Counted from the first letter of the stretch, positions 1-64,000 are shown. The stretch: DNA of 64,000 bases from Candidatus Woesearchaeota archaeon (GCA_020637495.1 JACJVV010000001.1:366232-430231), one strand, 5' to 3'. Made by a program: numbers and translations. The notes: generated from the sequence alone by a model not told the origin.

Positions 1-1
1 T

Positions 2-322
2 GGCAGTCTTTTACCTGATATAGATAAACATACTTCTTTCATTGGTCATAAAGCTAAGATATTCTCTTTTTCTTTGGAACTTTTATTTAGACATAGAGGA
101 ATCTTTCATAGCCTATGGGTTGTCTTTTTGCTGTGGTTTATCAACCTAGAATTGTGTCTTGGCTATCTGAGCCATCTTATATTAGATTCGATTAATCCTA
201 AAGGTGTAAAGTTTTTCTGGCCATGGTTCACGATTAATGGCAGAGTAAAGGCTGGTGGGATTGTTGAAAGTTTATTTTTTTTAGTATTCTGCTTACTGGT
301 TCTCATGCTGGTAATATATTAG
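2..322 (+). CDS. DUF457/YdjM-like membrane-bound metal-dependent hydrolase, 5'-truncated by the window edge
   Basis: The reading frame is open from position 2; the listed M at 74 is internal. It has an HRGxxHS-like motif and hydrophobic helices typical of the DUF457 family. Confidence 0.45.
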   Translation, partial: GSLLPDIDKHTSFIGHKAKIFSFSLELLFRHRGIFHSLWVVFLLWFINLELCLGYLSHLILDSINPKGVKFFWPWFTINGRVKAGGIVESLFFLVFCLLVLMLVIY

Positions 323-344
323 TTATCTTTTGTTGGTCATTGGA

Positions 345-434
345 CATTATCATCTTATTCTGAGCTAAATGTGCCAATGGTCATTGGACATATTCATTTC
401 ATTCATAAACCAGTGGCCATGGACCACTGGACAT
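345..434. promoter_or_regulatory. Three direct repeats GGTCATTGGACAT (345-357, 379-391; variant GGACCACTGGACAT 421-434) plus the palindrome CCAGTGGccatggaCCACTGG, followed by a TATA-like ATATATAAA at 446-454
   Basis: Read directly from the sequence; the repeats sit just upstream of the TATA box, and a GGAGG motif precedes the 554 ATG. Confidence 0.4.
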
Positions 435-553
435 GCTGATGTGAGATATATAAAGGGATTGGCTTCACTACTATTTCTCCGCTTTTTGTGAAATCAGCAT
501 ATGCTGACGATGGAAGGCTGAAATAAGATCCGATAAGGAAGGAGGAGATATAA

Positions 554-820
554 ATGGAAAAGACAAATACAGTTGAAACCCAAAAGAATCTACCAGACAA
601 GAGATTCAAAGCTGGTTCTATCACAGCTACAGTATGGCTGAATAACATTGAGAAAGATGGAAAATTGGCATCCTACAGCTCAATTACATTAGAGAGGTCA
701 TACAAGGATAAGGATGGTAATTGGCAGACGACAAACAGTTTCAGATCAAATGATCTGCCTAAGCTTGCTCTAGTTGCTCAGAAGGCGTATGAGCATGTGA
801 TGATGAAAGCTGAAGCTTGA
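554..820 (+). CDS. Small putative ssDNA-binding protein, PC4/YdbC-like fold (tentative)
   Basis: 88 aa; a KDGKLASYSSITLERSYKDKDGNWQTTNSF...LPKLALVAQKAY pattern resembling PC4-family beta-sheet/helix topology; has a Shine-Dalgarno motif; lies immediately upstream of radA. Confidence 0.35.
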   Translation: MEKTNTVETQKNLPDKRFKAGSITATVWLNNIEKDGKLASYSSITLERSYKDKDGNWQTTNSFRSNDLPKLALVAQKAYEHVMMKAEA

Positions 821-870
821 ATCATCGATTGAAGATAAGATAAAAACTTAAATATGTGAGGTTGATAAAT

Positions 871-1890
871 ATGACAAAAGCAGTTTATGAGGAAGAAATG
901 GATATTCCAATCGAAGAGAATTCAGTCGAAAAAGTTGAAACTAAAGCAAAGAGAGCTGAACAAGCAGACATAGGTAATCTACCTGGTGTCGGTCCTGCAA
1001 CAGCAGAAAAATTAAGAGAAAGCGGATATGATACAGTCATGTCTATTGCAGTAGCTACTCCAGGGCTATTGGTTGATGCTTCAGGTGTCAGCGAGACAGT
1101 TGCAAGAAAGATGATAAATGCTGCAAGGGAAGTACTTGATATGGGTTTTGAATCAGGATTAGATGTGCTTCAGAAAAGGCAACGTGTCAATAAAATAACT
1201 ACTGGAAGCAAGGCTTTTGATGATCTGATGGGTGGCGGATTCGAGACGGGCAGCATAACTGAATGTTTCGGTGAATTTGGTTCAGGAAAGACGCAAATAG
1301 GTCATATCTTAGCTGTGAATGTACTTACAGACAATCCGGAAGCGGTTGCAATTTATATTGATACTGAGAATACATTTAGACCTGAGAGGATAACTCAGCT
1401 TGCTGAAGGTAGAGGGTCTGATCCTGAAGACATCCTTAGAAGGATCAAGGTTGCACGAGCATATAATAGTGATCATCAGCTACTATTGGCAGACAAAGTT
1501 GAGGACCTAATCTCAAAGGATGGTATGAATGTCAAGCTTGTTGTTGTGGATAGCCTTACAGCGCATTTTAGGGCTGAGTTCATCGGTCGTGGAACTTTAG
1601 CTGAACGACAGCAGAAGCTGAACAAACATATGCATTCTTTGCTGAAATTGGCAGATCTGCACAATGTATGCGTCTATGTAACAAATCAGGTAATGGCTAA
1701 ACCAGACCAGTTCTTTGGAGATCCAACACAAGCTATAGGCGGGCATATTGTCGCTCACGCTTCAACTTTCAGGGTATATTTAAGGAAAGGGAAGAAAGGA
1801 AGCAGAGTCGCTAAGCTTATCGATAGTCCAAACCTGGTTGAAGGCGAATGTAATTTCATGGTAGAAACTGAAGGTCTTAAGGACCTTTAA
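871..1890 (+). CDS. radA: DNA repair and recombination protein RadA
   Basis: N-terminal HhH ([12 protein letters not shown]), Walker [10 protein letters not shown], and RecA-fold motifs. The ORF track starts at 856; ATG 871 has the better SD spacing. Confidence 0.93.
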
Positions 1891-1936
1891 TTTTTTATTT
1901 TATCTTTATTTATTAAAAAAACAATAAATTACACTT

Positions 1937-2143
1937 TTATGGTGATCCTGGTTTGGCATATAATAGCTGAGGTCTTCCATAATCATCAAAGACCATCGGG
2001 TCATTCTGTGGGCTAGCAACGACAGCACCATGCTTCTTCTCAAGGTCCAATAAGTATTGCCTATCTATACCCAGCCTGTTTGCTCTTTGCTGGGTCTCAT
2101 CTTGTACAACAGTTCCTAAATTGAGATCTTCTTTCTCCTGCAT
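1937..2143 (-). CDS. Hypothetical small protein (68 aa)
   Basis: The only ORF in the radA-TRAM intergenic region; no recognisable motif. Confidence 0.2.
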   Translation of the reverse strand: MQEKEDLNLGTVVQDETQQRANRLGIDRQYLLDLEKKHGAVVASPQNDPMVFDDYGRPQLLYAKPGSP

Positions 2144-2276
2144 TATACCACCTGTAGATGAAGTTATTGCTAGTTATTTAAATTTTAGCATTTGCATAAA
2201 GTATATAAATGGTCTTGGAAGATTAATACTATTGCATGGGCAACTGTGCGTAAATAAGTAAATGAGGTAAATAAGT

Positions 2277-2627
2277 ATGAGACAAAATTTTAGAACACCA
2301 CCAGTCAATGTAGGTGACGAATTAGATGTACAGATTGAAGCTGTAGGCGAGAAAGGCGATGGTATTGCAAAGAAGGAAGGATTTGTTATCTTCGTTCCGA
2401 ATACACAGCAAGGCCAGACAGTAAGAGTCAAAGTGAACAAAGTATTGAGAAAAGTAGCATTCGGAGAAGTTGTCGGAGATGCTTCAGGACCAGTAGAATC
2501 ATCCTCTCAAGATGAGCAGGAAGATGATATGGTAGAAGAGGACACTGCTGAAGATGCTGAGTCTGAACCTGTTTCTGAAGATTCTGAAGATTTCGGAATG
2601 GATGATGACGAAGAGAACAAAGATTAA
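2277..2627 (+). CDS. TRAM-domain protein with an acidic C-terminal tail
   Basis: Archaeal TRAM signature DVQIEAVGEKGDGIAKKEGFVIFVPNTQQGQTVRVKVNKV followed by a D/E-rich tail. Confidence 0.7.
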   Translation: MRQNFRTPPVNVGDELDVQIEAVGEKGDGIAKKEGFVIFVPNTQQGQTVRVKVNKVLRKVAFGEVVGDASGPVESSSQDEQEDDMVEEDTAEDAESEPVSEDSEDFGMDDDEENKD

Positions 2628-2670
2628 TCCTAAGTTTCATTATTTCTTTTTTTAATTATTCCTTATGAAT

Positions 2671-4887
2671 TCATTTCTGATCATATTTCTCATCAATGAT
2701 ATTCTTGATCTTAGAAGCAATACTCTTCCCTACTTTTTCGACCTTCTGCAACTCATCTTCAGAAGCATTCATAACTTCCTTAACTGATCCAAATGTCTTC
2801 AATAGTTCTTTCGCAAGATTAGGGCCTACATTAGGCAATGATGAAACAATGTATTCTTTCTGTTCTGAGCTTGTCAGTGGTTTCTTTGTCTGATGCAATG
2901 ATATCTCAGACTGCTTATTGTCTTGTTCTCTCTTGGCTATTGCAAGAATAGTCTCAGCAGTGTCATTCGGATCCTGTGTATATATTATAGGTATCCTGAA
3001 ATCAACAGTTATTGCCGCAATAAGGCCACGGATTGCATTAGGGTGTATGTTCCTAACCCCAAAGATGCTTTCTTTTCCCTCAACGATCACTAGGGGTCTT
3101 TCAAAGTTCTTTACAAGTGATGCAGCCTGGCTTAGTAATCTTCCGTCCACCAAGCTAGCTATGAAATCCTCAACCTTCTTGTATTCTATGCCTGTCCTGC
3201 TGCTGACTATGTAATCTGCAGTCTCAAGTTGCTTAAGCTTTACTTCAGCCCCTATATCAATTAGGCGTTTTGGGATATCATTCCCTTTTTCCCTATTGTC
3301 GACGTAGATTGTTGGTTTGTTAGCCTCAAAGCTTGACAATGTAGCTTGCTTTTTCAATGTGAATTCATGGTGGAACGTATCCTTGAGCTTCTTTAGTATC
3401 ATATGCATCCTTTTCTCTTTGTGATGCGCACTCCATCTATACGCTTCATCCCTAGTGTCTTTTGTCATGAGGATGGTTACTTGGCCTTTGTCCTGTCTTC
3501 CAGTCCTTCCTCGACGTTGTATGTGACGTATTGCACTAGGTATCGGCTCATAGAATATGACCAGGTCCACTTTTGGGATATCCAATCCTTCTTCCCCAAC
3601 AGAGGTCATAATGATTGTATTGAACTCATTGTTCTTGAAATCTTCAAGCATCTTTATCTGCTCTTTCTGGGACATCCCTGTCGTCCCCTTCTTCTGCTGT
3701 CCGACGAAAAGCTTGGCATCCACATTTGATAGTTTACTTATCTCCTCCAGAATCATCTGTGCACTATCCCTGAACTGATTGAAGATGATGACTTTGAATC
3801 CTTCTGACGTGTTCTTTGGAGGGATCTTCTCTTTGAGGATCTCTTTCAGACGTATAAGTTTTGGATGCTGGATGTTCTCTTTTATTGCATTCTCTGTCTT
3901 TATCAAAGCAGACCTGAAGTTTATATCCTTGACCAAATTTATGACAGCTTTTGTTTTTGTCGTGTGGGATTGTCGTTGAAGGTCATTCAAGTAATTGTGC
4001 AATGGTATCAGGCCCTGTGTCTCAAGAAGCTCCAATGCATGCTGTATTTTCAATGCTTCTGCTGCAATGCTTATCGCTTTCATAACATCGAAATCTTGAC
4101 GATTGCGTGAAAGTTCAGCGTGTAAACCAGCTTGAAGACCTAAAAGGTCTTTTTTTGACATCTCTGTTATAGAATGAACATACCCTTTTGCCTTAAGCTG
4201 TTCCATCTTTGACTTGTAGCAATCCTTAAGATATTTCTGGATTGCCTTAAGCTCGTCTGGAAACTCCACTTTTTCCCAATTTATCTCAATATCCTGTATA
4301 TATGGCTTGACGTCAGGATCCTGGTCAGATCGTAACTCAACATCTTCTATGAACAGGTTCTTGCAAACTTCATTTATCTTCTCCATGTCTGAGCCAGGAG
4401 ATGCAGTCATTGCAATTATCCTCGGGAATCTGCTTAATTGATGGTATTTTTTAGCTATCCATACATAACTGTAATCACCTACTGCACGATGCGCCTCATC
4501 AAAACCGAGCAAAGATACTTCTTTTAGAGAGATACGATTATTGATTATGTCATTCTCAAGACCTTGAGGCGTGGAGAAGATTATTGTCGCTTCCTTCCAT
4601 TGCTCTTGCCTTTTCTCAGGTTTCACTTGGCCAGTGAATGTGATCAACTTTTCCGTCGGGATATCAAAGAACTTCTCAAATACATTGCGATATTGGTCAA
4701 TGAGTGGCCTAGTTGGTCCGAGCATGAGTATCTTGCTGTTAGGATATTGTCTCAGACGCTGTGCTGCAAGCATTAGGAATATATTCGTCTTTCCCATACC
4801 TGTTGGAAGCACTACAAGCGTATTCTTAAGCGATGCTGTAGCTAGGATTGTCTGCTGATACAACCTTGGTTCGAAGTTCTTTATCAT
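2671..4887 (-). CDS. hef: Hef-type helicase-nuclease (DEAH helicase + ERCC4/XPF nuclease + HhH2)
   Basis: Walker A PTGMGKT, DEAH box (GFDEAHRA), helicase C motifs (QRRGRTGR), then an ERCC4 nuclease (VDNREK...VSSRTGIEYKKVEDF...VIVEGK) and a C-terminal HhH pair (LPNVGPNLAKELL). Confidence 0.85.
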   Translation of the reverse strand: MIKNFEPRLYQQTILATASLKNTLVVLPTGMGKTNIFLMLAAQRLRQYPNSKILMLGPTRPLIDQYRNVFEKFFDIPTEKLITFTGQVKPEKRQEQWKEATIIFSTPQGLENDIINNRISLKEVSLLGFDEAHRAVGDYSYVWIAKKYHQLSRFPRIIAMTASPGSDMEKINEVCKNLFIEDVELRSDQDPDVKPYIQDIEINWEKVEFPDELKAIQKYLKDCYKSKMEQLKAKGYVHSITEMSKKDLLGLQAGLHAELSRNRQDFDVMKAISIAAEALKIQHALELLETQGLIPLHNYLNDLQRQSHTTKTKAVINLVKDINFRSALIKTENAIKENIQHPKLIRLKEILKEKIPPKNTSEGFKVIIFNQFRDSAQMILEEISKLSNVDAKLFVGQQKKGTTGMSQKEQIKMLEDFKNNEFNTIIMTSVGEEGLDIPKVDLVIFYEPIPSAIRHIQRRGRTGRQDKGQVTILMTKDTRDEAYRWSAHHKEKRMHMILKKLKDTFHHEFTLKKQATLSSFEANKPTIYVDNREKGNDIPKRLIDIGAEVKLKQLETADYIVSSRTGIEYKKVEDFIASLVDGRLLSQAASLVKNFERPLVIVEGKESIFGVRNIHPNAIRGLIAAITVDFRIPIIYTQDPNDTAETILAIAKREQDNKQSEISLHQTKKPLTSSEQKEYIVSSLPNVGPNLAKELLKTFGSVKEVMNASEDELQKVEKVGKSIASKIKNIIDEKYDQK

Positions 4888-4970
4888 ATATCTCCTAAGA
4901 GAATAAATGGTATATGTGTTTAAATATATTTATCGTGTGGATGTCCAATGAGGAGAGAATCAGGCGATAC

Positions 4971-5555
4971 TTAATAATCATGACCTGGTGCGATTATAGG
5001 CTTATGCTTCTCTATGAGTTCAAAAACCTTGTTTACACTACTCTGCATAATCTCTGGTTGACTAGTAGGCAGATCAGTCCTTCCAAAACAATGGTTATTG
5101 AAATAGGTATCACCTGTAAAAAGGATGTTTTCTGATCTTAGGTATAATGTAATGCAGCTCTTGCAATGTCCTGGTGTCATGTAGATATCAAACATTTCTT
5201 TCAACTGTTCATCCTGAGTAATGTCTTTTAGCTTAACATCAAATTCTTTATTTGTCTGAGGATTGAGTATGAAATTAATCCTTTCTTCATCAGTTATGCA
5301 CATTGCAGCAGGGCTTGCAAAGAATTCTGCATCAGGGAATAGATCAACATTACCTATATGATCATAATGAAGATGTGTGAGGATGACTTTCTTGATATCT
5401 TCCGGACTGATAAATTTACGGACTGTCTGCTTAAGATCTTCCTTGTATTCTTTTTGTGTTGTGTCGATTATAATCTTCTTGTCAAGGATGATATATACAC
5501 AAGGATCTGTAAGTATCTTTACTACATTTTCAGTCAGTTTCTCTGTCTTGAGCAT
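4971..5555 (-). CDS. MBL-fold metallo-hydrolase
   Basis: HLHYDH (HxHxDH) motif; a typical 190-aa MBL core. Confidence 0.7.
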   Translation of the reverse strand: MLKTEKLTENVVKILTDPCVYIILDKKIIIDTTQKEYKEDLKQTVRKFISPEDIKKVILTHLHYDHIGNVDLFPDAEFFASPAAMCITDEERINFILNPQTNKEFDVKLKDITQDEQLKEMFDIYMTPGHCKSCITLYLRSENILFTGDTYFNNHCFGRTDLPTSQPEIMQSSVNKVFELIEKHKPIIAPGHDY

Positions 5556-5568
5556 CTTACATCGACCT

Positions 5569-5934
5569 CTAGAAATCTATTGCTTTTATGTAACCTTTAG
5601 AATGTGCATAGTAACTTGCAATTATTCCAATTACATAAATAAATAATGTAAGGAAAGGTGTTATGCGTGGGTTTCCATATGGCGTGAAAAGGCTTCCTAT
5701 TACAAACCCTATCATGAACAATGTGATTATCATGAAATACTTGAACTGCAATGTATTTCTTGTGTTGTACCATAGTCTTCCGAAGAATATGCCTGTCAGT
5801 AAAGCTATGACATAATACATAAACGCGGAACCTGCAAAGAATGATAATATGAATCCAATAATCAAACATATGGTTGCAATTGTTTCAGGCCATGATAAGC
5901 TCTTATAGCTGGGATGAGGTATGAATCTGCTCAT
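5569..5934 (-). CDS. Integral membrane protein, translationally coupled to the upstream S2P-like gene
   Basis: Hydrophobic throughout. The internal Met codon (5934-5932) overlaps the upstream gene's stop by 2 nt as ATGA; the ORF track's longer 5569..6000 form overlaps that gene by 70 nt. Confidence 0.35.
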   Translation of the reverse strand: MSRFIPHPSYKSLSWPETIATICLIIGFILSFFAGSAFMYYVIALLTGIFFGRLWYNTRNTLQFKYFMIITLFMIGFVIGSLFTPYGNPRITPFLTLFIYVIGIIASYYAHSKGYIKAIDF

Positions 5935-6662
5935 GCTGCTTCCACCTTGATATAATACCACAACCACAGAAGCAATGCGATGAGCAATGCCAATATCCAC
6001 GAGAATACACCAAATGCAGCAAGTATTGCATATGCTACCATGAAGGAAAAGATGAAGATGAATGGCAATCTGCTATTATAGATGAGCTTGGAACCTGCTA
6101 GAGGAGGTATTGGTATCATATTGACCAATGCAAAGATAAGAGCAAAGAAGTATATCTTGTCGATGATAGGTATTCCAGCAGGAGGCCCGAACCAGTTTGC
6201 TATCTGCTTCAGCACTGTTCCGAAGATGACTGTAGCTAATGGTCCAGATGCTGCTATAATCCCATTATCAAGCATGTTAAGACCATACCTGAAGAATCCT
6301 AGGCGGTGCCCTGACATATGATGAACAAGCATTCCTCCTGCGATAGGTATCCATATATGGCCTCTTGCGATGAAGGTTATTATCAGTGCAAGTATCAGCC
6401 CAGGCCACCACATCTGAAATTCTACACGATATCCTGCTGAAAGCCCTGCAATCCTTTGCCCAGTCAGGAAAACGATCATCACTATAGCGACTATACCGAC
6501 ACTGACAAGAAGATTATATGACCAATGTATCAGGTTGAACTCATCAGCTCCATCATTGAATCCAAACATGAATCCTATTATCAATATTGTGAGGACAATA
6601 TTCCTTGCCTCAAGAAGCGTAAATGGGAAATATTTGTTGATCTTGTCTGAGTAGTTGCTCAT
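5931..6662 (-). CDS. Site-2-protease (M50)-like polytopic membrane protein with a degenerate active site
   Basis: NMIPIPPLAGSKL matches the S2P NxxPxxPLDG motif but has Ala in place of Asp. The HExxH position reads HHMSGH, with no Glu; multiple TM helices. Confidence 0.45.
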   Translation of the reverse strand: MSNYSDKINKYFPFTLLEARNIVLTILIIGFMFGFNDGADEFNLIHWSYNLLVSVGIVAIVMIVFLTGQRIAGLSAGYRVEFQMWWPGLILALIITFIARGHIWIPIAGGMLVHHMSGHRLGFFRYGLNMLDNGIIAASGPLATVIFGTVLKQIANWFGPPAGIPIIDKIYFFALIFALVNMIPIPPLAGSKLIYNSRLPFIFIFSFMVAYAILAAFGVFSWILALLIALLLWLWYYIKVEAA

Positions 6663-6745
6663 GGTTAAATACTTGGTTCAGATATTTAAATAGTTTTTTG
6701 AAAGTATATGTTGGAGAATCAATAGGTTCTGGTTCAGTCTGAGGT

Positions 6746-7495
6746 TTAACTTGAATGTGTATAGGTGTATGAAACATTATTACCTGATTGCTTTGCTATT
6801 GCTGACACATCAGGTATCTCAATATTCTTCATGTATTTCTTTATTAAGCTCAATATCTCATCCTCATGGCCTGCTCCTATAACTGCCATGATCTTCTTGT
6901 CCGGTTGCGTTTTTAATATCAAGGCAAGTTTTCTTGCCATCACTTCATTCCTTTCCTTGACGAGTATCCTGATCACATTAGGGTATCTTCTCTTCGTCTT
7001 ACTTATGAGTTTCTTGATCACTTTCTCAGTCGGGACAGCATTTAGGTCAAAGTCTATCTTCTCTTTCTTCCTTAAAACAAGGCCATTGAAAAGATCGACA
7101 ATGAAATTCCATTTCTCTCTCCATGATATCCCTTTTGATAATCTCTTCAATGTTATCTGGATATCTTGGTCAATAAGTGCAATCTCTTTCTTGTTCTTCC
7201 TTGCAAGATTGACAGCAGTTATCATATCACTGCCGGGCTTCACCTGGACTATATCCCCAAGCTTCTTCTCTGCCCAATGTCCGATCAAGTAGAAGATGTA
7301 ACCTTGGATGCCTACTTCAAAGATACCTTTGAAGGAAAATCTCTGCTTTTTTGGTTTTGATATGAGCGTCAGAAGCCTTCTCTTGTCAAGCTCAACAGCT
7401 ACAAGATCAGGGTCATAAGAGATGAATGCTTCTTCTATCTCCTTTATAGATTCTATCGCGATATGGGACGTGCCTATTAACTTTAGATTCTTCAT
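6746..7495 (-). CDS. TraB/PrgY-family protein
   Basis: GTSHIAIESIKEI...DPDLVAVELD is the N-terminal signature of the TraB/GumN family. Confidence 0.65.
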   Translation of the reverse strand: MKNLKLIGTSHIAIESIKEIEEAFISYDPDLVAVELDKRRLLTLISKPKKQRFSFKGIFEVGIQGYIFYLIGHWAEKKLGDIVQVKPGSDMITAVNLARKNKKEIALIDQDIQITLKRLSKGISWREKWNFIVDLFNGLVLRKKEKIDFDLNAVPTEKVIKKLISKTKRRYPNVIRILVKERNEVMARKLALILKTQPDKKIMAVIGAGHEDEILSLIKKYMKNIEIPDVSAIAKQSGNNVSYTYTHSS

Positions 7496-7598
7496 TTTGC
7501 AGAATAAACAGGATTGTATTATATAATTAATGAAAAAAACTAGAAATAATGTATTTACTTGTAAAAAATATAACAGAAAATATCTCTAAGAAAAAAAA

Positions 7599-7877
7599 TT
7601 ATTCTTCGTCAGCTTCTTCTTCCTGGTTATAGCTTGGGACTGCAGCTTTGCTGATTATCATTATATCACCAATGCTCTTTACAAGCTGATGAGGAACAAT
7701 GACTCCTTTAGCTGAGCCTAGAACCTTATTCAAGAATGAATTCTTAGTACTTCTTACTCTCCATCCAAAAACCTTGTTTTGAGTAAGGATTGATTCTTCA
7801 ACATCTCCGAAATAATCACCAGTATCAGTAAAGACCTTCATTTCATAGGATTCTGAGATACGCTTCATCTTTAACAT
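7599..7877 (-). CDS. PRC-barrel domain protein
   Basis: 92 aa with an ...DTGDYFGDVEESIL...GWRV pattern and an acidic tail, as in archaeal PRC-barrel proteins. Confidence 0.45.
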   Translation of the reverse strand: MLKMKRISESYEMKVFTDTGDYFGDVEESILTQNKVFGWRVRSTKNSFLNKVLGSAKGVIVPHQLVKSIGDIMIISKAAVPSYNQEEEADEE

Positions 7878-8165
7878 TCATGATCACCTTTATTCATGTT
7901 GGAAATCACTATATATAAAGATTTCCATTATCTGAATTGAATCATACCAGCCATCTCATTGTATCTAGAGCTGTATAAGGGATTAAAAACATGTTTGGGT
8001 AAAAACCCTGTTGGATATTTTTGGACCCCCTTTGCACTGCTCTACTAGACATGGATGGCCAATATCTATCATATTTATTTCTCTGGATGGTTTATAAATA
8101 TTACTGGACTTGGTAAGCGATATACAATCTGCTCTAATTCTCTAGAATTCAAATACATAGTGCGA

Positions 8166-8585
8166 TCAACACATCTCTACGGCTTCGGCTAGACTGTATA
8201 GTCCTGTCTTCAGGACTGCTTTTTCAGTTATTTTATGGTGGACAGCAGGTTTCAATATCCATTTATTCTCTTGAGAAGATTGTGGATTGACGAACATCAT
8301 CGTGAGGAATGAATAATCAACTATACTATCCCATTCTTTCACCATGAGGTCGATATTGGCTTTTTTATTGAGTGAAACTAAATATAGCCTTTCATCTTTC
8401 TTGTATGGCCTAATTATCTCCTCATATGATAAAGGATTCTCCTCTATAATGCATATCTCTCTTGTACCATCCTTGTTTGTGATAGTGATGATGCCATCTT
8501 TCTCCTCGAGCTTGTCTATCTTCTTCAACATCAAGTCCCGGTTCTTTCGATAGAACATATACCACTGCTTCAAGTTTTCTGTCAT
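8166..8585 (-). CDS. Hypothetical protein (139 aa)
   Basis: Long ORF with coding-like composition; no motif recognised. Confidence 0.4.
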   Translation of the reverse strand: MTENLKQWYMFYRKNRDLMLKKIDKLEEKDGIITITNKDGTREICIIEENPLSYEEIIRPYKKDERLYLVSLNKKANIDLMVKEWDSIVDYSFLTMMFVNPQSSQENKWILKPAVHHKITEKAVLKTGLYSLAEAVEMC

Positions 8586-8608
8586 AGCTAAAAGTTCAAG
8601 AAAGGGAT

Positions 8609-9142
8609 TTATATATATTTTGCAAGAAAAGCTATGAGATTATCTTTTGTTGCGTGATGATTATCAGAATACATTAAGCTTTTTTGGGAAATAAGCTTAT
8701 GCAATGGATGTGGATGTTGGACATACCTAAATTTTCCTTCTTTATTTGTTTCTATTGTTATAGCAGATAATGTTGCTGATTCTCTATAAGGAGCTATTCC
8801 ATAAGGTACATTTTCTTCACATTCATTGAAATATACTGTTGAACTCATCAATCTAATTGAATCACTTATTTCTCCTTCGATATTAAATGGTTCTCCATCT
8901 TCTTTTATGAATAACGATTCAAGAGTAAATCTATGGAATGCTGTACTAATAGGTCTTTCACCGAACACAATTACGCAACCGTGTGTTTTTTGAGGCGAAC
9001 TTGATCGTAATGAAAAAGTATCTCTATTGTATATATTGATTCCATTTATTAATTCAGTATCTTTTGTTGTATCTTCTTCCTCAACTAAGAAATATTTAGA
9101 TGCAGATCCTGGTCCAGGAGGTAATATCATACTTTTTCGCAT
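8609..9142 (-). CDS. Hypothetical protein (177 aa)
   Basis: Long ORF adjacent to and co-oriented with the 139-aa ORF; no motif recognised. Confidence 0.4.
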   Translation of the reverse strand: MRKSMILPPGPGSASKYFLVEEEDTTKDTELINGINIYNRDTFSLRSSSPQKTHGCVIVFGERPISTAFHRFTLESLFIKEDGEPFNIEGEISDSIRLMSSTVYFNECEENVPYGIAPYRESATLSAITIETNKEGKFRYVQHPHPLHKLISQKSLMYSDNHHATKDNLIAFLAKYI

Positions 9143-9207
9143 ATCAATGGAGTTATTATTGTTGTTTTAAGCTTATCTATCTAAGAATGGCTTTTTTTTA
9201 CTTTAAT

Positions 9208-9300
9208 CGATAGGAACAGAACTAAAGTTCTTACTTATCTCATTAAATTTTGATAGGAACAGAACTAAAGTTCTTACCTATCTCACTAAATTTCGATAGG
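9208..9300. repeat. 43-bp tandem direct repeat x2 plus a 7-bp third start; each unit contains the inverted repeat AGAACtaaaGTTCT
   Basis: 9208-9250 and 9251-9293 differ at 4 positions; the repeat runs directly into TTTATAAA (9301-9308), the presumed TATA box of the S13 operon. Confidence 0.8.
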
Positions 9301-9419
9301 TTTATAAACAAAAGCCGATTTTCTGAAGAGTAAGAGCCCGAGTTAACGCGCCTGAGGGTTTGAACAGCGTGTTCTTTAGCTCTTGAAAATATCAAAAAAT
9401 CCAATAAATACATTCAAAA

Positions 9420-9890
9420 ATGGCAGACGAAAAAGGAAAAGGAAGATACATAGTACGTATCCATAATACTGATCTTAATGGAGAGAAAGCAGTCGGTCAA
9501 GCCCTTACAAAAATCAAGGGTGTAGGCAAGATGTTCGCAAGAGCAGTCTGCATCTCAGCAAAAGTCGATACAGAAAAAAAAGCTGGATTGCTTGAAGATA
9601 AAGAGATAGAAAGTCTTAATGAAGTTGTTAAAAATCCTCTTAAATTCGGTATCCCTACATGGATGCTTAATAGGAGAAATGATCCATTCGAAGGGACTGA
9701 TCAGCATCTTCTGACAAGTGATCTTGATTTCGTGAAAGGAAATGACATAAAGCATCTTCAGAAAATCAAGGCATACAAGGGAATGAGACATGCAGCAAGA
9801 TTGCCTGTACGTGGACAGAGAACAAAATCCAATTTCAGAAGAAACAAAGGAAAAGCAGCATCTGTAAATAAGGCAAAGATAGGTAAGTGA
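9420..9890 (+). CDS. rps13: 30S ribosomal protein S13 (uS13)
   Basis: Conserved uS13 N-terminus (RIHNTDLNGEKAVGQALTKIKGVG) and a basic C-terminus. Confidence 0.93.
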   Translation: MADEKGKGRYIVRIHNTDLNGEKAVGQALTKIKGVGKMFARAVCISAKVDTEKKAGLLEDKEIESLNEVVKNPLKFGIPTWMLNRRNDPFEGTDQHLLTSDLDFVKGNDIKHLQKIKAYKGMRHAARLPVRGQRTKSNFRRNKGKAASVNKAKIGK

Positions 9891-9925
9891 TCGATAATAT
9901 CATAATCATAATAACGTGATACTCA

Positions 9926-10588
9926 ATGGGAAACATAAAAAAATTCAGGAAAAAATATCAGACACCATCACATCTATGGGAAAAAGATAGGCTTCCTGAA
10001 GAAAAAGAACTTTCAAAGGAATATGGCTTGAAGAACAAGCGTGAGATATGGAGGATGTCCTCATTACTTACAAAGTTCAAAGGCCTAGCAAAAGACACTA
10101 TCGCTTCTACTACAGATCAATCGGTCAAGGAATCTGAGCAGCTATTGAAAAAGCTTAAGGGACTTGGTCTTCTTGGAGAATCTTCAACTCTTAGCGAAGT
10201 ACTAAAGCTAACCAACAAGGACATCCTTGAACGAAGATTACAAACTGTGGTATACAGGCTTGGGCTTGCAAGATCAGTTGATCAGGCAAGACAGTTCATA
10301 ACACATGGTCATATAAAAGTAAACGGAAATACGCTTTCTTCACCATCTTACCTTGTTAAGAAGAGTGAAGAATCAAATATCACATTCAATCCTAATTCAA
10401 CTCTGGCTGACGGAGAACATCCTGAAAGAAAACCAGTTGAATTGCAGAAGGCTGAGGCAAAAGAATTGGCAGAAGCAAAGAAGAAAGCTAAAAAAGAAGC
10501 TCAGAAACCTGCAAAATCAGTAGAAGAGGCTGCAGACGCTTCTGATGCTGAAGATAGTTCAGAATCATCTGAGGAAAAGAAAGAGTAA
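9926..10588 (+). CDS. rps4: 30S ribosomal protein S4 (uS4) with a K/E-rich C-terminal extension
   Basis: uS4 N-terminus ([19 protein letters not shown]) and an S4 RNA-binding domain ([31 protein letters not shown]). Confidence 0.93.
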
Positions 10589-10589
10589 A

Positions 10590-11126
10590 ATGGCAATCAA
10601 AGAAGATAAACCAGAGGCAAAATCTGCTCCAGCAGGTACTTCAGAAGACAAGGCGTCATCAGATCAGCCTAAGACTGAAGGTAGACGAGATTACAGAAGA
10701 GACAATAGAAGAGAGATCAGACCTAGAAGAGATTATAGCAATTTAAACTGGGGAATAGCCCATATATATAGCTCATATAACAATACAATCATACATATTA
10801 CAGACATAACCGGTACAGAGAGCATAGCTCGTGTCTCAGGTGGTCAAGTTGTTAAAAGTGACAGAATGGAAAGTTCACCAACTGCAGCAATGGTTGCCGC
10901 TAAGAAAGCAGCTCAGACCGCAAGAGAAAAAGGTATAACTGCTATTCATATCAAGGTAAAAGCTCCAGGTGGACATAATGGACCTAATAATCCTGGGCCA
11001 GGTGCTCAAGCTGCGATGCGAGCATTGTCAAGGATGGGACTAAGAGTAGGTACAATAGAAGATGTGACACCAATCCCCCATGACAGATGCAGAATGAAAG
11101 GTGGACGTAGAGGACGAAGAGTATAA
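10590..11126 (+). CDS. rps11: 30S ribosomal protein S11 (uS11)
   Basis: [21 protein letters not shown]...ARE core; starts 1 nt after the S4 stop. The ORF-track N-terminal extension overlaps S4 and is unlikely to be translated. Confidence 0.92.
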
Positions 11127-11174
11127 TCATATTTTATTCATTTCATCATCATAAAAAAGAGGTCAGTAAACAAA

Positions 11175-11960
11175 ATGCAAATAAGCCTAATCAAGAAGAA
11201 TCAAGCGAAGACAAAATACTGCATGTCTGCAAATTCAGGCGATGTATACTTGTTGAACGCAATCAGGAGAAGTGCTATAAGCCTTGTCCCGATAATGGCT
11301 ATTGAAGATGTTGAAATACGGAAGAACTCTTCTGTATTGTATGACGAGGCTTTAGCTCATAGGCTTGGACTTATTCCGCTTAAGACAGACCTTAAGAACT
11401 ATGAGATGATAAAGTCACCTGAAGATATTGAGAAACTTAAATGTAGCGTAAAATTGACACTTAAAGCAAAAGGACCAAAAATAGTCTATTCAGGAGATAT
11501 GAAGTCAGCAGATCCTGCTGTGGTCCCTGTACATGAAGGAATACCTATAGTGAAGCTTATGAAAGGACAAGAGGTTGAGCTTGAAGCAACAGCAATACTT
11601 GGCCTAGGACGTGATCATATGAAATGGTCACCTGGAATTGTGTTTTATAAAAACAGGCCAGTAGTCAATGTAAAGGGAAAAGCTGACATCGATAAGCTAA
11701 AAGAAAAACTTCCTGAAGATTCACCTTTGAAGATTTCAGCAGGAAAAGTAACTTTAGATGACGCAAAAGCAGCAATATCACCATATTTAGATGCTTTTGT
11801 CGGCGAAGAGATAGTGCCTGGCGTTGAAGTAACAATGGAAGAGAATAATTTCATACTTACAGTCGAGTCATTTGGACAATTGAGTCCGAAGGACATGATG
11901 ACAACCTCAATAGATGCATTGAAAGAAAGATTGAATGACCTTGCATCACAACTGAAATAG
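11175..11960 (+). CDS. rpoD: DNA-directed RNA polymerase subunit D (Rpo3)
   Basis: LLNAIRRSAISLVPIMAIEDVEI and the dimerisation-domain pattern; canonical position after S11. Confidence 0.88.
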   Translation: MQISLIKKNQAKTKYCMSANSGDVYLLNAIRRSAISLVPIMAIEDVEIRKNSSVLYDEALAHRLGLIPLKTDLKNYEMIKSPEDIEKLKCSVKLTLKAKGPKIVYSGDMKSADPAVVPVHEGIPIVKLMKGQEVELEATAILGLGRDHMKWSPGIVFYKNRPVVNVKGKADIDKLKEKLPEDSPLKISAGKVTLDDAKAAISPYLDAFVGEEIVPGVEVTMEENNFILTVESFGQLSPKDMMTTSIDALKERLNDLASQLK

Positions 11961-11994
11961 ATACTAAAAAACAAATAATATTAAACATAGGAAA

Positions 11995-12357
11995 ATGAGA
12001 AAATCATATAGCCCGAATGAAGAACTGCAATCCTTGATCAGCGTACTTCGTGAAGTATCAAGCAAGGAGAAGGTCAATATTTGGAAGAGAGTAGCATCAG
12101 ACTTATCAAGGCCTACACGGCAGAGGAGGATTGTTAATCTTTCAAGAATAAATAGGGTAACAAAAGAGAATGACATAGTCATTGTTCCTGGGAAAGTTCT
12201 TTCAGCAGGAGATATCGATCATAAAGTACAGGTTGCAGCTTTCACATTCTCAAAAACTGCGGCTGATAAGATTGCTGAAGCAAAGGGAACTGTAATATCA
12301 ATCCCTGAATTGCTTAAGAGCAATCCGAAAGGAAAAGGAATAAAGATAGTCGGTTAG
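11995..12357 (+). CDS. rpl18e: 50S ribosomal protein L18e (eL18)
   Basis: eL18 family pattern (NIWKRVASDLSRPTRQRRIVNLSRIN...IVIVPGKVLSAGDI). Confidence 0.88.
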   Translation: MRKSYSPNEELQSLISVLREVSSKEKVNIWKRVASDLSRPTRQRRIVNLSRINRVTKENDIVIVPGKVLSAGDIDHKVQVAAFTFSKTAADKIAEAKGTVISIPELLKSNPKGKGIKIVG

Positions 12358-12361
12358 AAAA

Positions 12362-12766
12362 ATGATAATAGACGGTAAAGATGCAGTTTTTGGACGATTG
12401 GGCACACAAGTTGCCAAGAAAGCTCTTTTAGGAGAGAAGATAGACATCATAAACTGTGAAAAGATATTGATTTCAGGGAAAAGAGAAGTTGTATTAGCCA
12501 AATATGAAAGGATTAAGAAGATGGGGGTCCCTAAAAAAGGACCTTTCTTGTCAGTTGATCCTGAAAAATTTGTCAAAAGGCAATTAAGAGGCATGCTGCC
12601 TTACAAGCAAGAGAAAGGAAGAGAAGCATTTGAAAGGATTAAATGCTATGAAGGAGTACCTAAGGCTTTTGAAGGAAAAGATGCTGAAAAGATTGCACAA
12701 TCCAAGCTAAGGATAAATTCAGTCACAATTGAAGCTATATGCAAACATATCGGTGGGAATAAATGA
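12362..12766 (+). CDS. rpl13: 50S ribosomal protein L13 (uL13)
   Basis: IIDGKDAVFGRLGTQVAKKALLGEKIDIINCEKI, the uL13 N-terminus. Confidence 0.93.
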   Translation: MIIDGKDAVFGRLGTQVAKKALLGEKIDIINCEKILISGKREVVLAKYERIKKMGVPKKGPFLSVDPEKFVKRQLRGMLPYKQEKGREAFERIKCYEGVPKAFEGKDAEKIAQSKLRINSVTIEAICKHIGGNK

Positions 12767-13155
12767 AAATAATAATCACTTCAGGAAAAAGAAAGAATGC
12801 CATTGCAAGAGCAAGATTGAATGAGGGCAATGGAACAATCAGGATAAATTCATTGTTAATAAATAACTTCCAACCAGTAATGTTAAGAGAGAAGATCATG
12901 GAACCAATAAAGCTTGCTGGAGATGTTGCTGACAGCGTAAACATCAGCATAAAGACAAATGGCGGCGGAGTTGCAAGTCAAGCAGAAGCAGCAAGATTGG
13001 CAATAGGAAGAGCTCTTACAAAATACAATAACAAGCTTGAGAAAGTATTCCTTAATTATGATAGACAATTGCTTGTAGCAGACGTAAGAAGGAAAGAGGT
13101 CTGCAAACCTAATGATTCAAAGGCTCGTGCTAAGCGTCAGAAATCATACAGATGA
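12763..13155 (+). CDS. rps9: 30S ribosomal protein S9 (uS9)
   Basis: GKRKNAIARARL... with the C-terminal ARAKRQKSYR; overlaps the L13 stop by 4 nt. Confidence 0.93.
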   Translation: MKIIITSGKRKNAIARARLNEGNGTIRINSLLINNFQPVMLREKIMEPIKLAGDVADSVNISIKTNGGGVASQAEAARLAIGRALTKYNNKLEKVFLNYDRQLLVADVRRKEVCKPNDSKARAKRQKSYR

Positions 13156-13183
13156 TTAGAGGAGTCAAGAGGTGCACTAAAAA

Positions 13184-13381
13184 ATGATAATCCCAATAAG
13201 ATGTTTTTCATGCGGAAGACCTGTTGCTCAGAAATGGGAAGAATATTCCAAGAGAGTCGACAAAGGAGAAGACAGGAAGAAAGTGCTTGATGAGCTTGAA
13301 GTTGAGAACTTCTGCTGCAGAGCATTGTTCTTAGGGCATGTGGATCTTATTGATACAGCTGCACAGTTCAAGAAATTTTAA
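13184..13381 (+). CDS. rpoN: DNA-directed RNA polymerase subunit N (Rpo10)
   Basis: IIPIRCFSCGRP...CCRALFLGHVDL zinc-binding CxxC...CC pattern; 65 aa. Confidence 0.88.
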   Translation: MIIPIRCFSCGRPVAQKWEEYSKRVDKGEDRKKVLDELEVENFCCRALFLGHVDLIDTAAQFKKF

Positions 13382-13465
13382 TCATAATATTGAATGTGTA
13401 AAATATGAGCATACGACAACGAAAATCAAAAGATTTTCGAGCCTTATGCAGTTAATGGTGAAAAT

Positions 13466-13657
13466 ATGAGCATACGACATGACAGGGACTTAAGATACAG
13501 GAAGACAAGATGTAAAACTGTAATCAGGCCTAAGACTTTCTCTACTGAGGAAAGTGCTAAAAAGTATGCTGAAACAAATAAAATTTCTAAGTATAAGCTT
13601 GTTAACCTAAAATCTTCTGAGAATAGCAAGAAGAAGATAAGGGTTGTTGCTGAGTAA
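13466..13657 (+). CDS. Small basic protein (63 aa), unknown function
   Basis: Sits where rpoK is usually found but has no RpoK signature. Its start codon lies in the second copy of a 20-bp duplication (13399-13418 / 13460-13479); the first copy starts a 17-codon ORF at 13405-13458. Confidence 0.3.
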   Translation: MSIRHDRDLRYRKTRCKTVIRPKTFSTEESAKKYAETNKISKYKLVNLKSSENSKKKIRVVAE

Positions 13658-13719
13658 ATCTGTCTTATAACTGTTTCTTAGAAGTAAGGTTTTTAAATCA
13701 CTTTAGATTCAGTTTATTC

Positions 13720-16473
13720 ATGACAGAAAACAGCAATATTAATACAACTTCAAAGCCAGAATTGCTTACAATAGCAGAGAAGTGGCAGAAGAAATGGGAA
13801 GAATCAGGTATATTCAATGTTGATATGGATTCTAAGAAAAAGAAATTCTACTGTTTAGAGATGTATCCTTACCCTTCTGGGAAATTGCACATAGGGCATA
13901 CAAGAAACTATTCGCTTGGTGACTGTTTCACCCGATATAAGAGGATGCAGGGATTCAATGTACTCTATCCTATGGGGTTTGATAGTTTCGGCCTGCCTGC
14001 AGAGAATGCGGCAATCAAGAATAATGCGAATCCAAGAGAATGGACCGATACAAGGATGAAAGAGATGGTCGCACAATTCAAGAGCCTTGGCTTCAGCTAT
14101 GATTGGAACAGATATCTGTATAGCCATGATCCTGACTATTATAAGTGGAACCAGTGGTTCTTCATACAAATGCTAAAGAAAGGGTTGGCTTACAAAAAAG
14201 TAGGTCTTGTCAACTGGTGCCCTGAATGCAACACTGTACTTGCAAATGAGCAAGTTCATGACGGAAAATGCTGGAGGCATGAGAAGACAGATGTTGAAGT
14301 AAAGGAGTTATCTCAATGGTACTTGAAGATAACTGATTATGCAGATGAGCTTTTGCAAGACATAGAAAAGCTTGATCATTGGCCTGAGAAAGTAAGGACT
14401 ATGCAGAAGAACTGGATAGGGAAAAGCTATGGCACTATAATCAAATTTGATGTTGTTGATGAAGACGGTAAAAAAATAGATGTTATTGAGACATTCACTA
14501 CAAGACCAGATACGATATTTGGAGTAACATACCTTGTACTTGCAGCAGAGCATCCTAAATGCATCGAATGGACAAAAGGTTCCTCTAAAGAATCTGAAGT
14601 CAAGAAATTCATATCAGAAGTGCAAAAGAAATCAATAATCGAAAGGACTGCTGAAGGGAAAGAGAAGAACGGATTATTCTTAGGGAAGTATTTCATCAAC
14701 CCAGTCAATGGAGATAAATGTCCATTATGGATTGCAGATTATGCATTGATGGATTATGGAACTGGTGCAGTAATGGCAGTCCCTACACATGACCAGAGAG
14801 ATTTTGATTTTGCTAAAAAATACTCATTACCTATGAAGATAGTCATAAATCCATTAGATGGATGGGAGCTTAAGGTCGAGAAGATGACAAGAGCTTTTGT
14901 AGACGAGGGGAAACTTGTAAATTCAGGAGATTTTGATGGTATGCACAACAGAGATGCGATAGAGAAAATTTCTGAATGGATGGAAGAAAACAAATGGGGA
15001 AAACGGACAGTAAATTACAAGCTTCGGGATTGGCTTGTATCTCGTCAAAGATATTGGGGAACACCGATTCCAATAATCAACTGCCCTAAATGCGGTCCAG
15101 TCCCTGAGAAAGAAGATAATCTTCCTGTTAAGTTACCTGATGATGTAGATTTTACGAAAGGTGGGAATCCTATCGCAACATCAAAAACATTCATAGATTG
15201 CAAATGTCCTAATTGCAGCAGCCCTGCAAGACGAGAGACAGATACAATGGATACTTTTTTTGATAGCAGTTGGTATTATTTGCGTTATACTGATGGTAAA
15301 CGTGATGGAACCAAGATGTTTGACCCTGAACAGGCAAATTATTGGATGGGAGTCGACCAATACATAGGTGGGATAGAGCATGCTTGCATGCATCTGATCT
15401 ATGCAAGATTCTTCACAAAAGCCCTTAGGGATATGGGAATGATCAAGCTTGATGAGCCATTCAAAAGATTGCTTACACAGGGCATGGTCATCAAAGACGG
15501 TGCAAAGATGTCAAAAAGCTTAGGCAACGTAGTTGACCCTAGTGAATTCATAGAAAAATTCGGTCCTGATACAGTGCGTCATTTCATCTTGTTCACTGCC
15601 CTTCCTGAAAAAGAGCTTGATTGGAGCGATAAAGGGGCAGAAGGAAGCTACCGTTTCGTCAAGAGACTATATTCATTGAAGGATCTTGACATGGATTTTG
15701 AGAAATTTGATATTGATACATTAACAGATTCTGACAAATTTGTGCTATCAAGAGTGCATGGGACTATAAAGAAAGTTTCCGAAGAGATGGAATCATTCAG
15801 GATAAGCATTGCGATCGGCGATATGATGAGCTTAGTAAATGATATCCAGGACTACAGCAAAGGAAATCCAAACAAGTCCATAATTGGCGAGTGTGTCAAG
15901 AATATTATATTGTTATTGTCACCTATTGCTCCTCATGTATGTGAAGAGATATGGGCTTCACTTGAATTAGGTAAGAACGAAGGTATTGAATATTGCTCCC
16001 TTGCAGACTGGCCTAATTATGATGAGAAGTTGATTGACGATGGTGCTGAAAGTGCACAGGAAATGGTTGAACAGACAATCTCAGATATAAGGAATGTGTT
16101 AGGAATAATCAAAGCAGAGAATCCTAAAAAAATAACCTTATTCATCTCTGAAAACTGGAAATATGATTTCTTCAGAATGCTGAAGCACGCTTTGGAAAAG
16201 ACACGTAACATCGGCGAGATAATGAAAGAGGTAATGATCGATGAATACAAGAAGGAAATCGGGAATCTGGTCCCAAGGTTAGTGAAGGACCAAAGCAAGA
16301 TACCAATAGTGGTACTGGACCAGGATAGGGAATTTAGTGTCCTTCATGGTAATAAGGATAAATTAAGCGATGCTTTCGGATGTGATTTTGAGATCGTAAA
16401 AGCTGAAGACAGTCCAGAGCAGAAAGCGAAGCAGGCAATGCCCGGGAAACCAAGCCTTGTCGTCGAGAAATGA
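13720..16473 (+). CDS. leuS: Leucyl-tRNA synthetase (archaeal type)
   Basis: HIGH (LHIGHTRNY), KMSKS (KMSKSLGN), the CP1 editing region and zinc-binding CPEC/CPKC motifs. Confidence 0.93.
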   Translation: MTENSNINTTSKPELLTIAEKWQKKWEESGIFNVDMDSKKKKFYCLEMYPYPSGKLHIGHTRNYSLGDCFTRYKRMQGFNVLYPMGFDSFGLPAENAAIKNNANPREWTDTRMKEMVAQFKSLGFSYDWNRYLYSHDPDYYKWNQWFFIQMLKKGLAYKKVGLVNWCPECNTVLANEQVHDGKCWRHEKTDVEVKELSQWYLKITDYADELLQDIEKLDHWPEKVRTMQKNWIGKSYGTIIKFDVVDEDGKKIDVIETFTTRPDTIFGVTYLVLAAEHPKCIEWTKGSSKESEVKKFISEVQKKSIIERTAEGKEKNGLFLGKYFINPVNGDKCPLWIADYALMDYGTGAVMAVPTHDQRDFDFAKKYSLPMKIVINPLDGWELKVEKMTRAFVDEGKLVNSGDFDGMHNRDAIEKISEWMEENKWGKRTVNYKLRDWLVSRQRYWGTPIPIINCPKCGPVPEKEDNLPVKLPDDVDFTKGGNPIATSKTFIDCKCPNCSSPARRETDTMDTFFDSSWYYLRYTDGKRDGTKMFDPEQANYWMGVDQYIGGIEHACMHLIYARFFTKALRDMGMIKLDEPFKRLLTQGMVIKDGAKMSKSLGNVVDPSEFIEKFGPDTVRHFILFTALPEKELDWSDKGAEGSYRFVKRLYSLKDLDMDFEKFDIDTLTDSDKFVLSRVHGTIKKVSEEMESFRISIAIGDMMSLVNDIQDYSKGNPNKSIIGECVKNIILLLSPIAPHVCEEIWASLELGKNEGIEYCSLADWPNYDEKLIDDGAESAQEMVEQTISDIRNVLGIIKAENPKKITLFISENWKYDFFRMLKHALEKTRNIGEIMKEVMIDEYKKEIGNLVPRLVKDQSKIPIVVLDQDREFSVLHGNKDKLSDAFGCDFEIVKAEDSPEQKAKQAMPGKPSLVVEK

Positions 16474-17127
16474 TCAGAATAATCTTTTTATTGTGCTATA
16501 ATCCAGGTCATTGATATCATCCAGAACTATGTCTGCATATTGCAGGTCTTCTTTAGAATGATACTTGTTTGCAATACCTATAGATCTGAATCCTCCTGCG
16601 ATAGCAGCTTCAATCCCTCTTGCTGCATCTTCTATGACAACACATTTTTTTGGCGATAAGCCTATCCCTTCAGCACATTTCAAAAACACTTGTGGGTTTG
16701 GCTTATGATATTCTATACAGTCTGCTGTTACAATAGCAGAGAAATAATCCTTTATCCCCATGACTTCCAGGATTTGTATTGTCCTTCCTTTCTGAGAGGA
16801 TGTTCCAACAGCTATTGGTATCTTGTTCTTTCTCAATGAATCTAATGTTTGGATTATATTCTCCTGTATTGGCTGTTCTTTTAGCAGCTTCAATTCATAT
16901 TCCCATGCTTCTCTTCCGAATATATCAGGCATGAAAGAACTACCATATTTCTCATTTAGGCTAGGCAAAGAATCTTTGAGTGATCTTCCGACTGCAAATT
17001 TTATGTCTTCCTCTGTTAATCTTCCATATGGTTCAAAGACTTTCTGGAATGCTTTTGCTATTAATGGAAGCGTATCTACTAAAACACCATCCATATCAAA
17101 TATTACTCCGAATTCTGCCTGTTCCAT
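16474..17127 (-). CDS. HAD-superfamily hydrolase (beta-phosphoglucomutase-like), paralogue 1
   Basis: Motif I FDMDGVLVDT, Ser and Lys motifs and a C-terminal DD; convergent with leuS. Confidence 0.8.
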   Translation of the reverse strand: MEQAEFGVIFDMDGVLVDTLPLIAKAFQKVFEPYGRLTEEDIKFAVGRSLKDSLPSLNEKYGSSFMPDIFGREAWEYELKLLKEQPIQENIIQTLDSLRKNKIPIAVGTSSQKGRTIQILEVMGIKDYFSAIVTADCIEYHKPNPQVFLKCAEGIGLSPKKCVVIEDAARGIEAAIAGGFRSIGIANKYHSKEDLQYADIVLDDINDLDYSTIKRLF

Positions 17128-17151
17128 CTTATCTATGCTTGTTTCTTTACA

Positions 17152-17820
17152 TTAATCATCGAATAGGTTATCTATTACCCTATAATTGAGTTGTCCTATA
17201 TTATCCAAGATTATATCTGCGTGATTGAATTCAATTGGTTCATGCAACATGCTTGCAACAGCTATTGACCTGAAATTCCCTCTTCTTGCCGCTTCTATCC
17301 CAGCGATACTATCATCAATCACTACACATCTATCAGGAGTTATGTTTATCGATTCAGCACATTTCAAGAATACCTGTGGATCTGGTTTATGGTATTCTAT
17401 GCAATCTGCTGTAATTATTCCCATGAAATAATTGTGAACGCCCATTGCATTAAGCAATCCCTCAGCTCTTGACCTTTGGGATGATGTCCCTAAAGCTATT
17501 GGGATCCTGCTCTGCTGCATGTAATCAAGGGCTTCAATGATATTTCTAGGCATTGGCTTCTGCCTAAGCATCTCTACCTCATATTCAAGAGTGTTCGTAC
17601 CAAAGTCATCCATTGTGATGTTACTACCAAATTTCTCATTGAGCCGTGGGAGCTCGTCTCTTAAGGACCTGCCATTGACTTCTTTCATGTCCTGTTCTGT
17701 AAAATTCCCATATGGTTCAAATATCCTTGCCATGCATCTAACTATCCCTGGCATGGTGTCTAGCAATACCCCATCCATGTCGAATATTACCCCATATCTC
17801 GGTTGTATCACATGCTGCAT
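17152..17820 (-). CDS. HAD-superfamily hydrolase, paralogue 2
   Basis: FDMDGVLLDT; collinear with and clearly similar to the adjacent HAD along its whole length. Confidence 0.8.
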   Translation of the reverse strand: MQHVIQPRYGVIFDMDGVLLDTMPGIVRCMARIFEPYGNFTEQDMKEVNGRSLRDELPRLNEKFGSNITMDDFGTNTLEYEVEMLRQKPMPRNIIEALDYMQQSRIPIALGTSSQRSRAEGLLNAMGVHNYFMGIITADCIEYHKPDPQVFLKCAESINITPDRCVVIDDSIAGIEAARRGNFRSIAVASMLHEPIEFNHADIILDNIGQLNYRVIDNLFDD

Positions 17821-17883
17821 TATTGTCCATAAATTTCAGGAAAACTATTTAAATATTCATCTAATAAAGAAGATAGATTAAAT

Positions 17884-19035
17884 ATGACAGGAAAAGCAAC
17901 TGTTACACCATGGGAAGTCAAGGGAAATATCGATTATGATAAGCTCATAAAAGAGTTTGGAGTCTCAAAGATAGATGATGAGCTTCTTTCTAGGATAGAG
18001 AAGCATGCCAAGAAAAAAGGACTTGAACTGCATCATATGTTGAGAAGAGGAATATTCTTTGCACATCGTGACTTGAAATTCATCCTTGATGAGTATGAGA
18101 AAGGCAACAAGTTCTTCCTTTATACAGGGAGAGCACCTTCTGGACATACACATATGGGCCATCTTGTACCATGGATGTTCACGAAATGGTTACAGGATGT
18201 ATTTGATGTTGAACTGTGGTTCCAGTTCCCTGATGATGAAAAGTTCTTGTTCAAGAAAGAGCTTTCTCTTGATGATACTAAGAAGTTCACATATGAAAAC
18301 ATGCTTGATGTCATAGCCGTAGGCTTTGACCCTAAGAAGACTCATTTCATAGTCGATACTGAACATGCAGGGATAATGTATAAGGAAGCATTAAAGGTCG
18401 CAAAATGCATAACTTTCTCAACTGCAAAATCAGCATTTGGTTTTACGAACGAACAGAATCTAGGTGCGATATTCTACACGGCGATGCAGGCAGTACCAGC
18501 CTTTTTGCCTAATGTCCTTGATGGTTCAAGAAGGCCTTGCCTGATACCTCATGCAATAGATCAGGACCCTCATTTCAGAGTCAGCAGGGACGTAATACCT
18601 AAGATAGGATATGATAAACCAGGTTCAATACAATGCAGATTCCTTCCAGGACTTGGAGGGATGATAAGTGATGGTAAGATGTCAAGCTCTTCAGGAGATA
18701 ATGCTACAGTATTCACCATTGATGATGCAAAAACTGTCAAGAAGAAGATCAATAAATATGCTTTTTCAGGTGGACAAGCTACAATAGAAGAGCATAGAGA
18801 GAAAGGGGGCAATCCTGATATTGACGTAAGCTATCAGTGGATGACATTCTTTGAGGAAGATGATGAACAGCTTAAGAAGCTATACTCTGACTATAGTTCA
18901 GGAAAGCTTCTGAGCGGTGAGCTTAAATCCATCCTGATCGAGAAGCTTAATTCATTCTTGGCAGGTCATCAAGAGCGAAGGGAAAAAGCTAAGAAGGTTA
19001 TAGATAAGTATATCTACAGGATAAAGAGTCCATAA
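17884..19035 (+). CDS. trpS: Tryptophanyl-tRNA synthetase (archaeal/eukaryotic type)
   Basis: YTGRAPSGHTHMGHLVPWMFTKWLQDVF matches the eukaryote/archaeal TrpRS HIGH region; KMSSS present. Confidence 0.88.
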   Translation: MTGKATVTPWEVKGNIDYDKLIKEFGVSKIDDELLSRIEKHAKKKGLELHHMLRRGIFFAHRDLKFILDEYEKGNKFFLYTGRAPSGHTHMGHLVPWMFTKWLQDVFDVELWFQFPDDEKFLFKKELSLDDTKKFTYENMLDVIAVGFDPKKTHFIVDTEHAGIMYKEALKVAKCITFSTAKSAFGFTNEQNLGAIFYTAMQAVPAFLPNVLDGSRRPCLIPHAIDQDPHFRVSRDVIPKIGYDKPGSIQCRFLPGLGGMISDGKMSSSSGDNATVFTIDDAKTVKKKINKYAFSGGQATIEEHREKGGNPDIDVSYQWMTFFEEDDEQLKKLYSDYSSGKLLSGELKSILIEKLNSFLAGHQERREKAKKVIDKYIYRIKSP

Positions 19036-19066
19036 ATTATTTAAATATATACACCAAAGAAGGACT

Positions 19067-19342
19067 ATGGCAAAAAAAGAGGGGAGATCTGCCGGAGAAT
19101 TAGAGGAAAGGAGAATTGTCAGCCCTTTGAGCTCTTCGTTCATGCTGACAAGCATTGTAGGTTTTCTGACATCTGCATTTTATCTTCCTACAATGGTTGA
19201 TGTCTGGCCTTCTGCCATCGATTATGCTTTTGCATTTGGACTTGTATTTGTACTTATGTTCATAGCTTCATTGATATCCATGACATATTCTCCATTGTCT
19301 GATCATCTTCAGATAGACGAGAAAAGAAGGATAAAACTTTGA
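19067..19342 (+). CDS. Small membrane protein (2 predicted TM helices)
   Basis: Hydrophobic helices; no motif recognised. Confidence 0.3.
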   Translation: MAKKEGRSAGELEERRIVSPLSSSFMLTSIVGFLTSAFYLPTMVDVWPSAIDYAFAFGLVFVLMFIASLISMTYSPLSDHLQIDEKRRIKL

Positions 19343-19480
19343 TTTGGTTAACCATATTGTGATTACTTATTAGTTACATGGCTTGGGAAAGGATACCTTT
19401 CAAAACATGATAACAAAAAACCACTAACAAAATACTGATATTGGATTCATTAAATCTTTATATACGCTACAGGAAAGTGA

Positions 19481-20098
19481 TTGATGATGGCTTGGAAAAA
19501 ACTGCTCGACACAAAAGATGTAATCGCCTATGAGAAAAAGGCCAAGGACAAGAAGATAAGGATTGAAGCAAGATTTAGGAAGAACAGGTGGAGAGTATAC
19601 AAGACATATAATTTTCAAGAGAATGGTGAATGGGTCAGCCATGTCAATGAATATATAGCCGCATCATTGGATGAGACGCAGCAGCTGCTCCTCGAATTGA
19701 AGGGTGAGCAGGATATTGAACTGGATGATGTGAATTCAACTTCTAATGTCATACTTGAGCTAGAGAGATGCTATAAGGAAGAGTTTGTCGAGAAATGGAA
19801 GCTTAAAATCGATAATTTCAGCGATGATAATTATGTGCATGTAAGATTCGATGAGACGATAAAGCTTGACATAATACTTCATGACAGATATAACCAATTC
19901 GAAAAGCTGATTCTTGAGAAGATAATAAAATCCCTAGGACTTAGAGATATAAGCAACAGGATACAGTATGATTTCTTCTACTATAGGAAGCATTCTGCAA
20001 AACGTCGTGTCTATGAGAAACCAATGGACAGAGAGCTTATAGCACAGCTAGAATTCAACATAGATAATATGGATAATATCGATAATATAGATCCTTGA
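19481..20098 (+). CDS. Hypothetical protein (205 aa) ending in an NMDNIDNIDP repeat
   Basis: ORF with coding-like composition; no motif recognised. Confidence 0.4.
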   Translation: MMMAWKKLLDTKDVIAYEKKAKDKKIRIEARFRKNRWRVYKTYNFQENGEWVSHVNEYIAASLDETQQLLLELKGEQDIELDDVNSTSNVILELERCYKEEFVEKWKLKIDNFSDDNYVHVRFDETIKLDIILHDRYNQFEKLILEKIIKSLGLRDISNRIQYDFFYYRKHSAKRRVYEKPMDRELIAQLEFNIDNMDNIDNIDP

Positions 20099-20145
20099 TT
20101 GTATACGTGATTTAGAGATCTATGTAAAGAATAAAACGAATTGAG

Positions 20146-20838
20146 GTGTTAATATTGGCAAAAGCTAAATCTAAAAGTTCAAGCAATAAAAAAGCGAAAT
20201 CAAATGTAAAAGACAATACAAAGTCCTCTTCATCGGACAAGAAAGATTTGGAAAATAAATCCATAAAAAAGTCAAAACCAATAAAATCAAATACTATAGT
20301 CATAGCAATAATAATATTGATAATATTAGTTGTCTTTGGTTTCAGCATCGCAAATTCCGGGCCTAAAGCAAAGGCAGGGGATAAGGTTTCAGTGTGGTAT
20401 ACAGGAAAACTCCAATCAGGAGAGATATTCGATACCAATGTGGAAGAGATGGCTGAAGGTACTGACATAGTGAGAGAAAAGTTTGAGCCATTATCATTCA
20501 CAGTCGGTGCTGGCCAGATGATAAAAGGATTTGACAATGCTGTTGTCGGTATGAAAGTAGGCGAGAAGAAGACAGTGGAGCTTGCACCTGATGAGGCTTA
20601 TGGTTCATATAAGGCAGAATATGTTCAGACATTGCCATTAGCTGAATTTGAATCAACCTTCAAACCTGTTGATGATCTTGAAGAAGGAATGGTTCTTTAT
20701 TATCAATCACAAAATGGCAGGATTGGCTCTTTCATGATCAAAACAATCGGAAGGGATTTTGTTACCATCGATTTCAATCATGAACTTGCAGGCAAAAGTC
20801 TAATATTCGATATTGAGTTAGCATCAATAGATGAATAG
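20146..20838 (+). CDS. FKBP-type peptidyl-prolyl cis-trans isomerase, membrane-anchored with a K-rich N-terminus
   Basis: FKBP core (GDKVSVWYTGKL.SGEIFD...FTVGAGQMIKGFDNAVVGMKVGEKK) plus a SlyD-like insert-in-flap region; one TM helix after the Lys-rich N-terminus. Confidence 0.8.
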   Translation: MLILAKAKSKSSSNKKAKSNVKDNTKSSSSDKKDLENKSIKKSKPIKSNTIVIAIIILIILVVFGFSIANSGPKAKAGDKVSVWYTGKLQSGEIFDTNVEEMAEGTDIVREKFEPLSFTVGAGQMIKGFDNAVVGMKVGEKKTVELAPDEAYGSYKAEYVQTLPLAEFESTFKPVDDLEEGMVLYYQSQNGRIGSFMIKTIGRDFVTIDFNHELAGKSLIFDIELASIDE

Positions 20839-20879
20839 CGACCAAAAATAATTTTAATACTAAATGATGCAATGATCAA

Positions 20880-22829
20880 ATGCTTAAGAAGATAATCAAT
20901 TACATTGTCATTGCAACTTTTTTTCTTGTTCCTTTGATTATCTGGTTAAACCATTTCAAACCTTTTGTGTCAATGAAGGATTTTATCTTCATCCTTGGTT
21001 CTTTCTTATCTTTTGGTCTCCTATTGATCTATCTTGTGTTTACTGGGAAGTTTGTAATAAAAAAGCGAAGGATTTTTGGGGTTGTGTTGATATATCTTGT
21101 AATAAATCTATTATCTTTTCTTCTCTCTGATTATGCAGATGGAAAAGTCTTACTAATTCTGAGCTCTTTAATTGTTATGTTCTTTGTAGTAGCATACTCA
21201 TTTGATGAACAGTATAGGGACAAGCTTGTCTATGGCTTGTTCATTGTATCTTTTATTTCATCTATCTATGGTTTTTTCCAATTCTTCGGTGTTGATTATG
21301 GATTGTTCGTGAATTATTTCGGTTCTCGGACAGAATATGGGATGAGGATATTCACATTGTTCGGTAATCCTAATATTCTCGGTGGCTTTTGTGTCTTCAT
21401 GCTACCTGTGATAGTAGGTTACTGGATAAAGAACAGAGGAGATCTGAAAAGACAGATTATTTTTGCTATCTTATTCATACTTAATTTCCTATCTTTACTG
21501 ATGTCGCAGACTAGAGGTTCATGGATTGCATTCTTTGCATCCGTTATCCTCTTTATTGCTCTCTATTATCGGAGGTATGGCTTTACTTTTATCAAAAAAT
21601 ACAGAATAAGTCTCACAATAATCTGCTTGACCATCATAATTGCCTCTTTATTTGTAGGTTATTTCCTTCTCTCTTCTAAAGATTTCACTGATCCAACATC
21701 TGCAAACATAAGGCTATTCTATTATTCAAACACTTTGGATATGATCTCTGAATCTCCTTCCTCTCTATTATTTGGTCGAGGGATAGGATCATTCAATGTC
21801 TACTATCCTTTGTATCGTGATAATCGCGTTGCATACCATACAGGAGAGAAGAATGCGGAATATCGTGTCGAACATCCTCATAATGAGCATCTAGAGATAT
21901 TGAATGACGTAGGTATCTTTGGTTATCTTGTATTCTTGTGGATAATATTTGAAGCAGTCTATCGACTGTTGAAAAAGAAAGATGTGGTGAATCTTGGATT
22001 CTCTGTTGCAATATTAGCATTGCTCATAGATGGTATAATGTCACAGAATCTTCGGTTCATAACAATAAGCTCATTATTATGGGTATCTTTGGCTTTCAGC
22101 CAGATCAATGAACAGAAGAATGCTACAAAAATTAGATTAAGCATGATGAAGATAATCTTTTCAATCATTGTCCTTATCATCTGCCTTATCCCTGTAAACT
22201 CAGCATTTTCAGTTATGAGATCTGATGAAAGTCTCAAATTAGGTATTAGCTATTATATCAGCCAGGTCCCTGATAAAGCAATACAAAATTTTGAGCAAGT
22301 ACTCAAACTTGATAAGAATAATAAACGTGCATTGTATTATCTTGCTTCTTCATACTCTATCCAAGGAGAGGAGGAGAAGGCAATCTCTTCATATAGTAGA
22401 TTGCTTTCTATCGATCCAAATTTTATCCAAACCAATTATCGTCTTGGGGTGATCTATCTTGAACTGCAAGAATATGCTCTTGCTGAAGACTCAATGGAAA
22501 AGCAAATACGGGTTAATAACATGTATTGGCAAGCATATTATGCGCTTGCATATCTTCATGCAACGGATGACAAGAGCAAAGCTCTTCAAAATCTAGAAGA
22601 GATTGAGAAAATATCATCCATCCTTGATGTTGAGAATGCTTCTGGCATAGATCAGTATGCTATACCTGAATCAGATCATATAGAGATCCTTAAGCTACAA
22701 GCACAGCTTTATGCAGATATTGGTGACCTTAACAATAGCCTCAGGATATTGAAGATACTTGATAATTTGACAGATGATGAAGCTATTGATCAGAATATTG
22801 CTGAGATTGAGAAATTCTTTGATATTTGA
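20880..22829 (+). CDS. O-antigen ligase/polymerase-like (Wzy_C) polytopic membrane protein fused to C-terminal TPR repeats
   Basis: About 10 TM helices with a MSQTRGSWIAFFASVILF Wzy_C-like segment and a large loop; the C-terminal ~230 aa carry TPR-like repeats (KAIQNFEQVLKLDKNNKRALYYLASSY...). Confidence 0.5.
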   Translation: MLKKIINYIVIATFFLVPLIIWLNHFKPFVSMKDFIFILGSFLSFGLLLIYLVFTGKFVIKKRRIFGVVLIYLVINLLSFLLSDYADGKVLLILSSLIVMFFVVAYSFDEQYRDKLVYGLFIVSFISSIYGFFQFFGVDYGLFVNYFGSRTEYGMRIFTLFGNPNILGGFCVFMLPVIVGYWIKNRGDLKRQIIFAILFILNFLSLLMSQTRGSWIAFFASVILFIALYYRRYGFTFIKKYRISLTIICLTIIIASLFVGYFLLSSKDFTDPTSANIRLFYYSNTLDMISESPSSLLFGRGIGSFNVYYPLYRDNRVAYHTGEKNAEYRVEHPHNEHLEILNDVGIFGYLVFLWIIFEAVYRLLKKKDVVNLGFSVAILALLIDGIMSQNLRFITISSLLWVSLAFSQINEQKNATKIRLSMMKIIFSIIVLIICLIPVNSAFSVMRSDESLKLGISYYISQVPDKAIQNFEQVLKLDKNNKRALYYLASSYSIQGEEEKAISSYSRLLSIDPNFIQTNYRLGVIYLELQEYALAEDSMEKQIRVNNMYWQAYYALAYLHATDDKSKALQNLEEIEKISSILDVENASGIDQYAIPESDHIEILKLQAQLYADIGDLNNSLRILKILDNLTDDEAIDQNIAEIEKFFDI

Positions 22830-22867
22830 TTATATTGTCTGATTTTTATATCAATATCTAACGATAC

Positions 22868-22876
22868 CTTTAAAAA
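22868..22876 (+). promoter_or_regulatory. TATA box (TTTAAAAAG) ~25 bp upstream of the SRP RNA 5' end
   Basis: Spacing fits an archaeal promoter for an RNA gene. Confidence 0.4.
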
Positions 22877-22898
22877 GCATAATTCTTTCTTGTATATT

Positions 22899-23170
22899 GA
22901 GCGGAATATGTCGGGTAGGTAGCCTCTACCTCTGTTGCAAGCAGGCTTCATGGCAAGACTAGCGCCTGGTTTCGGCTTTAGGCCCTATGAAGGGTCTTTG
23001 CCTGGACGTTGAGAATCTGTCCTTCTGGACCGGATTGCATGGGAATCATGTCAGGGCAGGAATGCAGCAGCATTAACCTTGCAAACTGGTGTCTTAAGGG
23101 TTGCGGATTTGAGGAAAGGTGAAGGTAGCTTTTCATTGAGTTTACTGTCAATGCCAGGGTGTCCGCTCAC
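22899..23170 (+). ncRNA. ffs: Signal recognition particle RNA (7S/SRP RNA)
   Basis: A GC-rich island in AT-rich DNA. The 5' GAGCGGA pairs with the 3' UCCGCUC as a terminal helix. Helix-8 motif CAGGGCAGGAAUGCAGCAGCAUUAACC (GGAA tetraloop / AGCAGC asymmetric loop). 5' hairpins GGUAGGUAGCCUCUACC, and a T-run follows the 3' end. Confidence 0.7.
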
Positions 23171-23184
23171 TTTTTTCTTTAGAA

Positions 23185-23802
23185 TCAGATTGTAAAATAA
23201 TTCTTATTTCTTTCTGGTTTTTGTTTAAGCAATCTTTTTATCTCTTTTTGAGGTAATGTCCTATACATGCCAGCTAATGCAACAGATACTAAGACATCGA
23301 CCTTGTCATAATACTCTTTTGCTAATTCTGTTCCCTGTACATACGTATCTTGATGATGCCTTACGAGATCGGGATTTTTTAAGATATCCAACCTTCCTAG
23401 GATGATCTCTAAGTTTTTTTTGATGCTTTCATCAGGAAGCCTTTTATCATGCATAATTTCACCTACTACATCATATGCTTGATTATAATCAATTGGGTCT
23501 ATCACTACCAACTGTGGTCTCCCTTGCTCATGCAGCATCTCTGCAGCAAATGGTGCAAAACCAGCTATACCTGCTCCTAGTTCCATTACGCAATCCAATG
23601 TGGCCCAATTAAGATACTGAACCAATGTTGGATATACTTGAATTGTCCTTGATGTTGCCGTATATATCCTATCTTTAAAGCTAAAGCTTATCTCTAAAGG
23701 TTTTCTTGGGTCCCTCTGTTCCTTATCTTGATGGAAAACCACTGCATAATCTTCTGTTCCTGTATAAATCATACCTGAAGGCATTTTCTTGAATTTCAGC
23801 AT
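23185..23802 (-). CDS. Hypothetical protein, possible Rossmann/SAM-methyltransferase-like fold
   Basis: VMELGAGIAGFAP resembles a glycine-rich motif I; otherwise unrecognised. Confidence 0.3.
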   Translation of the reverse strand: MLKFKKMPSGMIYTGTEDYAVVFHQDKEQRDPRKPLEISFSFKDRIYTATSRTIQVYPTLVQYLNWATLDCVMELGAGIAGFAPFAAEMLHEQGRPQLVVIDPIDYNQAYDVVGEIMHDKRLPDESIKKNLEIILGRLDILKNPDLVRHHQDTYVQGTELAKEYYDKVDVLVSVALAGMYRTLPQKEIKRLLKQKPERNKNYFTI

Positions 23803-23873
23803 ATTTTCAAGATTCTTGGTAGAGTTATAAAAATATCGTAATATTTATTAAAATCTGAATTTAATGTAGAATT

Positions 23874-24683
23874 ATGACGTCAATAACATTCTTGGGGACT
23901 GGTGGAGACATATATGTCATATCAAAATGCATTAGGAATTCTTCAGGTATAATAATCAGACATGATGATCTGCAGTTCTTCATAGATCCAGGTCCAAATT
24001 CACTTCTTTCAGCAAAGAACAATGATATCAACATAAGAGCAACTACTGCTATCATCTGTACTTCCCCAAAGATAACCATGTCGAATGACGTTAATGCTGT
24101 CATTGCTGGAATGACCTACAATGGTGAAGACGTGAAGGGAGTAGTTGTCGGTACAAGAACAATGGTGGAGGGAAATGAGATGAACCAGCCATTGCTTCGA
24201 AAATTCTACAGAGAATGTGTCGAGAAAGTCATAATAGCTGAGCCTGAGAAGAAGATAGGCATCGAGAACATCGACATACATTTCACTGAGACAAGCACTG
24301 GAACAGATAACGTAGGATTGAAACTTTACATGCCTGATGTCACCATCGGCTATACTTCAAATACTGGCTACAGTGATAAGATTGCTAAGCAATATGAGAA
24401 ATGTGATATCCTCATACTCAATGTCCAGAATCCTTTTGGTATACAAAAGAAGAACAAGATGTCAAGCGATGATGCTGTGAAGTTCATCACTAAAATCAGG
24501 CCTCAACTTGCGATAATAACCCATTTCAGCAAAGAGATGCTGGAACAGGATCCAATACAGGAAGCGAGGACAATCCATTCAAAGACAGATTGCCAAGTCC
24601 TTGCAGCAGTAGATGGACAGACTATCTCTCCTTCAGGATATAATGCTAAAGGCAAACAAAAGCAGCTGAAGCAGTTCCAGTAG
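23874..24683 (+). CDS. MBL/RNase-Z-like fold protein lacking the canonical HxHxDH motif
   Basis: N-terminal FLGTGG and C-terminal AIITHFS segments resemble the RNase Z/MBL fold, but the motif-II histidines are absent. Confidence 0.3.
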   Translation: MTSITFLGTGGDIYVISKCIRNSSGIIIRHDDLQFFIDPGPNSLLSAKNNDINIRATTAIICTSPKITMSNDVNAVIAGMTYNGEDVKGVVVGTRTMVEGNEMNQPLLRKFYRECVEKVIIAEPEKKIGIENIDIHFTETSTGTDNVGLKLYMPDVTIGYTSNTGYSDKIAKQYEKCDILILNVQNPFGIQKKNKMSSDDAVKFITKIRPQLAIITHFSKEMLEQDPIQEARTIHSKTDCQVLAAVDGQTISPSGYNAKGKQKQLKQFQ

Positions 24684-24739
24684 AAAAATAGAAATCTTAA
24701 GGATAGCTATAGCATTGCAATTAGAGTTGACAAAAGAGT

Positions 24740-25648
24740 CTATGCAATGATGAGCACAATTCCCCATCCTATCAAACAGCCTATTGTTATGAAAGGCATT
24801 GCAGGGTAGAACTTGTTCTTCTTAGCCTTCAGGAACAGAATAGTTAATGCAATTGTTGAGAAGACTACTGGAATCAATGAATAAATGAACCCATACTCCT
24901 TCATCACAGCTCCTGCAAAGAAAAGCGGGAATGCCATATCTCCTCCACCAAGGACAGCAGTCTTGACCTTGTTCTTATCGCTTTTTGTGGAAAGCTTTGT
25001 CGTACTTGTAGAAGTCTTTGGAGGACGCAGATGTATGTGTTTCTTATATGGAAGGAAAGCACCTGCAAACAAGTTATGCTGTGTCTGGAATTTTGCCATG
25101 GTTATCATATGCTTTAACTTCCATACAGCAATCATATCATATGCTGCTATAAGTATCAATAGTAATGCAGCAAAGAATGTAGATAACATCTCATGGAACA
25201 GTACGGCGATGCCTCCATAGACAAGTATCTCTGTCAGATTGTGTATAATCGTATTTGGGTGGAACATCCTCCAGTAAGTCACAATAAATGCAATGATGAC
25301 TGCACTATTCTGTCCGATATATGCAGCTAATGCAAGGACCAATCCTATGAATATAGCAAAAAAGAACCATATCCTAGTTATTATAGTGCTCTTAATCTTT
25401 ATCAGGAACAGAAGAAGCAGGGTTCCTATTATAATAGCTGTGAATATGTAAATCCAGGCTTCACTTTCACTCACTTCAGGTCTTTCAAGAAGAAGAGGAA
25501 GGTCCTCATATTCTATATTACCACTTTCATCATGTCCAAAATACTGGCTGATCGTGAATAATCCGATCAGCTGAGACAATAAAAATATTGTCAATATCAC
25601 CACAGTTGTCTGGACATTATGCTTCATGTTTTTCACTATGAGGAACAA
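24740..25648 (-). CDS. Presenilin/signal-peptide-peptidase homologue (A22 intramembrane aspartyl protease)
   Basis: Polytopic, with YD (AAYDMIAVW), GxGD (LGGGDMAFP) and a PAL-like (PAMP) motif in the expected order. Confidence 0.6.
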   Translation of the reverse strand: MFLIVKNMKHNVQTTVVILTIFLLSQLIGLFTISQYFGHDESGNIEYEDLPLLLERPEVSESEAWIYIFTAIIIGTLLLLFLIKIKSTIITRIWFFFAIFIGLVLALAAYIGQNSAVIIAFIVTYWRMFHPNTIIHNLTEILVYGGIAVLFHEMLSTFFAALLLILIAAYDMIAVWKLKHMITMAKFQTQHNLFAGAFLPYKKHIHLRPPKTSTSTTKLSTKSDKNKVKTAVLGGGDMAFPLFFAGAVMKEYGFIYSLIPVVFSTIALTILFLKAKKNKFYPAMPFITIGCLIGWGIVLIIA

Positions 25649-26151
25649 TGTTTATAAAACTTTATTCTACTCCCTCAATAATGGTCGTAAACAAACTATT
25701 CCATAATGTACATGCAAGCGTCTTCATTAAAGAGGAGGAAGACTATGACGCAATTAAGGCAGGTTTCCTGAAAATATTTCCATGGAATCTAAGGGATGCA
25801 AAGATTCTCTTGATGGAGAAATCAGTCTCAACATTCAATGAACGGAAGATAAGCATTTTGGAAGTTACAGTCGAGAGGAATAGGCAGATCAATGAGCTGA
25901 TTGCTCATATTCTAAGTAAGCTTTCCCATTCTAATATTATGATGCTCCTGGAGCAGTTACCTACACGAGTTGATGATGATGGCAATTTCTTCTTCAGGCT
26001 TTCCAAAAGCAGAATTCTACAGGAGAAACCAGAATATATGATAGTGGATGATGGTGATTGCTATCATTTCAAATGCCATGTTGCAAGCTTTCCTCAAAGC
26101 AAAGAGAATTCCATTAAAATAGTGCAAGAATATCTATCATCATCCAATTAA
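25648..26151 (+). CDS. Hypothetical protein (167 aa)
   Basis: No motif recognised with confidence. Confidence 0.35.
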   Translation: MFIKLYSTPSIMVVNKLFHNVHASVFIKEEEDYDAIKAGFLKIFPWNLRDAKILLMEKSVSTFNERKISILEVTVERNRQINELIAHILSKLSHSNIMMLLEQLPTRVDDDGNFFFRLSKSRILQEKPEYMIVDDGDCYHFKCHVASFPQSKENSIKIVQEYLSSSN

Positions 26152-26166
26152 TATCACTACTCTCTA

Positions 26167-27321
26167 GTGGAAATGTTTATATATATCTATTTGATTCTAA
26201 TATGGATGAATGATACTCCAGGCGGAAAGCAGGCTTTTGAGACTAGGATAGATTCTTACAGTGAACCTCTCACAAAACCTTTTGCTATGAAACAGGAAAC
26301 CGATTGTGTCCGTTCTGATAGGGCTAAAGAGGTTTTTGAAAAAGGCATAATTGAAACTAAAGAGATACTTCTTTCTGAAAGGCCTACAAGAAGGATTGCT
26401 ATCCTAGGTGGTTGTTCTTTCCATGACCCTCATGGGGCTGATGAACTTACTGATAGATTAGTTGAATTCAAGAGAGAAGTTGAGAATGATTGGGTCATAG
26501 TTGAAAGGATAAATATGCTAAAACCTAGAACAAAGGAGACAACCAAGGATGATTGGGCAGGATATATGAGGGATCCACGTCTTGATGGAAGCATCGATAT
26601 CGAATTTGGAAGGAGACAAGGGAGAAAATTCTATCTGAATGTTCTTGAAAAAGGGCTTCCTATAGCTACTGAATATCTTGATACATTGACACCTCAGTTC
26701 ATTGATGACCTGATCTCTTATGCATGGATCGGCGCACGGTCAGCTTGTGACCCTATGTTAAGGCCTATGATGTCAGGAGTCACTGCAGTAGCAGGCATCA
26801 AGAATACATTGAGTGGTGATCATACTCAAACAATAAACAATATCCAAACAGTTTTCACTCCTTCACATTATCCAGGAGTCAATCATTCTGTAGAGGAATG
26901 TAAAGTCAATACACTCGGCAATGAGACTGCCCATCCGATTTTGAGAGGTTGGGAAGCAAAACCAAATTTCTATGCTGAAGACCTCAAGGAGATAGGAGCA
27001 ATGCAATCTGCTAGAGGTTTGCCTGTGGCTGTAATAGTCGATACTGCTCATGGGCACTGCTTGACCAGTAAAAAGAAGAAAAGCCCTAATGTCCAATATG
27101 ATCGTGTTGCTGAAGTCCTTACATTAATGAAACAAGCTTCAGATGATCCATACAGCCATCATATGATGGCAAGAGGTATAATGTCAGAAATAAATCTTCT
27201 TGAAGGTAACATGTCTCTGCAGGAATACAGAGAGAACCCTATCAAAGGCATGTCTATAACTGATCCATGCATGGCTTTTGATAAATTCAGGGAAGTTTTC
27301 CTTAAAACATGGTATGGATAA
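26167..27321 (+). CDS. 3-deoxy-7-phosphoheptulonate (DAHP) synthase, class I-alpha (AroG/AroF/AroH-like)
   Basis: GGCSFHDP (cf. GPCSIHDP), ...KPRT..., GLPIATEYLDTLTPQFIDDLISYAWIGARS (cf. E. coli [30 protein letters not shown]), DTAHGHC, IMSEINLLEGN and SITDPCMAFD align with AroG metal/PEP-binding residues. Confidence 0.8.
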   Translation: MEMFIYIYLILIWMNDTPGGKQAFETRIDSYSEPLTKPFAMKQETDCVRSDRAKEVFEKGIIETKEILLSERPTRRIAILGGCSFHDPHGADELTDRLVEFKREVENDWVIVERINMLKPRTKETTKDDWAGYMRDPRLDGSIDIEFGRRQGRKFYLNVLEKGLPIATEYLDTLTPQFIDDLISYAWIGARSACDPMLRPMMSGVTAVAGIKNTLSGDHTQTINNIQTVFTPSHYPGVNHSVEECKVNTLGNETAHPILRGWEAKPNFYAEDLKEIGAMQSARGLPVAVIVDTAHGHCLTSKKKKSPNVQYDRVAEVLTLMKQASDDPYSHHMMARGIMSEINLLEGNMSLQEYRENPIKGMSITDPCMAFDKFREVFLKTWYG

Positions 27322-27374
27322 GGTAAAGCTATTCTGTAAAAACTTTTATATAGCATTCTTTTTTCCTGGATATT

Positions 27375-28463
27375 ATGGAAATAGAAGAAAGATTAAACCT
27401 GATCAAGCAAGTCGGCGAGGAGATAATAGGTGAAGATGAGCTGGTCGAACTCCTAAAAGAAAGGTCAAGATCCGGAAAGAAGATCATAGCTTATGATGGC
27501 TTTGAGCCAAGTGGGCGTATTCATATTGCTCAAGGCATCCTCCGAGCAATAAATGTCAACAAGCTTACAAAAGCAGGTGTGCATTTCAAATTCTGGGTAG
27601 CAGACTGGTTCGCCTTGATGAACAATAAGATGGACGGAGACCTTGAGAAGATAAAGATCACAGGAAAATATTTCATCGAAGTATGGAAGGCTTGTGGGAT
27701 GGACATGAAGAATGTTGAATTCCTATGGGCTTCTGACGTCATGAATGATAGTGATTATTGGCTTAAAGTCGTAAACATTGCAAGAGCAAACACTGTAACA
27801 AGGATCACAAGATGTGCACAGATCATGGGCAGGAGCGAGAATGAAAGTCTTTCTGCTGCACAGATATTCTATCCATGCATGCAATGTGCAGACATATTCC
27901 ATCTTGATGCAGACATAGCACAGCTTGGACTTGACCAGAGAAAAGTCAATGTCCTTGCACGAGAAGTCGCGCCAAAACTAGGGTTCAAGAAACCGATCGT
28001 CGTCTCACATCATATGCTTATGGGTCTTGGAGAACCTCCGAAAAGCGATGCAAAAGGTGCTGAGGCAGCAATAGCGAAAAAGATGAGCAAGAGCAATCCT
28101 GACACTGCTATATTCATGACAGATACGCTTGATGATATAAAGAGAAAGATAAAGAAAGCTTATTGTCCCGAGGGTATCATTGAGGATAATCCTATACTTG
28201 AATATTGCAAGTACATAATATTTGAGAAGTTTGATTCAATTAAGATTGAAAGACCTGAGAAGTTTGGAGGTAATCTTGAATTCTCAAGCTATGAAGAACT
28301 AGAGAAAAGCTTCTCTTCAAAATCACTGCATCCGATGGATCTTAAGCAGGCTGTCGTAAATTACATAGATGAGATCATAGATCCAGTAAGGGAGCATTTT
28401 GAGAAAGATGCAGTAGCTAAGAAACTTAAGGAGCAGGTAGACGGTTTCAAGGTTACAAAATGA
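27375..28463 (+). CDS. tyrS: Tyrosyl-tRNA synthetase (archaeal type)
   Basis: YDGFEPSGRIHIAQG, KMSKS and a C-terminal IKKAYCPEGIIEDNPILEY...ERPEKFGGNLEFSSYEELE segment closely parallel M. jannaschii TyrRS. Confidence 0.88.
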   Translation: MEIEERLNLIKQVGEEIIGEDELVELLKERSRSGKKIIAYDGFEPSGRIHIAQGILRAINVNKLTKAGVHFKFWVADWFALMNNKMDGDLEKIKITGKYFIEVWKACGMDMKNVEFLWASDVMNDSDYWLKVVNIARANTVTRITRCAQIMGRSENESLSAAQIFYPCMQCADIFHLDADIAQLGLDQRKVNVLAREVAPKLGFKKPIVVSHHMLMGLGEPPKSDAKGAEAAIAKKMSKSNPDTAIFMTDTLDDIKRKIKKAYCPEGIIEDNPILEYCKYIIFEKFDSIKIERPEKFGGNLEFSSYEELEKSFSSKSLHPMDLKQAVVNYIDEIIDPVREHFEKDAVAKKLKEQVDGFKVTK

Positions 28464-28490
28464 GTCTTAAGATTTATTCTCGGTGATATC

Positions 28491-28889
28491 ATGACACAAT
28501 TCGTTGCACTTTTATCTACAGGAAAAGGTACGTGGGCTGAAGTAGCAGGACTAATAAATAAGGAGGGGTTTAATGAGATATATATACTTACCAACGCATT
28601 TGGAAAGGATAAGTTCACTAACCTACCGAACAAGAAAGTCGAAGTGTTTGCATTTGATTTTGAGAAGGATATCAAAATGTTGACAAAAGATTTTGTTTCT
28701 GCTTTACGAGGACATGTCAAGTTTGGAGATTTAGCTGTGAATATCAGTAGCGGTGGCGGGAAAGAGCACATGGCTCTCATATCTGCATTGTTAAGCCTTG
28801 GTGTAGGTCTTAGATTTGTGACATTGCAGAACGGTACTGTATCTGAAGTCACTCCATCGTTTGATTCTGAGACTGGCAGATTGAAATAA
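28491..28889 (+). CDS. Hypothetical small alpha/beta protein (132 aa)
   Basis: Alternating beta/alpha pattern with a glycine-rich SSGGGKEH loop; not assignable to a family. Confidence 0.35.
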   Translation: MTQFVALLSTGKGTWAEVAGLINKEGFNEIYILTNAFGKDKFTNLPNKKVEVFAFDFEKDIKMLTKDFVSALRGHVKFGDLAVNISSGGGKEHMALISALLSLGVGLRFVTLQNGTVSEVTPSFDSETGRLK

Positions 28890-28929
28890 TGAAGTATACT
28901 TCAAGATTGAGAATTCTATTTATTTTCCA

Positions 28930-29556
28930 CTAATCTTTTCTTGATATATATACTCTGTATCCAGAACCTTTTGTCAATGCATCAACGTTGCCGAAGATAT
29001 CTTTCATATGCTGTTCATACTGCTTTCCACCTTTCTGATGACGGGAGACGGCTTGTAATGTACCACCTTCGTTTAGATGCTGAAAAGATTTCTCAATCAT
29101 CTGAAAACATATATCCTTGCCTGCATTCTGTGGAAGATTCACAAGTACAGTATCGAACTTCTTTCCTGATAAGTTATCAAACATGTCGCTTTGGACTACA
29201 ATCACATTGACACGATTCGATTGAGCATTCTCATTTGTAAGCTTTACTGCTCTTTCGTTTATGTCGCTACATGTCACATTACAATCAGGATTCAATCTCT
29301 TAAGTATTATACCTACTGCACCATATCCACACCCAAGATCAAGAACCTCTTTTCCAAGGACTGGTTTTTTTATCAGAAGCAAAGTGCCAGTATCAACCTT
29401 TCTTTTTGCGAAAACACCAGAACCAGTCTTGAAATTGAAACTAGTATTGTTTACGTCACATCTAATCGAGCTGAAGATAGCTTTAGAAGTCGGTTTTTTT
29501 GTGAAATAGTGCTCGGTCATCTTCTCTCCTGGCAAAATCTTAAATTGAGTGAACAA
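28930..29556 (-). CDS. Class I SAM-dependent methyltransferase (small-domain/RsmC-like)
   Basis: VLDLGCGYGAVGI motif I, DIN acidic motif II and an NLPQN (NPPxx-like) motif IV. Confidence 0.65.
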   Translation of the reverse strand: MFTQFKILPGEKMTEHYFTKKPTSKAIFSSIRCDVNNTSFNFKTGSGVFAKRKVDTGTLLLIKKPVLGKEVLDLGCGYGAVGIILKRLNPDCNVTCSDINERAVKLTNENAQSNRVNVIVVQSDMFDNLSGKKFDTVLVNLPQNAGKDICFQMIEKSFQHLNEGGTLQAVSRHQKGGKQYEQHMKDIFGNVDALTKGSGYRVYISRKD

Positions 29557-29571
29557 TAGACTAGTAGATTA

Positions 29572-30387
29572 TTATTGCATGATACCTAAAAGTCCATACA
29601 GCATCCTATCAGTCGACCTTATTATTGTCTCATCAGTGCCATAGATAATAAAGCAGTTGCCATCAATCTCAATCTTCTCTTCTTGGTCTTCCTGGAAATA
29701 AACCACGAGATCATCCTCATTGCTGTCACAAGTTACTATAGGTCTGCTCTTGCATGCATCTGTTACATTTTCTGAGCATGCAGATATTAAGTTATAACTC
29801 TTAACTTTTTTGAGAACTTCACTCATCTCTGATACAGCTAAAGTAAGGTATGGCCTTGACACAGATGGATCTTTAGGGTCTATTGTTATATACATCTTTG
29901 TGTAATCTTTTTTCGGTATTGGGTTGATCGAATTCACTGATATATTCTCAACTTCCTTAGGCCCGAACCTGAATGGGATTATGAACATATTCTCTTCAAT
30001 CTGGTATTGCGTATACCAAAAATCAACATTAGTCTGTTCATCAGATAATCGTAAGAAGCTATATGAATTATATATGTAACTATTATCGGTAGGAGCTTTA
30101 TTATAGTTTTCTGAGAACAACTCATCCATTGTCTTAGGTTGCTCTTTGGACAGGTTAGGTATGATAAAGAGCAGTGCGAATATTATTATTATTCCCCCTA
30201 AAAGGACTGATATCTCTTTTAATGATATATCCTCAAACAGATTTCTTTTATTTCCTTTAGCTGTTGTTTTTTTAGTCTCATAAATATCTTTTTTATCATT
30301 ATCGTTATTAATATCTTTGGAAACTGTACTCCTAGAATCTTTAATCTTGGAATTATTATTGCTGGATCTTGCTTGCATCAACAACAC
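29572..30387 (-). CDS. N-terminally membrane-anchored extracytoplasmic protein, paralogue A
   Basis: One TM helix after a K/N-rich N-terminus. Its C-terminal block (TCDSNEDDLVVYFQED...IDGNCFIIYG...RMLYGLLGI) is shared with the adjacent gene. Confidence 0.45.
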   Translation of the reverse strand: MLLMQARSSNNNSKIKDSRSTVSKDINNDNDKKDIYETKKTTAKGNKRNLFEDISLKEISVLLGGIIIIFALLFIIPNLSKEQPKTMDELFSENYNKAPTDNSYIYNSYSFLRLSDEQTNVDFWYTQYQIEENMFIIPFRFGPKEVENISVNSINPIPKKDYTKMYITIDPKDPSVSRPYLTLAVSEMSEVLKKVKSYNLISACSENVTDACKSRPIVTCDSNEDDLVVYFQEDQEEKIEIDGNCFIIYGTDETIIRSTDRMLYGLLGIMQ

Positions 30388-30967
30388 CTAAGAATTCATA
30401 AATTATCCTTCCTGTAGCTCTTCTCATCTCATAAGCTGTCTGGAAATGCAGTCTTATACAGTTATCTGATTCGATATATGTAGAATTATCCTCAACAAAT
30501 TCAACCACAAGGAACTCATCTGTTGAATTATCACATGTTATAGTAGGCAGTTGTACATTATCTTTTGTGAATGCATTAACCATCTGTTTCTGGTTATTTG
30601 CAAAGACAGTATTCATCTGGTATGTTTGCAAAGCAATATCTTGTCTGTAGCTTGAGAATGGGTCTGATGTAATAATTATCGAATAAGCATCCTTAAGCCT
30701 ATTGATAGTTCCCTGCTCAATCTCAATATGCTCTGTCTCAATAGGGAGAACCTCAAAGTAATATGTCTTACCATCTACCTTAGTCTCATACCCATAATTT
30801 GTCTGCTTGAACTTGAATCCATTATACTTTTCTGTAGAATTATTACTTGAAAAGCCATAGAAAATAACACCAAACCCTGAAGTTGCCATTATCAAAGTTA
30901 TGAAAATACCCATATATAATGTCATCCTATTATTCTTCTTGTGAGTTCTATGACGTCTCATAATCAA
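30356..30967 (-). CDS. N-terminally membrane-anchored extracytoplasmic protein, paralogue B
   Basis: Same architecture and C-terminal block (TCDNSTDEFLVVEFVED...SDNCIRLHF...RIIYEFLGV) as paralogue A; the two overlap by 32 nt. Confidence 0.45.
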   Translation of the reverse strand: MIMRRHRTHKKNNRMTLYMGIFITLIMATSGFGVIFYGFSSNNSTEKYNGFKFKQTNYGYETKVDGKTYYFEVLPIETEHIEIEQGTINRLKDAYSIIITSDPFSSYRQDIALQTYQMNTVFANNQKQMVNAFTKDNVQLPTITCDNSTDEFLVVEFVEDNSTYIESDNCIRLHFQTAYEMRRATGRIIYEFLGVVDASKIQQ

Positions 30968-31023
30968 AGGTTTCAGAGGTATCTTTAAAAAGTTTTTTAA
31001 ACAATCTTCCTTGGTATATCAGC

Positions 31024-31713
31024 ATGACAAAAAAGGATGATGTAGTCATAAAACTTGAAGATGTGTGGAAGATCTATAAGATAGGGGATAATGAGATAAA
31101 TGCATTAGCAGGGGTTGATATTGAGATACCGCGCGGAAAATTTGTAGTTATAATGGGTCCTTCTGGAAGCGGAAAAAGTACTTGCGTAAACATGGTTGGT
31201 TGTCTGGATATACCAACTAAAGGTGAAATATATTTGAATGGTGATAATATAGCTCATCTTGGCGAGAGTGAGCTTGCGCAAATAAGAGGGAAAACCATAG
31301 GTTTCATCTTCCAGCAATTCAATCTGATTCCTACCTTGACAGCATTACAGAATGTCATGCTGCCAATGGCATTCCAGGATATGGATGTAGGGGAAAGAGA
31401 AGAAAGGGCAAAAGAGCTCCTTACTATGGTTGAACTTGGTGATAGGATGAATAATAGGCCTACTGAACTTTCAGGAGGGCAGCAACAACGTGTTGCAATA
31501 GCAAGGGCTTTGGCCAATGATCCTGATGTAATACTTGCAGATGAGCCTACAGGCAATCTTGATTCTAGAACTGGAATAATAGTCATGGAGTATCTGCAAA
31601 AACTCCATAATCAAGGAAAGACAATAATAATGGTGACCCATGACCCAAAGATGACAAAGTTCGCTGAAAGGGTAGTCTTGCTCAAGGATGGAAAAACAGT
31701 GAAAAAGTTATAA
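31024..31713 (+). CDS. ABC transporter ATP-binding protein, MacB/LolD-type
   Basis: Walker [11 protein letters not shown]-loop, signature [15 protein letters not shown], Walker [12 protein letters not shown], and an H-loop. Confidence 0.85.
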
Positions 31714-31749
31714 ATGAATGTAGTTTAAAAGATTACTAGGTGTAAAAAG

Positions 31750-33048
31750 GTGATTGCGATGAAAAAAGGAAGTCAAATAATGATGATTTTATCAGTTCTT
31801 ACAATATTATTATGTACTATTATGGCAGTCTCTGCTGCTTCAACAAATGTGATAGCAGATAAGGACATCAGGCTTACATTGGTCAATCAAGAGCCTGATC
31901 CTGTAGAACCTGGAGAATATGTAAAAGTAAAGTTCAAAGTAGAGAACTGGGGAAGTGAACCTACTGCACCTATAGTTGTTGGCCTCAAGCCAAGTTTTCC
32001 ATTTGAAGTAGTTGATGGTGATTATGAGCAGACAATACCTGGACTTGAGAGAAGACAGAAGGCTGACGATAGTGAAATAGTCGAATGGAGGCTTCTCATA
32101 GATAAGAATGCTGCAGAAGGTGCGAACAACTTGACTGTATATTATAGAGAACTCTCAGGGCAAAGAGTAAATATCATATCTGAAGAAGAGTTTGATATTG
32201 AAGTTAGGACCAGTGATACTATCCTGGAAGTTGTTGATATAATGACTGTTCCTGAAGATGTTGAGCCTGGACAAACTTCTAAATTAATATTAAAAGTAAA
32301 AAATCTTGCTGATAGTTTCATTAAGGATGTTAAGATTAGTCTTGATTTAGAAGATGTTAATATTGCAACTATTGGTTCAACAAGTGAAAAAATAATTCAA
32401 AAATTAGACGGTGGTGAAACTGTTAATGTTGAGTTTGATATTATGCCATCTTCATCTGTAGCTTTAGGAACTGTGAAAATTCCACTTAATATGGAGTTCA
32501 AAGATAATTTGAATAATAAATATACTCAAAATTCAACATTTGGTCTAGTTTTGAATAGTCCGGTAAGTTATATTTTGAATGTTGAAAGCAGTGAAATACT
32601 ATCTCTTAATCAAAAAGGAGATGTTACAGTACAAATTTCAAATAATGGAATTAATAATATTCAATTTCTTACCGTAGAGCTTAAACAAAGTAAAGATTAC
32701 AAAATTTTGTCATCACCTAAAATTTATATTGGTCAAGTTGATAGTGATGATTTTGAAAGTATAACATATACATTATATTCCAATGATACTGATGATTTTG
32801 GAAACATGAATCTTCGACTTTTGTTGACATACACTGATGATTATAACAAGGAGTATAATGTTGAAGAAGAAGTACCTATTAAAATATTCACTGCAAAAGA
32901 AATTAAAGATTATGGTCTAGTTCCATCAGGTAATGGTGGTATGTGGCTGTTAATAATAATAGTAGTTGCAGGTGTTTTTGGTTTCTTGTATTACAGAAAG
33001 AGAAAGAAGAAAAAGCAACAACAGCAACAAAAACAAAATAAGAAATAA
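31750..33048 (+). CDS. Secreted beta-rich cell-surface protein with a C-terminal TM anchor and K/Q-rich tail
   Basis: Signal peptide, repeated ~100-aa beta-strand-like segments, a C-terminal hydrophobic helix, then a KRKKKKQQQQQKQNKK tail; embedded in the ABC/FtsX operon. Confidence 0.5.
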   Translation: MIAMKKGSQIMMILSVLTILLCTIMAVSAASTNVIADKDIRLTLVNQEPDPVEPGEYVKVKFKVENWGSEPTAPIVVGLKPSFPFEVVDGDYEQTIPGLERRQKADDSEIVEWRLLIDKNAAEGANNLTVYYRELSGQRVNIISEEEFDIEVRTSDTILEVVDIMTVPEDVEPGQTSKLILKVKNLADSFIKDVKISLDLEDVNIATIGSTSEKIIQKLDGGETVNVEFDIMPSSSVALGTVKIPLNMEFKDNLNNKYTQNSTFGLVLNSPVSYILNVESSEILSLNQKGDVTVQISNNGINNIQFLTVELKQSKDYKILSSPKIYIGQVDSDDFESITYTLYSNDTDDFGNMNLRLLLTYTDDYNKEYNVEEEVPIKIFTAKEIKDYGLVPSGNGGMWLLIIIVVAGVFGFLYYRKRKKKKQQQQQKQNKK

Positions 33049-33058
33049 GGTCTGAAAG

Positions 33059-34276
33059 ATGATCATAGACCTTTTTTTATATTCTTTTAGAAATCTCAAA
33101 AATAGAAGATTGAGAACTTGGTTAACTATGATTGGAATAGTTATCGGTATTGCAAGTGTAATAGCACTTGTAGGTTTAGGAGGAGGATTAAAGGCGGCAA
33201 TAACTGGTCAGTTTACTGGTGTTAGTGCTGATATTCTAACTATACAAGCAGGTGGTGTTGCTTTTTCAGGTCCACCTGGTTCAGGTGTTGTAAATCCTCT
33301 TAAAAAAGATTATGTTGATGATATTGAAAAAATCTCTTATGTTGATTTTGCTGCTGGTCGTCTTATTGAGGCTGTTAAGATGGATTATAATAACATCCAA
33401 GATATAGCTGTAACTGCCACTATTCCAGGTGGGAAAGTTCGTACAGAATTTGAAAAAATATTTGATCTTAAACTTGAGCAAGGACGGTTGTTAAAAGATG
33501 AAGATACTTCTAAAGTCTTATTAGGACATAATTTCTTAAAAAAAGATAATGGCTTTGATAAAGAAATAGTTGCTGGTTCAAAAATTGAGCTTAATGGTAA
33601 GGGATATGAAGTTGTTGGTATTCTTAAAGCAAAAGGGAGTTTTATGTTTGATAGTGTAATTTTCTTTAATGATCAACCATTACGTGATATTGTAAATAAT
33701 AAAGATAATGTTGATTTAATTGTAGCACGTGTGAAAAACATTAATGATATTGATAAAGCTAAAGAAGCGATTGAAAAATATCTTAGAAATAAAAGAGATG
33801 TTAAAGAAGGTGAGGAAGATTTTAGGGTTCAATCTGCTCAATCAACTATTGACACAATTAATGGGGTTTTGGGCGGTGTTCAGGCTTTTGTAATCATTAT
33901 TGCTGCAATTAGTATGATTGTTGGAGCTATAGGAATAATAAATACTATGTTTACTGCTGTACTTGAAAGAAGAAAAGAAATTGGTATTATGAAATCAATA
34001 GGAGCTAAAAATGAAGATATCTTTTTATTATTTTTAATTGAGTCAGGTCTTCTTGGTTTTGTTGGCGGATTAATTGGAGTAATAATTGGATGGTTATTAG
34101 CAATCTTAGGAACAAATGCATTAAGTGCTGCATTAGGACTTGAAGCTTCACCAGATATCAGTTTTGCTTTTGCATTATTTGCATTACTTGCTTCATTCTT
34201 TATTGGAGCTGCTTCAGGTGTAATACCTGCAATGCAAGCAGCATCGATGAAACCAGTAGATGCTTTGCGGGGTTAA
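33059..34276 (+). CDS. ABC transporter permease, FtsX/MacB-like (1)
   Basis: N-terminal TM, a ~230-aa extracytoplasmic domain, and a C-terminal FtsX 3-TM bundle. Confidence 0.8.
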   Translation: MIIDLFLYSFRNLKNRRLRTWLTMIGIVIGIASVIALVGLGGGLKAAITGQFTGVSADILTIQAGGVAFSGPPGSGVVNPLKKDYVDDIEKISYVDFAAGRLIEAVKMDYNNIQDIAVTATIPGGKVRTEFEKIFDLKLEQGRLLKDEDTSKVLLGHNFLKKDNGFDKEIVAGSKIELNGKGYEVVGILKAKGSFMFDSVIFFNDQPLRDIVNNKDNVDLIVARVKNINDIDKAKEAIEKYLRNKRDVKEGEEDFRVQSAQSTIDTINGVLGGVQAFVIIIAAISMIVGAIGIINTMFTAVLERRKEIGIMKSIGAKNEDIFLLFLIESGLLGFVGGLIGVIIGWLLAILGTNALSAALGLEASPDISFAFALFALLASFFIGAASGVIPAMQAASMKPVDALRG

Positions 34277-34331
34277 AATCAATTTTAGGTTAATAATTAA
34301 TAAACTGAAAATATAAAACAAATTTACAAAA

Positions 34332-35555
34332 ATGATAACAAAAGAAAATTTTAATTATGCATTGAGGAACCTTTTCAATCGAAAGGTAAGGAGTTCTCTG
34401 ACAATATTATCTATTTTTGTAGGTATAGCTACAATATTTATATTTTTAAGTTTTGGCTTTGGATTACAAAATTACATTACTCAATTATCTACAGAAATAG
34501 GTGTTGATAAACTTTTTGTTCAAGCTAAAGGAATTGGTGCTCCAGGAACAGATCCTAATTTTAAGTTGACTGATGATGATTTGAGTGTGATTGAAAAAAC
34601 AAGAGGAATCACACAAGCTATAGGGATGCCTTATGGGAGTGGACAAGTAAAAAAAGATAAAAAAATTGTATATCAATACATGATTGGTATGCCAGTAAAT
34701 TCAAATAAAGATATTACTTTTGCTCTTGAATTTTTCACAGTAAAATTGCTTGAAGGTAGGAATCTCCAAAATGGTGACAATAATAAAATTGTCTTAGGAT
34801 ATAGTTATAGACTACCAAATAAAATCTTTGAAAAAGCATTGAAGATAGGAGATAAATTAGAAATCAATGGAGAAGAATTAAAAATTGTTGGTTTTTTTGA
34901 GGAACTTGGTAATCCTAGTGATGATGCGAATATTTATATGACTATAGATACATTTGATAGGTTAACTAATGCTACTGAGACAAATTATGCATTTTTAGTT
35001 GGTAGAGTCAATGACCCGGCAGATATGTCTGCAATCAAAGATAGAGTGGAACGAGAATTACGTAAATCTCGAGGTTTAGATGAAGGTAAGGAAGATTTTT
35101 TTGTCGCTTCCTTTGATGAATATATTGAATCTTTTTCAGGAGCTACAAATATTGTAAATGGTTTTATTTTGCTGATTGCACTTATTTCAGTTTTTGTCAG
35201 TATGATTAACACTGCAAACACAATGTTTACTTCAATTCTTGAACGAACAAAAGAAATCGGTGTATTGAAAGCAATAGGGGCAAAAAATTCTGAAATATTA
35301 ATTATTTTTTTATTAGAATCTAGTATATTAGGAATGGTTGCAGGAATTATAGGGGTATTAATTGGTTATCTAATTAGTTCTGCTGGAGGGAATATTCTGA
35401 AAGCATTAGGTTGGGGTTTTTTGCAACCTGCTTTTCCAAGTTCCTTATTCATTGGTTGTATACTGTTTGCAACATTAGTCGGCACAATTTCTGGGATGAT
35501 TCCGGCATACAATGCTTCAAAACAGAAACCTGTCGATTCACTGCGATATGAGTGA
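34332..35555 (+). CDS. ABC transporter permease, FtsX/MacB-like (2)
   Basis: Same architecture as the preceding permease; shares the ...SILERTKEIGVLKAIGAKNSEI... segment with it. Confidence 0.8.
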   Translation: MITKENFNYALRNLFNRKVRSSLTILSIFVGIATIFIFLSFGFGLQNYITQLSTEIGVDKLFVQAKGIGAPGTDPNFKLTDDDLSVIEKTRGITQAIGMPYGSGQVKKDKKIVYQYMIGMPVNSNKDITFALEFFTVKLLEGRNLQNGDNNKIVLGYSYRLPNKIFEKALKIGDKLEINGEELKIVGFFEELGNPSDDANIYMTIDTFDRLTNATETNYAFLVGRVNDPADMSAIKDRVERELRKSRGLDEGKEDFFVASFDEYIESFSGATNIVNGFILLIALISVFVSMINTANTMFTSILERTKEIGVLKAIGAKNSEILIIFLLESSILGMVAGIIGVLIGYLISSAGGNILKALGWGFLQPAFPSSLFIGCILFATLVGTISGMIPAYNASKQKPVDSLRYE

Positions 35556-35761
35556 AGTGAATTAGAATTGAATAACTTTGTTCTATCATTAGATATATTG
35601 GTTTGGGTTATCTTTTTATGATTAATAATTTATTCTAAATGTTACTTCTGTTAGGTAGTTATTATTAGAAAACTTTATAAACTTGCAAAAATTTCTACCT
35701 TCAAATGTTGTTATTAAGTAGTAATTACATATTATTCATGCTTATGAGGGGGAAATAAAAA

Positions 35762-38700
35762 ATGAGATTCATCAATCTGATATTATTCTTTTTTGTGATA
35801 GCACTTGCTGGTTCAGCATTTGCATATGACTCAGGATGGAATCAGCTTGCACCTCAGAATGGCGGTGCATGTGGCTGTGCTTATCCTTCATGCGAAGAAA
35901 GCGACTATGGTCTTACATGGTTGCAAGAAGGCTCATGCGTAACAAGTGCGAGTTATGATTTCTTATGCCAAGGCAATAGATGTAATATCCTAAAAAGCAT
36001 AGGTGCAGGCAGGACATATGATATTCCCTCAACAGGCAATTACTATCTTTCTGTCGACGCTATATGGAGCAGTGAATATGAGCGATTATATGGTGGTGTA
36101 AACACATGGGGTTCAGATTCAATAAGAAGATCATCTTATGATTTCAACAGTGCAGTACAATGTGTATGGAGAAATCCTTTCTATGTAAATTCAGATCCTG
36201 CACAAGTATGGTTTGAAGGCGCATCAAATTCAGGTAGCGTCCATGTAGGATATTTCAGGCTTTCAACAGAGATCCCTGATGATGTATATGTGTTCTGTGA
36301 CGATGGATCACAGGTTCCACATGTTTATGAATGTAATGATGGTATTGATAATGATGGAGATGGTTATGTAGATTACCCATATGATCTTGGATGTTCAAGT
36401 TCTGTTGATAACGATGAGGGTGATGGCCATGTAGCATGCTACTCGGACAGCAACTGTGGAAATACTCAGATAAGCACAAGCTGTAATATTGCTGGCGATC
36501 ATGTAACTACTATAACTAATTATGATTGTATAAATCCAGGAACAGAGCATAGCTATTGCACAAGTTCGCAGCAGACTTCAACAGATGATTGTGACTACAT
36601 CTGCTCTAACAGCCTTGGTTGTGATTATACAGAATGTTCCGATAAGATTGATAATGATGTTGATTCTACCATAGATTTCCCTAATGATGCAGGATGCAGT
36701 GATTATTATGATGATGACGAGAGTGACGGACCAGTAACTTGCTATAGCAATAGTGATTGCGATTATCTAGATGATATTGACTCATATTGTACTGGTTCCC
36801 TATATAAGACTGAGACTCTTGATGGTGTATGCAACTATGCAGGAACTGATGCAAGCTATTGCTCACAGAAAGTTAAGAATGTGGTAGTTGACCAGTGCAG
36901 CTACATCTGCAGTGATAGTCTTGGATGTGATTATACAGAATGTTCTGATAGGACCGATAATGACAATGATGGGACAATAGATTATCCAATTGATCTTGGA
37001 TGCAGTGATTACTATGATGATGACGAGAGTGATGGCTATGTCGCTTGCTATAATAATGCAGATTGTGGAGCAATTACTAATGACTATTCATGCAATTATG
37101 CTGGAGACTATGTGCAGACTACAACTGTTCCAAACTGCTTCAATGCAGGTACAGAACAGAGCTATTGCATTGATATAATTGACACAACAACAGATGATTG
37201 TGCAAACATCTGCTCTAATTCATATGGATGCGACTATACAGAGTGCAGTGATGGCATTGATAATGATAATGATAATTTTGTAGACTTCCCTGATGATCTA
37301 GGTTGCAGTAATTACTATGACGATGACGAAAGCAATGGTCCAGTGGAATGCTATTCAAATGGGGATTGTGTAGTGAACAATGTAGTCAATACCTATTGTG
37401 ATGGTGATGATTTTGTGACTGAAGTTCCTAAGGGAGTATGTGATAATCCTGGAACAGAACAAAGCCAATGCATCATAGAGTATAATGTGGATGTTGAGAA
37501 GTGCAATAACATCTGCTCTAATTCACTTGGATGCGACTATACAGAATGTTCAGACGGAATCGATAATGATAATGATAATTTTGTTGACTATCCAATTGAT
37601 TCAGCCTGTAATAATTATTATGACGATGATGAATCTGGTGATATTAAATTAGTTGAGACAAAATGGGACATAGATATATTGAGTAGTAGTGATACATATC
37701 AGACAGATAGGGGATGCCATGATATCTCTGTTAAGGTAGAGGCATATGATAGTTTTGACGATGTTGAGATTACTGTGAGGATACCAGGTACACCATATGG
37801 TCTAGTTAATACCTCTGACTTATTTGATATCGTGAATGGTCAGATTGTGACAAAGAGTATGCTACTATGCCTTCCTGATGATATGGAAACAGATTATTAT
37901 ACTCTAGTAGTTCAAGGAGATGACTCTGATGGGTCATTGTTCATACAGAATTATCCAATCAAACTTGAAGGATTACCAGTGGAATGCTATACACATTCAG
38001 ACTGTGGTCTTAATGGATTTACAGAATATTGTTCAGTCCAAGGGAATCATGTGACTGAGAGTACAATGTTCTATTGCCATAATGCAGGAACTGAATTAAG
38101 CTTCTGTACAAATGAGACAAATTCAAACGTTGATGAATGCGATTATATATGCAGCAATAATCTTGGCTGTGATTATACAGAGTGTAGTGATGGGATCGAC
38201 AATGATAATGATAATCTTGTCGATTATCCTAATGATCTAGGGTGTGATAATTATTACGATGATGATGAGAGCAATGATCCTATTGAATGCTATTCAAATG
38301 ATGATTGTCCTCAGACAAGCCAGCCAGCACCATATTGCGATGGCAATGATTATGTGGTCGTTGAAGTAGACAGTGTATGTGTAAATCCAGGAACAGCCCA
38401 GAGTTCATGCGAAGCAATATCAAATGAGATGATCCAGGAATGCAACTACATCTGCAGCAATAACCTTGGTTGTGACTATACAGAATGCAGTGATGGACAA
38501 GATAATGACGGCGATGGACTGGTTGATTATCCTAATGATCCTGGTTGTTTAAGTTACTCTGATACAGATGAATATAATATAATTACAGTGGTACATGAAT
38601 GCAGTGATGGAATAGATAATGACGGAGATGGTTCAGCTGATTATCCATATGATTTCAGCTGCTCAAGCCCTACTGACGATGATGAGACATATCCAAGACC

Positions 38701-40579
38701 TGAATGCTATGATGGCATTGATAATGATGGCGATGGGTATGTAGATCTTGTAGATGCAGGATGTGATAGTACTCAAGATAATGATGAGAGGAATGTAATA
38801 TGCTTTAGCAATTCAGATTGCGGTTCATCTAACGATGATTCATATTGCAATATCAATGGAGACTATGTTGTTGACACAACAACTCCTACATGCTTCAATG
38901 CAGGAACCTACTATAGTTATTGTGCTGATATTGTCTATGACAACGTAGAGGAATGTACAGGCTCATGCACAAATGCAAACGGTTGTGAGTACACAGAATG
39001 CAGCGATGGCATCGATAATGATAATGATGGCAGCATTGATTATCCTAATGATCTAGGTTGCACTTCCCCTGAAGATGACAACGAGGCTGACGGATATGTG
39101 ATGTGCAACTCCAATTCAGACTGTGGAAGCATGAATATTGGTACTAGTTGCGTCGATGGTGATTTCCTTACAACAACAACGATTCCAACATGCCTCAATC
39201 CAGGAACAGAACAGAGCTCATGCTATATAAATATGAGTGATGAATGGGACTATTGCAGCAATTCATGCAGCGATGATCTAGGATGCGATTCTACTGAATG
39301 TTCAGACGGCATCGACAATGACAATGATGGTTATGCAGATTATCCTAACGATCTAGGATGCAGCAATTACTATGACAATGATGAGAGTGACGGGAACGTT
39401 GAATGCAACACTGATCTAGATTGCGGAAGCATTTCTGTCGGATACAGCTGCGATTACAATTCATTTACAACAACAACTACTACACCTGTATGCATTGATG
39501 CAGGGACAGAACACAGTTCTTGTACAGAGACTGTTGATGTAGATGCTGTAGGATGCAATAATGTATGCTCTGCTGAATATGGCTGTGATTACACAGAATG
39601 CAGCGATGGCATCGATAATGATAATGATGGCTTGATCGATTTTGGAGACGACCCTGGTTGTGATAGTTATAGTGATAATGATGAATATAACGCACCTGTC
39701 ATAAGCTGCTATTCTGATTCAGACTGTGGCTACCTTGATGGAACAAACACACATTGCGAAGAACTTGATTTTGTGATTGAGACAAATGTAGGCATATGTG
39801 TTGATGCAGGGACTTCAGATAGCTATTGCACAGGTGAATATTATAGCACTGAAACAATAGCTTGTACATTGACATGCAATGATGCATACGGATGCATGAA
39901 TGCAGAATGCAGCGACGGTATCGACAATGATGGTGATGGAAACATAGATCTCAGCGATGCAGGTTGCGACAACGAGTTTGACGATGATGAGAGTGATGAA
40001 CCGGTTTATGTACCACAATGTTCAGACGGTATCGATAATGATGGTGATACATTGGTTGACATGGACGATCCAGGTTGCAGTTCTCCTGATGATGACTTTG
40101 AAGGAGATGGAACAAGCGCTTGTGATGATGGCATAGACAACGACAACGACGGCTTAATTGATAGTAATGATCCTGGATGCCTAAGTCCTCAGGACAATGA
40201 TGAGTATAATGCAGCAATCTATAGTGATGCAGGGGATGATGAAGACCTCATAATTGAGAACATGGTACTTATCGATGGCGGTAAAGTTACAGGTATTGAA
40301 TCAGCAGTTGTAGAAGCAGGAGATGAAGTGACAGTTGGAGTAACTTTCAGAAATAGGGGAGATAACAGGCTTGATGATGTCAGGTTACAGGTATCCATCC
40401 CTGAGCTAGGGATTTCCAGAAGGATACATAAGTATGACCTTTCAGTTGGTGAAAGGGAGCTGGCTCACGTTGATTTATTGATCCCAGATTGGGTCCAACC
40501 AGGTGAGTATCTAGTGAGGGTGCTTGTCTATGATGAAGAGGCAAAACGTCTTCAGCATAGGTATTTAACCATACAGTAA
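35762..40579 (+). CDS. Giant secreted Cys/Asp-rich repeat protein (1605 aa) with ~15 MopE-like putative metal-binding modules and a C-terminal CARDB-like domain
   Basis: Signal peptide. An ~95-aa module (...CSNSLGCDYTECSDGIDNDNDGxIDYPNDLGCSxYYDDDESDGxVxCYSNSDCG...C..AGTExSxC...) recurs ~15 times; the C...DGxDNDxDGxxD core recurs also in shorter tandem copies near the C-terminus. One ~110-aa non-repeat insert, and a C-terminal beta domain (RLDDVRLQVSIPELGISRR...PGEYLVRVLVYDEE). Confidence 0.7.
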   Translation: MRFINLILFFFVIALAGSAFAYDSGWNQLAPQNGGACGCAYPSCEESDYGLTWLQEGSCVTSASYDFLCQGNRCNILKSIGAGRTYDIPSTGNYYLSVDAIWSSEYERLYGGVNTWGSDSIRRSSYDFNSAVQCVWRNPFYVNSDPAQVWFEGASNSGSVHVGYFRLSTEIPDDVYVFCDDGSQVPHVYECNDGIDNDGDGYVDYPYDLGCSSSVDNDEGDGHVACYSDSNCGNTQISTSCNIAGDHVTTITNYDCINPGTEHSYCTSSQQTSTDDCDYICSNSLGCDYTECSDKIDNDVDSTIDFPNDAGCSDYYDDDESDGPVTCYSNSDCDYLDDIDSYCTGSLYKTETLDGVCNYAGTDASYCSQKVKNVVVDQCSYICSDSLGCDYTECSDRTDNDNDGTIDYPIDLGCSDYYDDDESDGYVACYNNADCGAITNDYSCNYAGDYVQTTTVPNCFNAGTEQSYCIDIIDTTTDDCANICSNSYGCDYTECSDGIDNDNDNFVDFPDDLGCSNYYDDDESNGPVECYSNGDCVVNNVVNTYCDGDDFVTEVPKGVCDNPGTEQSQCIIEYNVDVEKCNNICSNSLGCDYTECSDGIDNDNDNFVDYPIDSACNNYYDDDESGDIKLVETKWDIDILSSSDTYQTDRGCHDISVKVEAYDSFDDVEITVRIPGTPYGLVNTSDLFDIVNGQIVTKSMLLCLPDDMETDYYTLVVQGDDSDGSLFIQNYPIKLEGLPVECYTHSDCGLNGFTEYCSVQGNHVTESTMFYCHNAGTELSFCTNETNSNVDECDYICSNNLGCDYTECSDGIDNDNDNLVDYPNDLGCDNYYDDDESNDPIECYSNDDCPQTSQPAPYCDGNDYVVVEVDSVCVNPGTAQSSCEAISNEMIQECNYICSNNLGCDYTECSDGQDNDGDGLVDYPNDPGCLSYSDTDEYNIITVVHECSDGIDNDGDGSADYPYDFSCSSPTDDDETYPRPECYDGIDNDGDGYVDLVDAGCDSTQDNDERNVICFSNSDCGSSNDDSYCNINGDYVVDTTTPTCFNAGTYYSYCADIVYDNVEECTGSCTNANGCEYTECSDGIDNDNDGSIDYPNDLGCTSPEDDNEADGYVMCNSNSDCGSMNIGTSCVDGDFLTTTTIPTCLNPGTEQSSCYINMSDEWDYCSNSCSDDLGCDSTECSDGIDNDNDGYADYPNDLGCSNYYDNDESDGNVECNTDLDCGSISVGYSCDYNSFTTTTTTPVCIDAGTEHSSCTETVDVDAVGCNNVCSAEYGCDYTECSDGIDNDNDGLIDFGDDPGCDSYSDNDEYNAPVISCYSDSDCGYLDGTNTHCEELDFVIETNVGICVDAGTSDSYCTGEYYSTETIACTLTCNDAYGCMNAECSDGIDNDGDGNIDLSDAGCDNEFDDDESDEPVYVPQCSDGIDNDGDTLVDMDDPGCSSPDDDFEGDGTSACDDGIDNDNDGLIDSNDPGCLSPQDNDEYNAAIYSDAGDDEDLIIENMVLIDGGKVTGIESAVVEAGDEVTVGVTFRNRGDNRLDDVRLQVSIPELGISRRIHKYDLSVGERELAHVDLLIPDWVQPGEYLVRVLVYDEEAKRLQHRYLTIQ

Positions 40580-40735
40580 TAGCAAAATTCCATTTTTTAT
40601 TTACTTTAAAATGGTAACAAAAGCGAAATATTTAAATAGTAGGGAGGTATTCTCTACCTAAAACGGCAGCAATGCTGTCCACGAGAATACTCGAAAATAA
40701 ATAACAATCAAAACACTAAATTGGGGGTTACGCAA

Positions 40736-42037
40736 ATGAAGGGTTTTAAAACAATAGCAATCGTCGCTTTGATGCTTTGTGCATTCCTGGCTTCAGCTCT
40801 TGCAGTTGATCTAGGCAGCGTACTTGACGTTACAACAAAGATCGATGGCGATATTGTAAGTCCAAACGAAGATGTTAGAAAGGACTTTGAAAGAGGAGAA
40901 ATAGTTGACCTGAAAGTCAATGTGATTTCTGAAATAGAATTGGAAGATGTCGAGATTACAGCAATAATCTCAGGTTATGAATTCAACAACATCGAGCCAA
41001 TGTCAGATACATCAAGCATTTTTGACATGGAACCAAATGTCTCATACAGTAAGAGACTTAATGTAAGAATTCCAGTTGAAGTTGAAGAAGACAACTACAA
41101 GTTGAGAATCTTGGTTTCAAACAGATATGGTCAATCAGTGATATATGATTATAATCTAAAGCTAGATTCACCAAGACACGGATTCCAGATTGAGGATGTA
41201 GTATTCTCACCAGGAACAGTTGTTGAAGCTGGAAGAGCTTTGTTGACAACAGTACGTGTTGAGAACAAGGGTGAGAGGGATGAAGACAGCGTTAAGGTGT
41301 CAGTAGCAATCCCAGAACTAGGCGTAAGCGCTTCAGATTTCATCGATGAGATCGAATTTGAAGATTCTGAAACAAGTGAAGAGATGTACATGAGAATTCC
41401 AGTATGTGCACAGCCAGGCGATTATCAGGCAGTTATCGAAGTAAGATACAATGAACTAAGAGAAGCTGTTTATGAGAATGCTATCATCACAGTTGTAGAA
41501 AGTGATGCATGCGGTGCTGCAATGGGACAGAATGAAGCTCAGACAACAATCGCTCTGGGTGCAACATCACAGAACTTGGTTCCTGGAGAAGCAGGAGCAT
41601 TGTATCCATTGACAATAACAAATAATGGTAATGGTGCAGTTGCTTACAGCGTTTCAGTTGAAGGAACAAACGATTTCGCATCAGTTCAGATCAACCCAGT
41701 CAGTACATTCGTACTTAATGGTGGAGACAGCCAGGCTGTTTTCGTTTACCTAACACCTGCTGAAGATGCAGCTGAAGGTCAGCATGTATTCACAGTAAGC
41801 GTGAACTCAGGTAATGAAGTACTTAAGCAGATCCCTTTGACTGCAGTAGTTGAAGAAGGAGACGGCAAATCAAGTTCAAGTGGAAGCGTAAACCTCAGAG
41901 ATGCACTTGAAGTTGGACTTATTGTGCTTGTTGTCCTTTTGATCATCCTAGCAGTTGTTGTAGGAATCAAGAAGCTTAAGGAAGAACAGGAAGACAATGA
42001 TGACGAAGATGACGTAGAGGGTAAAACCTACTACTAA
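40736..42037 (+). CDS. CARDB-like repeat cell-surface protein with a C-terminal TM anchor and acidic tail
   Basis: Signal peptide, three beta-domains carrying ...SVKVSVAIPELGVSA...PGDYQAVIEVRYN-type segments like the giant protein's C-terminus, then a TM helix and a DDEDD tail. The ORF track begins at a TTG at 40721; ATG 40736 is preceded by GGGGGT. Confidence 0.55.
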   Translation: MKGFKTIAIVALMLCAFLASALAVDLGSVLDVTTKIDGDIVSPNEDVRKDFERGEIVDLKVNVISEIELEDVEITAIISGYEFNNIEPMSDTSSIFDMEPNVSYSKRLNVRIPVEVEEDNYKLRILVSNRYGQSVIYDYNLKLDSPRHGFQIEDVVFSPGTVVEAGRALLTTVRVENKGERDEDSVKVSVAIPELGVSASDFIDEIEFEDSETSEEMYMRIPVCAQPGDYQAVIEVRYNELREAVYENAIITVVESDACGAAMGQNEAQTTIALGATSQNLVPGEAGALYPLTITNNGNGAVAYSVSVEGTNDFASVQINPVSTFVLNGGDSQAVFVYLTPAEDAAEGQHVFTVSVNSGNEVLKQIPLTAVVEEGDGKSSSSGSVNLRDALEVGLIVLVVLLIILAVVVGIKKLKEEQEDNDDEDDVEGKTYY

Positions 42038-42079
42038 TTTTCTTTTTTTTTACTTTAAATTTTCTTTAATATCTTTTGT

Positions 42080-42457
42080 GTGAATCTGATGTCAAGAACA
42101 CAATCTAACGATATCCTTAGTTTCTTTGTGAGGCAAATGACTTCTGAGTCTGCATTTAATAAGGTGTCTTTGAAAGGTATAATAAATGCATATTCTTCAA
42201 GAGTTGTTCCAACCCTAGGAATCGAGACAGTTACATCAATACGTGTTCAAGCTGATCCTAGCTGTAATCCAGGTTCCTGTTCCAATTATTTTGTGTATCT
42301 CAGTGGTTTATTGAAAAAAGATTTCAGCACTCTTGATCTGCCAGTAGGGGATAGCATATCATCTTATGGGATATTGCGAGAGGATAATGTTTTTATCCCT
42401 ACAGAGCTTGCAAATTCAACGACTTGCATTGTATACGGGATAAAACCCTATAATTGA
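42080..42457 (+). CDS. Hypothetical protein (125 aa)
   Basis: ORF only. Confidence 0.3.
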   Translation: MNLMSRTQSNDILSFFVRQMTSESAFNKVSLKGIINAYSSRVVPTLGIETVTSIRVQADPSCNPGSCSNYFVYLSGLLKKDFSTLDLPVGDSISSYGILREDNVFIPTELANSTTCIVYGIKPYN

Positions 42458-42542
42458 CCATATTTATATTCAAATCATGCAAAAGTTTATATATACAATA
42501 GCTATTCCAAAGTAGTAAAAGTTACTTAAAGGTATATTCAAA

Positions 42543-45500
42543 ATGGGGGACTTGAAACATAGTGTACTAGTAGGAGTTCTAGCTATTCTAGCAATATTCA
42601 GCTTATCAATCGCTTATGCTGCTACAGAGGATTTCCAGTACAGTGCAGCAAGCCAATATCAAGCATGCGCTTGTGATGCATTTGCAATTCCTGCTATCAT
42701 TGAGAATACCGGTGAAGTTGTCTCATTCTATCAAATCTCACATCAAGGTTCAGCAGCAGAATGGGTGCAGACAGTACCTTCTGTCATTTCAGTGAATGCT
42801 GGAGAGAGCGCTTCTGTAGCAAACTTCGTGAATGTCCCTTGCGATGCGCGAGGAACTTATGAAATATATACACAGGTCGAATCAACTTTTGGATTGAACA
42901 AAGTTCATGTGGCAAATATCAACGTTAATAAGTGCCAGGTCATAGATGTCAGTCTAGCAACTCCTTCAACTGCGATGGTTTGTGCTGGAGATGTCGCTTC
43001 TTATGAATTCAACCTGGAAAATTCAGGCTCATTCCGAGAAGACTTAAAAGTTGAGATTGACAATATCGAAGATATCAGCCAATTCAACCTTCCTAGCTAT
43101 ACTGTTAATCCAGGAAGGACAGAGAAAGCTTATCTATATATAACATCATTCAAGGATATTGGCAATTACCAAGCTAATATCACATTTACAGCGACAAGAT
43201 CAGGTTGGGAATACAAGATACCAATAAGATATTCTTCAGTTGATTGTAGCCCTAAAGATGTTTCAGGTGATGAGGTTGGATTGCCGTCTATTGCTACCTT
43301 ACTTAATGTTGCAGTCATATTGCTAATAATACTGCTGTTGATAGTATTCATAGTATTAGTCGTGAAAGTAGTCGATAAGAGAAGACGAACAGAAGCTGTC
43401 ATGACTGACAAAGAGAAAGGGAAACTTAACTCTGAGAAGGAGAAAGAGAAATTACGAAAAAGAAAAGAAAGAGAGGAGCGAAGACGTAAATTCAGAGAGA
43501 GATGGGAATCAGCCAGACTGAAAAGGAAAGAAGAAAGAGAGAAAGCAAGGAAGAGACGTGAGGAAGAGCGAAAAAAAGCCCAAGAGAAGAGAGATAAAGA
43601 GAGACAGGAGAAAGAGAAACAGAAGAAAGCTGACGCAAGAAAGGTTGCCAATAAAAAAACTCGTGATGAGAAGAAAAAGAATGATCAAAAACAAACTAAG
43701 CCAGCAAGAAAGAAAACAGCTGGAAAGAAAAATAGTATCAAATCAACTATCTTATGGATAATAATAATTATTGTAGCGCTTCTATTGCTAGGTTTAATCA
43801 TTTGGGGAATAATTGCTGCAGTACCTTACATCTCTGATATGTTCCAAAGCAATGCAACTATGGATGGAAATGCAACAAATATTTCAAATGAAACTATAGA
43901 TATATTCGATAATTCAACAGGTGATGCATTTGATAATGAGACGTTGAATGCAACAAATATAACTGATGTTGAATCTAACAATCCCGTGATCGGATTCTTC
44001 ACTAATTATGGGACAGCTTGCTCTGTATGGATTTCAATCTTCTTCATACTATTCATCGCATCATTGTTTTTACTTGGGATAAAAGATGGTGTGGATTGGT
44101 CAAAAGCTAAGAAGCAATGGTTCAAATATGTAAAGTATACGTTACCTATCGTATTGTTTATTGCTCTATTACTGAGCTTTGTATTCTGTATAATGAGCAA
44201 TCTATCAAGTGAATGGCCAGGAAGCTGCAGTATTGTGACTATAGAGAATGAAACTTATGATGGAGGATATTTCGCTTCAAATGAGTCAATATTTAATACT
44301 ACTGAACTGATGAATGACAGCAGTGTGATTGTCGATAAAAAACCTGTGTCATCATGTTTCTGCACTACTTTGTTCGGATTTGATGGTTGGTGGTGCCTCA
44401 TATTACTTGCATTGCTTATAGTTATCATCTTGATAATAATGTGGCTTGTAGTTGTAGTCCCTGTATGGGTTGCTGGATTGAAACGAAAGCAAAAGAAAGG
44501 GGCTAAGGCTACAGAAAAACAAAAAAAATCTTCTGTTAGAAAAACAGCAAGAAAGAGCAAGAAAGAGAAGAAAGATCCAAAGATTCTCAACATATGGAAA
44601 GATATCATATTATTATTGATATTATTGCTGCTCTTATTGGCAATTGGTGTATATTTTTACAATGCTTATAAAATGGAGCAGCCTTTCATGAAACTTCTTG
44701 ATACAGAAGAATTTGACCATCCTTATGATGAAAGCTTGATATGCAATGCAACTTTTGAGCATAATGGTATTGCTTTGACGTTGCCAGAGACACAATTATT
44801 TGATATAAACAACGCTACTTATCTGCTTGAATACTCATGGTATCTTGAGGATCTTGATGAAGAAGGCAATTACAGCCTTGAAGTCGAGAACCAGAGATCA
44901 AATAGGTTATTGACAAGAGATATTGAGATTGGAGATAGATGGATCTGTGAAGTAAGCTTTATACTTGAGGAAACTGATGATGCAACAAATGAGACAAATG
45001 TGACTGTGCAGAGATTCAATAGCACAATATACAATATCATCGATCCTGAAGCAATCATTGAAGACGAGCAGCCTGAAGAGATTGAACAAGAGATAACCAA
45101 TGAGACTAATGTTTCAGATGATGCTGATATTGTTGAAGATACTGAAGTTATAGATGTTAATGAGAGCGGTATTGAGGAGAATGAAACCGTTATGGAAGAA
45201 CCTGATGAAGTTGATCAGATGATCACATTCATAGCCGAGAATAATCTTACTAAATCTTTCCATTATTTAGTGATGAGTTCAGGCTCAAAAGTCATAGACC
45301 TTACGGATAATTTTGAGGATCCTGATGGTGATGAGCTATTCTTCACTTCTGCTACAAATTCAAGTAATATCACTATAGATATCTGGAAAGGAAAAGCAAC
45401 CATAACTGCAGCTGAAGGTTTCAGGGGACTGGCAGATGCAAAATTCCTTGCTGAAGATCCTTCAGGTGAGATTGTCACTGCAACAATGACTATTGTAGTT

Positions 45501-45731
45501 ACAAATGAACCAGTATGGGAGGAAAGCTATACTTACATATTGATAGGCATGGTAATAGTCCTTCTTTTGATAATATTGATTGTATTCTTGAACACGAAAC
45601 CAGTCAAGAAAAGTGAGCAAGAGAATAATAAGCCAAAAGATGAGAAGCCTGTGAATGATAAGCAAGGGATTGAGGAAGAACCATCAAAGCCTGACTCAAA
45701 AAAGTCTGAAGGTTTTTTCAAGAATTTCTAG
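42543..45731 (+). CDS. Large polytopic membrane protein (1062 aa) with an N-terminal extracytoplasmic beta-domain, a highly charged K/R/E segment and sequon-dense loops
   Basis: Signal peptide. At least seven hydrophobic helices. A ~130-aa KEKEKLRKRKEREERRRK... charged coil. Clusters of N-x-S/T sequons (NATMDGNATNISNETIDIFDNSTGDAFDNETLNATNITD), and a C-terminal TM plus K/E tail. Confidence 0.5.
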   Translation: MGDLKHSVLVGVLAILAIFSLSIAYAATEDFQYSAASQYQACACDAFAIPAIIENTGEVVSFYQISHQGSAAEWVQTVPSVISVNAGESASVANFVNVPCDARGTYEIYTQVESTFGLNKVHVANINVNKCQVIDVSLATPSTAMVCAGDVASYEFNLENSGSFREDLKVEIDNIEDISQFNLPSYTVNPGRTEKAYLYITSFKDIGNYQANITFTATRSGWEYKIPIRYSSVDCSPKDVSGDEVGLPSIATLLNVAVILLIILLLIVFIVLVVKVVDKRRRTEAVMTDKEKGKLNSEKEKEKLRKRKEREERRRKFRERWESARLKRKEEREKARKRREEERKKAQEKRDKERQEKEKQKKADARKVANKKTRDEKKKNDQKQTKPARKKTAGKKNSIKSTILWIIIIIVALLLLGLIIWGIIAAVPYISDMFQSNATMDGNATNISNETIDIFDNSTGDAFDNETLNATNITDVESNNPVIGFFTNYGTACSVWISIFFILFIASLFLLGIKDGVDWSKAKKQWFKYVKYTLPIVLFIALLLSFVFCIMSNLSSEWPGSCSIVTIENETYDGGYFASNESIFNTTELMNDSSVIVDKKPVSSCFCTTLFGFDGWWCLILLALLIVIILIIMWLVVVVPVWVAGLKRKQKKGAKATEKQKKSSVRKTARKSKKEKKDPKILNIWKDIILLLILLLLLLAIGVYFYNAYKMEQPFMKLLDTEEFDHPYDESLICNATFEHNGIALTLPETQLFDINNATYLLEYSWYLEDLDEEGNYSLEVENQRSNRLLTRDIEIGDRWICEVSFILEETDDATNETNVTVQRFNSTIYNIIDPEAIIEDEQPEEIEQEITNETNVSDDADIVEDTEVIDVNESGIEENETVMEEPDEVDQMITFIAENNLTKSFHYLVMSSGSKVIDLTDNFEDPDGDELFFTSATNSSNITIDIWKGKATITAAEGFRGLADAKFLAEDPSGEIVTATMTIVVTNEPVWEESYTYILIGMVIVLLLIILIVFLNTKPVKKSEQENNKPKDEKPVNDKQGIEEEPSKPDSKKSEGFFKNF

Positions 45732-45777
45732 AAAACATTTAAAAAAGAACTTGCAGTTCTGATATTCATTACGTTTT

Positions 45778-45851
45778 GGGGACGTAGTATAAGCTGGTTA
45801 GTATAGTTGGCTCCAGACCATCGGATCGGGGTTCAAATCCTCGCGTCCCCA
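45778..45851 (+). tRNA. tRNA-Trp (anticodon CCA)
   Basis: Acceptor stem GGGGACG/CGUCCCC with discriminator A. D-arm GUAU-AAGCUGGUUA-GUAU. Anticodon arm GUUGG-CUCCAGA-CCAUC with a single U:U mismatch. T-arm CGGGG-UUCAAAU-CCUCG; no encoded CCA and no intron. Confidence 0.8.
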
Positions 45852-46013
45852 TTTTCTATTTAGGATTTGAACATGCTCTCACTTCGTTCGGCAGTTTGCT
45901 CACTTCGTTCACAAACAATCCTCGCGTCCCCATTTTCTATCTAGGATTTGAACATGCTCTCACTTCGTTCGACAGTTTGCTCACTTCGTTCACAAACAAT
46001 CCTCGCGTCCTCA
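45852..46013 (+). repeat. Two tandem ~81-bp repeat units immediately 3' of tRNA-Trp, each ending in a copy of the tRNA 3' end
   Basis: Units 45852-45932 and 45933-46013 are ~95% identical. Each starts with GGATTTGAAC (the reverse complement of the tRNA T-loop half), contains the internal direct repeat CTCACTTCGTTC x2, and ends with AATCCTCGCGTCC[C/T]CA (last 16 nt of the tRNA; 1 mismatch in the distal copy). Confidence 0.85.
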
Positions 46014-46076
46014 TATTTTATTCTATATATCTGCCTAAACAAATGCTTAAATATCATTGTTTTACATTGCAATAAA

Positions 46077-46694
46077 ATGCTATACAAAATAATCAATTCT
46101 AGGACAACTGAGTTAGTGGATAAGTTGAGAGACACAAGAACCAAGTCATTTGCATTCTCTACAATAGTGGATGAATTGGCAGCGATTCTAGCTTATGAAG
46201 CTGGAAAGGATCTTCCTATGCTTACTAAGGAAGTTCCTCATTGGCAAGGTACTTATGAAGCAAAGTATGTTGATCAGTCAAGGATAGGCATATTTCCTGT
46301 GCTTAGGGCAGGAATTGGTATGGAAAAAGGTGTAAGGTCACATTTCCCTAATGCTTCAGTCTATCATCTAGGCATGAGACGTGATGAGACTACAGCAGAA
46401 CCTATATGGTATAGAGAACCAGAGAATGTCACTTGCGAGTTAGCGATACTTCCTGATCCGATGCTTGCAACAGGTGGTAGCGGTGTTGAAGCGATGAAGC
46501 TAATTGAGAGCTATGGATGCAAAAGAATGAAGATGCTATCAATTGTTGCTGCTCCTGAAGGAATAGCAAGGATTGAAAAAGAATTTCCGCAAGCAGATAT
46601 CTATGTCACTGCACTGGATGAAAGGTTAAACGAACAATTCTTTATTCTTCCGGGATTGGGTGATGCAGGCGACAGGATATACAATACTCAATGA
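46077..46694 (+). CDS. upp: Uracil phosphoribosyltransferase
   Basis: PRPP-binding loop (AILPDPMLATGGSG) and a C-terminal ILPGLGDAGDRIY motif. The ORF-track start at 45948 lies in the repeat and is rejected in favour of the Met at 46077. Confidence 0.85.
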   Translation: MLYKIINSRTTELVDKLRDTRTKSFAFSTIVDELAAILAYEAGKDLPMLTKEVPHWQGTYEAKYVDQSRIGIFPVLRAGIGMEKGVRSHFPNASVYHLGMRRDETTAEPIWYREPENVTCELAILPDPMLATGGSGVEAMKLIESYGCKRMKMLSIVAAPEGIARIEKEFPQADIYVTALDERLNEQFFILPGLGDAGDRIYNTQ

Positions 46695-46714
46695 TAAATA
46701 TCTTTCTTATTATA

Positions 46715-47740
46715 TTATTTTTCTAGAATCTCAACCAGCTTGCTATAAGGAATATCACTCTTTATCCCCTGCCCTGAAAAATGTGTCCTTGTAGCCTTGA
46801 ATTTTTGCTTTTTTATCTCTTTCATTATCTCAGGTATCTTCTTTCCATTTCCTATCTTCTCTTTTTTGTAGATTGATGGAATCTCGTAGAAACCTAGGAT
46901 GTCTAACTCTTCTTTCAGTGTTTTTGTGAAACTATCATCTGATCCTAATCTTTTTACAATCTTATTGTCTTTCAGTTGTCCTGTCCAGATAGGACCAGCT
47001 TCTCCAGCTTTGATGTAATTATGCTGTTTGAATATCTTGTCACATTCACTTTTGCTCTTTTTTGCAATGAAGAAAGCCCGCATGTAATGGTCTTTACTGT
47101 AGCTTAAAATTGGTATTAGTGCCTTCTCAAATTGCATTCCTATAAGCTGAACTTTGCGTATAAGTATCCTAAGTCCAATCTCATGCATCTCTGAAGTATG
47201 GGAGGGTGTTGCCCAGTATTTTCTTTTGCATACATTTGCATATGTTCCGCATAATGCAGATGTATCAGTAGCCGTGACTGCCAGGATCGCATCGCGTTTC
47301 AGATGCAATATTGCGTTGTTAAGGAAGGTGTTAGGACTTCCAAATGGATCTATATCAGTATAGTCAAAGGCTTTTGCTTCTGCAAGAAATATGTTGGCAT
47401 CTTTGTTATGTAATTGTATACTACCTTTTTTTATTCTTATGCCGTTGTCTGTAAGATTCTTTTTTATAAGCTTAATAGCATTTGGATCATAATCATTTAT
47501 CTCAATTGTATCTATCATTCCTTTCTTCAATTCCTTTAGGAATCTTACAGCTCTCACACCTGTTCCTGCTAACGGAAGAGCTATTCTCATGCTTTTTCTG
47601 TTCAAAGCATTCAGAAGATCAATGGATATTGTCCTGTTATATTCCATCAATGGATTGTAGAATACAGGCAGATCCTTGCTTATCTTCTTCTCTTCTGGGA
47701 CAGTTATTTTGGCTTTTCCTTCCTTAATCTTATGGAACAT
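46715..47740 (-). CDS. trm1: tRNA (guanine26-N2)-dimethyltransferase Trm1
   Basis: N-terminal FYNPLMEYNRTISIDLL...ALPLAGTGVRAVRF and overall length (341 aa) match the archaeal Trm1 family. Confidence 0.8.
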   Translation of the reverse strand: MFHKIKEGKAKITVPEEKKISKDLPVFYNPLMEYNRTISIDLLNALNRKSMRIALPLAGTGVRAVRFLKELKKGMIDTIEINDYDPNAIKLIKKNLTDNGIRIKKGSIQLHNKDANIFLAEAKAFDYTDIDPFGSPNTFLNNAILHLKRDAILAVTATDTSALCGTYANVCKRKYWATPSHTSEMHEIGLRILIRKVQLIGMQFEKALIPILSYSKDHYMRAFFIAKKSKSECDKIFKQHNYIKAGEAGPIWTGQLKDNKIVKRLGSDDSFTKTLKEELDILGFYEIPSIYKKEKIGNGKKIPEIMKEIKKQKFKATRTHFSGQGIKSDIPYSKLVEILEK

Positions 47741-47805
47741 AGTATATAGAAAAAGTATTGTTATTAAAAAATTAATGCTTTATCCTAATTTAGGAAATAG
47801 CTGAT

Positions 47806-48192
47806 TTATCTGGTTTGTTCTTGTATACGTTTTATGAAACCTTCAAGTCCAGGAGTAAGCATTGAGGCTTCCCTTATGAAATCTCTTACGCTTTCTGGCC
47901 TATTCCCCATATCACACAAGACCTTTGTCACTATCCTTTCTGATTTAATCTGACCTGGTGTTACTTCTGATCCATTTACAGGAACTCTTATCCTGGATAT
48001 AGCTCCCCTGTCAAGACTGTAAACTTCTGTATTCTGGCCGATAAGGACATACCAATCCTCTTTTGCAATTCTTTCGTTCCTTATGTATAGGCAGTTTGTA
48101 AAAACCCTTTCCATCCCTGTCTCTATTTCATGCCCTAGAACTGCAAAGAATTCTCCTCGCGAAGGATTATAGTGGGGAAGTTTATCATACAT
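47806..48192 (-). CDS. Hypothetical protein (128 aa)
   Basis: ORF only. Confidence 0.35.
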   Translation of the reverse strand: MYDKLPHYNPSRGEFFAVLGHEIETGMERVFTNCLYIRNERIAKEDWYVLIGQNTEVYSLDRGAISRIRVPVNGSEVTPGQIKSERIVTKVLCDMGNRPESVRDFIREASMLTPGLEGFIKRIQEQTR

Positions 48193-48199
48193 GATATGT

Positions 48200-48550
48200 T
48201 CACTGTATTATGATTGGCCTGTGCTTAATATGTCTTTCTCCATCGTCGCCATAAGCATAGATCCTTACCCAGTATTCTCCTGGTTCAAGATCATGGTAAC
48301 CATAAGCAACCTTTGCTGCAGTATCTCCAGCCCTCACATTGTTCTGAGAAGATGTTCCTGCATAGCCATAGTCATCAAGGACTAAGAATTTGACTCTCAT
48401 GTTATCAACAGCATTCTCATTCCCTCTGTTGTCTATGTTTGCATGCAATATTATTGGACTTTCTTGATATAGGTTATCATCAATGAACCTGATGCTACCA
48501 AACATTGCGAACACGATTAATACGCTAAGTAGTATTGTATAACTCTTCAT
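48200..48550 (-). CDS. Small secreted protein with a CARDB-like beta domain
   Basis: Signal peptide (MKSYTILLSVLIVFAMFGS) and an ...LEPGEYWVRIYAYGDDGE segment resembling the CARDB domains of the surface locus. Confidence 0.4.
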   Translation of the reverse strand: MKSYTILLSVLIVFAMFGSIRFIDDNLYQESPIILHANIDNRGNENAVDNMRVKFLVLDDYGYAGTSSQNNVRAGDTAAKVAYGYHDLEPGEYWVRIYAYGDDGERHIKHRPIIIQ

Positions 48551-48621
48551 TTGAACACCCCGTTGCTCTATAATTTCAGAATGCTTGCATTGTATTTAAA
48601 GATTGTGTAATTCAAATACCA

Positions 48622-48975
48622 CTAGAAGCTTACCTGTTGTCCCAAATTGATGTCAAATTTTGCGATTGTCCCTTTTTTAAGTTCGACGACAAATCTTGCT
48701 TTTTTCTTTGGGTTGTAGAATGTGAATGGCTTGAAGTTCTCTTTGATCTCGATGATCTTCTTTCTCTTGTCCAAGTATATCACATCAATTGCCGTGAAGA
48801 CAAACCACATATGCAAAGGCACCAATTTATCTTCTAAAAATATGAATATCAATGGTTCTTTTACTTCAGCTTTGAACATAAGCCCTAACGCTTTCCCGAG
48901 TATGCTCTCAACTTTAACTGCGTTCTTGGAGATTATTTTCTTATTTATCGTGAGCATTTTAGACGACTTCAACAA
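48622..48975 (-). CDS. DUF192-family protein
   Basis: GLMFK...LIFIF...MWFVFTAIDVIYLD...VVELKKG pattern of the COG1430/DUF192 family. Confidence 0.5.
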   Translation of the reverse strand: MLKSSKMLTINKKIISKNAVKVESILGKALGLMFKAEVKEPLIFIFLEDKLVPLHMWFVFTAIDVIYLDKRKKIIEIKENFKPFTFYNPKKKARFVVELKKGTIAKFDINLGQQVSF

Positions 48976-49345
48976 GCGGTTTGATCCTTGCAGTATTGTT
49001 TGTTATATGTATATAGTCTTTCTGCTTCAGCTCTTCGATATACCTATAGAATGAAGCCTTTGAGCAATAATTATGCTGGTCGACGATGATGTCCTTGATC
49101 TCTGGAATGGAGAGCTGTTTTAGCTTTATTGTCTCTAGGATCTTGTTTTTTATCAGACGTCTCTTATTCCTCTTATATGAAGTGATGACCTCTTTTTTCA
49201 GAGGATCACGTTCTTTTATCATTGATTTCAACTCTTGATTCTCTTTCTGCAGTTGCAATATCATCTGCTGATGAGAAACAATGTTTTGCGACATAGAACT
49301 CAACGTATTCTCTAACAACTTCTTTATCTCTTCCAACTCCCCCAT
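48959..49345 (-). CDS. Coiled-coil protein with a possible C-terminal winged-helix domain (putative regulator)
   Basis: N-terminal heptad-rich region; a C-terminal KASFYRYIEELKQKDYIHI...ARIKPL segment resembles a wHTH. Confidence 0.3.
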   Translation of the reverse strand: MGELEEIKKLLENTLSSMSQNIVSHQQMILQLQKENQELKSMIKERDPLKKEVITSYKRNKRRLIKNKILETIKLKQLSIPEIKDIIVDQHNYCSKASFYRYIEELKQKDYIHITNNTARIKPLVEVV

Positions 49346-49633
49346 ATCAATTTATCTTAAAATTGCTTCTTTAAATAGTTTGTTGTTGTCTGAGAGTTGT
49401 CTCAGACTTTACTGATACACTTTTGAGACTTTTAGCAATAGATTATGTACTGTATATTGAACACCCCTTCATTTCCTATGGAAATTAGTGAGACAGAAAT
49501 GAGACTCTCCTGATACTTTTTTGATTTATAAGTGACTAAAGCTTGTTTTTTCCTAAAAATAAAGCTTTAAAATACTAGAAACTCATAATCAAACTATTTT
49601 ATACTTTATTTAATTAATTTAGATATTATAAAC

Positions 49634-50926
49634 TTATCTTCCTATTGATAAATACCTAAAACCTGCCTTTCTTGCTAAAATGGGGTCATAAATGTTCCTT
49701 CCGTCAAAAATTAGTGGTGATGAAAGCCTTGACTTTATATCTGAGAACTCGATGCTCCTGAATTCATCCCATTCAGTACATATGACTAATGCATCTGCTT
49801 TTTCAAGAGCTTCCATTGGTTTTGAACAGTATTCAATACCTTCAATTATCTTTTTTGCATTATCTTCTGCTACTGGATCAAAAGCTTTTATTTCTGCCCC
49901 TTTAGCCATCAATGATCTTATTATATCAATTGAAGGTGCTTCTCTCATATCATCTGTCTTTGGTTTGAATGCAAGGCCCCAAATTGCTATTGTCTTACCT
50001 TTCACATCAATGTTGCTTGTAATCATATCGACAAATTTCTTACGTTGCTGACTATTGACAGCATCAACACTATGTAATATTGAGTTGTCGCAACCATTGT
50101 CCTTCAATGTCTTGATAAGCGCTTTGACATCTTTCGGAAAACAGCTTCCACCATATCCGATTCCAGCATGCAAGAATCGTGTGCCTATTCTTGTGTCTAG
50201 GCCCATGCCTTTAGAAACCTGTGTTATGTCTCCTCCTTGCTTCTCACATAACTCAGAGAGCATGTTGACAAAACTTATCCTCGTAGCTAACATTGCATTG
50301 GACGCATATTTTATTATCTCTGAGCTTTTGATATCTGTGAATAGGATGGGCTTTCCAGTCCTTTCAATGCCAGCATAGACTTTCTTCATGACTTCTTTTG
50401 CCTTCTCGTTATCTACTCCGATCACTATCCTATCAGGCGTGAAGAAATCTTTTACAGCTGCACCTTCTCTGAGGAATTCAGGATTAGATGCAACATCAAA
50501 CTCTGCTTTTGCATCCTGTTTTATTATTGTATCTTTGACTTTCTCGGATGTTCCTACGGGGACTGTGCTTTTTGTTACAATTACTTTGTAACCATTGAGA
50601 TCCTTTCCTATGTCTTCTGCAACTTTCATCACATATTGCAGATCAGCACTCCCATCTTCATCTTGAGGAGTTCCTACAGCTATGAATACAACTTCTGAAT
50701 CCTTTATCCCTTCCTTTATCGATGTTGAGAATGTGAGACGACCTTCTTTGACATTCCTGTCAACTATCTCTTTTAAACCAACTTCATAGATTGGCATGAT
50801 ACCTTTCTTCAGTTTATTTATCTTCTCTTTGTCGATGTCAATACATACAACGTTATGGCCAAGGTCTGCAAGCCCTACACCTGTTACAAGCCCTACATAT
50901 CCTGTGCCTATGATTGATAGTCTCAT
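49634..50926 (-). CDS. ugd: UDP-glucose 6-dehydrogenase (UDP-glucose/GDP-mannose dehydrogenase family)
   Basis: N-terminal GTGYVGL Rossmann motif, a catalytic GGSCFPKD segment and a C-terminal UDP-binding domain. Confidence 0.85.
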   Translation of the reverse strand: MRLSIIGTGYVGLVTGVGLADLGHNVVCIDIDKEKINKLKKGIMPIYEVGLKEIVDRNVKEGRLTFSTSIKEGIKDSEVVFIAVGTPQDEDGSADLQYVMKVAEDIGKDLNGYKVIVTKSTVPVGTSEKVKDTIIKQDAKAEFDVASNPEFLREGAAVKDFFTPDRIVIGVDNEKAKEVMKKVYAGIERTGKPILFTDIKSSEIIKYASNAMLATRISFVNMLSELCEKQGGDITQVSKGMGLDTRIGTRFLHAGIGYGGSCFPKDVKALIKTLKDNGCDNSILHSVDAVNSQQRKKFVDMITSNIDVKGKTIAIWGLAFKPKTDDMREAPSIDIIRSLMAKGAEIKAFDPVAEDNAKKIIEGIEYCSKPMEALEKADALVICTEWDEFRSIEFSDIKSRLSSPLIFDGRNIYDPILARKAGFRYLSIGR

Positions 50927-51630
50927 CTTGTGTGTTTCTCCTTCACAAGTGTGCTTGCCTTATATAAGCTTTCAAATGTTCCTGCATCGCTCCAATATCC
51001 TTGTATTATCTCTGCTCTCATCTTCTTATTCTTGATATAGCTATTGTTAACATCTGTGATCTCTAATTCTCCACGTGCTGAGGGCTTAAGAGTCCTGATT
51101 ATATCGAAAACATCACTATCGTAAATATATAGGCCTGTGACTGCATAATCTGTTGAAGGTCTCTTTGGTTTTTCTTCTATCGATATAACTTTATTATTCT
51201 GATCAAGCGTTGCTACACCGAACCTATTCGCATCCTCAACTTCTTTTAGAAAAATTAGTGCACCATCCTTAAAATTGTCAACCTGAAATCTATCCTCAAA
51301 TATATTGTCACCTAATATTACACTAATATTCTCATTATCTGCAAAATCTTCTGCTAAACTTAATGCTTGAGCTATTCCTCCTGCATTATCTTGCACTTCA
51401 TAGCTTATCTTTATACCAAATTCTTTTCCAGAGCCTAGAAGATTTACAAAATGCCCCGCATGTCCAGGTCCTGAGACTATCAAGATATCCTTTATCCCCA
51501 TATCTATCAGAGTTTGCAATGGATAATATATCATTGGCTTGTTATAGACTGGAAGTAGATGCTTATTAGTCACTTTTGTACAAGGGCTTAATCTTGTTCC
51601 GTTTCCACCTGCTAATATTACGCCTTTCAT
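50923..51630 (-). CDS. rmlA: Glucose-1-phosphate thymidylyltransferase-like sugar nucleotidyltransferase (short RmlA form)
   Basis: MKGVILAGGNGTRLSPCTKVTNKHLLPVYNKPMIYYPL nucleotidyltransferase N-terminus. Confidence 0.75.
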   Translation of the reverse strand: MKGVILAGGNGTRLSPCTKVTNKHLLPVYNKPMIYYPLQTLIDMGIKDILIVSGPGHAGHFVNLLGSGKEFGIKISYEVQDNAGGIAQALSLAEDFADNENISVILGDNIFEDRFQVDNFKDGALIFLKEVEDANRFGVATLDQNNKVISIEEKPKRPSTDYAVTGLYIYDSDVFDIIRTLKPSARGELEITDVNNSYIKNKKMRAEIIQGYWSDAGTFESLYKASTLVKEKHTR

Positions 51631-51645
51631 TCTAATCCTTCTTTT

Positions 51646-52632
51646 TTATATCTCTACTCCATCAGCCAATAATTTCTTGTATTGATTCAATGTGATCGTC
51701 CTAGGATCATCAGGATCTGTTCCCTTATTCTTCAATGCATCCCATATCTCCTTGGCGCCTTTTTCAGCATCATACTCTGGCTTAAAACCAAGAACAGTCT
51801 TTATCTTATTGAAGTCAACCTTATAACTTCTATGATCAGGTTGTCCATACCATTCATACTCAAAAGGGATTCCAGCAGCCTTTGCAACCATTTCAGCCAT
51901 GGGAAATATCTGATAATTCTGCTCATTGCTTCCAACATTAAACAATTGCTTATTCACTTTGTCAATTGGAGCTTCCAATATCATAAGCTGTGCTCTTGCA
52001 GTGTCTTTAACATGCACCATTGGCCTCCATTGCTTGCCATCTTTCAATATAGGGATCTTGCGGTTCTGGAAGAATCCTTTTGTCATGCCATTTATCGCGA
52101 GATCAAATCTCATTCTCTTTGAAAGACCGTATACTGTCGCCTGCCTTATAATCGTGACACAGAAATTATTATCCGCTAGATCGATTATATCTTCCTCCGC
52201 TTTTACATTAGCTTTTGCATATGTCGTCAATGGATTGATATCTGATGTTTCATCGACAACATCATCTTGGAATCCATATGCACTGCATGAACTTGGCAAA
52301 AGATAACGTTTGACCCCCATGTTTTTTGCTAGAACTGCAATCCTAAGTCTACCCAGATGGTTGATGGACCATGTCTTTGTAGGGTCAAGCTCTCCAGCAG
52401 GATCATTTGATATTGCTGCAAGGTCTATAACGCCATCTATCCCTTTGAAAATTTCTTTGCTTACACTTCTTATATCTTCTTTGATTATTTTCAGATTCTT
52501 ATCTTCTTCTGGCAATGTTTCTCTACCAAAAAATAATCTATCAACTACTGTTACTTTATGGTCTTGCTCTAATGCCATTCTTACTAGAACTGAGCCTATG
52601 TATCCTGCTCCTCCTGTAATCAAGAGATTCAC
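51646..52632 (-). CDS. NAD-dependent epimerase/dehydratase (extended SDR); candidate dTDP-glucose 4,6-dehydratase or nucleotide-sugar epimerase
   Basis: TGGAGYIGS Rossmann motif. The catalytic region SSCSAYG...TYAKANVK is non-canonical, with no clear YxxxK spacing. Confidence 0.6.
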   Translation of the reverse strand: MNLLITGGAGYIGSVLVRMALEQDHKVTVVDRLFFGRETLPEEDKNLKIIKEDIRSVSKEIFKGIDGVIDLAAISNDPAGELDPTKTWSINHLGRLRIAVLAKNMGVKRYLLPSSCSAYGFQDDVVDETSDINPLTTYAKANVKAEEDIIDLADNNFCVTIIRQATVYGLSKRMRFDLAINGMTKGFFQNRKIPILKDGKQWRPMVHVKDTARAQLMILEAPIDKVNKQLFNVGSNEQNYQIFPMAEMVAKAAGIPFEYEWYGQPDHRSYKVDFNKIKTVLGFKPEYDAEKGAKEIWDALKNKGTDPDDPRTITLNQYKKLLADGVEI

Positions 52633-53201
52633 TCTTTATCATCCCCTTCATAGGTGAAATTAATATCAGCATCTTTTAATCTTGGAGCTTTTGCATCTTT
52701 TTCAGATAGAGTCGGGTCCATTATCGGCCAATCTATTCCTATATCAGGATCATTCCATAGTATCTGCCTGTCATCAGCTGGAGCATATTCTCCTGTGGCC
52801 TTGTATAAAAGTTCTGTATCATCTTCCAGGACACATATCCCATGTGCAAATCCTGGTGGGACCCATAACATGCATTTATTCTCTTCAGTGAGCTCAATAG
52901 CTACATGCTTTCCATATGTGGGGGAGCCTTTGCGTATATCAACCGCAACATCCAGAAGCCTTCCTTTCACAACTCTCACAATCTTTCCTTGTGAATTAGG
53001 ATCTTTTTGGTAATGCAATCCTCTGATCACATTCTTGCTTGACTTTGAATGGTTGTCCTGTGTGAATTCTATATCTATTCCGTTTTTCTCGAAATCGCTC
53101 TTTTTCCATGTCTCCATGAAGAAACCTCTTTGATCTCCAAAAACTTTGGGCCTTATCAAGATAACTTCAGGTATTGATTGTCTCTCAAATTCGAATGGCA
53201 T
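52629..53201 (-). CDS. rmlC: dTDP-4-dehydrorhamnose 3,5-epimerase
   Basis: FGDQRGFFMETWK and RGLHYQ motifs of the RmlC cupin. Confidence 0.85.
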   Translation of the reverse strand: MPFEFERQSIPEVILIRPKVFGDQRGFFMETWKKSDFEKNGIDIEFTQDNHSKSSKNVIRGLHYQKDPNSQGKIVRVVKGRLLDVAVDIRKGSPTYGKHVAIELTEENKCMLWVPPGFAHGICVLEDDTELLYKATGEYAPADDRQILWNDPDIGIDWPIMDPTLSEKDAKAPRLKDADINFTYEGDDKE

Positions 53202-54133
53202 CAGGTTTCAACCTCTACTTTATCTTTATTCTCAATTATTCTCCTCTCGGAAATGAATTGCTTAATCGCCTCCTTCCAATGAGGCATAATATTTATTCTA
53301 TGTTTTTTTAGATTTGAATTCTCAAGAACAGTATATCTTGGCCGTTCAAAATTAGCCGGATAGGCAGAACTATCAACAGGTATTACTTTTATTGATATAT
53401 CTGATAACCTAAAGATCTCTTTTGCAAACTCATACCACGTGCATGATCCCTCGCAAGTGCAGTGGTATATGCCATACTCATCTGTTTTGATCAAAGGAAT
53501 TATTTGCTTTGCTATATGCAATGTTGCAGTCGGTGTCATATATTGGTCATCGACCACTGAAAGCTCATCTTTTGTCTTTGCCAGCTTAAGCATTGTCTCT
53601 ACAAAATTGCCTTTTTTCTGTGTAGATGCTTTATTACCATATAGGCTGGCAACTCTAAGTATGAAATGTTTGCACCCTATCTCCTGGATCCTTTGCTCTC
53701 CTTGAAGCTTTGTCTTCCCATATACATTAATTGGAATAGGTGTATCCTGTTCAGTATATGGCTCTTGAGATTTACCATCAAATACATAATCTGTACTTAT
53801 GTGCAGAAGTATCATATCTTTTTCTTTGCATATCATGGCAAGATTCTCTACAGAGTCCATATTAACAGCTTTTGCTTTCTGTGGATTTGATTCGCATTCA
53901 TCCACTTTGTGCAGAGCAGCACTGTTAATGATAATATCAGGAGAATATTCTTCAATCAATCTAGATACATGAGCTGAGTCTGTGATATCCACATCATCAT
54001 GTGATAATGGTATTGCATCTATCTTGTTGCTTCTTAATTCATTCACAATATCAGTACCTAATTGGCCGTAGCCCCCAAATACAACAACCCTCATGGCTGA
54101 CTTAGAAGTAGGATTATTTAAATAGTTTGTCAT
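53201..54133 (-). CDS. rmlD: dTDP-4-dehydrorhamnose reductase
   Basis: VVVFGGYGQLG Rossmann motif, YGKTK catalytic motif and RmlD-typical length. A Met at MRVVV lies downstream of the listed start. Confidence 0.8.
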   Translation of the reverse strand: MTNYLNNPTSKSAMRVVVFGGYGQLGTDIVNELRSNKIDAIPLSHDDVDITDSAHVSRLIEEYSPDIIINSAALHKVDECESNPQKAKAVNMDSVENLAMICKEKDMILLHISTDYVFDGKSQEPYTEQDTPIPINVYGKTKLQGEQRIQEIGCKHFILRVASLYGNKASTQKKGNFVETMLKLAKTKDELSVVDDQYMTPTATLHIAKQIIPLIKTDEYGIYHCTCEGSCTWYEFAKEIFRLSDISIKVIPVDSSAYPANFERPRYTVLENSNLKKHRINIMPHWKEAIKQFISERRIIENKDKVEVET

Positions 54134-55107
54134 CTAGAATAACGTTTAAAAAGTCTCTTCATCCAATAGAAATATGGCGTGAGCACCATTTTCTTTGCAA
54201 TTGATTTCTGTGTCATAATTTTTGATTCTTGTATTATTTTTCGTTTCTTTAACATTCTTGCGATAGTGCTATAATTTTGTTTTTTTTCTGGTAGAAACAG
54301 AAGAATTAGGATGCATAACACTAGATTGGAAAGCATTCTGGCCTTCGTTGAATTCTTTATCATAAGATAGCATTTGTTCCTCAACGCTTGTTTGAACCTG
54401 AATGCATGCTCTGTTGTAGCCTCCCTGATATGGTATGCAACCGCTTTGTTATTGTAGTATGAATTCCATCCTTTTAGTTGAAGCCTATAATCTAGGTCAG
54501 CATCTTCTAAAACAGCAAAGAAATCATTGTCGAAGAATTCCCTAATTACATTTGTTCCTTGAATCTTTATTGCTGTATCTTCCAGCGCTTTTCTCCTATA
54601 TATGGCAGCAGCAGCACATACACCAAATACATCTCCAGATTCTCTGCCATTGATCTTATTATCTTTTTCCTGATGATCCCTATCAATAGAGAATCCACTT
54701 CTTGTCATAATATGTCCAGTAGAATCGATAAGTTTCTTATTATTCGCTAAAATAAGTTTTCCTTGAACTGAAGAATATCTCTGATTCTTCTCCATAAATC
54801 TAAGGCATTCATCAATATAATCTTTTTCTAGAAAACAATCAGCGTTCAATGTCATTATATATTCCCCTTCTGCAACTCTTATCCCTTTATTATTACCTTC
54901 ACTAAAACCAAGATTTTGTGTATATGGGATAACTTTTACCTGTTTTGGGTACGCTGCTTTTATTCTCTCTAAAACCTTTTGATTATCATCATTATCCACT
55001 ATTATAATCTCATATGGATAACTAGATCTAATGCACTTTATACATTTCTCTATAAATCCTTCAGATTTGTAGCTGATTACAATTATTGATATATAGGCAA
55101 ATACCAT
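54130..55107 (-). CDS. Glycosyltransferase family 2
   Basis: ISIIVISYKSEGF...IIIVDNDDN GT-A N-terminus with a DxD motif. Confidence 0.75.
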   Translation of the reverse strand: MVFAYISIIVISYKSEGFIEKCIKCIRSSYPYEIIIVDNDDNQKVLERIKAAYPKQVKVIPYTQNLGFSEGNNKGIRVAEGEYIMTLNADCFLEKDYIDECLRFMEKNQRYSSVQGKLILANNKKLIDSTGHIMTRSGFSIDRDHQEKDNKINGRESGDVFGVCAAAAIYRRKALEDTAIKIQGTNVIREFFDNDFFAVLEDADLDYRLQLKGWNSYYNNKAVAYHIREATTEHAFRFKQALRNKCYLMIKNSTKARMLSNLVLCILILLFLPEKKQNYSTIARMLKKRKIIQESKIMTQKSIAKKMVLTPYFYWMKRLFKRYSR

Positions 55108-57143
55108 TCTGGACCAGTGTACATGATATAATGCACGAAACCTCCGCTAATCATGATTATCACTAAAAGTATCAATATGATTATTTTAATAAATTTAGGC
55201 GTCTTTTCAAATGCAATAAATGAATAAACAATCGCCATAGGGAGCAGGACAGGAAATAGATATCGTGCCTGCAATGCCATGTCAAATATCCCTATTCTCC
55301 TATACGTTAAGTAATTTACATAGAAAAACATCACAAAGATATATCCTGCAGCAAAAAAAAGGCAAGTCACCAGTTCTTTCTTCAGTATACTTTTCACCTT
55401 CTCCTTGGAGTTAAAACCAAATGCAAATAGTGATAGAATGGCCAGTAATATATAACCATAGTATGCTTCATTCCCTTTGTATAAAGAATAATGTGAGTTT
55501 ATAGTGAAGAACCTTTTTCCGATATCCTCTGACCATTTTTTTGCATAAATAATTAATGGGTAGCTAGTCGTACTCTCCCACTTGCTTGTCATGCATACCT
55601 TATCTCCATTTCTAGTCCTTTCATCGACACATTTTCCATCTAAATTGCACAATCCCATATAGCAGCATATGTTATCCTTATCTTCATAATAGTCTGGGAC
55701 GCACCAGTAGAACTGAGAGACTTCCCCACACTCTGCATTCTGATTGCATTGCTCAGGGAAAATAAGTTCTGGTTGTTGAGATCCTGAAATATCTCTCTTA
55801 TTAAAATCAATTATTCCTATGTTTATGAGTAGCAATGTTATTGATATGCACGAAACAACCAGTGCAATCCATTCTTTCCAATGCAATCTTCTCATTATTT
55901 CCTTCATTGATGGATATGTCCTGCTCACTAACAATGCTATAATTGCAAATAATCCTATCGGATAGAATGATCCTTTTGTAAAGCATCCTAATGATAATAT
56001 CCCTAGAAGGATGATGAGATCAATTCTCTTCTTATCCTGCATGGCCTTGATAGTATAATATAATGCTGATACTGCCAGAAAATTAGCAAGATTATCATAT
56101 GTTAGCATGCTAAAGAGGAAAACATACATGATGATATTTGTTAGTATTATCATGACTGCTATATGGATATACCCATTATCAGTAATTCTCTTAATCGTGT
56201 TATATGCAATAAACAATGTTGCAATCCCAAATAATGAATTGATGAGCCTTAGCGCTATTATGGCGATTGTATTTGGAAGAGACAGGTTGAAAATGAATGC
56301 AAGAAATCCGATCATATAATGATATGGATAAGATTGCGACAAAAAGTTGCTTTCATACCCAAAATCTCCTCCATGAAAACTATTTTTATAGCCATCTATA
56401 ACAATGAAATGGAAATTCTCGTCTGGTGATATCCCTCTGGCAGCAGTAGAAGCAAAGAAGACAACTTGAAAGATGAACCATATGAAAATCATAATTATGA
56501 TCTTCTTCTTATTCTTATTTATGAAGAAATCAACTTTATTGATGAATAATTTTATATCTTTTATCGTGATAAGATTTTTCCTTCTGAAGAATATGTAAGC
56601 TGGAATTAATAGCAGGATGAATACTGTGAATGATTTTGGGATCGTTGCTACATGATTTATCTTTTCTATCAATGATGCTGTAGCTTCCAATGTAGGGTTC
56701 GGTCCTTCTTGCTCAACAATCATTGAATTATCTGAGAACGAGATTTCACTTATGTCTTTGCTTATCTTCAAACTTTGCAACAGATTCTCGCTGCCGACAC
56801 AATATCTTCTGAACAGATTCTTGATACAGATATCATGTATTATGATATTGTAATTGGTATTATGAAGATCAAATCTCAATTCTGACACTTCTTTGAACGG
56901 GAGGTTGAAAGCAACCAAAGCTGATCTATATACCGGTACTATGTATGATGGTTTCTTCTGGAAAATTGAATGATATCCGAATCCTATGCTATAATACATC
57001 TGATAATCTGGGTATCCTTCAGATGTCATGTTGAATTCTATGTTCGAAGGGAAGGTCAAATTCACCGTCAGCATGAATATTGAAGATAATATCAAAACCA
57101 GAATTACAATCATATCTACGGCTAAAAGAATTATCTTCTTCAT
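55083..57143 (-). CDS. GT-C-fold polytopic membrane glycosyltransferase (ArnT/PMT-like) with a Cys-rich extracytoplasmic insert
   Basis: More than 10 TM helices. A first-loop SPDENFHF (DE motif) as in GT39/GT83 enzymes. A Cys-rich loop (CNQNAECGE...CVPDYYEDKDNICCYMGLCNLDGKC). Confidence 0.45.
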   Translation of the reverse strand: MKKIILLAVDMIVILVLILSSIFMLTVNLTFPSNIEFNMTSEGYPDYQMYYSIGFGYHSIFQKKPSYIVPVYRSALVAFNLPFKEVSELRFDLHNTNYNIIIHDICIKNLFRRYCVGSENLLQSLKISKDISEISFSDNSMIVEQEGPNPTLEATASLIEKINHVATIPKSFTVFILLLIPAYIFFRRKNLITIKDIKLFINKVDFFINKNKKKIIIMIFIWFIFQVVFFASTAARGISPDENFHFIVIDGYKNSFHGGDFGYESNFLSQSYPYHYMIGFLAFIFNLSLPNTIAIIALRLINSLFGIATLFIAYNTIKRITDNGYIHIAVMIILTNIIMYVFLFSMLTYDNLANFLAVSALYYTIKAMQDKKRIDLIILLGILSLGCFTKGSFYPIGLFAIIALLVSRTYPSMKEIMRRLHWKEWIALVVSCISITLLLINIGIIDFNKRDISGSQQPELIFPEQCNQNAECGEVSQFYWCVPDYYEDKDNICCYMGLCNLDGKCVDERTRNGDKVCMTSKWESTTSYPLIIYAKKWSEDIGKRFFTINSHYSLYKGNEAYYGYILLAILSLFAFGFNSKEKVKSILKKELVTCLFFAAGYIFVMFFYVNYLTYRRIGIFDMALQARYLFPVLLPMAIVYSFIAFEKTPKFIKIIILILLVIIMISGGFVHYIMYTGPEWYLPIYQ

Positions 57144-58216
57144 CTTACTCTTCTCAGGTGATTCTCAATAATCTTATAGTCATAAGATGTATCTTTTACT
57201 ACATTCTTCCATAACTTGATATTACTAAGCTTGTTTGGATTATCTCTTAGCAATTCCACTTTCAAGAATGGACATCTGAATTCCTCTATCAATTCCTTCC
57301 AGAAGAAATGGCTTGGGTTGACAAAAAATCTTCTCATATGCATCTTAAGCTTAAGATCTGAGAACTTGTATGCGAATTCTGATACCTCTTCATACTTACA
57401 TAATGCTCCTACTGTGAAACCATATCTTTGCATAAATTTTGTTATTCCAATCTCATATTTTATTATCAGCCTTCGTTTATTCTTAATATCTTCAATATTT
57501 TCCATAAACTCCATCAGTTTTCTTACTGTTCTTCTCTTGAAGACTAGAAAGTAGCTTTGTAGATGATGGCTTATCTCGTAAGAATCTGTTATACCCCAAA
57601 CATCAAACTCTTGCATCTTCTTCATGATTTCATCAAGGCCAAATAAAGGCCCATATACGCTATCATTGGCAAGAATAATGTTATCGTATCCACTAATATC
57701 CGTATTTGCAATCCCACAATACCAGCTTCCGAAATCCCTTCCAGTATTCTCCCTTAGGATTATTTTAGAGCAGTATACGCTTGCCTTCTTAATGCTATTA
57801 TTATCAATATTTTTGCATGTGCTTATCAAGATTATATCTGTGCCAATCTCATGTAGTTTTCTGATGTAATATATCACATGATCATCTATCTTGTTGTCAA
57901 CATCATAATGTGCAAAAAAGCAGATGTTATTTCTTTTTATCTGTTCCTGTTCTGATCCATAGGACCTGATATATCCTTCTGCTATCTTTTTTCTCTTTAT
58001 CTCAAGCCCGCTGCTAAATCTTACGAATATATTCTTTATCATCCTCAAAGGAGCAGTAAGCTTCCATGACGTGGAATTAAATATCTGCTCTACAGTTGAG
58101 TTCATCTGATATAATTCCTGCATAAGTGTTCTATTCCTATTTGAGAGTTCCTTATTCCTCTTCTTAAGCTCTGCAAGCTCTCTCTTTGTCTTATTATCTA
58201 CCACTTTTCTCCTCAT
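57140..58216 (-). CDS. Rhamnan-synthesis RgpF-like glycosyltransferase (tentative)
   Basis: N-terminal coiled coil and a C-terminal region resembling the RgpF family; position directly upstream of wzt/wzm supports this. Confidence 0.35.
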   Translation of the reverse strand: MRRKVVDNKTKRELAELKKRNKELSNRNRTLMQELYQMNSTVEQIFNSTSWKLTAPLRMIKNIFVRFSSGLEIKRKKIAEGYIRSYGSEQEQIKRNNICFFAHYDVDNKIDDHVIYYIRKLHEIGTDIILISTCKNIDNNSIKKASVYCSKIILRENTGRDFGSWYCGIANTDISGYDNIILANDSVYGPLFGLDEIMKKMQEFDVWGITDSYEISHHLQSYFLVFKRRTVRKLMEFMENIEDIKNKRRLIIKYEIGITKFMQRYGFTVGALCKYEEVSEFAYKFSDLKLKMHMRRFFVNPSHFFWKELIEEFRCPFLKVELLRDNPNKLSNIKLWKNVVKDTSYDYKIIENHLRRVR

Positions 58217-58979
58217 TCTTTATCATAGCCAGATATTTATCCACTACCGTGTTGATCTTACCCTGCCCTATGACCTTACCATTCTCTAGAAGGATACCTT
58301 TATCGCAAAATTGTTTCATAACATTATAATCATGACTGACTAGGATTATTGTCTTACCTTGTTTCTTAAATCTCCTGAACACCTCATAACATTTATCCTG
58401 GAATTTTATATCTCCTACAGCTAGTGCTTCATCGACCAGAAATATCGGAGCATAAGATTGGATTGCTACAGAAAATGCCAATCTGACCTGCATTCCCGAT
58501 GAATAGTTCTTGAGCTTCTGGTCAATGAACCTCTCAAGCTCTGAGAATTCAAGTATATCTTTCAGCTTATCATCAATCTCTTTCTTAGTCAAACCAAGAA
58601 CTGCCCCATATAGATAAACATTGTCCCTTCCTGATAGCTCACCATTGAAGCCTACACCTAATTCAAGGAATGGCGAGATATCCCCTTTGATATTTATCTC
58701 ACCGCTATCTGGATGATAAATTCCTGCAAGAAGTTTTAGTAGTGTGCTCTTTCCTGAACCGTTCCTACCTATTATGCCAACAAATTCACCTTCTTTAATC
58801 TCAAAGCTGATATCATCTACCGCATAAAAAGTCTCAAATGTTTTTCTTCTAAATAAATTGATCAATGTAACCTTAAGTGAATCTGTCTTCTCGTGCGGTA
58901 TCACAAATCTTTTCTTGACATTTCTTATCTCAATCATGCTCTTATTCATTTTATCTTCCCGATTAAAGCTCCTCTGCAA
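58194..58979 (-). CDS. wzt: Polysaccharide-export ABC transporter ATP-binding protein (Wzt/TagH-like)
   Basis: Walker A GRNGSGKST, signature YSSGMQVRLAFSVA, Walker B FLVDEALAVGD. Confidence 0.85.
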   Translation of the reverse strand: MQRSFNREDKMNKSMIEIRNVKKRFVIPHEKTDSLKVTLINLFRRKTFETFYAVDDISFEIKEGEFVGIIGRNGSGKSTLLKLLAGIYHPDSGEINIKGDISPFLELGVGFNGELSGRDNVYLYGAVLGLTKKEIDDKLKDILEFSELERFIDQKLKNYSSGMQVRLAFSVAIQSYAPIFLVDEALAVGDIKFQDKCYEVFRRFKKQGKTIILVSHDYNVMKQFCDKGILLENGKVIGQGKINTVVDKYLAMIKNEEKSGR

Positions 58980-59721
58980 ATCTTAATGATCTTTTATTGA
59001 ATATCAATATACTAATAACTAGGATAATTATTATCACAATAGTTGTTATTAAAGTCTCTATAGGTGAAAATCCCACATTGTAAATTATAACATTCCTTGA
59101 GTTCGTAATAATATTTGCTAATGGGTTTAGAAATATTATATCTTTCAAGTATGCAGGGATGCTTGCAACCGGATAGATAATAGGTGTTGCCCAAAAGCCA
59201 ATCTGTAGCAATACTTCCCAGATATGCTTAATGTCTCTGAATTTTAGATAGAAAGCCCCTAGGAAGAATGATACCCCTAATGCCATTAATAATAATTGCA
59301 GCATGAATATCGCAAAGAAAAAGAGATTCCAACTAGGCTTGATTCCTGCAATTATGATAAATATTACCAGGACTACTAGGTTGAGGATAAGACTCAATAA
59401 TGAAGTCAAATTTGATGCAACAAGTATTATCCATTTCGGGAAATTGATTTTTGAGATCAGAGACGACTTGTATTGCATTGACGTCATCCCATTCGTAGTC
59501 GCTTCAACGAAATATGTCCATAAAATTATTCCCAATAGCAAATATAGCTGATAGTATTCTATATTATCAAACCTTATTATCAAAGAGAATACGACATATA
59601 GCAGCATGAACATAAGTAATGGGTTCAGAAGGCTCCATAAGTAGCCCAGGATCGAATTATTATACCTAAGTTTGAAATCAGTAATAGATAATTCTTTGAT
59701 AAGGAACCAGTAATTTTTCAT
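58963..59721 (-). CDS. wzm: ABC-2 type polysaccharide-export permease (Wzm-like)
   Basis: Six TM helices with an ABC-2 family pattern; overlaps wzt by 17 nt. Confidence 0.75.
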   Translation of the reverse strand: MKNYWFLIKELSITDFKLRYNNSILGYLWSLLNPLLMFMLLYVVFSLIIRFDNIEYYQLYLLLGIILWTYFVEATTNGMTSMQYKSSLISKINFPKWIILVASNLTSLLSLILNLVVLVIFIIIAGIKPSWNLFFFAIFMLQLLLMALGVSFFLGAFYLKFRDIKHIWEVLLQIGFWATPIIYPVASIPAYLKDIIFLNPLANIITNSRNVIIYNVGFSPIETLITTIVIIIILVISILIFNKRSLRFAEEL

Positions 59722-59826
59722 GAAAACCCCCTAAATAAGTTTTAAGTCATTGAGATTTTTAAATGTTGCTGTAAATAGATTGATCCTCATGATAAATGAT
59801 ATAAATATCTCACTTTATACTCAGAT

Positions 59827-60552
59827 ATGAAAGATGTAACAATCATCATAGTCACATATAACTCAGCAGCCCATATCACTGATTGCTTGAATTCTATCAA
59901 GGGTCAAAAAGTAATCATTGTTGACAACAATTCAACTGATGATACTATCGATATCTGTTCAAATTCCGATGCAGTTCTTATAGAAAACCCTTGTAATCTT
60001 GGATATGCGAAGGCAGTAAACATAGGACTAAAGAAAGTAAAGACCAAATATGCATTGCTGATAAATCCAGATGTCTTAATTGAAGTTAAGGCAATAAAAG
60101 AGATGATCAGATTCATGGCTAAGAATCCAGATTGTGACATACAAGGTCCAAAATTAATCAATAACCGCGGTAAGCTTCTTTATTCATGTCATCGTTTTCC
60201 AACTTTCAATTCACTTCTTGGGAGGAGATTAGGCCTATTCAAGCGTGATGTTAAAAAGTATCTGATGAAGGATTTTGATCATGAAACTGCAATAAAAGTT
60301 GATTGGGTATCAGGCGGCTGTATGCTTTTCAGGACAGCGATATGCATGGATGAACGTTATTTCTTATATTTTGAGGATGTTGATCTATGCGTCGGAAGAA
60401 ATGTGTATTATAATCCTAAAGCAATAGCCATCCATGAAGCGCAACGTCAGTCTGCTAGAAATATTGTGCTTTTCATTGTCCATTCAATTAGCTACCTGAA
60501 GTTCAGGACAAAGCACGCAAAGGTTTATAAAAAATTAGTCGCTGATTATTGA
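59827..60552 (+). CDS. Glycosyltransferase family 2 (rhamnosyltransferase-like)
   Basis: VTIIIVTYNSAAHI...IIVDNNSTDDT GT-A N-terminus. Confidence 0.75.
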   Translation: MKDVTIIIVTYNSAAHITDCLNSIKGQKVIIVDNNSTDDTIDICSNSDAVLIENPCNLGYAKAVNIGLKKVKTKYALLINPDVLIEVKAIKEMIRFMAKNPDCDIQGPKLINNRGKLLYSCHRFPTFNSLLGRRLGLFKRDVKKYLMKDFDHETAIKVDWVSGGCMLFRTAICMDERYFLYFEDVDLCVGRNVYYNPKAIAIHEAQRQSARNIVLFIVHSISYLKFRTKHAKVYKKLVADY

Positions 60553-60553
60553 T

Positions 60554-61549
60554 ATGACTCCGTATTCAGTGTTAGCATTATTATTCAGTTTTCTTTTCAC
60601 ATCGTACCTTATACCTAAGTGGATCTATCGTGCAAAAAAAGCAAAACTAGTTGGAAAAGATGTTCATAAGTTAGGCTCTAAGAAAGTCGCAGAAGTTGGA
60701 GGTCTTCCAGTGATCTGCGGTTTTACAGGCGGGTTATTAGTTTATATCGCATTCAAAGTATTCATATTCAACGATAACAGTTCAATAGCAGCGATATTCG
60801 CAGCTATAATGGCCATATCAACAGCAGCCGTGATCGGCTTTGTTGATGATCTATTGGGATGGAAAATAGGGCTACGGCAATTTCAGAAGGCAATATTGTC
60901 ATTAGGGATTGCAATACCAATAGTTGTTATCAACGCAGGTTCATCTGTCATGAATTTTCCTTTTGTAGGATATGTTGATTTTGGATTGATATATCCATTA
61001 GTGCTAATCCCTTTAGCGATTGTCTTTACTTCCAATGCATTTAATATGGTTGGAGGTTTCAATGGCCTAGAAGCTGGGATGGGGATAATATTGCTTACAT
61101 CCATGGCATATATGACTTTCATTCTTGGACATTATTGGGTTGCTATCATGGGTGCTTCAATGGTCGCTGCTCTGCTTGGTTTTATGCTATTCAATTGGTA
61201 TCCTGCAAAAATCTTCCCAGGAGATACATTAACATATTCTGTCGGTGCATTATTCGGCATAATGGCCATCATGGGAAATATCGAAAAATTTTCTGTCATA
61301 CTCTTCTCACTCTACATTCTTCAATTCTTCTTGAAACTTAGGGGTATGATGCAGAAGGAATCGTTTGTTGGTGTCAAAAAGAATGGTACACTTAAAATAC
61401 CTAAGAAAGCATATGGGATTGAGCATCTAGCGGTCATTATCCTAAGCAGATTGACAAAAGAAGTGACTGAGCGGAAGGTTGTGGTTAGCTTATTATCGGT
61501 TCAAGTATCAATAGCTCTTATTACAATAGCATATTTTAGTTGCTGTTAA
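60554..61549 (+). CDS. Polyprenyl-phosphate N-acetylhexosamine-1-phosphate transferase (MraY/WecA/AglH family, GT4)
   Basis: Polytopic; IGFVDDLLGWK and NAFNMVGGFNGLEAG motifs of the polyprenyl-phosphate sugar-phosphotransferase family. Confidence 0.75.
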   Translation: MTPYSVLALLFSFLFTSYLIPKWIYRAKKAKLVGKDVHKLGSKKVAEVGGLPVICGFTGGLLVYIAFKVFIFNDNSSIAAIFAAIMAISTAAVIGFVDDLLGWKIGLRQFQKAILSLGIAIPIVVINAGSSVMNFPFVGYVDFGLIYPLVLIPLAIVFTSNAFNMVGGFNGLEAGMGIILLTSMAYMTFILGHYWVAIMGASMVAALLGFMLFNWYPAKIFPGDTLTYSVGALFGIMAIMGNIEKFSVILFSLYILQFFLKLRGMMQKESFVGVKKNGTLKIPKKAYGIEHLAVIILSRLTKEVTERKVVVSLLSVQVSIALITIAYFSCC

Positions 61550-62505
61550 TCTTTCTTACTAATGTCTAATCCATATGCTTTAAATGTAGACTTAATCATG
61601 TCAGAAATCTTCTTCTTGGGATTCCAATTGAGCATCCTTTTTGCTTTTCTGTTTGATGCTACAAGGATACCAGGGTCACCAGCTCTTCTAAGACCAAATT
61701 TGTATCTGAACTTTTTGCCTGATACTCTCATGAATTCATTAACAAGTTCCATCACACTGAAGCCTTTGCCTGTGCCAAGATTCAAAGCTCCATTATAATC
61801 TGTTCTGAGAGCAAGTATATGGGCATCAACCAGGTCATTGACATCAACATAATCTCTTATGCAAGTGCCATCTTTTGTCTTATAGTCTTTTCCAAAAATT
61901 GTAAGGCACTCTCTTTTTCCTGACATAACTTCAAGAATCACAGGGAATATATTCAGTGCGTTGGGGTCAATATAATCAAGTCCGCCATCTCCTGCGACAT
62001 TGAAATATCTTAAAGCTACATAATCAATATTATGAATCTTGTGATACCATTCAATAGTCTTCTCCATTGCAAGTTTTGTATACCCATAAAAATTTATAGG
62101 TTCAAGAGGATGCGATTCTGTTATTATCTTTGTCTTTGGCATACCATACACTGCTGCACTAGATGAGAATATTATCTTCTGTACTTTATATTTGACCATT
62201 ATATTAAGAAGGTTGGTCATGCCAACAATATTATCAGAATATTTCACAGCATTTTCCATTGATTCTCCAACTGCTTTATATGATGAAAAATGGATTACAG
62301 CATCAAACTTGTGTTTCTTGAAGACTTTCTCAAGAGAACTCTTATCAACAAGATCAACCTTATAGAATTCTGCCTTCTTATCAACTAGTTCTCTTTTTCC
62401 TTTTGAGAGATTGTCAATCACTACTACGGATTCTTTCTTCCTGATCAACTCTTTGACTGCAACACTGCCAATATATCCGGCTCCACCAGTTACTAAAATC
62501 TTCAT
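61546..62505 (-). CDS. galE: UDP-glucose 4-epimerase
   Basis: TGGAGYIGS and a catalytic YGYTK (YxxxK); 319 aa, typical of GalE. Confidence 0.8.
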   Translation of the reverse strand: MKILVTGGAGYIGSVAVKELIRKKESVVVIDNLSKGKRELVDKKAEFYKVDLVDKSSLEKVFKKHKFDAVIHFSSYKAVGESMENAVKYSDNIVGMTNLLNIMVKYKVQKIIFSSSAAVYGMPKTKIITESHPLEPINFYGYTKLAMEKTIEWYHKIHNIDYVALRYFNVAGDGGLDYIDPNALNIFPVILEVMSGKRECLTIFGKDYKTKDGTCIRDYVDVNDLVDAHILALRTDYNGALNLGTGKGFSVMELVNEFMRVSGKKFRYKFGLRRAGDPGILVASNRKAKRMLNWNPKKKISDMIKSTFKAYGLDISKKD

Positions 62506-62677
62506 AATCCACTTTTAGAAAACAGGGTATTTATATTTTTCCTTTGTTTCATAGCATGCAGGTATTATCACTTCTATATCTCTACTTTTTTGTGCCTAAA
62601 AATGACTCTTAGAAATGGCTTAAATCATATTCAAATCTATCAAAAAGTATATATATGAGCTCTCTTTTAAAAATACC

Positions 62678-63439
62678 ATGGCATCTAAGGATTTCAACTT
62701 ATCAATGGACGATTATATCAGTACAAGAAGGGACAAAAAGTCACTCTTTTTTGAAACTAAGAAACGAAATGATGAGATGGATGATGAAGTGCCTTCAGGA
62801 GTAAGTTCAGACTCAGTATACATCATCAAGAAGCCGAAAACCTTCTGGAACAAGCTGATGGAGAAATTTTCAGGTACAGAAGAAGAAGATTTTCAGGAAA
62901 GATCCAAAGAAGAAAGCGTTGAGGTATCCAAGGAGTCAGAGCAGGTATTTGAACAGGAATATGATGAGATAAAGCAGGAAGAGAAGAAAGGATTCTTGAG
63001 CTGGCTTTCAGGCATATTCTCAAGCAAAGTAAATGAGACATATGAAGATATAGACCAACAGGAGATGCTTGAAGAGAAGAGCACCTTTGATGGGGCAGAC
63101 ATACAGAGGGATTCGGAGCAGATGACATTAGAACAAACACAGGAGCCTGAAGCTGAAAAGAAAGGACTTTGGGAAAGCATATTGAGCTTCTTCGGTCTAG
63201 GCATAGACAAGGAAGATGATGGAGAAAGTGATGAAGAGAATGTCCAAGAATCGATTGAGAAGATCAATACATCTGAAGAGCTTGAATCAATGAAAAAAGA
63301 TTTCAAGGAAATAGCTGTAATATCTACTGCTGCCTTCAAGAAACTGCCTAAGGAGCAATTTGAACTTTTCAAGAAATCGTCTGATTTCGCAAAGTTCAAA
63401 GAGATACTAAAGAAACATGAGATAATACGCGAGAAATAG
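62678..63439 (+). CDS. Acidic (E/D-rich) hypothetical protein
   Basis: Low-complexity, Glu-rich ORF; no motif recognised. Confidence 0.35.
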   Translation: MASKDFNLSMDDYISTRRDKKSLFFETKKRNDEMDDEVPSGVSSDSVYIIKKPKTFWNKLMEKFSGTEEEDFQERSKEESVEVSKESEQVFEQEYDEIKQEEKKGFLSWLSGIFSSKVNETYEDIDQQEMLEEKSTFDGADIQRDSEQMTLEQTQEPEAEKKGLWESILSFFGLGIDKEDDGESDEENVQESIEKINTSEELESMKKDFKEIAVISTAAFKKLPKEQFELFKKSSDFAKFKEILKKHEIIREK

Positions 63440-63450
63440 TCTTTAGAAAA

Positions 63451-64000
63451 ATGAGATTCTTAATGAGATCTTTAAACACTAGTATTATTTTTCTGTTATT
63501 ATTGATAGCTATCTCCATAATACCTTCTGCATTAGCTGATATAACCCTGCATAATATAGATGAAGAGTATTATCTCGGAGAAGAGCTTATCGTGAATACA
63601 ACAATAGAGAGCGATAAGGACCTGTATGGTTTCTTGTCATTGAGCCTTGTGTGCCCTGATACCAGTTTTGAATATTTCAGGATACCTATGGTACTTGATG
63701 AAGATGTATCTGTCAAAGTTGAATCTGAACCTCTTATCCTATCTAGGAAAATAACAAAATCGGATAAGTGCAGCGTCCTAGCTAAATTCAGCGACCAGGA
63801 GAATGATGTCATATTTGATGAGAGATCAGACAAATTTGCAATAAATTCAGGTTTTGAGTTTGGTGTTTCTGTTAATGAAAGAGTTTTTGCTCCTGGAAAT
63901 ACATTGAAAGCAGACATAACAGTATATGTTCCTGGCGAGACAATTAGGAAGATGAATCTTGATATCATCCTTGGGAAGAAGTTGACAAGTTATGAGCTAA
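63451..64000 (+). CDS. Secreted hypothetical protein, 3'-truncated by the window end
   Basis: ATG at 63451 followed by a signal peptide (LNTSIIFLLLLIAISIIPSALA); the frame stays open to position 64000. Confidence 0.4.
   Translation, partial: MRFLMRSLNTSIIFLLLLIAISIIPSALADITLHNIDEEYYLGEELIVNTTIESDKDLYGFLSLSLVCPDTSFEYFRIPMVLDEDVSVKVESEPLILSRKITKSDKCSVLAKFSDQENDVIFDERSDKFAINSGFEFGVSVNERVFAPGNTLKADITVYVPGETIRKMNLDIILGKKLTSYEL

Follow-up and report, generated by a model that had tools for sequence, protein, structure and literature searches.

For ABC systems with the MacB fold, the established model is one of mechanotransmission with no transport through the membrane, and MacB-type pumps are not believed to carry substrates across the cytoplasmic membrane (PMC5985334). 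Whereas MacB and FtsX form homodimers, LolCE is a precedent for a heterodimer encoded as two genes (PMC5985334). LolCDE, the lipoprotein-releasing ABC transporter of Gram-negative bacteria, has one ATPase gene and two paralogous four-TM permeases with a large extracytoplasmic domain and the type VII fold, and acts on an outer-leaflet substrate. In Gram-positive MacAB-like pumps (Spr0693-0694-0695, YknXYZ), ATPase and permease are encoded by separate genes, and the operon also encodes an extracytoplasmic partner. FtsEX, BceAB, YbbAP, and YtrEF share the fold and the mechanotransmission logic, and illustrate that one family can couple to very different extracytoplasmic or membrane partners. An archaeal protein of this kind, MJ0796 of Methanocaldococcus jannaschii (1f3o, 1l2t, 3tif), was studied as the ATPase alone, as a model nucleotide-binding domain, and no function has been assigned to its transporter. 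In the MJ0795-MJ0797 region, the neighbours of the ATPase gene presumably encode a COG1361 protein and one FtsX-type permease. MJ0796 itself is classed with the LolD/MacB-type nucleotide-binding domains (PMC8277102).

The window analysed here is a stretch of 64,000 nucleotides from the genome of a Candidatus Woesearchaeota archaeon (DPANN). A sequence-only reading had placed in it an operon at 31024-35555 and two ORFs upstream on the opposite strand; these genes are real, and all six ORFs were found at the coordinates given. The operon (plus strand) comprises the genes for an ATPase, a COG1361 protein, permease X1, and permease X2, in that order. The features of the locus, each with its basis, are as follows:

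28930..29556, minus strand: small MTS-type methyltransferase, 208 aa (Pfam MTS, 3.3e-39)
29572..30387, minus strand: pA, 271 aa, a paralogue of pB (BLASTP, hhalign)
30356..30967, minus strand: pB, 203 aa (201 aa in NCBI) (AF2 model, profile search)
30968..31023, no strand: divergent intergenic region of 56 bp, AT-rich, with TATA-like elements CTTTAAAAAGTTTTTTAAAC (read from the sequence)
31024..31713, plus strand: ABC ATPase of the LolD/MacB/MJ0796 type, 229 aa, a separate gene (Pfam, NCBIfam, PDB sequence matches)
31750..33048, plus strand: bitopic extracytoplasmic COG1361 protein, 432 aa (AF2 model, homologue names)
33059..34276, plus strand: permease X1, 405 aa, with TM1, a MacB periplasmic core domain, and TM2-4 (FtsX) (Pfam, PDB sequence matches)
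34332..35555, plus strand: permease X2, 407 aa, an ancient paralogue of X1 (Pfam, lineage position)
35556..35761, no strand: AT-rich spacer of 206 nt between the module and a giant gene; it contains a T5 run (35613), a TATA-like element TTTATAAA, and a GAGGGGG Shine-Dalgarno sequence (read from the sequence)

The four-gene module is an archaeal variant of a known pump family, uncharacterised so far. We found no literature on the archaeal module, and its function is therefore discussed by analogy with bacteria, which have a different envelope.

Domain content and the known type VII systems

The ATPase matched ABC_tran in Pfam (6.6e-34). Its best NCBIfam matches were MacB (2.2e-72), LolD (8.1e-69), and DarD, all of which scored under their equivalog cut-offs, with DevA and FtsE also among the top matches. 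In a PDB sequence search, the closest solved structure was MJ0796 (1f3o; E 2e-73, alignment of 217 aa), and other top matches were Spr0694 (5xu1_A), MacB, and LolD. The catalytic motifs were intact, with Walker A at 45, the LSGGQ signature at 149, ILADEP (Walker B) at 170, and THD (H-loop) at 205, so that the MacB/LolD-like ATPase of the sequence-only reading was confirmed as a LolD/MacB-type nucleotide-binding subunit. Among the relatives, inteins occurred in the ATPase in two lineages.

Both permeases consisted of TM1, a large extracytoplasmic domain, and TM2-4, the MacB_PCD plus FtsX arrangement of type VII permeases. X1 matched MacB_PCD at 4.5e-30 and FtsX at 7.2e-20, and X2 at 2.3e-21 and 2.7e-20, respectively; the MacB_PCD matches spanned profile positions 1-206 of 207, and all Pfam matches exceeded the gathering scores. 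The PDB sequence matches of X1 were MacB (5lil, 2.2e-35), Spr0695 (5xu1_M), and YtrF. At the sequence level, this domain content supports assignment to the type VII (MacB/FtsX, ABC3) ABC machines, whose permeases in three dimensions are marked by Porter and Sabre subdomains and long stalk helices.

In gene content, the module agrees with LolCDE in having two paralogous permeases and one ATPase gene, and the LolD, LolC, and LolE models all matched its proteins, but at scores far short of the cut-offs for the permeases (TIGR02212, 48.9 and 70.4 bits vs 362.45; LolC and LolE exception models, 23-37 bits vs 439-540) and under the cut-off for the ATPase (LolD TIGR02211, 231.5 vs 307.75). Unlike the bacteria that have LolCDE, the organism with the module is a monoderm archaeon without an outer membrane, and neither LolA nor LolB, the chaperones of the Lol pathway to the outer membrane, was found among the Pfam-annotated neighbours in related loci. 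Its archaeal identity is supported by the SRP RNA and by taxon names. Furthermore, the module's third extracytoplasmic component has three Ig-like domains and is held by a TM anchor.

The best relatives of the permeases were found among MacAB-TolC and the Gram-positive MacAB-like pumps (5lil, 5nik, and 5xu1_M; 5xu1_A for the ATPase). However, the ATPase is not fused to a permease N-terminus but is encoded by a separate gene of 229 aa, the two permeases differ from each other whereas MacB is a homodimer, and there is no outer-membrane duct. The module also has no HlyD/MacA membrane-fusion protein: no HlyD-type adaptor was detected among the 31 window proteins scanned or within 7-10 kb on either side in Pfam-annotated related loci, and the module's own partner is C-terminally anchored and all-beta, with an Ig-like fold. 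Matches to FtsEX, BceAB, YbbAP, and YtrEF were also obtained in the PDB (8hd0, 7tcg, 9ge6, and 9o9x, among others), but the FtsX-specific models scored 33.6-53.9 bits on the module permeases against cut-offs of 225-255. The module permeases carry a full MacB_PCD, whereas FtsX has just a small loop domain, to which an activator of cell-wall hydrolases binds, and the peptidoglycan hydrolase, histidine kinase, and fused double permease of this group are lacking.

Conservation of the operon and its two permease lineages

The module was compared across 81 related loci, 65 of which had at least 2.7 kb of downstream sequence; all sampled loci were from DPANN, although the module may also occur in other archaea, for instance around MJ0795-MJ0797. 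A relative was encoded on at least 340 genome stretches, and the module is common to Woesearchaeota and Nanoarchaeota and was carried by nearly all sampled relatives. The order COG1361-X1-X2 was found in essentially every one of the 81 loci, and the ATPase gene was the sole module gene that changed its place, being either first or last. The median gaps between the module genes were -4, 18.5, and -4 nt, implying translational coupling. Dozens of independent loci show this arrangement, far more than chance could account for. Its neighbours are housekeeping genes, and the four-gene module is a vertically inherited core function.

The sequence-only reading had described two paralogous FtsX permeases sharing long identical segments. 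The paralogy stands, with MacB_PCD and FtsX domains in both proteins, but the long identical segments do not: the longest identical stretch was 5 aa (NTMFT; 13 nt), and overall identity was 35%. The comparison of the extracytoplasmic domains suggested in that reading gave 28% identity, against 46% in TM2-4. When permeases were compared across 65 loci, the nearest neighbour of a permease in another locus occupied the same position in every case (130/130). Mean identity was 47% and 44% within a position vs 38% between positions, and by these sequence comparisons X1 and X2 represent two ancient orthologous lineages, one in first and one in second position. Two ancient lineages in a fixed order across 65 loci are what would be expected of an obligate heterodimer of the LolC/LolE kind, and the sequences thus support a LolCDE-like X1-X2 pair. 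Together, the type VII domain content and the position match also lend support to the heteromeric MacB-like mechanotransmission pump that had been proposed from the sequence.

It is unlikely that X1 and X2 are unpaired, each forming a homodimer with the shared ATPase, such that one operon would encode two transporters with different substrates. Homodimers are indeed known in MacB and FtsX (PMC5985334), and the conserved residue sets of X1 and X2 were nearly alike, with few lineage-specific conserved residues (4 and 3) and no column that separated the lineages at the 80% level. However, an obligate pair better explains the fixed order, the usual 4-nt overlap of X1 and X2, and the retention of both permeases across deep divergence in 61 of the 65 loci, and LolCE provides a precedent for a heterodimer encoded in the same way (PMC5985334).

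Genes on either side of the module

The 56-bp region between the module and the upstream genes is, judging from its TATA-like elements, a probable bidirectional promoter region. On its other side, pB opens a divergent operon that continues with pA and, in third place, the methyltransferase, which was kept downstream of pA in many loci and is probably context and not part of the pump. pB combines an N-terminal TM anchor with an alpha/beta domain on the extracytoplasmic side, in which two Cys residues are invariant, and its AF2 model was confident (pLDDT 87.6, pTM 0.74). Nevertheless, no significant match to this model was found with Foldseek in the PDB (best E 0.065), and pB matched no family in Pfam. 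In the profile search, 3105 cluster representatives were matched; the pA/pB family is large and unannotated, with a confident model and no known fold. pA has four conserved Cys residues and a longer low-complexity cytoplasmic N-terminus than pB. The two had been proposed to be paralogues of 271 and 203 aa sharing a Cys-containing block, which agrees with the BLASTP result (30% identity over 135 aa, E 7e-10), the hhalign comparison of the family profiles (probability 99.9, E 4.9e-35, 161 columns), and the two invariant Cys residues common to both. The proposed 32-nt overlap of their genes holds with the GTG start of the longest ORF, but a start at the ATG at 30378 would reduce it to 23 nt.

Although pA and pB might form part of the extracytoplasmic machine of the pump, perhaps as two additional ectodomain subunits, under a common bidirectional promoter, we consider this doubtful. 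Both are bitopic proteins with ectodomains, their operon lies just 56 bp from the module operon in the window, and they were directly upstream of the module in 36 of 42 ATPase-first loci; when loci were picked by pB, the module was divergent upstream in 21 of 25. On the other hand, they adjoined the module in none of the eight ATPase-last loci, and in at least one such genome a pA gene was 7.5 kb away. They are linked more tightly to the methyltransferase and p132 than to the pump, pA adjoining pB on its 3' side in 32 of 33 loci. Regulators or insertions of 1-3 kb often separated pA/pB from the module, several pB loci had no module nearby, and the region is a housekeeping neighbourhood in which rearrangement is slow. 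The link between pA/pB and the module is one of conserved neighbourhood, and a functional link is putative.

Downstream, the giant Cys-rich protein gene that had been said to abut the module does so, starting 206 nt past the end of X2. It encodes a secreted protein of 1605 aa with acidic double-disulfide repeats and its own Sec signal peptide, and is followed on its 3' side in the window by a PACE-CTERM-like S-layer protein and a 1062-aa membrane protein. This setting had led to the suggestion that the module is dedicated to assembling or exporting the giant protein and the other downstream surface proteins, and in the closest relative (L001/L006) the genes downstream likewise encode large proteins, including a homologue of the giant. 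However, a homologue of the giant protein was located 3' of the module in this relative alone. In every other locus, no downstream protein exceeded 800 aa, and the gene families differed, including radical-SAM, MATE, DsbA-like, and glycosyltransferase genes, among others. Neither antimicrobial-peptide nor lipoprotein substrates were seen beside the module in related loci. This variable downstream linkage indicates that the module, which is much more widespread than the giant gene, is not tied to its neighbour. Furthermore, the spacer, with its T-run and TATA-like box, may act as a terminator and a promoter, a separate Shine-Dalgarno sequence serves the giant gene, and no translocation of proteins across the membrane is known for the MacB fold (PMC5985334). 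The synteny is not maintained, which largely refutes the export reading, and a role in assembling the giant protein is very improbable.

The COG1361 protein and the proposed work of the machine

The second gene of the operon had been described as encoding a secreted beta-rich protein with a C-terminal anchor, and the AF2 model (pLDDT 87.2) bears this out. It showed a predicted topology of a signal-peptide-like N-terminus, three Ig-like beta-sandwich domains (about 40-152, 159-268, and 274-378), a C-terminal TM helix, and a Lys-rich tail. Homologues with 32-56% identity carry the NCBI name "COG1361 S-layer family protein" (P0004, P0008, P0013, P0022, P0032, P0033, and P0064), and the motifs QxPDPVEPG and Y.G..DSDD were invariant in the family. 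The protein had a weak CARDB match in Pfam and no relative in the PDB sequence search, and the Foldseek search of its model against the PDB returned generic Ig/MG-type multi-domain matches only (TM <= 0.32). CARDB-type Ig domains were also present in a 438-aa protein of the window and in the giant protein.

Such domains recur as generic modules in surface proteins, the NCBI name is that of an S-layer family, and the structure search gave no specific functional relative; the same picture would arise if a generic surface protein of the Ig type were co-transcribed. The protein could thus be an S-layer-like product that is simply co-transcribed, or a cargo or client whose place in the envelope is set by the pump, but we regard it as improbable that it is not a working partner. 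Its gene was always directly 5' of X1, even where the ATPase gene had shifted, and its ectodomain was conserved throughout to the level of the permeases, the three domains being similarly constrained (36-40% pairwise identity each). COG1361 genes are also present in the S-layer-less Thermoplasmatales (Thermoplasma, Ferroplasma) (PMC10354927), which argues against a lattice role, and a single-copy TM-anchored protein of 432 aa is unlikely to form a lattice.

The operon at 31024-35555 is probably one copy of a conserved type VII ABC machine with an X1-X2 heterodimer and a COG1361 partner, performing extracytoplasmic work. We infer a physical complex in which two copies of the ATPase would power the heterodimer, organised like LolD2-LolC-LolE. 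ATP binding and hydrolysis in the cytoplasm would move the long stalk helices and, through them, the two large extracytoplasmic domains; because force relayed in this way reaches the ectodomains, the work would be performed outside the membrane. Its target would be something in the outer leaflet or the sub-S-layer space, and nothing would cross the bilayer. The COG1361 protein would be the dedicated extracytoplasmic partner of the machine, in the place of the MacA adaptor, LolA, or EnvC of bacteria.

The job that we tentatively consider the most likely is envelope protection, in which an amphipathic compound or peptide would be extracted or removed from the cell surface. This suggestion is based on a repressor-type regulator, PadR- or MarR-like, that leads the operon in most relatives, and on the MATE gene that sometimes follows it. 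Of 37 candidate upstream ORFs, with a few duplicate contigs counted in, 33 were wHTH genes (PadR PF03551 or MarR-like) directly 5' of the ATPase gene, overlapping or abutting it, and a MATE gene was directly downstream of the module in five loci. The argument is circumstantial, and the operon of the window has no regulator of its own: the 56-bp gap is too small for the wHTH gene that most relatives have there, and a tblastn search of the window for such a regulator gave no match.

A broader reading, which is quite unlikely to be correct, is that the module is the archaeal counterpart of the bacterial envelope-spanning ABC machines. The stalk of three Ig domains, about 12 nm long if extended, would bridge the membrane and the S-layer, and this machine of a DPANN episymbiont, possibly together with pA/pB, would extract or hand over surface lipids or lipid-anchored molecules. 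If true, the module would be a route for envelope building or for the handling of host-derived lipids that has no described archaeal equivalent.

The four-gene module and its conservation

The six ORFs named in the sequence-only reading were all present, two upstream on the reverse strand and four forming a module on the forward strand:

29572–30387 (−): pA, 271 aa
30356–30967 (−): pB, 203 aa
31024–31713 (+): ABC ATPase
31750–33048 (+): COG1361 protein, 432 aa
33059–34276 (+): permease X1
34332–35555 (+): permease X2

The ATPase matched Pfam ABC_tran (6.6e-34), and its Walker A, LSGGQ, Walker B, and H-loop motifs were intact. Its top NCBIfam matches were MacB, LolD, DarD, DevA, and FtsE, every one under its equivalog cut-off, and its nearest solved structure was MJ0796 of M. 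jannaschii (E 2e-73, 217 aligned residues), with Spr0694, MacB, and LolD ranking next. MJ0796, whose neighbors in M. jannaschii are presumably a COG1361 gene and a permease gene, is the closest studied archaeal piece to the module. According to Pfam, the MacB periplasmic core domain is complete in each permease and is accompanied by an FtsX C-terminal domain, and the closest solved sequences were MacB, Spr0695, and YtrF. The long identical segments that the two permeases had been said to share were not found; the longest shared run was only 5 residues (13 nt), and the identity between X1 and X2 was 35% overall, 46% in TM2–4, and 28% in the extracytoplasmic domains.

At least 340 stretches in the GTDB species genomes encode a relative. 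Our comparison was based on 85 related loci, five obtained by exact-protein look-up and 80 from a scan of the GTDB species genomes, the ORFs of which were annotated by phmmer with the window proteins as queries. After the removal of duplicates, the order ATPase–COG1361–X1–X2 was found in 39 loci and COG1361–X1–X2–ATPase in nine, and most of the remaining loci were cut off by contig ends. The order of the COG1361–X1–X2 block was constant across loci, and the ATPase gene alone changed place. The median gaps were −4 nt between the ATPase and COG1361 genes, 18.5 nt between the COG1361 and X1 genes, and −4 nt between the X1 and X2 genes. The same four genes occurred in additional Pfam-annotated loci, where no HlyD-type adaptor was found. 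Judged from the genome sequences, these patterns show that the module is a near-universal, tightly coupled predicted operon in Woesearchaeota and Nanoarchaeota. A tblastn search of the COG1361 protein against plasmids, aimed at other archaea, returned no match, and a literature search found nothing on the archaeal module.

Many GTDB records with the module are titled "uncultured Methanosarcinales archaeon" (e.g., loci L008, L010, L016, and L023; L008 and locus L002 are the same contig). The module is typically found in Woesearchaeota and Nanoarchaeota, and this label looks like a submitter placeholder rather than a real taxonomic assignment.

Aminoacyl-tRNA synthetase genes abound upstream of the module (LeuRS, and TrpRS/TyrRS-type at 17884 and 27375). 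The window is archaeal and also contains a Wzy_C/TPR membrane protein (20880–22829), an archaeal SRP RNA (22899–23168, +; 109 bits), and a tRNA-Trp (CCA) (45777–45852, +). In two separate lineages (loci L072:2383–4695 and L064:59–1636), the ATPase gene is split by an intein bearing a LAGLIDADG homing endonuclease; the insertion precedes ABC_tran profile position 25 and is close to the Walker A region. These inteins, and the aminoacyl-tRNA synthetases and other housekeeping genes that flank the module, suggest that it serves a core function.

The permease pair and its proposed Ig-like partner

Across 130 permeases from 65 loci, the nearest neighbor from another locus held the same gene position in every case (130/130), and the mean identity was 47% and 44% within positions versus 38% between positions. 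These position-matched neighbors and identities indicate that the X1/X2 duplication is older than the divergence of the sampled lineages, and both copies have been retained in a fixed order since then. The proposal of a heteromeric pump with one ATPase and two distinct permeases is supported, X1 and X2 representing separate ancient lineages. Among loci having at least 2.7 kb beyond the COG1361 gene, 61 of 65 contain two permease genes. This is the pattern that an obligate heterodimer would be expected to give, and LolC/LolE provide a precedent for a heterodimer in the superfamily (PMC5985334). Alternatively, X1 and X2 may each homodimerize, producing two homodimers in place of one heterodimer. 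The mild asymmetry between the lineages, with only four residues conserved exclusively in X1 and three exclusively in X2, is compatible with this; set beside the long-standing retention of both copies, two homodimers seem unlikely to us, and we favor the heterodimer.

The 31750–33048 product had been described as secreted, rich in beta structure, and anchored at its C-terminus, and its confident AlphaFold2 model (pLDDT 87.2) shows this to be correct. The N-terminal helix is hydrophobic, in a cleavage context of the A-x-A type, and is followed by three beta-sandwich domains (about 40–152, 159–268, and 274–378), a C-terminal TM helix, and a Lys-rich tail. No specific fold relative emerged from a Foldseek search against the PDB, which gave only generic multi-Ig/macroglobulin-type matches (TM ≤ 0.32), including integrin legs, alpha-2-macroglobulins, and complement, and searching the PDB by sequence and by profile gave nothing or only noise. 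The family shares the invariant motifs QxPDPVEPG and Y.G..DSDD. The idea that the membrane-proximal Ig domain might be the most conserved, and therefore a docking site, was not supported, as the three domains were about equally conserved, at 36–40%. Homologues carry the NCBI name "COG1361 S-layer family protein", and COG1361 genes are also present in Thermoplasmatales without an S-layer (PMC10354927). For a single-copy, TM-anchored protein whose gene stays with the permease genes, a place in the machine is the better reading, and its gene linkage suggests that it may be the extracytoplasmic partner in place of MacA, LolA, or EnvC.

In the arrangement that we consider likely, two ATPase copies, X1, and X2 would form one type VII ABC mechanotransmission complex (ATPase2–X1–X2), which the COG1361 protein would serve as a dedicated extracytoplasmic partner and which would work on a substrate located outside the membrane. 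The subunit logic resembles that of LolCDE, and the operon-encoded partner resembles that of MacAB-type pumps. However, the module falls outside both families: its scores stay below the equivalog cut-offs, it lacks a membrane-fusion protein, and its ATPase is encoded separately from the permeases.

Genes surrounding the module

The gene for the giant surface protein (1605 aa) begins 206 nt past X2, in a run of surface-protein genes; a surface-glycan gene cluster also lies in the window:

35762–42037 and 42543–45731 (+): surface-protein gene run, encoding the giant, 438-aa, and 1062-aa proteins
Within 35762–42037 (+): giant protein; at least 10 NF033662 repeats and a C-terminal NPCBM_assoc/CARDB-like domain
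438-aa protein of the run: PACE-CTERM-like putative S-layer protein (78 bits versus a cut-off of 110)
1062-aa protein of the run: multi-TM, with Big_9/cadherin-like domains
49634–58216 (−): surface-glycan gene cluster; UDP-glucose dehydrogenase, nucleotidyltransferase, dTDP-rhamnose genes (RmlC-, RmlD-like), GT2 glycosyltransferase, PMT_2-like protein, and RgpF rhamnan-synthesis protein

The sequence-only reading had suggested that the module may be dedicated to the assembly or export of the downstream surface proteins. The giant protein carries acidic double-disulfide repeats (NF033662, 10 repeats). When the ORFs of the 85 loci were searched with phmmer, the closest relative (L001/L006), the COG1361 protein of which is 56% identical to that of the window, was the only one with a giant homologue downstream, and no downstream protein in the other loci exceeded 800 aa. 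The downstream genes elsewhere were an opposite-strand radical-SAM gene (16 loci), DsbA/cupredoxin (nine), MATE (five), a glycosyltransferase pair (four), and others. Synteny of the module with surface-protein genes is therefore not conserved beyond the closest relative, which removes the attractive but wrong link between the module and the giant protein. On direct reading of the sequence, the 206-nt spacer contains a T5 run and a TATA-like box, and a strong Shine–Dalgarno sequence precedes the giant gene. The giant protein also bears its own signal peptide, and the MacB fold is not thought to move substrates across the membrane (PMC5985334). Neither antimicrobial-peptide nor lipoprotein genes were seen around the module in related loci.

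Other genes recurred beside the module in its relatives, and examples are listed here by locus:

L083:4191–4688, L079:6680–7204, L002:8837–9313, L086:9374–9859: wHTH regulator upstream of the ATPase
L002:13730–15094, L007:11684–13057, L011:11654–13030, L017:9945–11339, L040:6053–7420: MATE-family efflux gene downstream of X2
L004:14703–16847, L146:11883–14098, L145:11479–13362, and others: ~530-aa and six-Cys proteins after an ATPase-last module

Among 37 candidate same-strand ORFs collected directly upstream of the ATPase, including a few from duplicate contigs, 33 formed two clusters of ~160-aa proteins. Pfam searches of six members identified PadR (PF03551) in three and a weak or no MarR-type winged-helix match in the other three; the two clusters, one PadR and one MarR-like, were unrelated to each other. 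An independently annotated locus had a weak MarR match at the same position. Most ATPase-first relatives carry a ~160-aa wHTH regulator directly upstream in the same operon, its gene abutting or overlapping the ATPase gene. The regulator gene is absent from the window, where this interval (30968–31023) is only 56 bp, and from the closest relative, and tblastn detected no homologue anywhere in the window; these two either lost the regulator or never had it. The MATE gene, assigned by Pfam MatE in L002 and by BLAST clustering with L002 in the other four relatives, overlaps or directly abuts the permease gene in three of the five. The repressor-led operons, along with a MATE gene in some loci, are a weak indication that the module has an inducible role in protection or efflux.

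In the ATPase-last clade, two genes come next on the strand of the module. The first encodes a ~530-aa protein, which is a DsbA/thioredoxin-cupredoxin in L004 and L146 (the loci with Pfam matches on record), and the second a TM-anchored protein of 167–192 aa with six invariant Cys. These small proteins were rejected as relatives of pA/pB, with hhalign probabilities of only 16% and 5%.

pA and pB themselves proved to be genuine paralogues, as had been proposed (hhalign probability 99.9, E 4.9e-35, 161 columns). Both proteins are held in the membrane by a TM anchor at the N-terminus, and both ectodomains have conserved Cys residues: pB has two, which pA shares in addition to two of its own. N-x-T sequons are also conserved in the family. 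The structure model of pB was confident (pLDDT 87.6, pTM 0.74), with no significant Foldseek match (best E 0.065). A PDB profile search with pB was empty, and Pfam gave nothing consistent for 22 family members, the OST3_OST6 match in two of the 22 (E 0.063) being noise. A single-sequence word-index search recovered pB alone and an alignment query was required for relatives; the profile search then yielded 3105 cluster representatives, including 638 with E ≤ 1e-30. pA and pB belong to a large family of paired bitopic membrane proteins that lacks annotation and whose confident model matches no known fold.

Together with a small MTS methyltransferase (28930–29556, −), pB and pA form a predicted operon divergent from the pump. 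Of 42 ATPase-first loci, 36 have the pair upstream of the module, and none of eight ATPase-last loci does; in one of the latter, a pA gene is located 7.5 kb away. Among pB-selected metagenome loci, gathered with a sub-clade alignment (family loci L087–L144), pA follows pB in 32 of 33 and the module lies divergently upstream of pB in 21 of 25, with clear exceptions. These counts indicate that the pair is tied most tightly to itself and the methyltransferase. The neighborhood that it shares with the pump is strongly conserved; a functional connection seems rather unlikely, and slow rearrangement of a housekeeping region would explain the adjacency equally well. Convergent with the methyltransferase gene is p132 (28491–28889, +), a small conserved protein (118 aa in most relatives) that has no Pfam match, is retained in the same neighborhood in many loci, and adjoins an HFX_2341_N-domain protein in L086.

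Possible substrates and significance

Among the candidate activities, we tentatively place first the protective extraction or efflux of amphipathic compounds, which is possible but far from assured, followed by Lol-like extraction of lipid-anchored molecules and, third, FtsEX-like activation of an external partner.

Type VII ABC machines (MacB, LolCDE, FtsEX, and BceAB) play a central part in the biology of the bacterial envelope. The main review of the family mentions archaea zero times (PMC5985334). By the standards of the family, the module described here is ordinary, yet it is an important machine in a conserved archaeal form, its putative partner is unusual, and we regard it as a new, or at least undescribed, variant. 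It resembles a LolCDE-like, putatively heterodimeric version conserved in Woesearchaeota and Nanoarchaeota, and its TM-anchored three-Ig-domain protein may represent a partner class without prior description for the family. The analysis also flags pA/pB as an unannotated family adjoining the module. Because the genomes of these archaea are minimal, the genes that they retain are likely to be important, and the module offers a concrete target for examining the task of mechanotransmission in a cell without peptidoglycan or an outer membrane.

Follow-up and report, generated by a model that had tools for sequence, protein, structure and literature searches.

What kind of protein is a giant, cysteine- and aspartate-rich archaeal gene product, what is it related to, and how might it be held at the cell surface? 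These questions are raised by a locus of a Candidatus Woesearchaeota archaeon (the window, below, is the whole 64,000-nucleotide stretch of DNA that was analysed). A preliminary description had proposed a secreted, modular protein paired with a membrane-anchored neighbour in a DPANN archaeon; the source organism is indeed a DPANN archaeon, a member of the Woesearchaeota.

Anatomy of the giant protein

The 1605-aa open reading frame is real. It runs from ATG to stop at 35762..40579 (+), uninterrupted over 4818 nt, and its product is identical to hypothetical protein H6503_02030 (NCBI, Candidatus Woesearchaeota MAG). As had been described, the protein is Cys/Asp-rich and modular, with 120 Cys (7.5%), 259 Asp (16.1%) and 15 copies of an acidic motif. 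His and Trp make up 0.9% and 0.6% of residues, and there are 3 N-glycosylation sequons. The N-terminus, MRFINLILFFFVIALAGSAFA followed by YD, looks like a Sec-type signal peptide, which agrees with the secretion previously proposed. The domains are as follows.

35762..40579, +, giant gene, 1605 aa, ATG-to-stop; probably first in a cassette, variable and anchorless
35762..35824, +, putative signal peptide, aa 1-21; by eye: basic residue, hydrophobic core, A-F-A
35825..36331, +, orphan N-terminal domain, aa 22-190, 8 Cys; from sequence
36329..36418, +, A1, stand-alone acidic 2-Cys repeat after the N-terminal domain; NF033662
36425..36634, +, C8-1, 8-Cys domain; HMM envelope, alignment (as for all C8 except C8-3)
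36632..36721, +, A2; motif, alignment (as for A4 to A12)
36728..36940, +, C8-2
36938..37027, +, A3; within the AlphaFold model, pLDDT 90.6
37034..37243, +, C8-3, the modelled copy; short helix and three-stranded beta-sheet
37241..37330, +, A4; also within the AlphaFold model
37337..37546, +, C8-4
37544..37633, +, A5
37640..37972, +, inserted beta domain, aa 627-737, 2 Cys; homologue of partner domain 1
37973..38182, +, C8-5
38180..38269, +, A6
38276..38485, +, C8-6
38483..38791, +, A7, A8 and A9 in a row, aa 908-1010, 35-38 aa apart
38789..38998, +, C8-7
38996..39085, +, A10
39092..39298, +, C8-8
39296..39385, +, A11
39392..39598, +, C8-9
39596..39685, +, A12
39692..39907, +, C8-10
39905..40207, +, A13, A14 and A15 in a row, aa 1382-1482; A14 and A15 in exact teneurin-core register
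40229..40576, +, C-terminal domain (CTD), beta-sandwich, aa 1490-1605, 0 Cys, ending ...KRLQHRYLTIQ-stop; NPCBM_assoc, partner homology

The protein contains 15 copies of the motif C-x-D-x-x-D-N-D-x-D; 2000 shuffles of its sequence give an expectation of 0.0075. Copies are spaced by 98-103 aa in ten cases and by 34-38 aa in the remainder, apart from one 212-aa interval that corresponds to the inserted domain. This spacing reflects 15 acidic two-Cys repeats (A repeats), 10 of them in long modules of ~100 aa and 5 standing alone. In each long module (n=10) an A repeat follows an 8-Cys domain, C8. The earlier count of about 15 modules of ~95 aa with about 12 Cys was thus right for the 15 motifs, but only 10 long modules exist and each has 10 Cys (8 in C8, 2 in A). 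The sum 8 + 15x2 + 10x8 + 2 = 120 accounts for every Cys, with an even count in every domain.

The modules had been described as extremely regular, near-identical blocks and taken as a sign of recent intragenic expansion. Such regularity is confined to the ~17-residue motif. Whole modules are on average 49% (at most 63%) identical in amino acids and 57% (51-67%) in nucleotides, only 55% of identical residues use the same codon, and no long-period tandem array was found in the gene by TRF. Module expansion is old, given these mean identities, and repeats so divergent in DNA make assembly collapse unlikely. The suggested comparison of module copy number across related loci did show variation, with C8 counts of 10, 10, ~13-14 and 4 at four loci.

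C8 gave no match to any Pfam or NCBIfam model, and the C8-3 model gave no fold match in the PDB. By these searches it is an uncatalogued 8-cysteine domain. An A-C8-A AlphaFold model (A3, C8-3, A4) reached a pLDDT of 90.6; no regular secondary structure is seen in its A repeats, which is what Ca-wire repeats would show. The orphan N-terminal domain (169 aa) has no homologue among 229 fetched relatives or in a search of 5.8 billion proteins and no Pfam match at E <= 10, and its single-sequence AlphaFold model (pLDDT 33.9) is uninformative.

The A repeat and its metal-binding relatives

The A-repeat consensus is C-x-D-G-I-D-N-D-x-D-G-x-x-D...C...DDDE. The NCBIfam repeat model NF033662 ('acidic double-disulfide repeat-containing protein') matches the giant protein in 13 stretches with 139.1 bits (E 2.5e-41; cut-off 41), spanning profile positions ~5-30 of 32, and two relatives (P0002 and P0015) match as well. 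By profile match the A repeat is this family, which occurs in thousands of proteins; Woesearchaeota, CPR bacteria and Myxococcota have large secreted proteins with tandem copies of it. The view that the architecture belongs to no described family does not hold for this component. The family name implies four Cys (two disulfides) per repeat, whereas the giant protein has two per 30-aa unit, and 79% of 2500 repeat instances have exactly two. The model does not cover C8, behind which 10 of the 15 A repeats are fused.

The closest PDB match of the A repeat, in single-sequence and profile searches alike, is the C-rich domain of teneurin. A diverse A profile found that of teneurin-4 (7PLP) at E 6.5e-4 and 22.8 bits, and three further teneurin chains lay within the top six. 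Profile positions 1-23 align to 7PLP residues 11-32, and with a motif of only 23 residues the statistical support (E 6.5e-4) is modest. The teneurin-4 domain binds 3 Ca2+ ions through D840, D843, N844, D845, D847, D851 and D854, its sites I and II being TSP3-like (PMC9058538). These ligands align with A columns D5, D8, N9, D10, D12, D16 and D20, which, with C3 and C23, are invariant in 15/15 A repeats. The teneurin-type core is also known from a diatom endo-1,3-beta-glucosidase and Volvox gametolysin, with the consensus ExxCx(D/N)xxDx(D/E)xDxxxD...(D/E)C and conserved acidic Ca2+ ligands (PMC3278476). The A repeats fit this consensus, a predicted Ca2+ site, and from their sequence may be inferred to bind Ca2+.

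Likeness to teneurin is limited to the core C-x-D-x-x-D-N-D-x-D-G-x-x-D-x-x-D-P-x-C, whose first and last Cys align. The teneurin domain is present in single copy and has six Cys (paired 1-3, 2-5 and 4-6) and a conotoxin-like C-terminal half, whereas the A repeat occurs in tandem, has two Cys and carries a conserved acidic tail (D28, E31; DDDE). It matches only teneurin Cys 1 and 3, and lacks the other four as well as D856. It is also conceivable that teneurins acquired their C-rich domain from the prokaryotic A repeat and not from a diatom gene.

Other metal-binding families were considered. TSP3 repeats and EF-hands resemble the A repeats in their disulfide-stabilised, Asp-rich D-x-D-x-D-G-x-x-D loops. 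Pfam TSP_3 (PF02412; cut-off 25 bits) gave no match at E <= 10 to A-only or C8-A segments, and thrombospondin chains were absent from the PDB profile searches (E <= 1). No Pfam dockerin model matched giant-protein segments at E <= 10. EF-hand_6 scored 8.4 bits against a cut-off of 25, and EF-hand PDB chains align over 8-15 residues only (the DxDxDG core). Cu-binding_MopE (PF11617) has a similar core, C-x-D-G-x-D-N-(D/N)-x-D-G-x-x-D, and its consensus is alignable with the teneurin-type core (PMC3278476, Table 1). It reached 8.6 bits (E 2.9) on the A7-A9 segment, below its cut-off of 27, with no match to the full-length protein at E <= 0.1; MopE's internal Cys is N or G in the A repeats. Some relatives of the giant protein do carry true MopE-type motifs with an extra Cys, and one (P0184) ends in C-x-D-x-x-D-N-D-C-D-G. 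Of the resemblances noted earlier, that to Ca-binding motifs stands, with teneurin and its TSP3-like sites as the best match; the MopE (8.6 against 27 bits), TSP_3 and dockerin thresholds were not reached, and a copper role is not supported.

A conserved cassette with a variable first gene

The giant gene is followed by two genes for membrane proteins.

40736..42037, +, partner, 433 aa from ATG; conserved TM-anchored neighbour
42543..45731, +, polytopic sequon-rich membrane protein, 1062 aa; probable third cassette gene

The partner (438 aa if the alternative TTG start at 40721 in the ORF listing is used) has a signal peptide, three beta domains, a Ser-rich linker, a C-terminal TM helix and an acidic tail ending GKTYY. 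Pfam CARDB matches aa 296-367 with 26.1 bits (cut-off 22.7), in keeping with the three beta domains and TM anchor first described. The partner has 301 homologues of uniform length, the nearest 75-77% identical, and relatives are present in 279 species genomes; no sequence relative was found in the PDB. NF033506 (PACE-CTERM-PROT 'putative S-layer protein') scores 78.4 bits, below its cut-off of 110 and over profile positions 367-623 of 627 only, and one homologue (P0332) is named 'putative S-layer protein' by its source.

The CTD of the giant protein is a CARDB-like beta domain, as had been noted. Taken alone it passes Pfam NPCBM_assoc/NEW3 (27.1 bits; cut-off 24.4), although in a scan of the full-length protein this model stays below the cut-off at 20.4 bits; Pfam CARDB itself has no match in the giant protein. 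Of the profile searches proposed as a check on the preliminary description, CARDB (in the partner) was thus above threshold, Cu-binding_MopE and TSP_3 below; NPCBM_assoc adds a match in the CTD. The CTD is 35% identical to partner domain 2 (BLASTP E 2e-9), and HHalign of the two families gives 98.5% (E 2.5e-15). On these alignments the CTD is homologous to domain 2, which could mean common descent only. Similarly, the inserted beta domain is 31% identical to partner domain 1 over 113 aa (BLASTP E 3e-9) and also matches the partners of loci L001, L002 and L004. Among the 229 fetched relatives, ~25 other large proteins have the CTD at their very C-terminus. The distance from the end of the CTD to the stop is always 0-6 residues, and a basic motif, (K/R)R(V/I)(K/Q)(H/Y)R, is conserved in it. 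A stand-alone secreted CTD protein is also encoded within the window, at 48200..48550.

Conservation of the arrangement was assessed at 70 assessable Woesearchaeota/Nanoarchaeia loci from species-representative genomes, by asking whether the next ORF upstream of a partner homologue, in the same orientation, ends in a CTD. Such an ORF is present at 53/70 loci, and also in the window and at L001, L002 and L004. With near-terminal and second-upstream cases the number rises to 59/70, and 11/70 have no CTD gene beside the partner. The pairing first noted here is therefore real and conserved in most related genomes. The median gap between the two genes is 143 nt. A homologue of the membrane protein lies directly downstream of the partner at 29/52 loci, and the 1062-aa protein, which has 27 N-x-S/T sequons and is conserved at aa ~10-240 and ~910-1030, is the probable third gene of the cassette. 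The 125-aa ORF once counted as part of the locus has no counterpart in syntenic loci.

The upstream protein, by contrast, is hypervariable. In comparison with L001 and L004 the flanking genes are 66-82% identical and the giant gene ~40%. Across loci, CTD ORFs range from 162 to 2456 aa. Their payloads include Big_9, He_PIG, PKD, cadherin-like and CBM60 domains, which are adhesin-type, and in other species the same slot holds non-acidic Ig-repeat proteins. These comparisons are best explained if the giant gene is a fast-evolving member, without an anchor, that opens a conserved three-gene envelope cassette. Neither this cassette nor the C8 domain was found in the searchable literature.

Proposed surface display and its alternatives

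The best explanation, to which a probability of roughly 55% is given, is a hypervariable surface protein, stiffened by Ca2+ and disulfides, that docks by its CTD on a conserved membrane anchor. The proposed arrangement is as follows. (i) The cassette would encode, in order, a variable CTD-ended protein, the ~430-aa TM-anchored partner and a large glycosylated polytopic membrane protein. (ii) The giant protein would be Sec-secreted, without an anchor of its own; its variable part here would be the 169-aa orphan N-terminal domain and a stalk of 10 C8 and 15 A repeats. (iii) All its Cys could be disulfide-bonded, since their count is even in every domain; extracellular disulfides are here assumed for a probably anaerobic DPANN archaeon. 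(iv) Roughly 30-45 Ca2+ ions would stiffen the stalk, since the A repeats keep the Asp/Asn ligands of teneurin-4. (v) The CTD, as a paralogue of partner domain 2, would dock the giant protein non-covalently onto the partner. (vi) The orphan domain would lie at the distal tip, for binding of a host cell or substrate; this role for the 'head' is a guess, because it has no recognisable fold. Host attachment by the giant protein, also suggested earlier, is inferred, as are Ca2+ binding, disulfide formation and docking; what the analysis shows is the domain layout, the homologies, the conserved cassette and the hypervariability of its first protein.

An S-layer would offer a different use for the same genes. 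In the Sulfolobales, the gene for a large variable secreted protein (SlaA) is followed by that for SlaB, a beta-sandwich protein of ~45 kDa that has its TM segment at the C-terminus. The cassette shares this gene order and the C-terminal anchoring of the second protein, and the CTD protein could form an outer lattice (canopy) on a stalk provided by the partner. Protein sizes, near-universal adjacency, the 78-bit match to NF033506 and the name of P0332 agree with this. S-layer genes, which need not be those of the cassette, are also among the top-expressed genes of Woesearchaeota (PMC11606122). The idea is nevertheless unlikely: lattice subunits normally have one architecture per lineage, whereas the upstream protein, far more variable than SlaA, spans 162-2456 aa with unrelated domain content. 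The NF033506 score is under the cut-off of 110, and archaeal S-layer proteins do not usually have as few as 3 sequons. For the partner, neither a PDB sequence relative nor a coiled coil was noted, and sequence similarity to SlaA/SlaB was not detected. Somewhat less probable again is a sorting or secretion signal, perhaps cleaved, like the C-terminal domains of the bacterial T9SS, with the downstream genes as machinery. Its constant place 0-6 residues from the stop, its basic motif, its attachment to unrelated payloads and the co-conserved polytopic membrane protein would suit a CTD of this kind. Against it, a Sec-type signal peptide is present in the giant protein anyway, a Pfam scan of the cassette proteins turned up neither protease nor sortase-like domains, and a secreted CTD protein stands alone at 48200..48550. 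Paralogy with a structural domain of the partner fits assembly better than enzyme recognition.

Copper binding of the MopE kind, metal scavenging or a cation sink, in which acidic repeats serve metal acquisition or storage, would explain the 16% Asp, the core shared with the MopE consensus (PMC3278476, Table 1) and the true motif ending P0184. It is very improbable, as PF11617 falls far short (8.6 against 27 bits, nothing for the full-length protein), His and Trp are scarce (0.9% and 0.6%), and the sole solved structure of the motif binds Ca2+, not Cu (PMC9058538). Non-acidic Ig-repeat proteins in the same slot moreover rule out metal capture as the function that is conserved. Repeat genes of this type do cause assembly or frame problems, since L005 ends at a contig end inside the repeat gene and the gene is split into two ORFs at L004 and L006. 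A mis-assembled or collapsed array, which the preliminary description had named as a possible refutation, or a pseudogene, has nevertheless a negligible chance of being the explanation here: the ORF is uninterrupted over 4818 nt, the repeats are too divergent for collapse (51-67% DNA identity), the even Cys count is kept in all domains, and the same architecture recurs in independent assemblies.

Display of a stiffened, CTD-docked protein leads to a broader proposal, which is put forward tentatively. The CTD, the ~430-aa partner and the polytopic membrane protein may constitute an undescribed surface-display system of Woesearchaeota/Nanoarchaeia, with one slot, a rapidly exchanging payload and a constant anchor, that would be the main determinant of episymbiont sticking. 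The payload would then be a Ca2+-binding Cys-rich stalk here and Ig arrays or carbohydrate-binding modules elsewhere, and what these episymbionts stick to would be set mainly by the payload system. CPR/DPANN episymbionts such as Vampirococcus have very large secreted proteins, carrying PKD, DUF11 or cadherin-like repeats, for which a part in host attachment has been proposed (PMC8080830). Such giant surface proteins have been described case by case, and many CPR relatives of the giant protein combine A repeats with DUF11.

Anatomy of the giant protein

Features of the window referred to in the text
22899-23168: Archaea_SRP RNA
31024..35555, plus strand: genes for an ABC ATPase, a 432-aa CARDB protein with a C-terminal transmembrane (TM) helix and two MacB/FtsX-type permeases, directly 5' of the giant gene
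35762..40579, plus strand: giant gene, 1605 aa
40736..42037, plus strand: partner, a TM-anchored protein with three beta domains
42080..42457, plus strand, GTG start: ORF125, a 125-aa reading frame
42543..45731, plus strand: 1062-aa polytopic membrane protein, likely third gene of the cassette
48200..48550, minus strand: 116-aa reading frame with a signal peptide/TM segment and a lone beta domain

The giant protein is encoded by a single reading frame without interruption. The SRP RNA identifies the window as archaeal, and the DPANN origin assumed in the preliminary description is borne out: the protein is identical to 'hypothetical protein H6503_02030 [Candidatus Woesearchaeota archaeon]'. 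Its N-terminus, MRFINLILFFFVIALAGSAFA/YD, reads by eye as a Sec signal peptide. Cysteine contributes 120 residues (7.5%) and aspartate 259 (16.1%). The motif C-x-D-x-x-D-N-D-x-D occurs in 15 copies, where 2000 shuffles give a mean of 0.0075.

Cuts at every copy of this motif yield two types of unit. (i) The acidic A repeat (A1 to A15) is about 30-36 aa long, has two cysteines and is present 15 times. Its consensus is T-E-C-S-D-G-I-D-N-D-N-D-G-x-x-D-Y-P-x-D-x-G-C-x-x-Y-x-D-D-D-E, in which columns C3, D5, D8, N9, D10, D12, D16, D20, C23, D28 and E31 are invariant among the 15 copies. (ii) C8 is a segment of ~65-70 aa with eight invariant cysteines in the pattern C-Y-S-N-S-D-C-G ... C ... C-x-N-(A/P)-G-T-x-x-S-x-C ... 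C-x-x-x-C ... G-C, and precedes 10 of the A repeats. The remaining repeats, A1, A8, A9, A14 and A15, stand alone. An earlier count of ~15 modules of ~95 aa with ~12 cysteines each is correct for the motif but not for the modules: long C8+A modules number 10, span 98-103 aa and carry 10 cysteines. Every unit of the protein, including the domains listed below, has an even number of cysteines, and these sum to 120.

Non-repeat domains of the giant protein
N-terminal domain: 169 aa, 8 Cys
Inserted beta domain: aa 627-737, 2 Cys
C-terminal domain (CTD): aa 1490-1605, beta domain, no Cys

The isolated N-terminal domain has no Pfam match even at E <= 10. No relative was detected among 5.8 billion proteins in a search whose reach is bound by its word index, so that distant relatives may exist. 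A single-sequence AlphaFold model of the domain attains a pLDDT of only 33.9.

Long modules are on average 49% identical in amino acids (maximum 63%) and 57% in nucleotides (maximum 67%), and identical residues share a codon in just 55% of cases. Copies located by a repeat finder are 60-85% identical to each reference, and TRF reports no long-period array. The module array is therefore old, and is maintained by selection on the cysteine and aspartate positions. Recent intragenic expansion, suggested previously, is ruled out by the DNA identity of the modules.

The acidic repeat and the eight-cysteine domain

The A repeat had been likened to MopE-type and thrombospondin-type-3 repeats. The resemblance is real at the level of the motif, but family membership fails. 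The full protein has no MopE, TSP_3 or dockerin match in Pfam at E <= 0.1, and isolated A, C8, N-terminal and beta segments show no such membership at E <= 10. At the latter threshold, Cu-binding_MopE scores 8.6 bits on A-only segments (cut-off 27) and EF-hand_6 scores 8.4 bits. The NCBIfam model NF033662, 'acidic double-disulfide repeat', matches 13 stretches of the giant protein with 139 bits (cut-off 41).

The top PDB match for A as a single sequence is the 49-residue C-rich domain of teneurin-4 (7PLP). Positions 1-23 of a profile built from the 15 repeats of the window align with 7PLP residues 11-32 (E 0.01); with a profile of 119 diverse repeats the E-value falls to 6.5e-4, and its top six also include teneurin-m (8FIA) and the teneurin-2 chains 6VHH and 6CMX, aligned over the same segment. 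Alignment of EF-hand proteins, in contrast, is confined to the DxDxDG core, and thrombospondin is absent from the PDB matches to A. The teneurin-4 domain binds three Ca2+ ions via E835, D840, D843, N844, D845, D847, D851, D854 and D856, sites I and II being thrombospondin-type-3-like and site III LDLR-A-like (PMC9058538). In the alignment, D840, D843, N844, D845, D847, D851 and D854 correspond to A columns D5, D8, N9, D10, D12, D16 and D20, and C838 and C857 to C3 and C23. Table 1 of PMC3278476 sets this 23-residue core of teneurins beside those of a diatom glucanase (CNDGIDNDNDGLFDCEDPDC) and a Volvox gametolysin (CDDGIDNDCDGLVDMDDPDC) and beside the MopE consensus of Pfam. Judged by sequence, A15 (CDDGIDNDNDGLIDSNDPGC) and A14 (CSDGIDNDGDTLVDMDDPGC) plainly share the motif of the teneurin, glucanase and gametolysin cores. 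The structural evidence on the A-type motif, all from one solved relative, points to calcium and not copper. The acidic repeat is a known one (NF033662, teneurin-type), and its annotation is corrected from 'copper/MopE' to a teneurin-type calcium motif. From 1.84 billion proteins, a C8+A profile retrieves 5719 representatives at E <= 0.001, nearly all via the A part. Each of the best 120 matches of the full-length search carries 4-30 A copies; their sources are Woesearchaeota/Nanoarchaeia, CPR bacteria (Peribacteria, Peregrinibacteria, Falkowbacteria) and Myxococcota.

C8 is rare, occurring in 19 of 229 related proteins fetched, and among these it always directly precedes an A repeat wherever A repeats occur. 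Two relatives, P0131 and P0184, have C8 arrays without A, which makes C8 an independent domain. It has no Pfam or NCBIfam model, and isolated segments are null in Pfam even at E <= 10; the closest model, Myxo_Cys_RPT, reaches 18 bits, under its cut-off. The fold of this eight-cysteine domain is predicted with confidence, and Pfam, NCBIfam and the PDB all lack it. In P0184 (1380 aa), 13 C8-like units alternate with a shorter four-cysteine version, C-x-x-D-x-D-C-x-D-x-N-x-x-T-x-D-x-C-x-N-P-G-T-x-x-S-x-C, and a true MopE-type motif (CEDELDNDCDGIVNEDC) lies at the C-terminus. This protein suggests that C8 may be part of a wider, uncatalogued family of NPGT-containing cysteine repeats.

The partner, the C-terminal domain and the cassette

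The partner begins at the ATG at 40736 in the NCBI record, giving 433 aa; the TTG at 40721 of the ORF listing is probably a wrong start. The protein consists of a signal peptide, three beta domains, a serine-rich linker, a TM helix and an acidic tail ending in GKTYY. The third beta domain matches CARDB (26.1 bits), and NF033506 scores 78 bits on the partner, under its cut-off of 110. The 301 homologs are very uniform in length, the nearest being 75-77% identical. The TM helix and extreme C-terminus are near-invariant between species (...LEVGLIVLVVLLIILA...EGKTYY-stop, including the partners in loci L001, L002 and L004), with Y432 and Y433 invariant in 22 sequences; this conservation suggests a cytoplasmic or membrane interaction motif.

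Parts of the giant protein are paralogous to the partner. The homologue of partner domain 1 is the inserted beta domain (31% identity, E 3e-9), and that of partner domain 2 is the CTD (35% identity, E 2e-9); HHalign relates the CTD and partner families with 98.5% probability (E 2.5e-15). The CTD forms the extreme C-terminus of about 25 otherwise unlike large proteins, with the signature ...PGxYxxR...(K/R)R(V/I)(K/Q)(H/Y)R a few residues ahead of the stop.

A survey of species-representative genomes was anchored on the partner, a relative of which is encoded in 279. The 80 loci fetched are essentially all from Woesearchaeota, Nanoarchaeia or Nanobdellota, and 70 have sufficient upstream sequence for the CTD to be counted. 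In 53 of these 70, the reading frame directly upstream of the partner, on the same strand, has a CTD ending at most six residues from the stop; in four more the CTD of the adjacent frame lies 7-61 residues before the stop, and in two it is in the second frame upstream. The shortest complete CTD-bearing upstream frame has 162 aa and the longest 2456 (median 1042). Among the 57 directly adjacent ones, just 16 contain A repeats and seven contain C8. Among the payloads sampled are 14-fold He_PIG/Big_9 arrays that carry a CBM60 module, mixtures of PKD and cadherin domains in which TSP_3/MopE motifs score below threshold, and cysteine-rich sequence that lacks annotation. The cassette is conserved, and the giant is its variable member. 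In 29 of 52 loci a homolog of the 1062-aa protein is encoded 4-300 nt 3' of the partner, which makes this protein the likely third member; its conservation is concentrated in two stretches, the N-terminal ectodomain at aa ~10-240 and an Ig-like region at aa ~910-1030.

L001 and L004 share the order ABC ATPase, CARDB protein, two MacB/FtsX permeases, one extra gene, giant C8-A protein, partner and ~1000-aa membrane protein, followed by TRM on the opposite strand. The more distant L002 keeps the giant, the partner and a membrane protein. Genes flanking the cassette in the window are 66-82% identical in close relatives; the giant aligns at ~40%, repeat on repeat. C8 copy number in four loci is 10, 10, ~13-14 and 4. 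Between loci the N-terminal parts show no relationship (an orphan domain in the window, Big_9/cadherin/PKD elsewhere).

Some side observations concern these loci. The giant is split into two called genes in L004 (10001..16342; 1302 and 766 aa, the second beginning mid-C8) and two overlapping frames in L006 (4338..10267; 1863 and 200 aa), and is cut off by the contig end in L005, the source of P0131; these breaks reflect either genuine frameshifts or phase variation, or else faulty assembly within repeat genes. Several loci (L006, L008-L010 and others) are titled 'uncultured Methanosarcinales archaeon', yet are both syntenic with Woesearchaeota loci and homologous to them; the titles are probably placeholder or mislabelled taxonomy of automated MAG submissions. 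P0061 and P0325 are labelled 'candidate division KSB1 bacterium' but have the archaeal cassette on neighbouring locus tags. In the 1062-aa protein the lysine/glutamate-rich middle shows no conservation, and N-x-S/T sequons number 27, compared with three in the giant and one in the partner.

Proposed architecture, alternatives and neighbouring genes

The giant has a putative signal peptide and no anchor, ends in a paralogue of part of its TM-anchored neighbour, and has a body in which a motif whose solved relative binds Ca2+ is interleaved with a small, predicted cysteine-rich beta domain. After Sec export, an extended stalk would be stiffened by 60 potential disulfides together with some 30-45 Ca2+ ions, two or three to each A repeat. 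Docking of the CTD onto the partner, one beta-sandwich against the other, would tether the stalk at the membrane, and the orphan N-terminal domain would be displayed distally. A possible function in host or substrate contact would agree with the adhesin-type content of equivalents from other species and with the slot's extreme turnover.

Other explanations are less probable. A two-component S-layer resembling SlaA/SlaB is the foremost of them, though unlikely; one partner homolog carries the label 'putative S-layer protein'. Somewhat more doubtful is a CTD that acts as a sorting signal. Metal scavenging by the giant is improbable, and the repeat array could hardly be an assembly artefact: collapsed repeats were rejected as its source, the module copies being too diverged at the DNA level.

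Giant repetitive surface proteins of episymbiotic CPR/DPANN organisms are an already known kind (e.g. PMC8080830). Apparently new are the C8 domain, the C8-A composite stalk and, above all, the CTD/partner/membrane-protein cassette, which defines one hypervariable surface slot across Woesearchaeota; no description of these was found in open-access text, which likewise yielded nothing relevant under the name of the repeat, on PACE-CTERM, or on thrombospondin or CARDB in DPANN. The conserved cassette is worth more than the 'MopE-like' modules noticed initially. DPANN archaea such as Woesearchaeota are uncultured. An odd giant gene becomes a defined, testable unit: in most of the related genomes examined (53-59 of 70 assessable loci), the slot that holds the most variable surface protein can be recognised by its constant CTD and conserved membrane anchor. 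By this rule, candidate attachment proteins can be found in any Woesearchaeota MAG, and the CTD and partner are a concrete pair for binding and structural tests.

Several neighbouring genes were also considered. The ABC ATPase, CARDB and permease genes are 53-82% identical and syntenic in L001/L004. Linkage of the ABC/FtsX genes to the cassette is limited to these closest relatives (3/45 loci), so a functional tie was rejected; they appear to be a separate conserved module. ORF125 was rejected as a cassette member: neither tblastn nor phmmer detects a counterpart in any of 83 related loci, it matches no family, and it is probably either strain-specific or not a real gene. The 116-aa frame ends in ...GEYWVRIYAYGDDGERHIKHRPIIIQ and resembles the giant's CTD (phmmer E 9.7e-5). 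Genes of 119-120 aa occupy the equivalent slot in L001 and L004 (after TRM, minus strand), so it is probably a conserved small secreted protein of the CTD domain family. A sigma-70 promoter scan, irrelevant to an archaeon, gave hits at shuffle level. The intergenic regions 35556..35761 and 40580..40735 each contain an A/T-rich TATA-like box (TTTATAAA and ATATTTAAATA) and a Shine-Dalgarno-like G-rich run (GAGGGGG and GGGGG) just 5' of the start codon, so the giant gene and the partner may each be under their own promoter.

Follow-up and report, generated by a model that had tools for sequence, protein, structure and literature searches.

Tandem repeats of a tRNA-Trp 3′ end in a woesearchaeote and their relation to tRNA-end duplications, T-loop introns and small hairpin repeats

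Introduction

Introns at odd positions of archaeal tRNAs and insertions at the ends of tRNA genes are long-standing open questions. The part of the gene that runs from the T-loop to the discriminator is a classical sub-location for recombination, and tRNA 3′ ends are also found in tandem, as in the 3′ flank of Escherichia coli tyrT, which carries about three tandem units of 178 bp, each with the last 19 nt of tRNA-Tyr. An inverted T-loop copy is not known from these bacterial units, nor is the hairpin motif considered below.

Among DPANN archaea, T-loop introns at position 59/60 that carry a BHB motif are known, for example in tRNA-Cys and tRNA-Pro of ARMAN-2 (PMC3239211). Tying the disruption of tRNA genes and the gain of introns to integrating mobile elements, Sugahara et al. 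(2012) described an insert of 1.8 kb with a recombinase gene on the 5′ side of a tRNA-Thr gene (PMC3293823). A further point of reference is provided by the GCGAAGC mini-hairpins, which are extremely stable DNA hairpins present at priming origins (PMC13037366).

Here, we describe the 3′ flank of a tRNA-Trp gene from Candidatus Woesearchaeota archaeon (GCA_020637495.1, JACJVV010000001.1:366232-430231), located in a stretch of 64,000 nt that was analysed as a whole and is called the window. An earlier inspection of this stretch, referred to as the sequence-only reading, had pointed out repeats of the tRNA end and offered alternative explanations for them, which are taken up below together with comparisons across related genomes, Bacteria, Archaea and phages.

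Anatomy of the tRNA-Trp 3′ flank

The tRNA-Trp (CCA) gene lies on the plus strand at 45778..45851, is intron-less and has no encoded CCA end. ARAGORN and the Rfam tRNA model (52.9 bits) give its limits as 45777/8-45851/2, and reading of the sequence places the mature gene at 45778-45851; the gene is contiguous, with no interruption of the kind that defines an archaeal BHB intron. Immediately behind it, Tandem Repeats Finder reports a single array (45836-46021; period 81, 2.3 copies, 95% matches), in agreement with the sequence-only reading of two tandem units of about 81 bp. Each repeat begins with a 16-nt core, AATCCTCGCGTCCCCA, at 45836, 45917 and 45998, for which 100 shuffles gave 0 matches; the last copy reads CCTCA, with one mismatch, so the noted recurrence of the terminal tRNA 16-mer 81 and 162 bp further on, imperfect only in the distal copy, is borne out.

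Core copy 1 (45836..45851, plus strand) is the last 16 nt of the tRNA, from T-loop A58 to the discriminator, and completes the functional gene. It opens unit 1 (45836..45916, plus strand; 81 bp), which continues with a T-rich trailer, an inverted copy of the T-loop region and two short hairpins. Unit 2 (45917..45997, plus strand; 81 bp), beginning with core copy 2 (45917-45932), is 98% identical to unit 1 and differs from it at two of the 81 positions (45860 T/C and 45891 G/A). Core copy 3, AATCCTCGCGTCCTCA (45998..46013, plus strand), carries a single C-to-T change, with which a G2·U71 pair would remain possible, and is followed by the trailer TATTTTATTCT, also present 3′ of the tRNA-Trp end in the metagenome locus L220. 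Successive cores are separated by only 65 bp, and TTTT stands directly 3′ of every one of them. The repeats extend to 21 nt if GTTCA is counted, with a 5-nt indel, and include 8-13 nt of trailer.

The inverted copy, AGGATTTGAAC, occupies 45862..45872 and 45943..45953 on the plus strand and matches the reverse complement of tRNA positions 45831-45841 at all 11 nt. One such copy per unit had been read correctly, and its placement at the very start of the unit needs adjusting, as it starts 10 nt past each core. It falls within a conserved block, TTAGGATTTGAACATGCTCTCACTTCGTTCGGCAGTTTG (45860..45898, plus strand; second copy 45941-45979), for which the evidence comes from a related genome (L224), from blastn and from an intron in a further relative (L246), both relatives being described below. 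Within the block, motif copy 1, CTCACTTCGTTCG (45878..45890, plus strand; counterpart in unit 2 from 45959), is flanked by TGC and GCA (45874-76 and 45891-93). Hairpin 2 follows at 45894..45916 on the plus strand (45975-45997 in unit 2) and consists of GTTTG, CTCACTTCGTTCA and CAAAC, with motif copy 2 at 45899-45910. The sequence CTCACTTCGTTC thus occurs four times (45878, 45899, 45959 and 45980), twice per unit as previously noted, and nowhere else on either strand of the 64 kb, where about 0.14 occurrences are expected by chance. The minus-strand sequence of each tip is CGA-AC-GAA-GT-GAG, for which a mini-hairpin of GNA type with closing tandem G·A pairs is predicted; the prediction covers CGAACGAAGTGAG and CGAGCGAAGCGAG.

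Within the window, the 3′ flank of tRNA-Trp is the only locus of the unit. Two Logan contigs (SRR12358675/6) bear the same upp gene as the window; the Logan contig L001 comprises the tRNA end, one unit and a degenerate core, and because assembly at k = 31 could collapse repeats, its single unit is not counted as a polymorphism.

The downstream neighbour is upp, encoding uracil phosphoribosyltransferase (46077..46694, plus strand). Its product and that of trm1 are identical to NCBI proteins from Candidatus Woesearchaeota, and the window also has an SRP RNA of the archaeal type. The upp start codon lies beyond the repeats, and the extension given to the gene in the ORF track (45948-) passes through unit 2, both as the sequence-only reading had it. 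The ten flanking ORFs comprise surface proteins upstream and, on the other side, upp, trm1, a DUF192 gene and UDP-glucose dehydrogenase; Pfam scans of these ten found no integrase, transposase or recombinase, and an exact-protein look-up of the upstream protein of 1062 aa returned no record.

The locus in related genomes

Only two genomes have the units. The second, L224 (GCA_047602755.1), holds the sole close relative of the window's upp (64% amino-acid identity) in a syntenic arrangement, where an intron-less tRNA-Trp gene is followed by two tandem units of 107 bp. Each of these ends in a 16-nt core that matches the T-stem of its own genome (CCTGG), the first reading AATTCTGGCGTCTCCA and the next AATTCTGGCGTCCCTA; in the window and L224 alike, all differences between core and tRNA are C-to-T changes that would retain G·U pairing. 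By blastn, the units of the two genomes are 80-83% identical, compared with 67-70% (nucleotide) for the flanking genes, and share a block of 40 nt with 80-83% conservation; written TTAGGATTTGAACATGC-N-CTCACT-(N)-TCGTTCGGCAGTTTG, the block hardly differs between the species. AT-rich, TATA-like boxes stand 5′ of the block, notably TTTAATTAATTA in L224. The tip in L224 is ACGATAGT, with a GNNA loop replacing GNA, and hairpin 2 is not kept. With two units in the corresponding place of a genome whose neighbouring genes have diverged to 67-70% identity, and with a block better conserved than those genes, these are no recent scars.

Trm1 (62-71% identity) led to further relatives, in which surface protein, tRNA-Trp and trm1 stand in the same order with neither units nor upp; the syntenic 3′ flank of tRNA-Trp is empty in L226-L233 and in L249/L250. 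Their tRNA-Trp genes vary, with an anticodon-loop intron in L226, L230 and L232, an anticodon-loop intron plus a D-loop insert in L229, and no intron in L249 and L250. Comparison of the junction, which the sequence-only reading had proposed for strains, reveals presence and absence of units among these relatives. The surface-protein locus is not insertion cargo, because it is syntenic beside tRNA-Trp in relatives devoid of units. Two ideas about the source of the cassette (the part of the unit behind core and trailer) were set aside. Its descent from the anticodon-loop introns or flanks of the relatives gave local alignment scores within the shuffled range, and a model of a retro-copy plus leftover intron is weakened by L249/L250, in which an intron-less tRNA-Trp occurs without units.

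A different state of the gene is seen in L246, which shares 85-88% identity with L229 over 6 kb and carries in its tRNA-Trp a 44-nt T-loop insert that L229 does not have. With its borders as slashes, the insert reads GGGTTCGAAT/ACGGTCACTTCGTTCGGTACTT...GTTCGAAAGT/CCTGG, or in full GGGTTCGAAT/ACGGTCACTTCGTTCGGTACTTCCGAACGTTACCGTTCGAAAGT/CCTGGCGTCCCCA. Its fold (-28.8 kcal/mol, z = -3.4) presents the T-stem, a 3-nt bulge, a helix of 4-5 bp and a bulge of 2-3 nt, and cuts in both bulges would restore a normal T-loop, so the insert is a BHB-type intron, located at about position 59/60 and presumably spliced. That T-loop sequence is present in one and absent from the other of two genomes about 86% identical means that insertion at tRNA-Trp is real. 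The L246 intron holds TCACTTCGTTCGG(T/C)A(C/G)TT, which makes up the core of the block in the units of the window and L224, and MAFFT aligns the insert with the units; across about 150 kb of Woesearchaeota loci, the TCACTTCGTTCGG block is found at tRNA-Trp only. The similarity between intron and unit spans only about 20 nt, the widespread motif included, and convergence is possible; in L246 the motif is part of a stem and internal loop and makes no hairpin tip. Side by side, the tRNA-Trp family thus shows an empty site, a spliceable T-loop intron, and related sequence behind a duplicated 3′ end that restores the gene.

The tip motif in Bacteria, Archaea and phages

Viral contigs were scanned for pairs of the 12-mer spaced by 5-15 nt, which yielded 85 loci, and a slightly relaxed pattern applied to species-representative genomes gave more than 119 loci among the matches listed, the chance expectation of a motif pair being estimated below 1. 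Hosts among these matches include Halobacteria, Altiarchaeota, Iainarchaeum, Thermoplasmata, Methanosarcinales, Bacteroidota, CPR bacteria, Acidobacteriota and Actinomycetota, along with others. At many loci, the 13-mer CTC(A/G)CTTCG(T/C)TCG forms a hairpin loop on a stem that varies from one locus to the next. Among the matches listed, stems of at least 3 bp adjoin the motif in 72 of 263 copies, as against 10 of 263 controls, and in 94 of the 116 copies outside the search seeds a Watson-Crick pair joins motif positions 4 and 10. Read on the purine strand, the motif is (A/G)C-GAA-G(T/C) flanked by GA and GA, which places it in the GCGAAGC mini-hairpin class. An all-against-all BLAST of the ORFs within 3 kb of the motif at 123 loci found no shared protein family, and a role of the hairpins as intrinsic terminators was rejected in view of the lack of T-run bias on either strand. 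Iterons in the phages L013 and L063 lie between inverted motif pairs.

Fourteen motif loci among the matches listed lie within 400 bp of a tRNA gene. In the same set, a second copy of the terminal tRNA 13-mer lies within 350 bp for 10 of the 19 tRNAs near a motif and for 2 of 42 others, those two being adjacent tRNA-Ile genes. Behind haloarchaeal tRNA-Gly, -Pro, -Thr and -Arg genes, different cassettes stand in tandem, each ending in the tRNA 3′ end, and at the tRNA-Gly genes of Salinibaculum (L195) and Halorubrum (L175) successive tandem cassettes differ from one another. The cassettes of both, and of the Halobacteriales locus L205, contain GGATTTGAA(C/T)C; at this last locus, the tRNA-Thr 3′ end has behind it first a perfect inverted copy of 23 nt and next a direct copy. 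In two Bacteroidales loci (L171 and L124), a pseudo-copy of tRNA-Cys, 98% identical to the intact copy beside it, has a motif-bearing T-loop insert of 52 nt after GGTTCG, and in Campbellbacteria (L188) and another CPR genome (L147), 5′ fragments of tRNA-Ser and tRNA-Leu are interrupted by a common cassette. In both domains, cassettes with this tip are thus met either beside duplicated tRNA ends or within the T- or D-loop of tRNA pseudo-copies. Direct repeats among all these cases range from about 2 to 29 nt, and because of this variation no single insertion chemistry is evident.

Tests for RNA, coding capacity and known repeat classes

Taken as a whole, neither the cassette nor the region folds better than shuffled sequence on either strand (z-scores -0.1 to -1.1); the 11-bp hairpin between the T-loop region of the tRNA and its inverted copy reaches z = -3.1 with DNA parameters and is part of the RNA-fold centroid. 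Rfam searches of the window, both at gathering thresholds and at E ≤ 10, left the units without a match, only tRNA and Archaea_SRP RNA passing and all others having E > 1, and a search at gathering thresholds of six motif-bearing phage loci gave no match in the motif loci. No acceptor-type minihelix can form in the units on either strand. By eye, the defining boxes or pairings of a C/D box RNA, an H/ACA RNA, an HDV-like ribozyme, a split-tRNA half and a T-box are absent from both strands. The suggestion made in the sequence-only reading, that the units are a small repeated RNA or a tRNA mimic, accordingly gained no positive support from the Rfam searches, the overall folding or the minihelix inspection. 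Inspection and folding likewise found no BHB that would join the 5′ part of the tRNA to core 2 or core 3, and no compatible helix adjoins the putative 3′ splice sites; in the window, the units are not introns.

As for coding, a micro-ORF starting at ATG 45873 or 45954 (23-41 codons) was considered and rejected, given that an indel in L224 shifts the frame within the conserved block. The indel breaks any frame in the block, which means that the constraint acts on non-coding sequence.

Nor do the units match MITEs or CRISPR-like arrays. The ends of a unit resemble each other weakly (ATTTGAAC versus GTTCACAAAC), the repeats at the flanks measure anything from about 2 to 29 nt in the different cases, and the 64 kb contain no further copy of the unit, a combination that does not fit a MITE. 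What would be the two "spacers" of a CRISPR-like array are 97% identical to each other.

Searches for a donor were equally negative in what they covered. In the viral scans, the core AATCCTCGCGTCCCCA gave four chance matches inside high-GC coding sequence, the unit junction gave 0 matches, and the conserved block gave 11 matches, all by chance and in coding sequence; BLAST of the unit against plasmids and phages returned marginal, motif-level matches only, in SSU5-like replicons. The matching attP and integrase that had been proposed as a check were thus found neither in viral, plasmid and phage collections nor in the flanking ORFs. A literature search by sequence string turned up primer coincidences only.

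Origin of the units

We tentatively favour, at somewhat less than even confidence, the reading that each unit is a copy of a small insertion cassette, non-coding and intron-like, which targets the tRNA T-loop, that the units stand here in a "restored" configuration, and that they were later duplicated in tandem. Of the accounts considered, it is the simplest to cover the window, L224, L246 and the parallels elsewhere, and it is close in spirit to the integration idea of the sequence-only reading and to the published model of intron gain through integrating elements (PMC3293823). The junction would lie at T-loop position 57/58. The first copy of the 16-nt 3′ segment, with its T-rich trailer, would complete an uninterrupted tRNA-Trp; behind it would stand the cassette of about 50 nt, composed of the inverted T-loop copy and two short hairpins with a common tip of 12-13 nt, and next after the cassette the displaced 3′ segment of the tRNA. 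The module of 3′ segment plus cassette would now be present in two tandem copies, which unequal crossing-over or gene conversion across direct repeats of 16-29 nt would keep similar. Displaced cores would not be required for tRNA function, and the cassette would act, if at all, at the level of DNA or of a hairpin. In L246, the cassette would interrupt a gene whose transcript is presumably spliced, and in the bacterial cases it would sit in a spare gene copy.

Several further elements of this reading are conditional in turn. The units of the window and L224, the L246 insert and the tRNA-linked cassettes may form one mobile family. We infer that the insertion brought the restoring copy of the 3′ end with it, likely through T-loop recombination, either by a tyrosine-recombinase-type exchange or by homology, and the conserved block would be the part recognised by the moving machinery. 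Counting against the cassette are the lack of a recombinase or transposase near any of the loci and of a donor element or attP, the missing BHB in the window, the short stretch common to the L246 intron and the units, the restriction of units to two genomes, the non-significant folding of the cassette and the unequal lengths of the direct repeats. In addition, the retention of the 40-nt block over a long divergence points to a host function, which lies outside the cassette model.

A wider generalization, doubtful at present, would take the cassettes as a cross-domain class of gene-less hairpin elements of 40-110 nt with the tip CTC(A/G)CTTCG(T/C)TCG, which insert into tRNA T-loops, D-loops and termini. 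Archaeal inserts could persist as BHB introns and would then be a source of non-canonical tRNA introns, others would be rescued by a duplicated tRNA segment or by a second gene copy, and the window would be the "restored" intermediate that links att-like duplications of tRNA ends to T-loop introns.

The explanation closest to the sequence-only reading, which took the repeats for scars of integration and excision, supposes that a larger tyrosine-integrase element, perhaps the donor of upp, entered tRNA-Trp, was deleted down to its att-proximal arms and was then duplicated. Such integration is documented for archaeal SSV- and pNOB8-type elements (PMC3293823); the direct repeats do run from the T-loop to the tRNA 3′ end, the distal core copy holds both the sole mutation and a native-looking trailer, and the repeated 12-mer is a candidate for an arm-type binding site. 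The distribution of upp also suits this explanation, as the gene is at this locus only in the two unit-bearing genomes (it is absent in L226-L233, L246 and L249) and its nearest homologues beyond that pair are bacterial, at 43-50% identity. However, upp is outside the repeats, with no core copy past it and 20 bp between it and the convergent trm1, there is no integrase remnant, and viral, phage and plasmid collections contain no matching attP. A remnant of 65-100 bp would moreover have outlasted the divergence of genes now 67-70% identical, and be better conserved than they are, and the T-loop intron of L246 is left unexplained. We therefore regard such an origin as unlikely. What stands of the scar interpretation is the extent of the repeats from T-loop to discriminator, the empty sites in relatives and the T-loop insertion polymorphism; integrase, attP and cargo are lacking, and the units are old.

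We consider two further explanations improbable to a similar degree. One dispenses with a mobile element and holds that stable hairpins cause template switching or slippage at the adjoining tRNA gene, which is strongly transcribed and rich in palindromes, giving direct-inverted-direct copies (a tandem inversion duplication) that are subsequently multiplied by unequal crossing-over. The X - X′ - X layout it predicts is explicit in the 23-nt inverted copy of L205 and is seen too in L195, L175 and the window; native trailer sequence lies inside the repeats, the 98% identity of the units is expected after recent unequal exchange, and the tips of GCGAAGC-type DNA hairpins are exceptionally stable (PMC13037366). 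Yet it does not account for the source of the cassette sequence, which resembles nothing in the flanks or introns of the relatives, for the recurrence of the 13-nt tip across domains, or for clean insertions without duplication in L246 and L171, and the junctions differ from the symmetric palindromes that the simple model predicts. The other explanation sees in the units a functional cis-acting or small-RNA module, in which three tRNA-like 3′ ends with U-runs would serve as stacked terminators or processing sites, the anti-T-arm trailer would trap read-through, and the whole would insulate or regulate upp, or else each unit would be a small gene. This would agree with the 40-nt block being better conserved than the neighbouring genes under a constraint that the indel marks as non-coding, with TTTT after every core, with the AT-rich, TATA-like boxes before the block (TTTAATTAATTA in L224), with the z of -3.1 for the hairpin between tRNA and anti-T-loop, and with core substitutions that are all C-to-T and retain G·U pairing. 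It is opposed by the missing Rfam family, the non-significant folding overall and the sister lineages that do without the module; furthermore, upp has a TATA-like box of its own near its start codon, motif hairpins at other loci are not biased towards U-runs on either strand, and C/D, H/ACA, HDV-like and minihelix features were not seen on inspection.

Should the cases belong together, as the cassette reading would have it, they would represent a minimal, gene-less insertion element that targets tRNA genes, together with a path from insertion to intron that can be tested. If they are unrelated, the locus is a clean case of concerted evolution of tRNA-end repeats and of a conserved non-coding block.

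Comparison with known systems

With the att duplications left by SSV- and pNOB8-type elements, the locus has in common repeats that run from the T-loop to the 3′ end, where the copy next to the gene restores the tRNA and the distal one degenerates. Unlike those duplications, it comes without integrase or element body, no attP donor turned up in the viral, phage and plasmid collections, and its repeats are tandem, only 65 bp apart and conserved across deep divergence. The tandem units at E. coli tyrT likewise lie 3′ of a tRNA gene and each include the tRNA 3′ terminus, but they differ in size and content.

The likeness to position-59/60 introns resides in L246, whose tRNA-Trp intron has the TCACTTCGTTCGG block in common with the units, and in the repeat boundary of the window, which falls in the same loop; in contrast to such introns, the tRNA of the window is uninterrupted, the cassette stands behind a complete 3′ end and no splicing BHB was found. 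As in the model of Sugahara et al., tRNA fragments occur as direct repeats, an intron is present in one and absent from another of two close genomes, and a link between the two is proposed, whereas the inserts here measure 44-110 nt and are gene-less, and the tip motif is found in Bacteria and phages as well.

Short, non-coding, hairpin-forming, gene-less and often arranged as mosaics or arrays, the units also resemble REP/BIME elements, MITEs and RAYT-associated REPs (PMC2817692). REPs, however, are lineage-specific and dispersed in hundreds of copies, while the unit occupies one tRNA locus in 64 kb, has a tip that crosses domains and has no RAYT-like gene nearby. The tip itself, (A/G)CGAAG(T/C) on the purine strand and ACGATAGT in L224, is akin to the GCGAAGC and GCGNNAGC mini-hairpins of single-strand initiation signals and phage origins (PMC13037366), and the motif pairs around the iterons of L013 and L063 resemble the layout of ssiA plus ssiB in an origin. 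Unlike these hairpins, those at tRNA-Trp have no replication function indicated, and their A-T-closed tip is outside the sequences of verified stability. The locus is thus best filed as a meeting point of tRNA-end att duplications, non-canonical T-loop introns and small hairpin repeats.

upp and strand organization at the tRNA-Trp locus

The upp gene (window 46077-46694), which encodes uracil phosphoribosyltransferase (UPRTase) and follows tRNA-Trp and the two tandem 81-bp units, finds its best match in one Woesearchaeota relative (64% identity), and the matches ranked next are bacterial UPRTases (43-50% identity). In addition, eight related contigs lack upp at the syntenic position. Together, the bacterial next-best matches and this absence suggest that upp was gained by transfer, beside the tRNA.

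Gene orientation switches exactly at the tRNA-Trp/unit locus, from the + strand (31-46.7 kb of the window) to the - strand (46.7-59.7 kb), and the sign of GC skew, followed over 44000-48000, flips there as well. The neighbouring genes trm1 and upp are convergent, with 20 bp between them. This change in GC skew and orientation may reflect mere transcription-linked strand bias.

Interrupted and partial tRNA genes

In sister Woesearchaeota loci (L226-L233, L229, L246), the tRNA-Trp genes located between trm1 and the surface-protein gene carry 1-3 inserts each, in the D-loop, anticodon loop, and T-loop. C/D box-like elements (GGAGCGA(A/T)GAGC ... AATGAC) are present in the anticodon-loop intron. 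ARAGORN, as run here, made no calls for these insert-bearing genes. A different arrangement is found in L097, a genome locus with the hairpin motif, where the 5' half of tRNA-Met occurs on the - strand in three tandem partial copies upstream of tRNA-Met (1871-1944), each with its D-loop replaced by the palindrome TCCGCCGCGGCGGA and with its own AT-rich, promoter-like spacer.

Distribution of the hairpin motif

The 13-nt hairpin tip present in the units, CTC(A/G)CTTCG(T/C)TCG, also forms long tandem arrays with periods of 21-32 bp, often reaching contig ends (L172, 3740-3977; L102, 6443-6894; and L114, L125, L160, L170, L181, and L202), in MAGs of Saprospiraceae, Bacteroidales, Chlamydiota, and Rhodothermales. 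In Candidatus Altarchaeum (L119, L186, L193), short hairpins, among them AAAATGC-TTGAA-GCATTTT and CAAAAAC-TTCG-TTTTTG, crowd the intergenic regions, and the motif is interspersed with these hairpins.

Among viral sequences, SSU5-like phage-plasmids contain two paired motif hairpins that lack annotation, ACCT-CTCACTTCGTTCG-AGGT and TGAAC-...-GTTCA, in a gap of 440 bp located upstream of the RNase H gene. The pair is found in Salmonella phage SSU5 (L245, JQ965645.1; 78.7-79.1 kb) as well as in about 75 IMG/VR contigs (L003-L087). In related low-GC phages (L013, 8930-9840; L063, 1880-2400; L054, 700-1500, - strand), a stretch of 135-170 bp is bracketed by two inverted motif pairs; in L063 this stretch includes two 41-bp iterons. 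Adjoining the bracketed stretch are about 200 nt of conserved non-coding sequence with no Rfam match. This layout resembles that of an origin whose single-strand initiation hairpins are placed on opposite strands.
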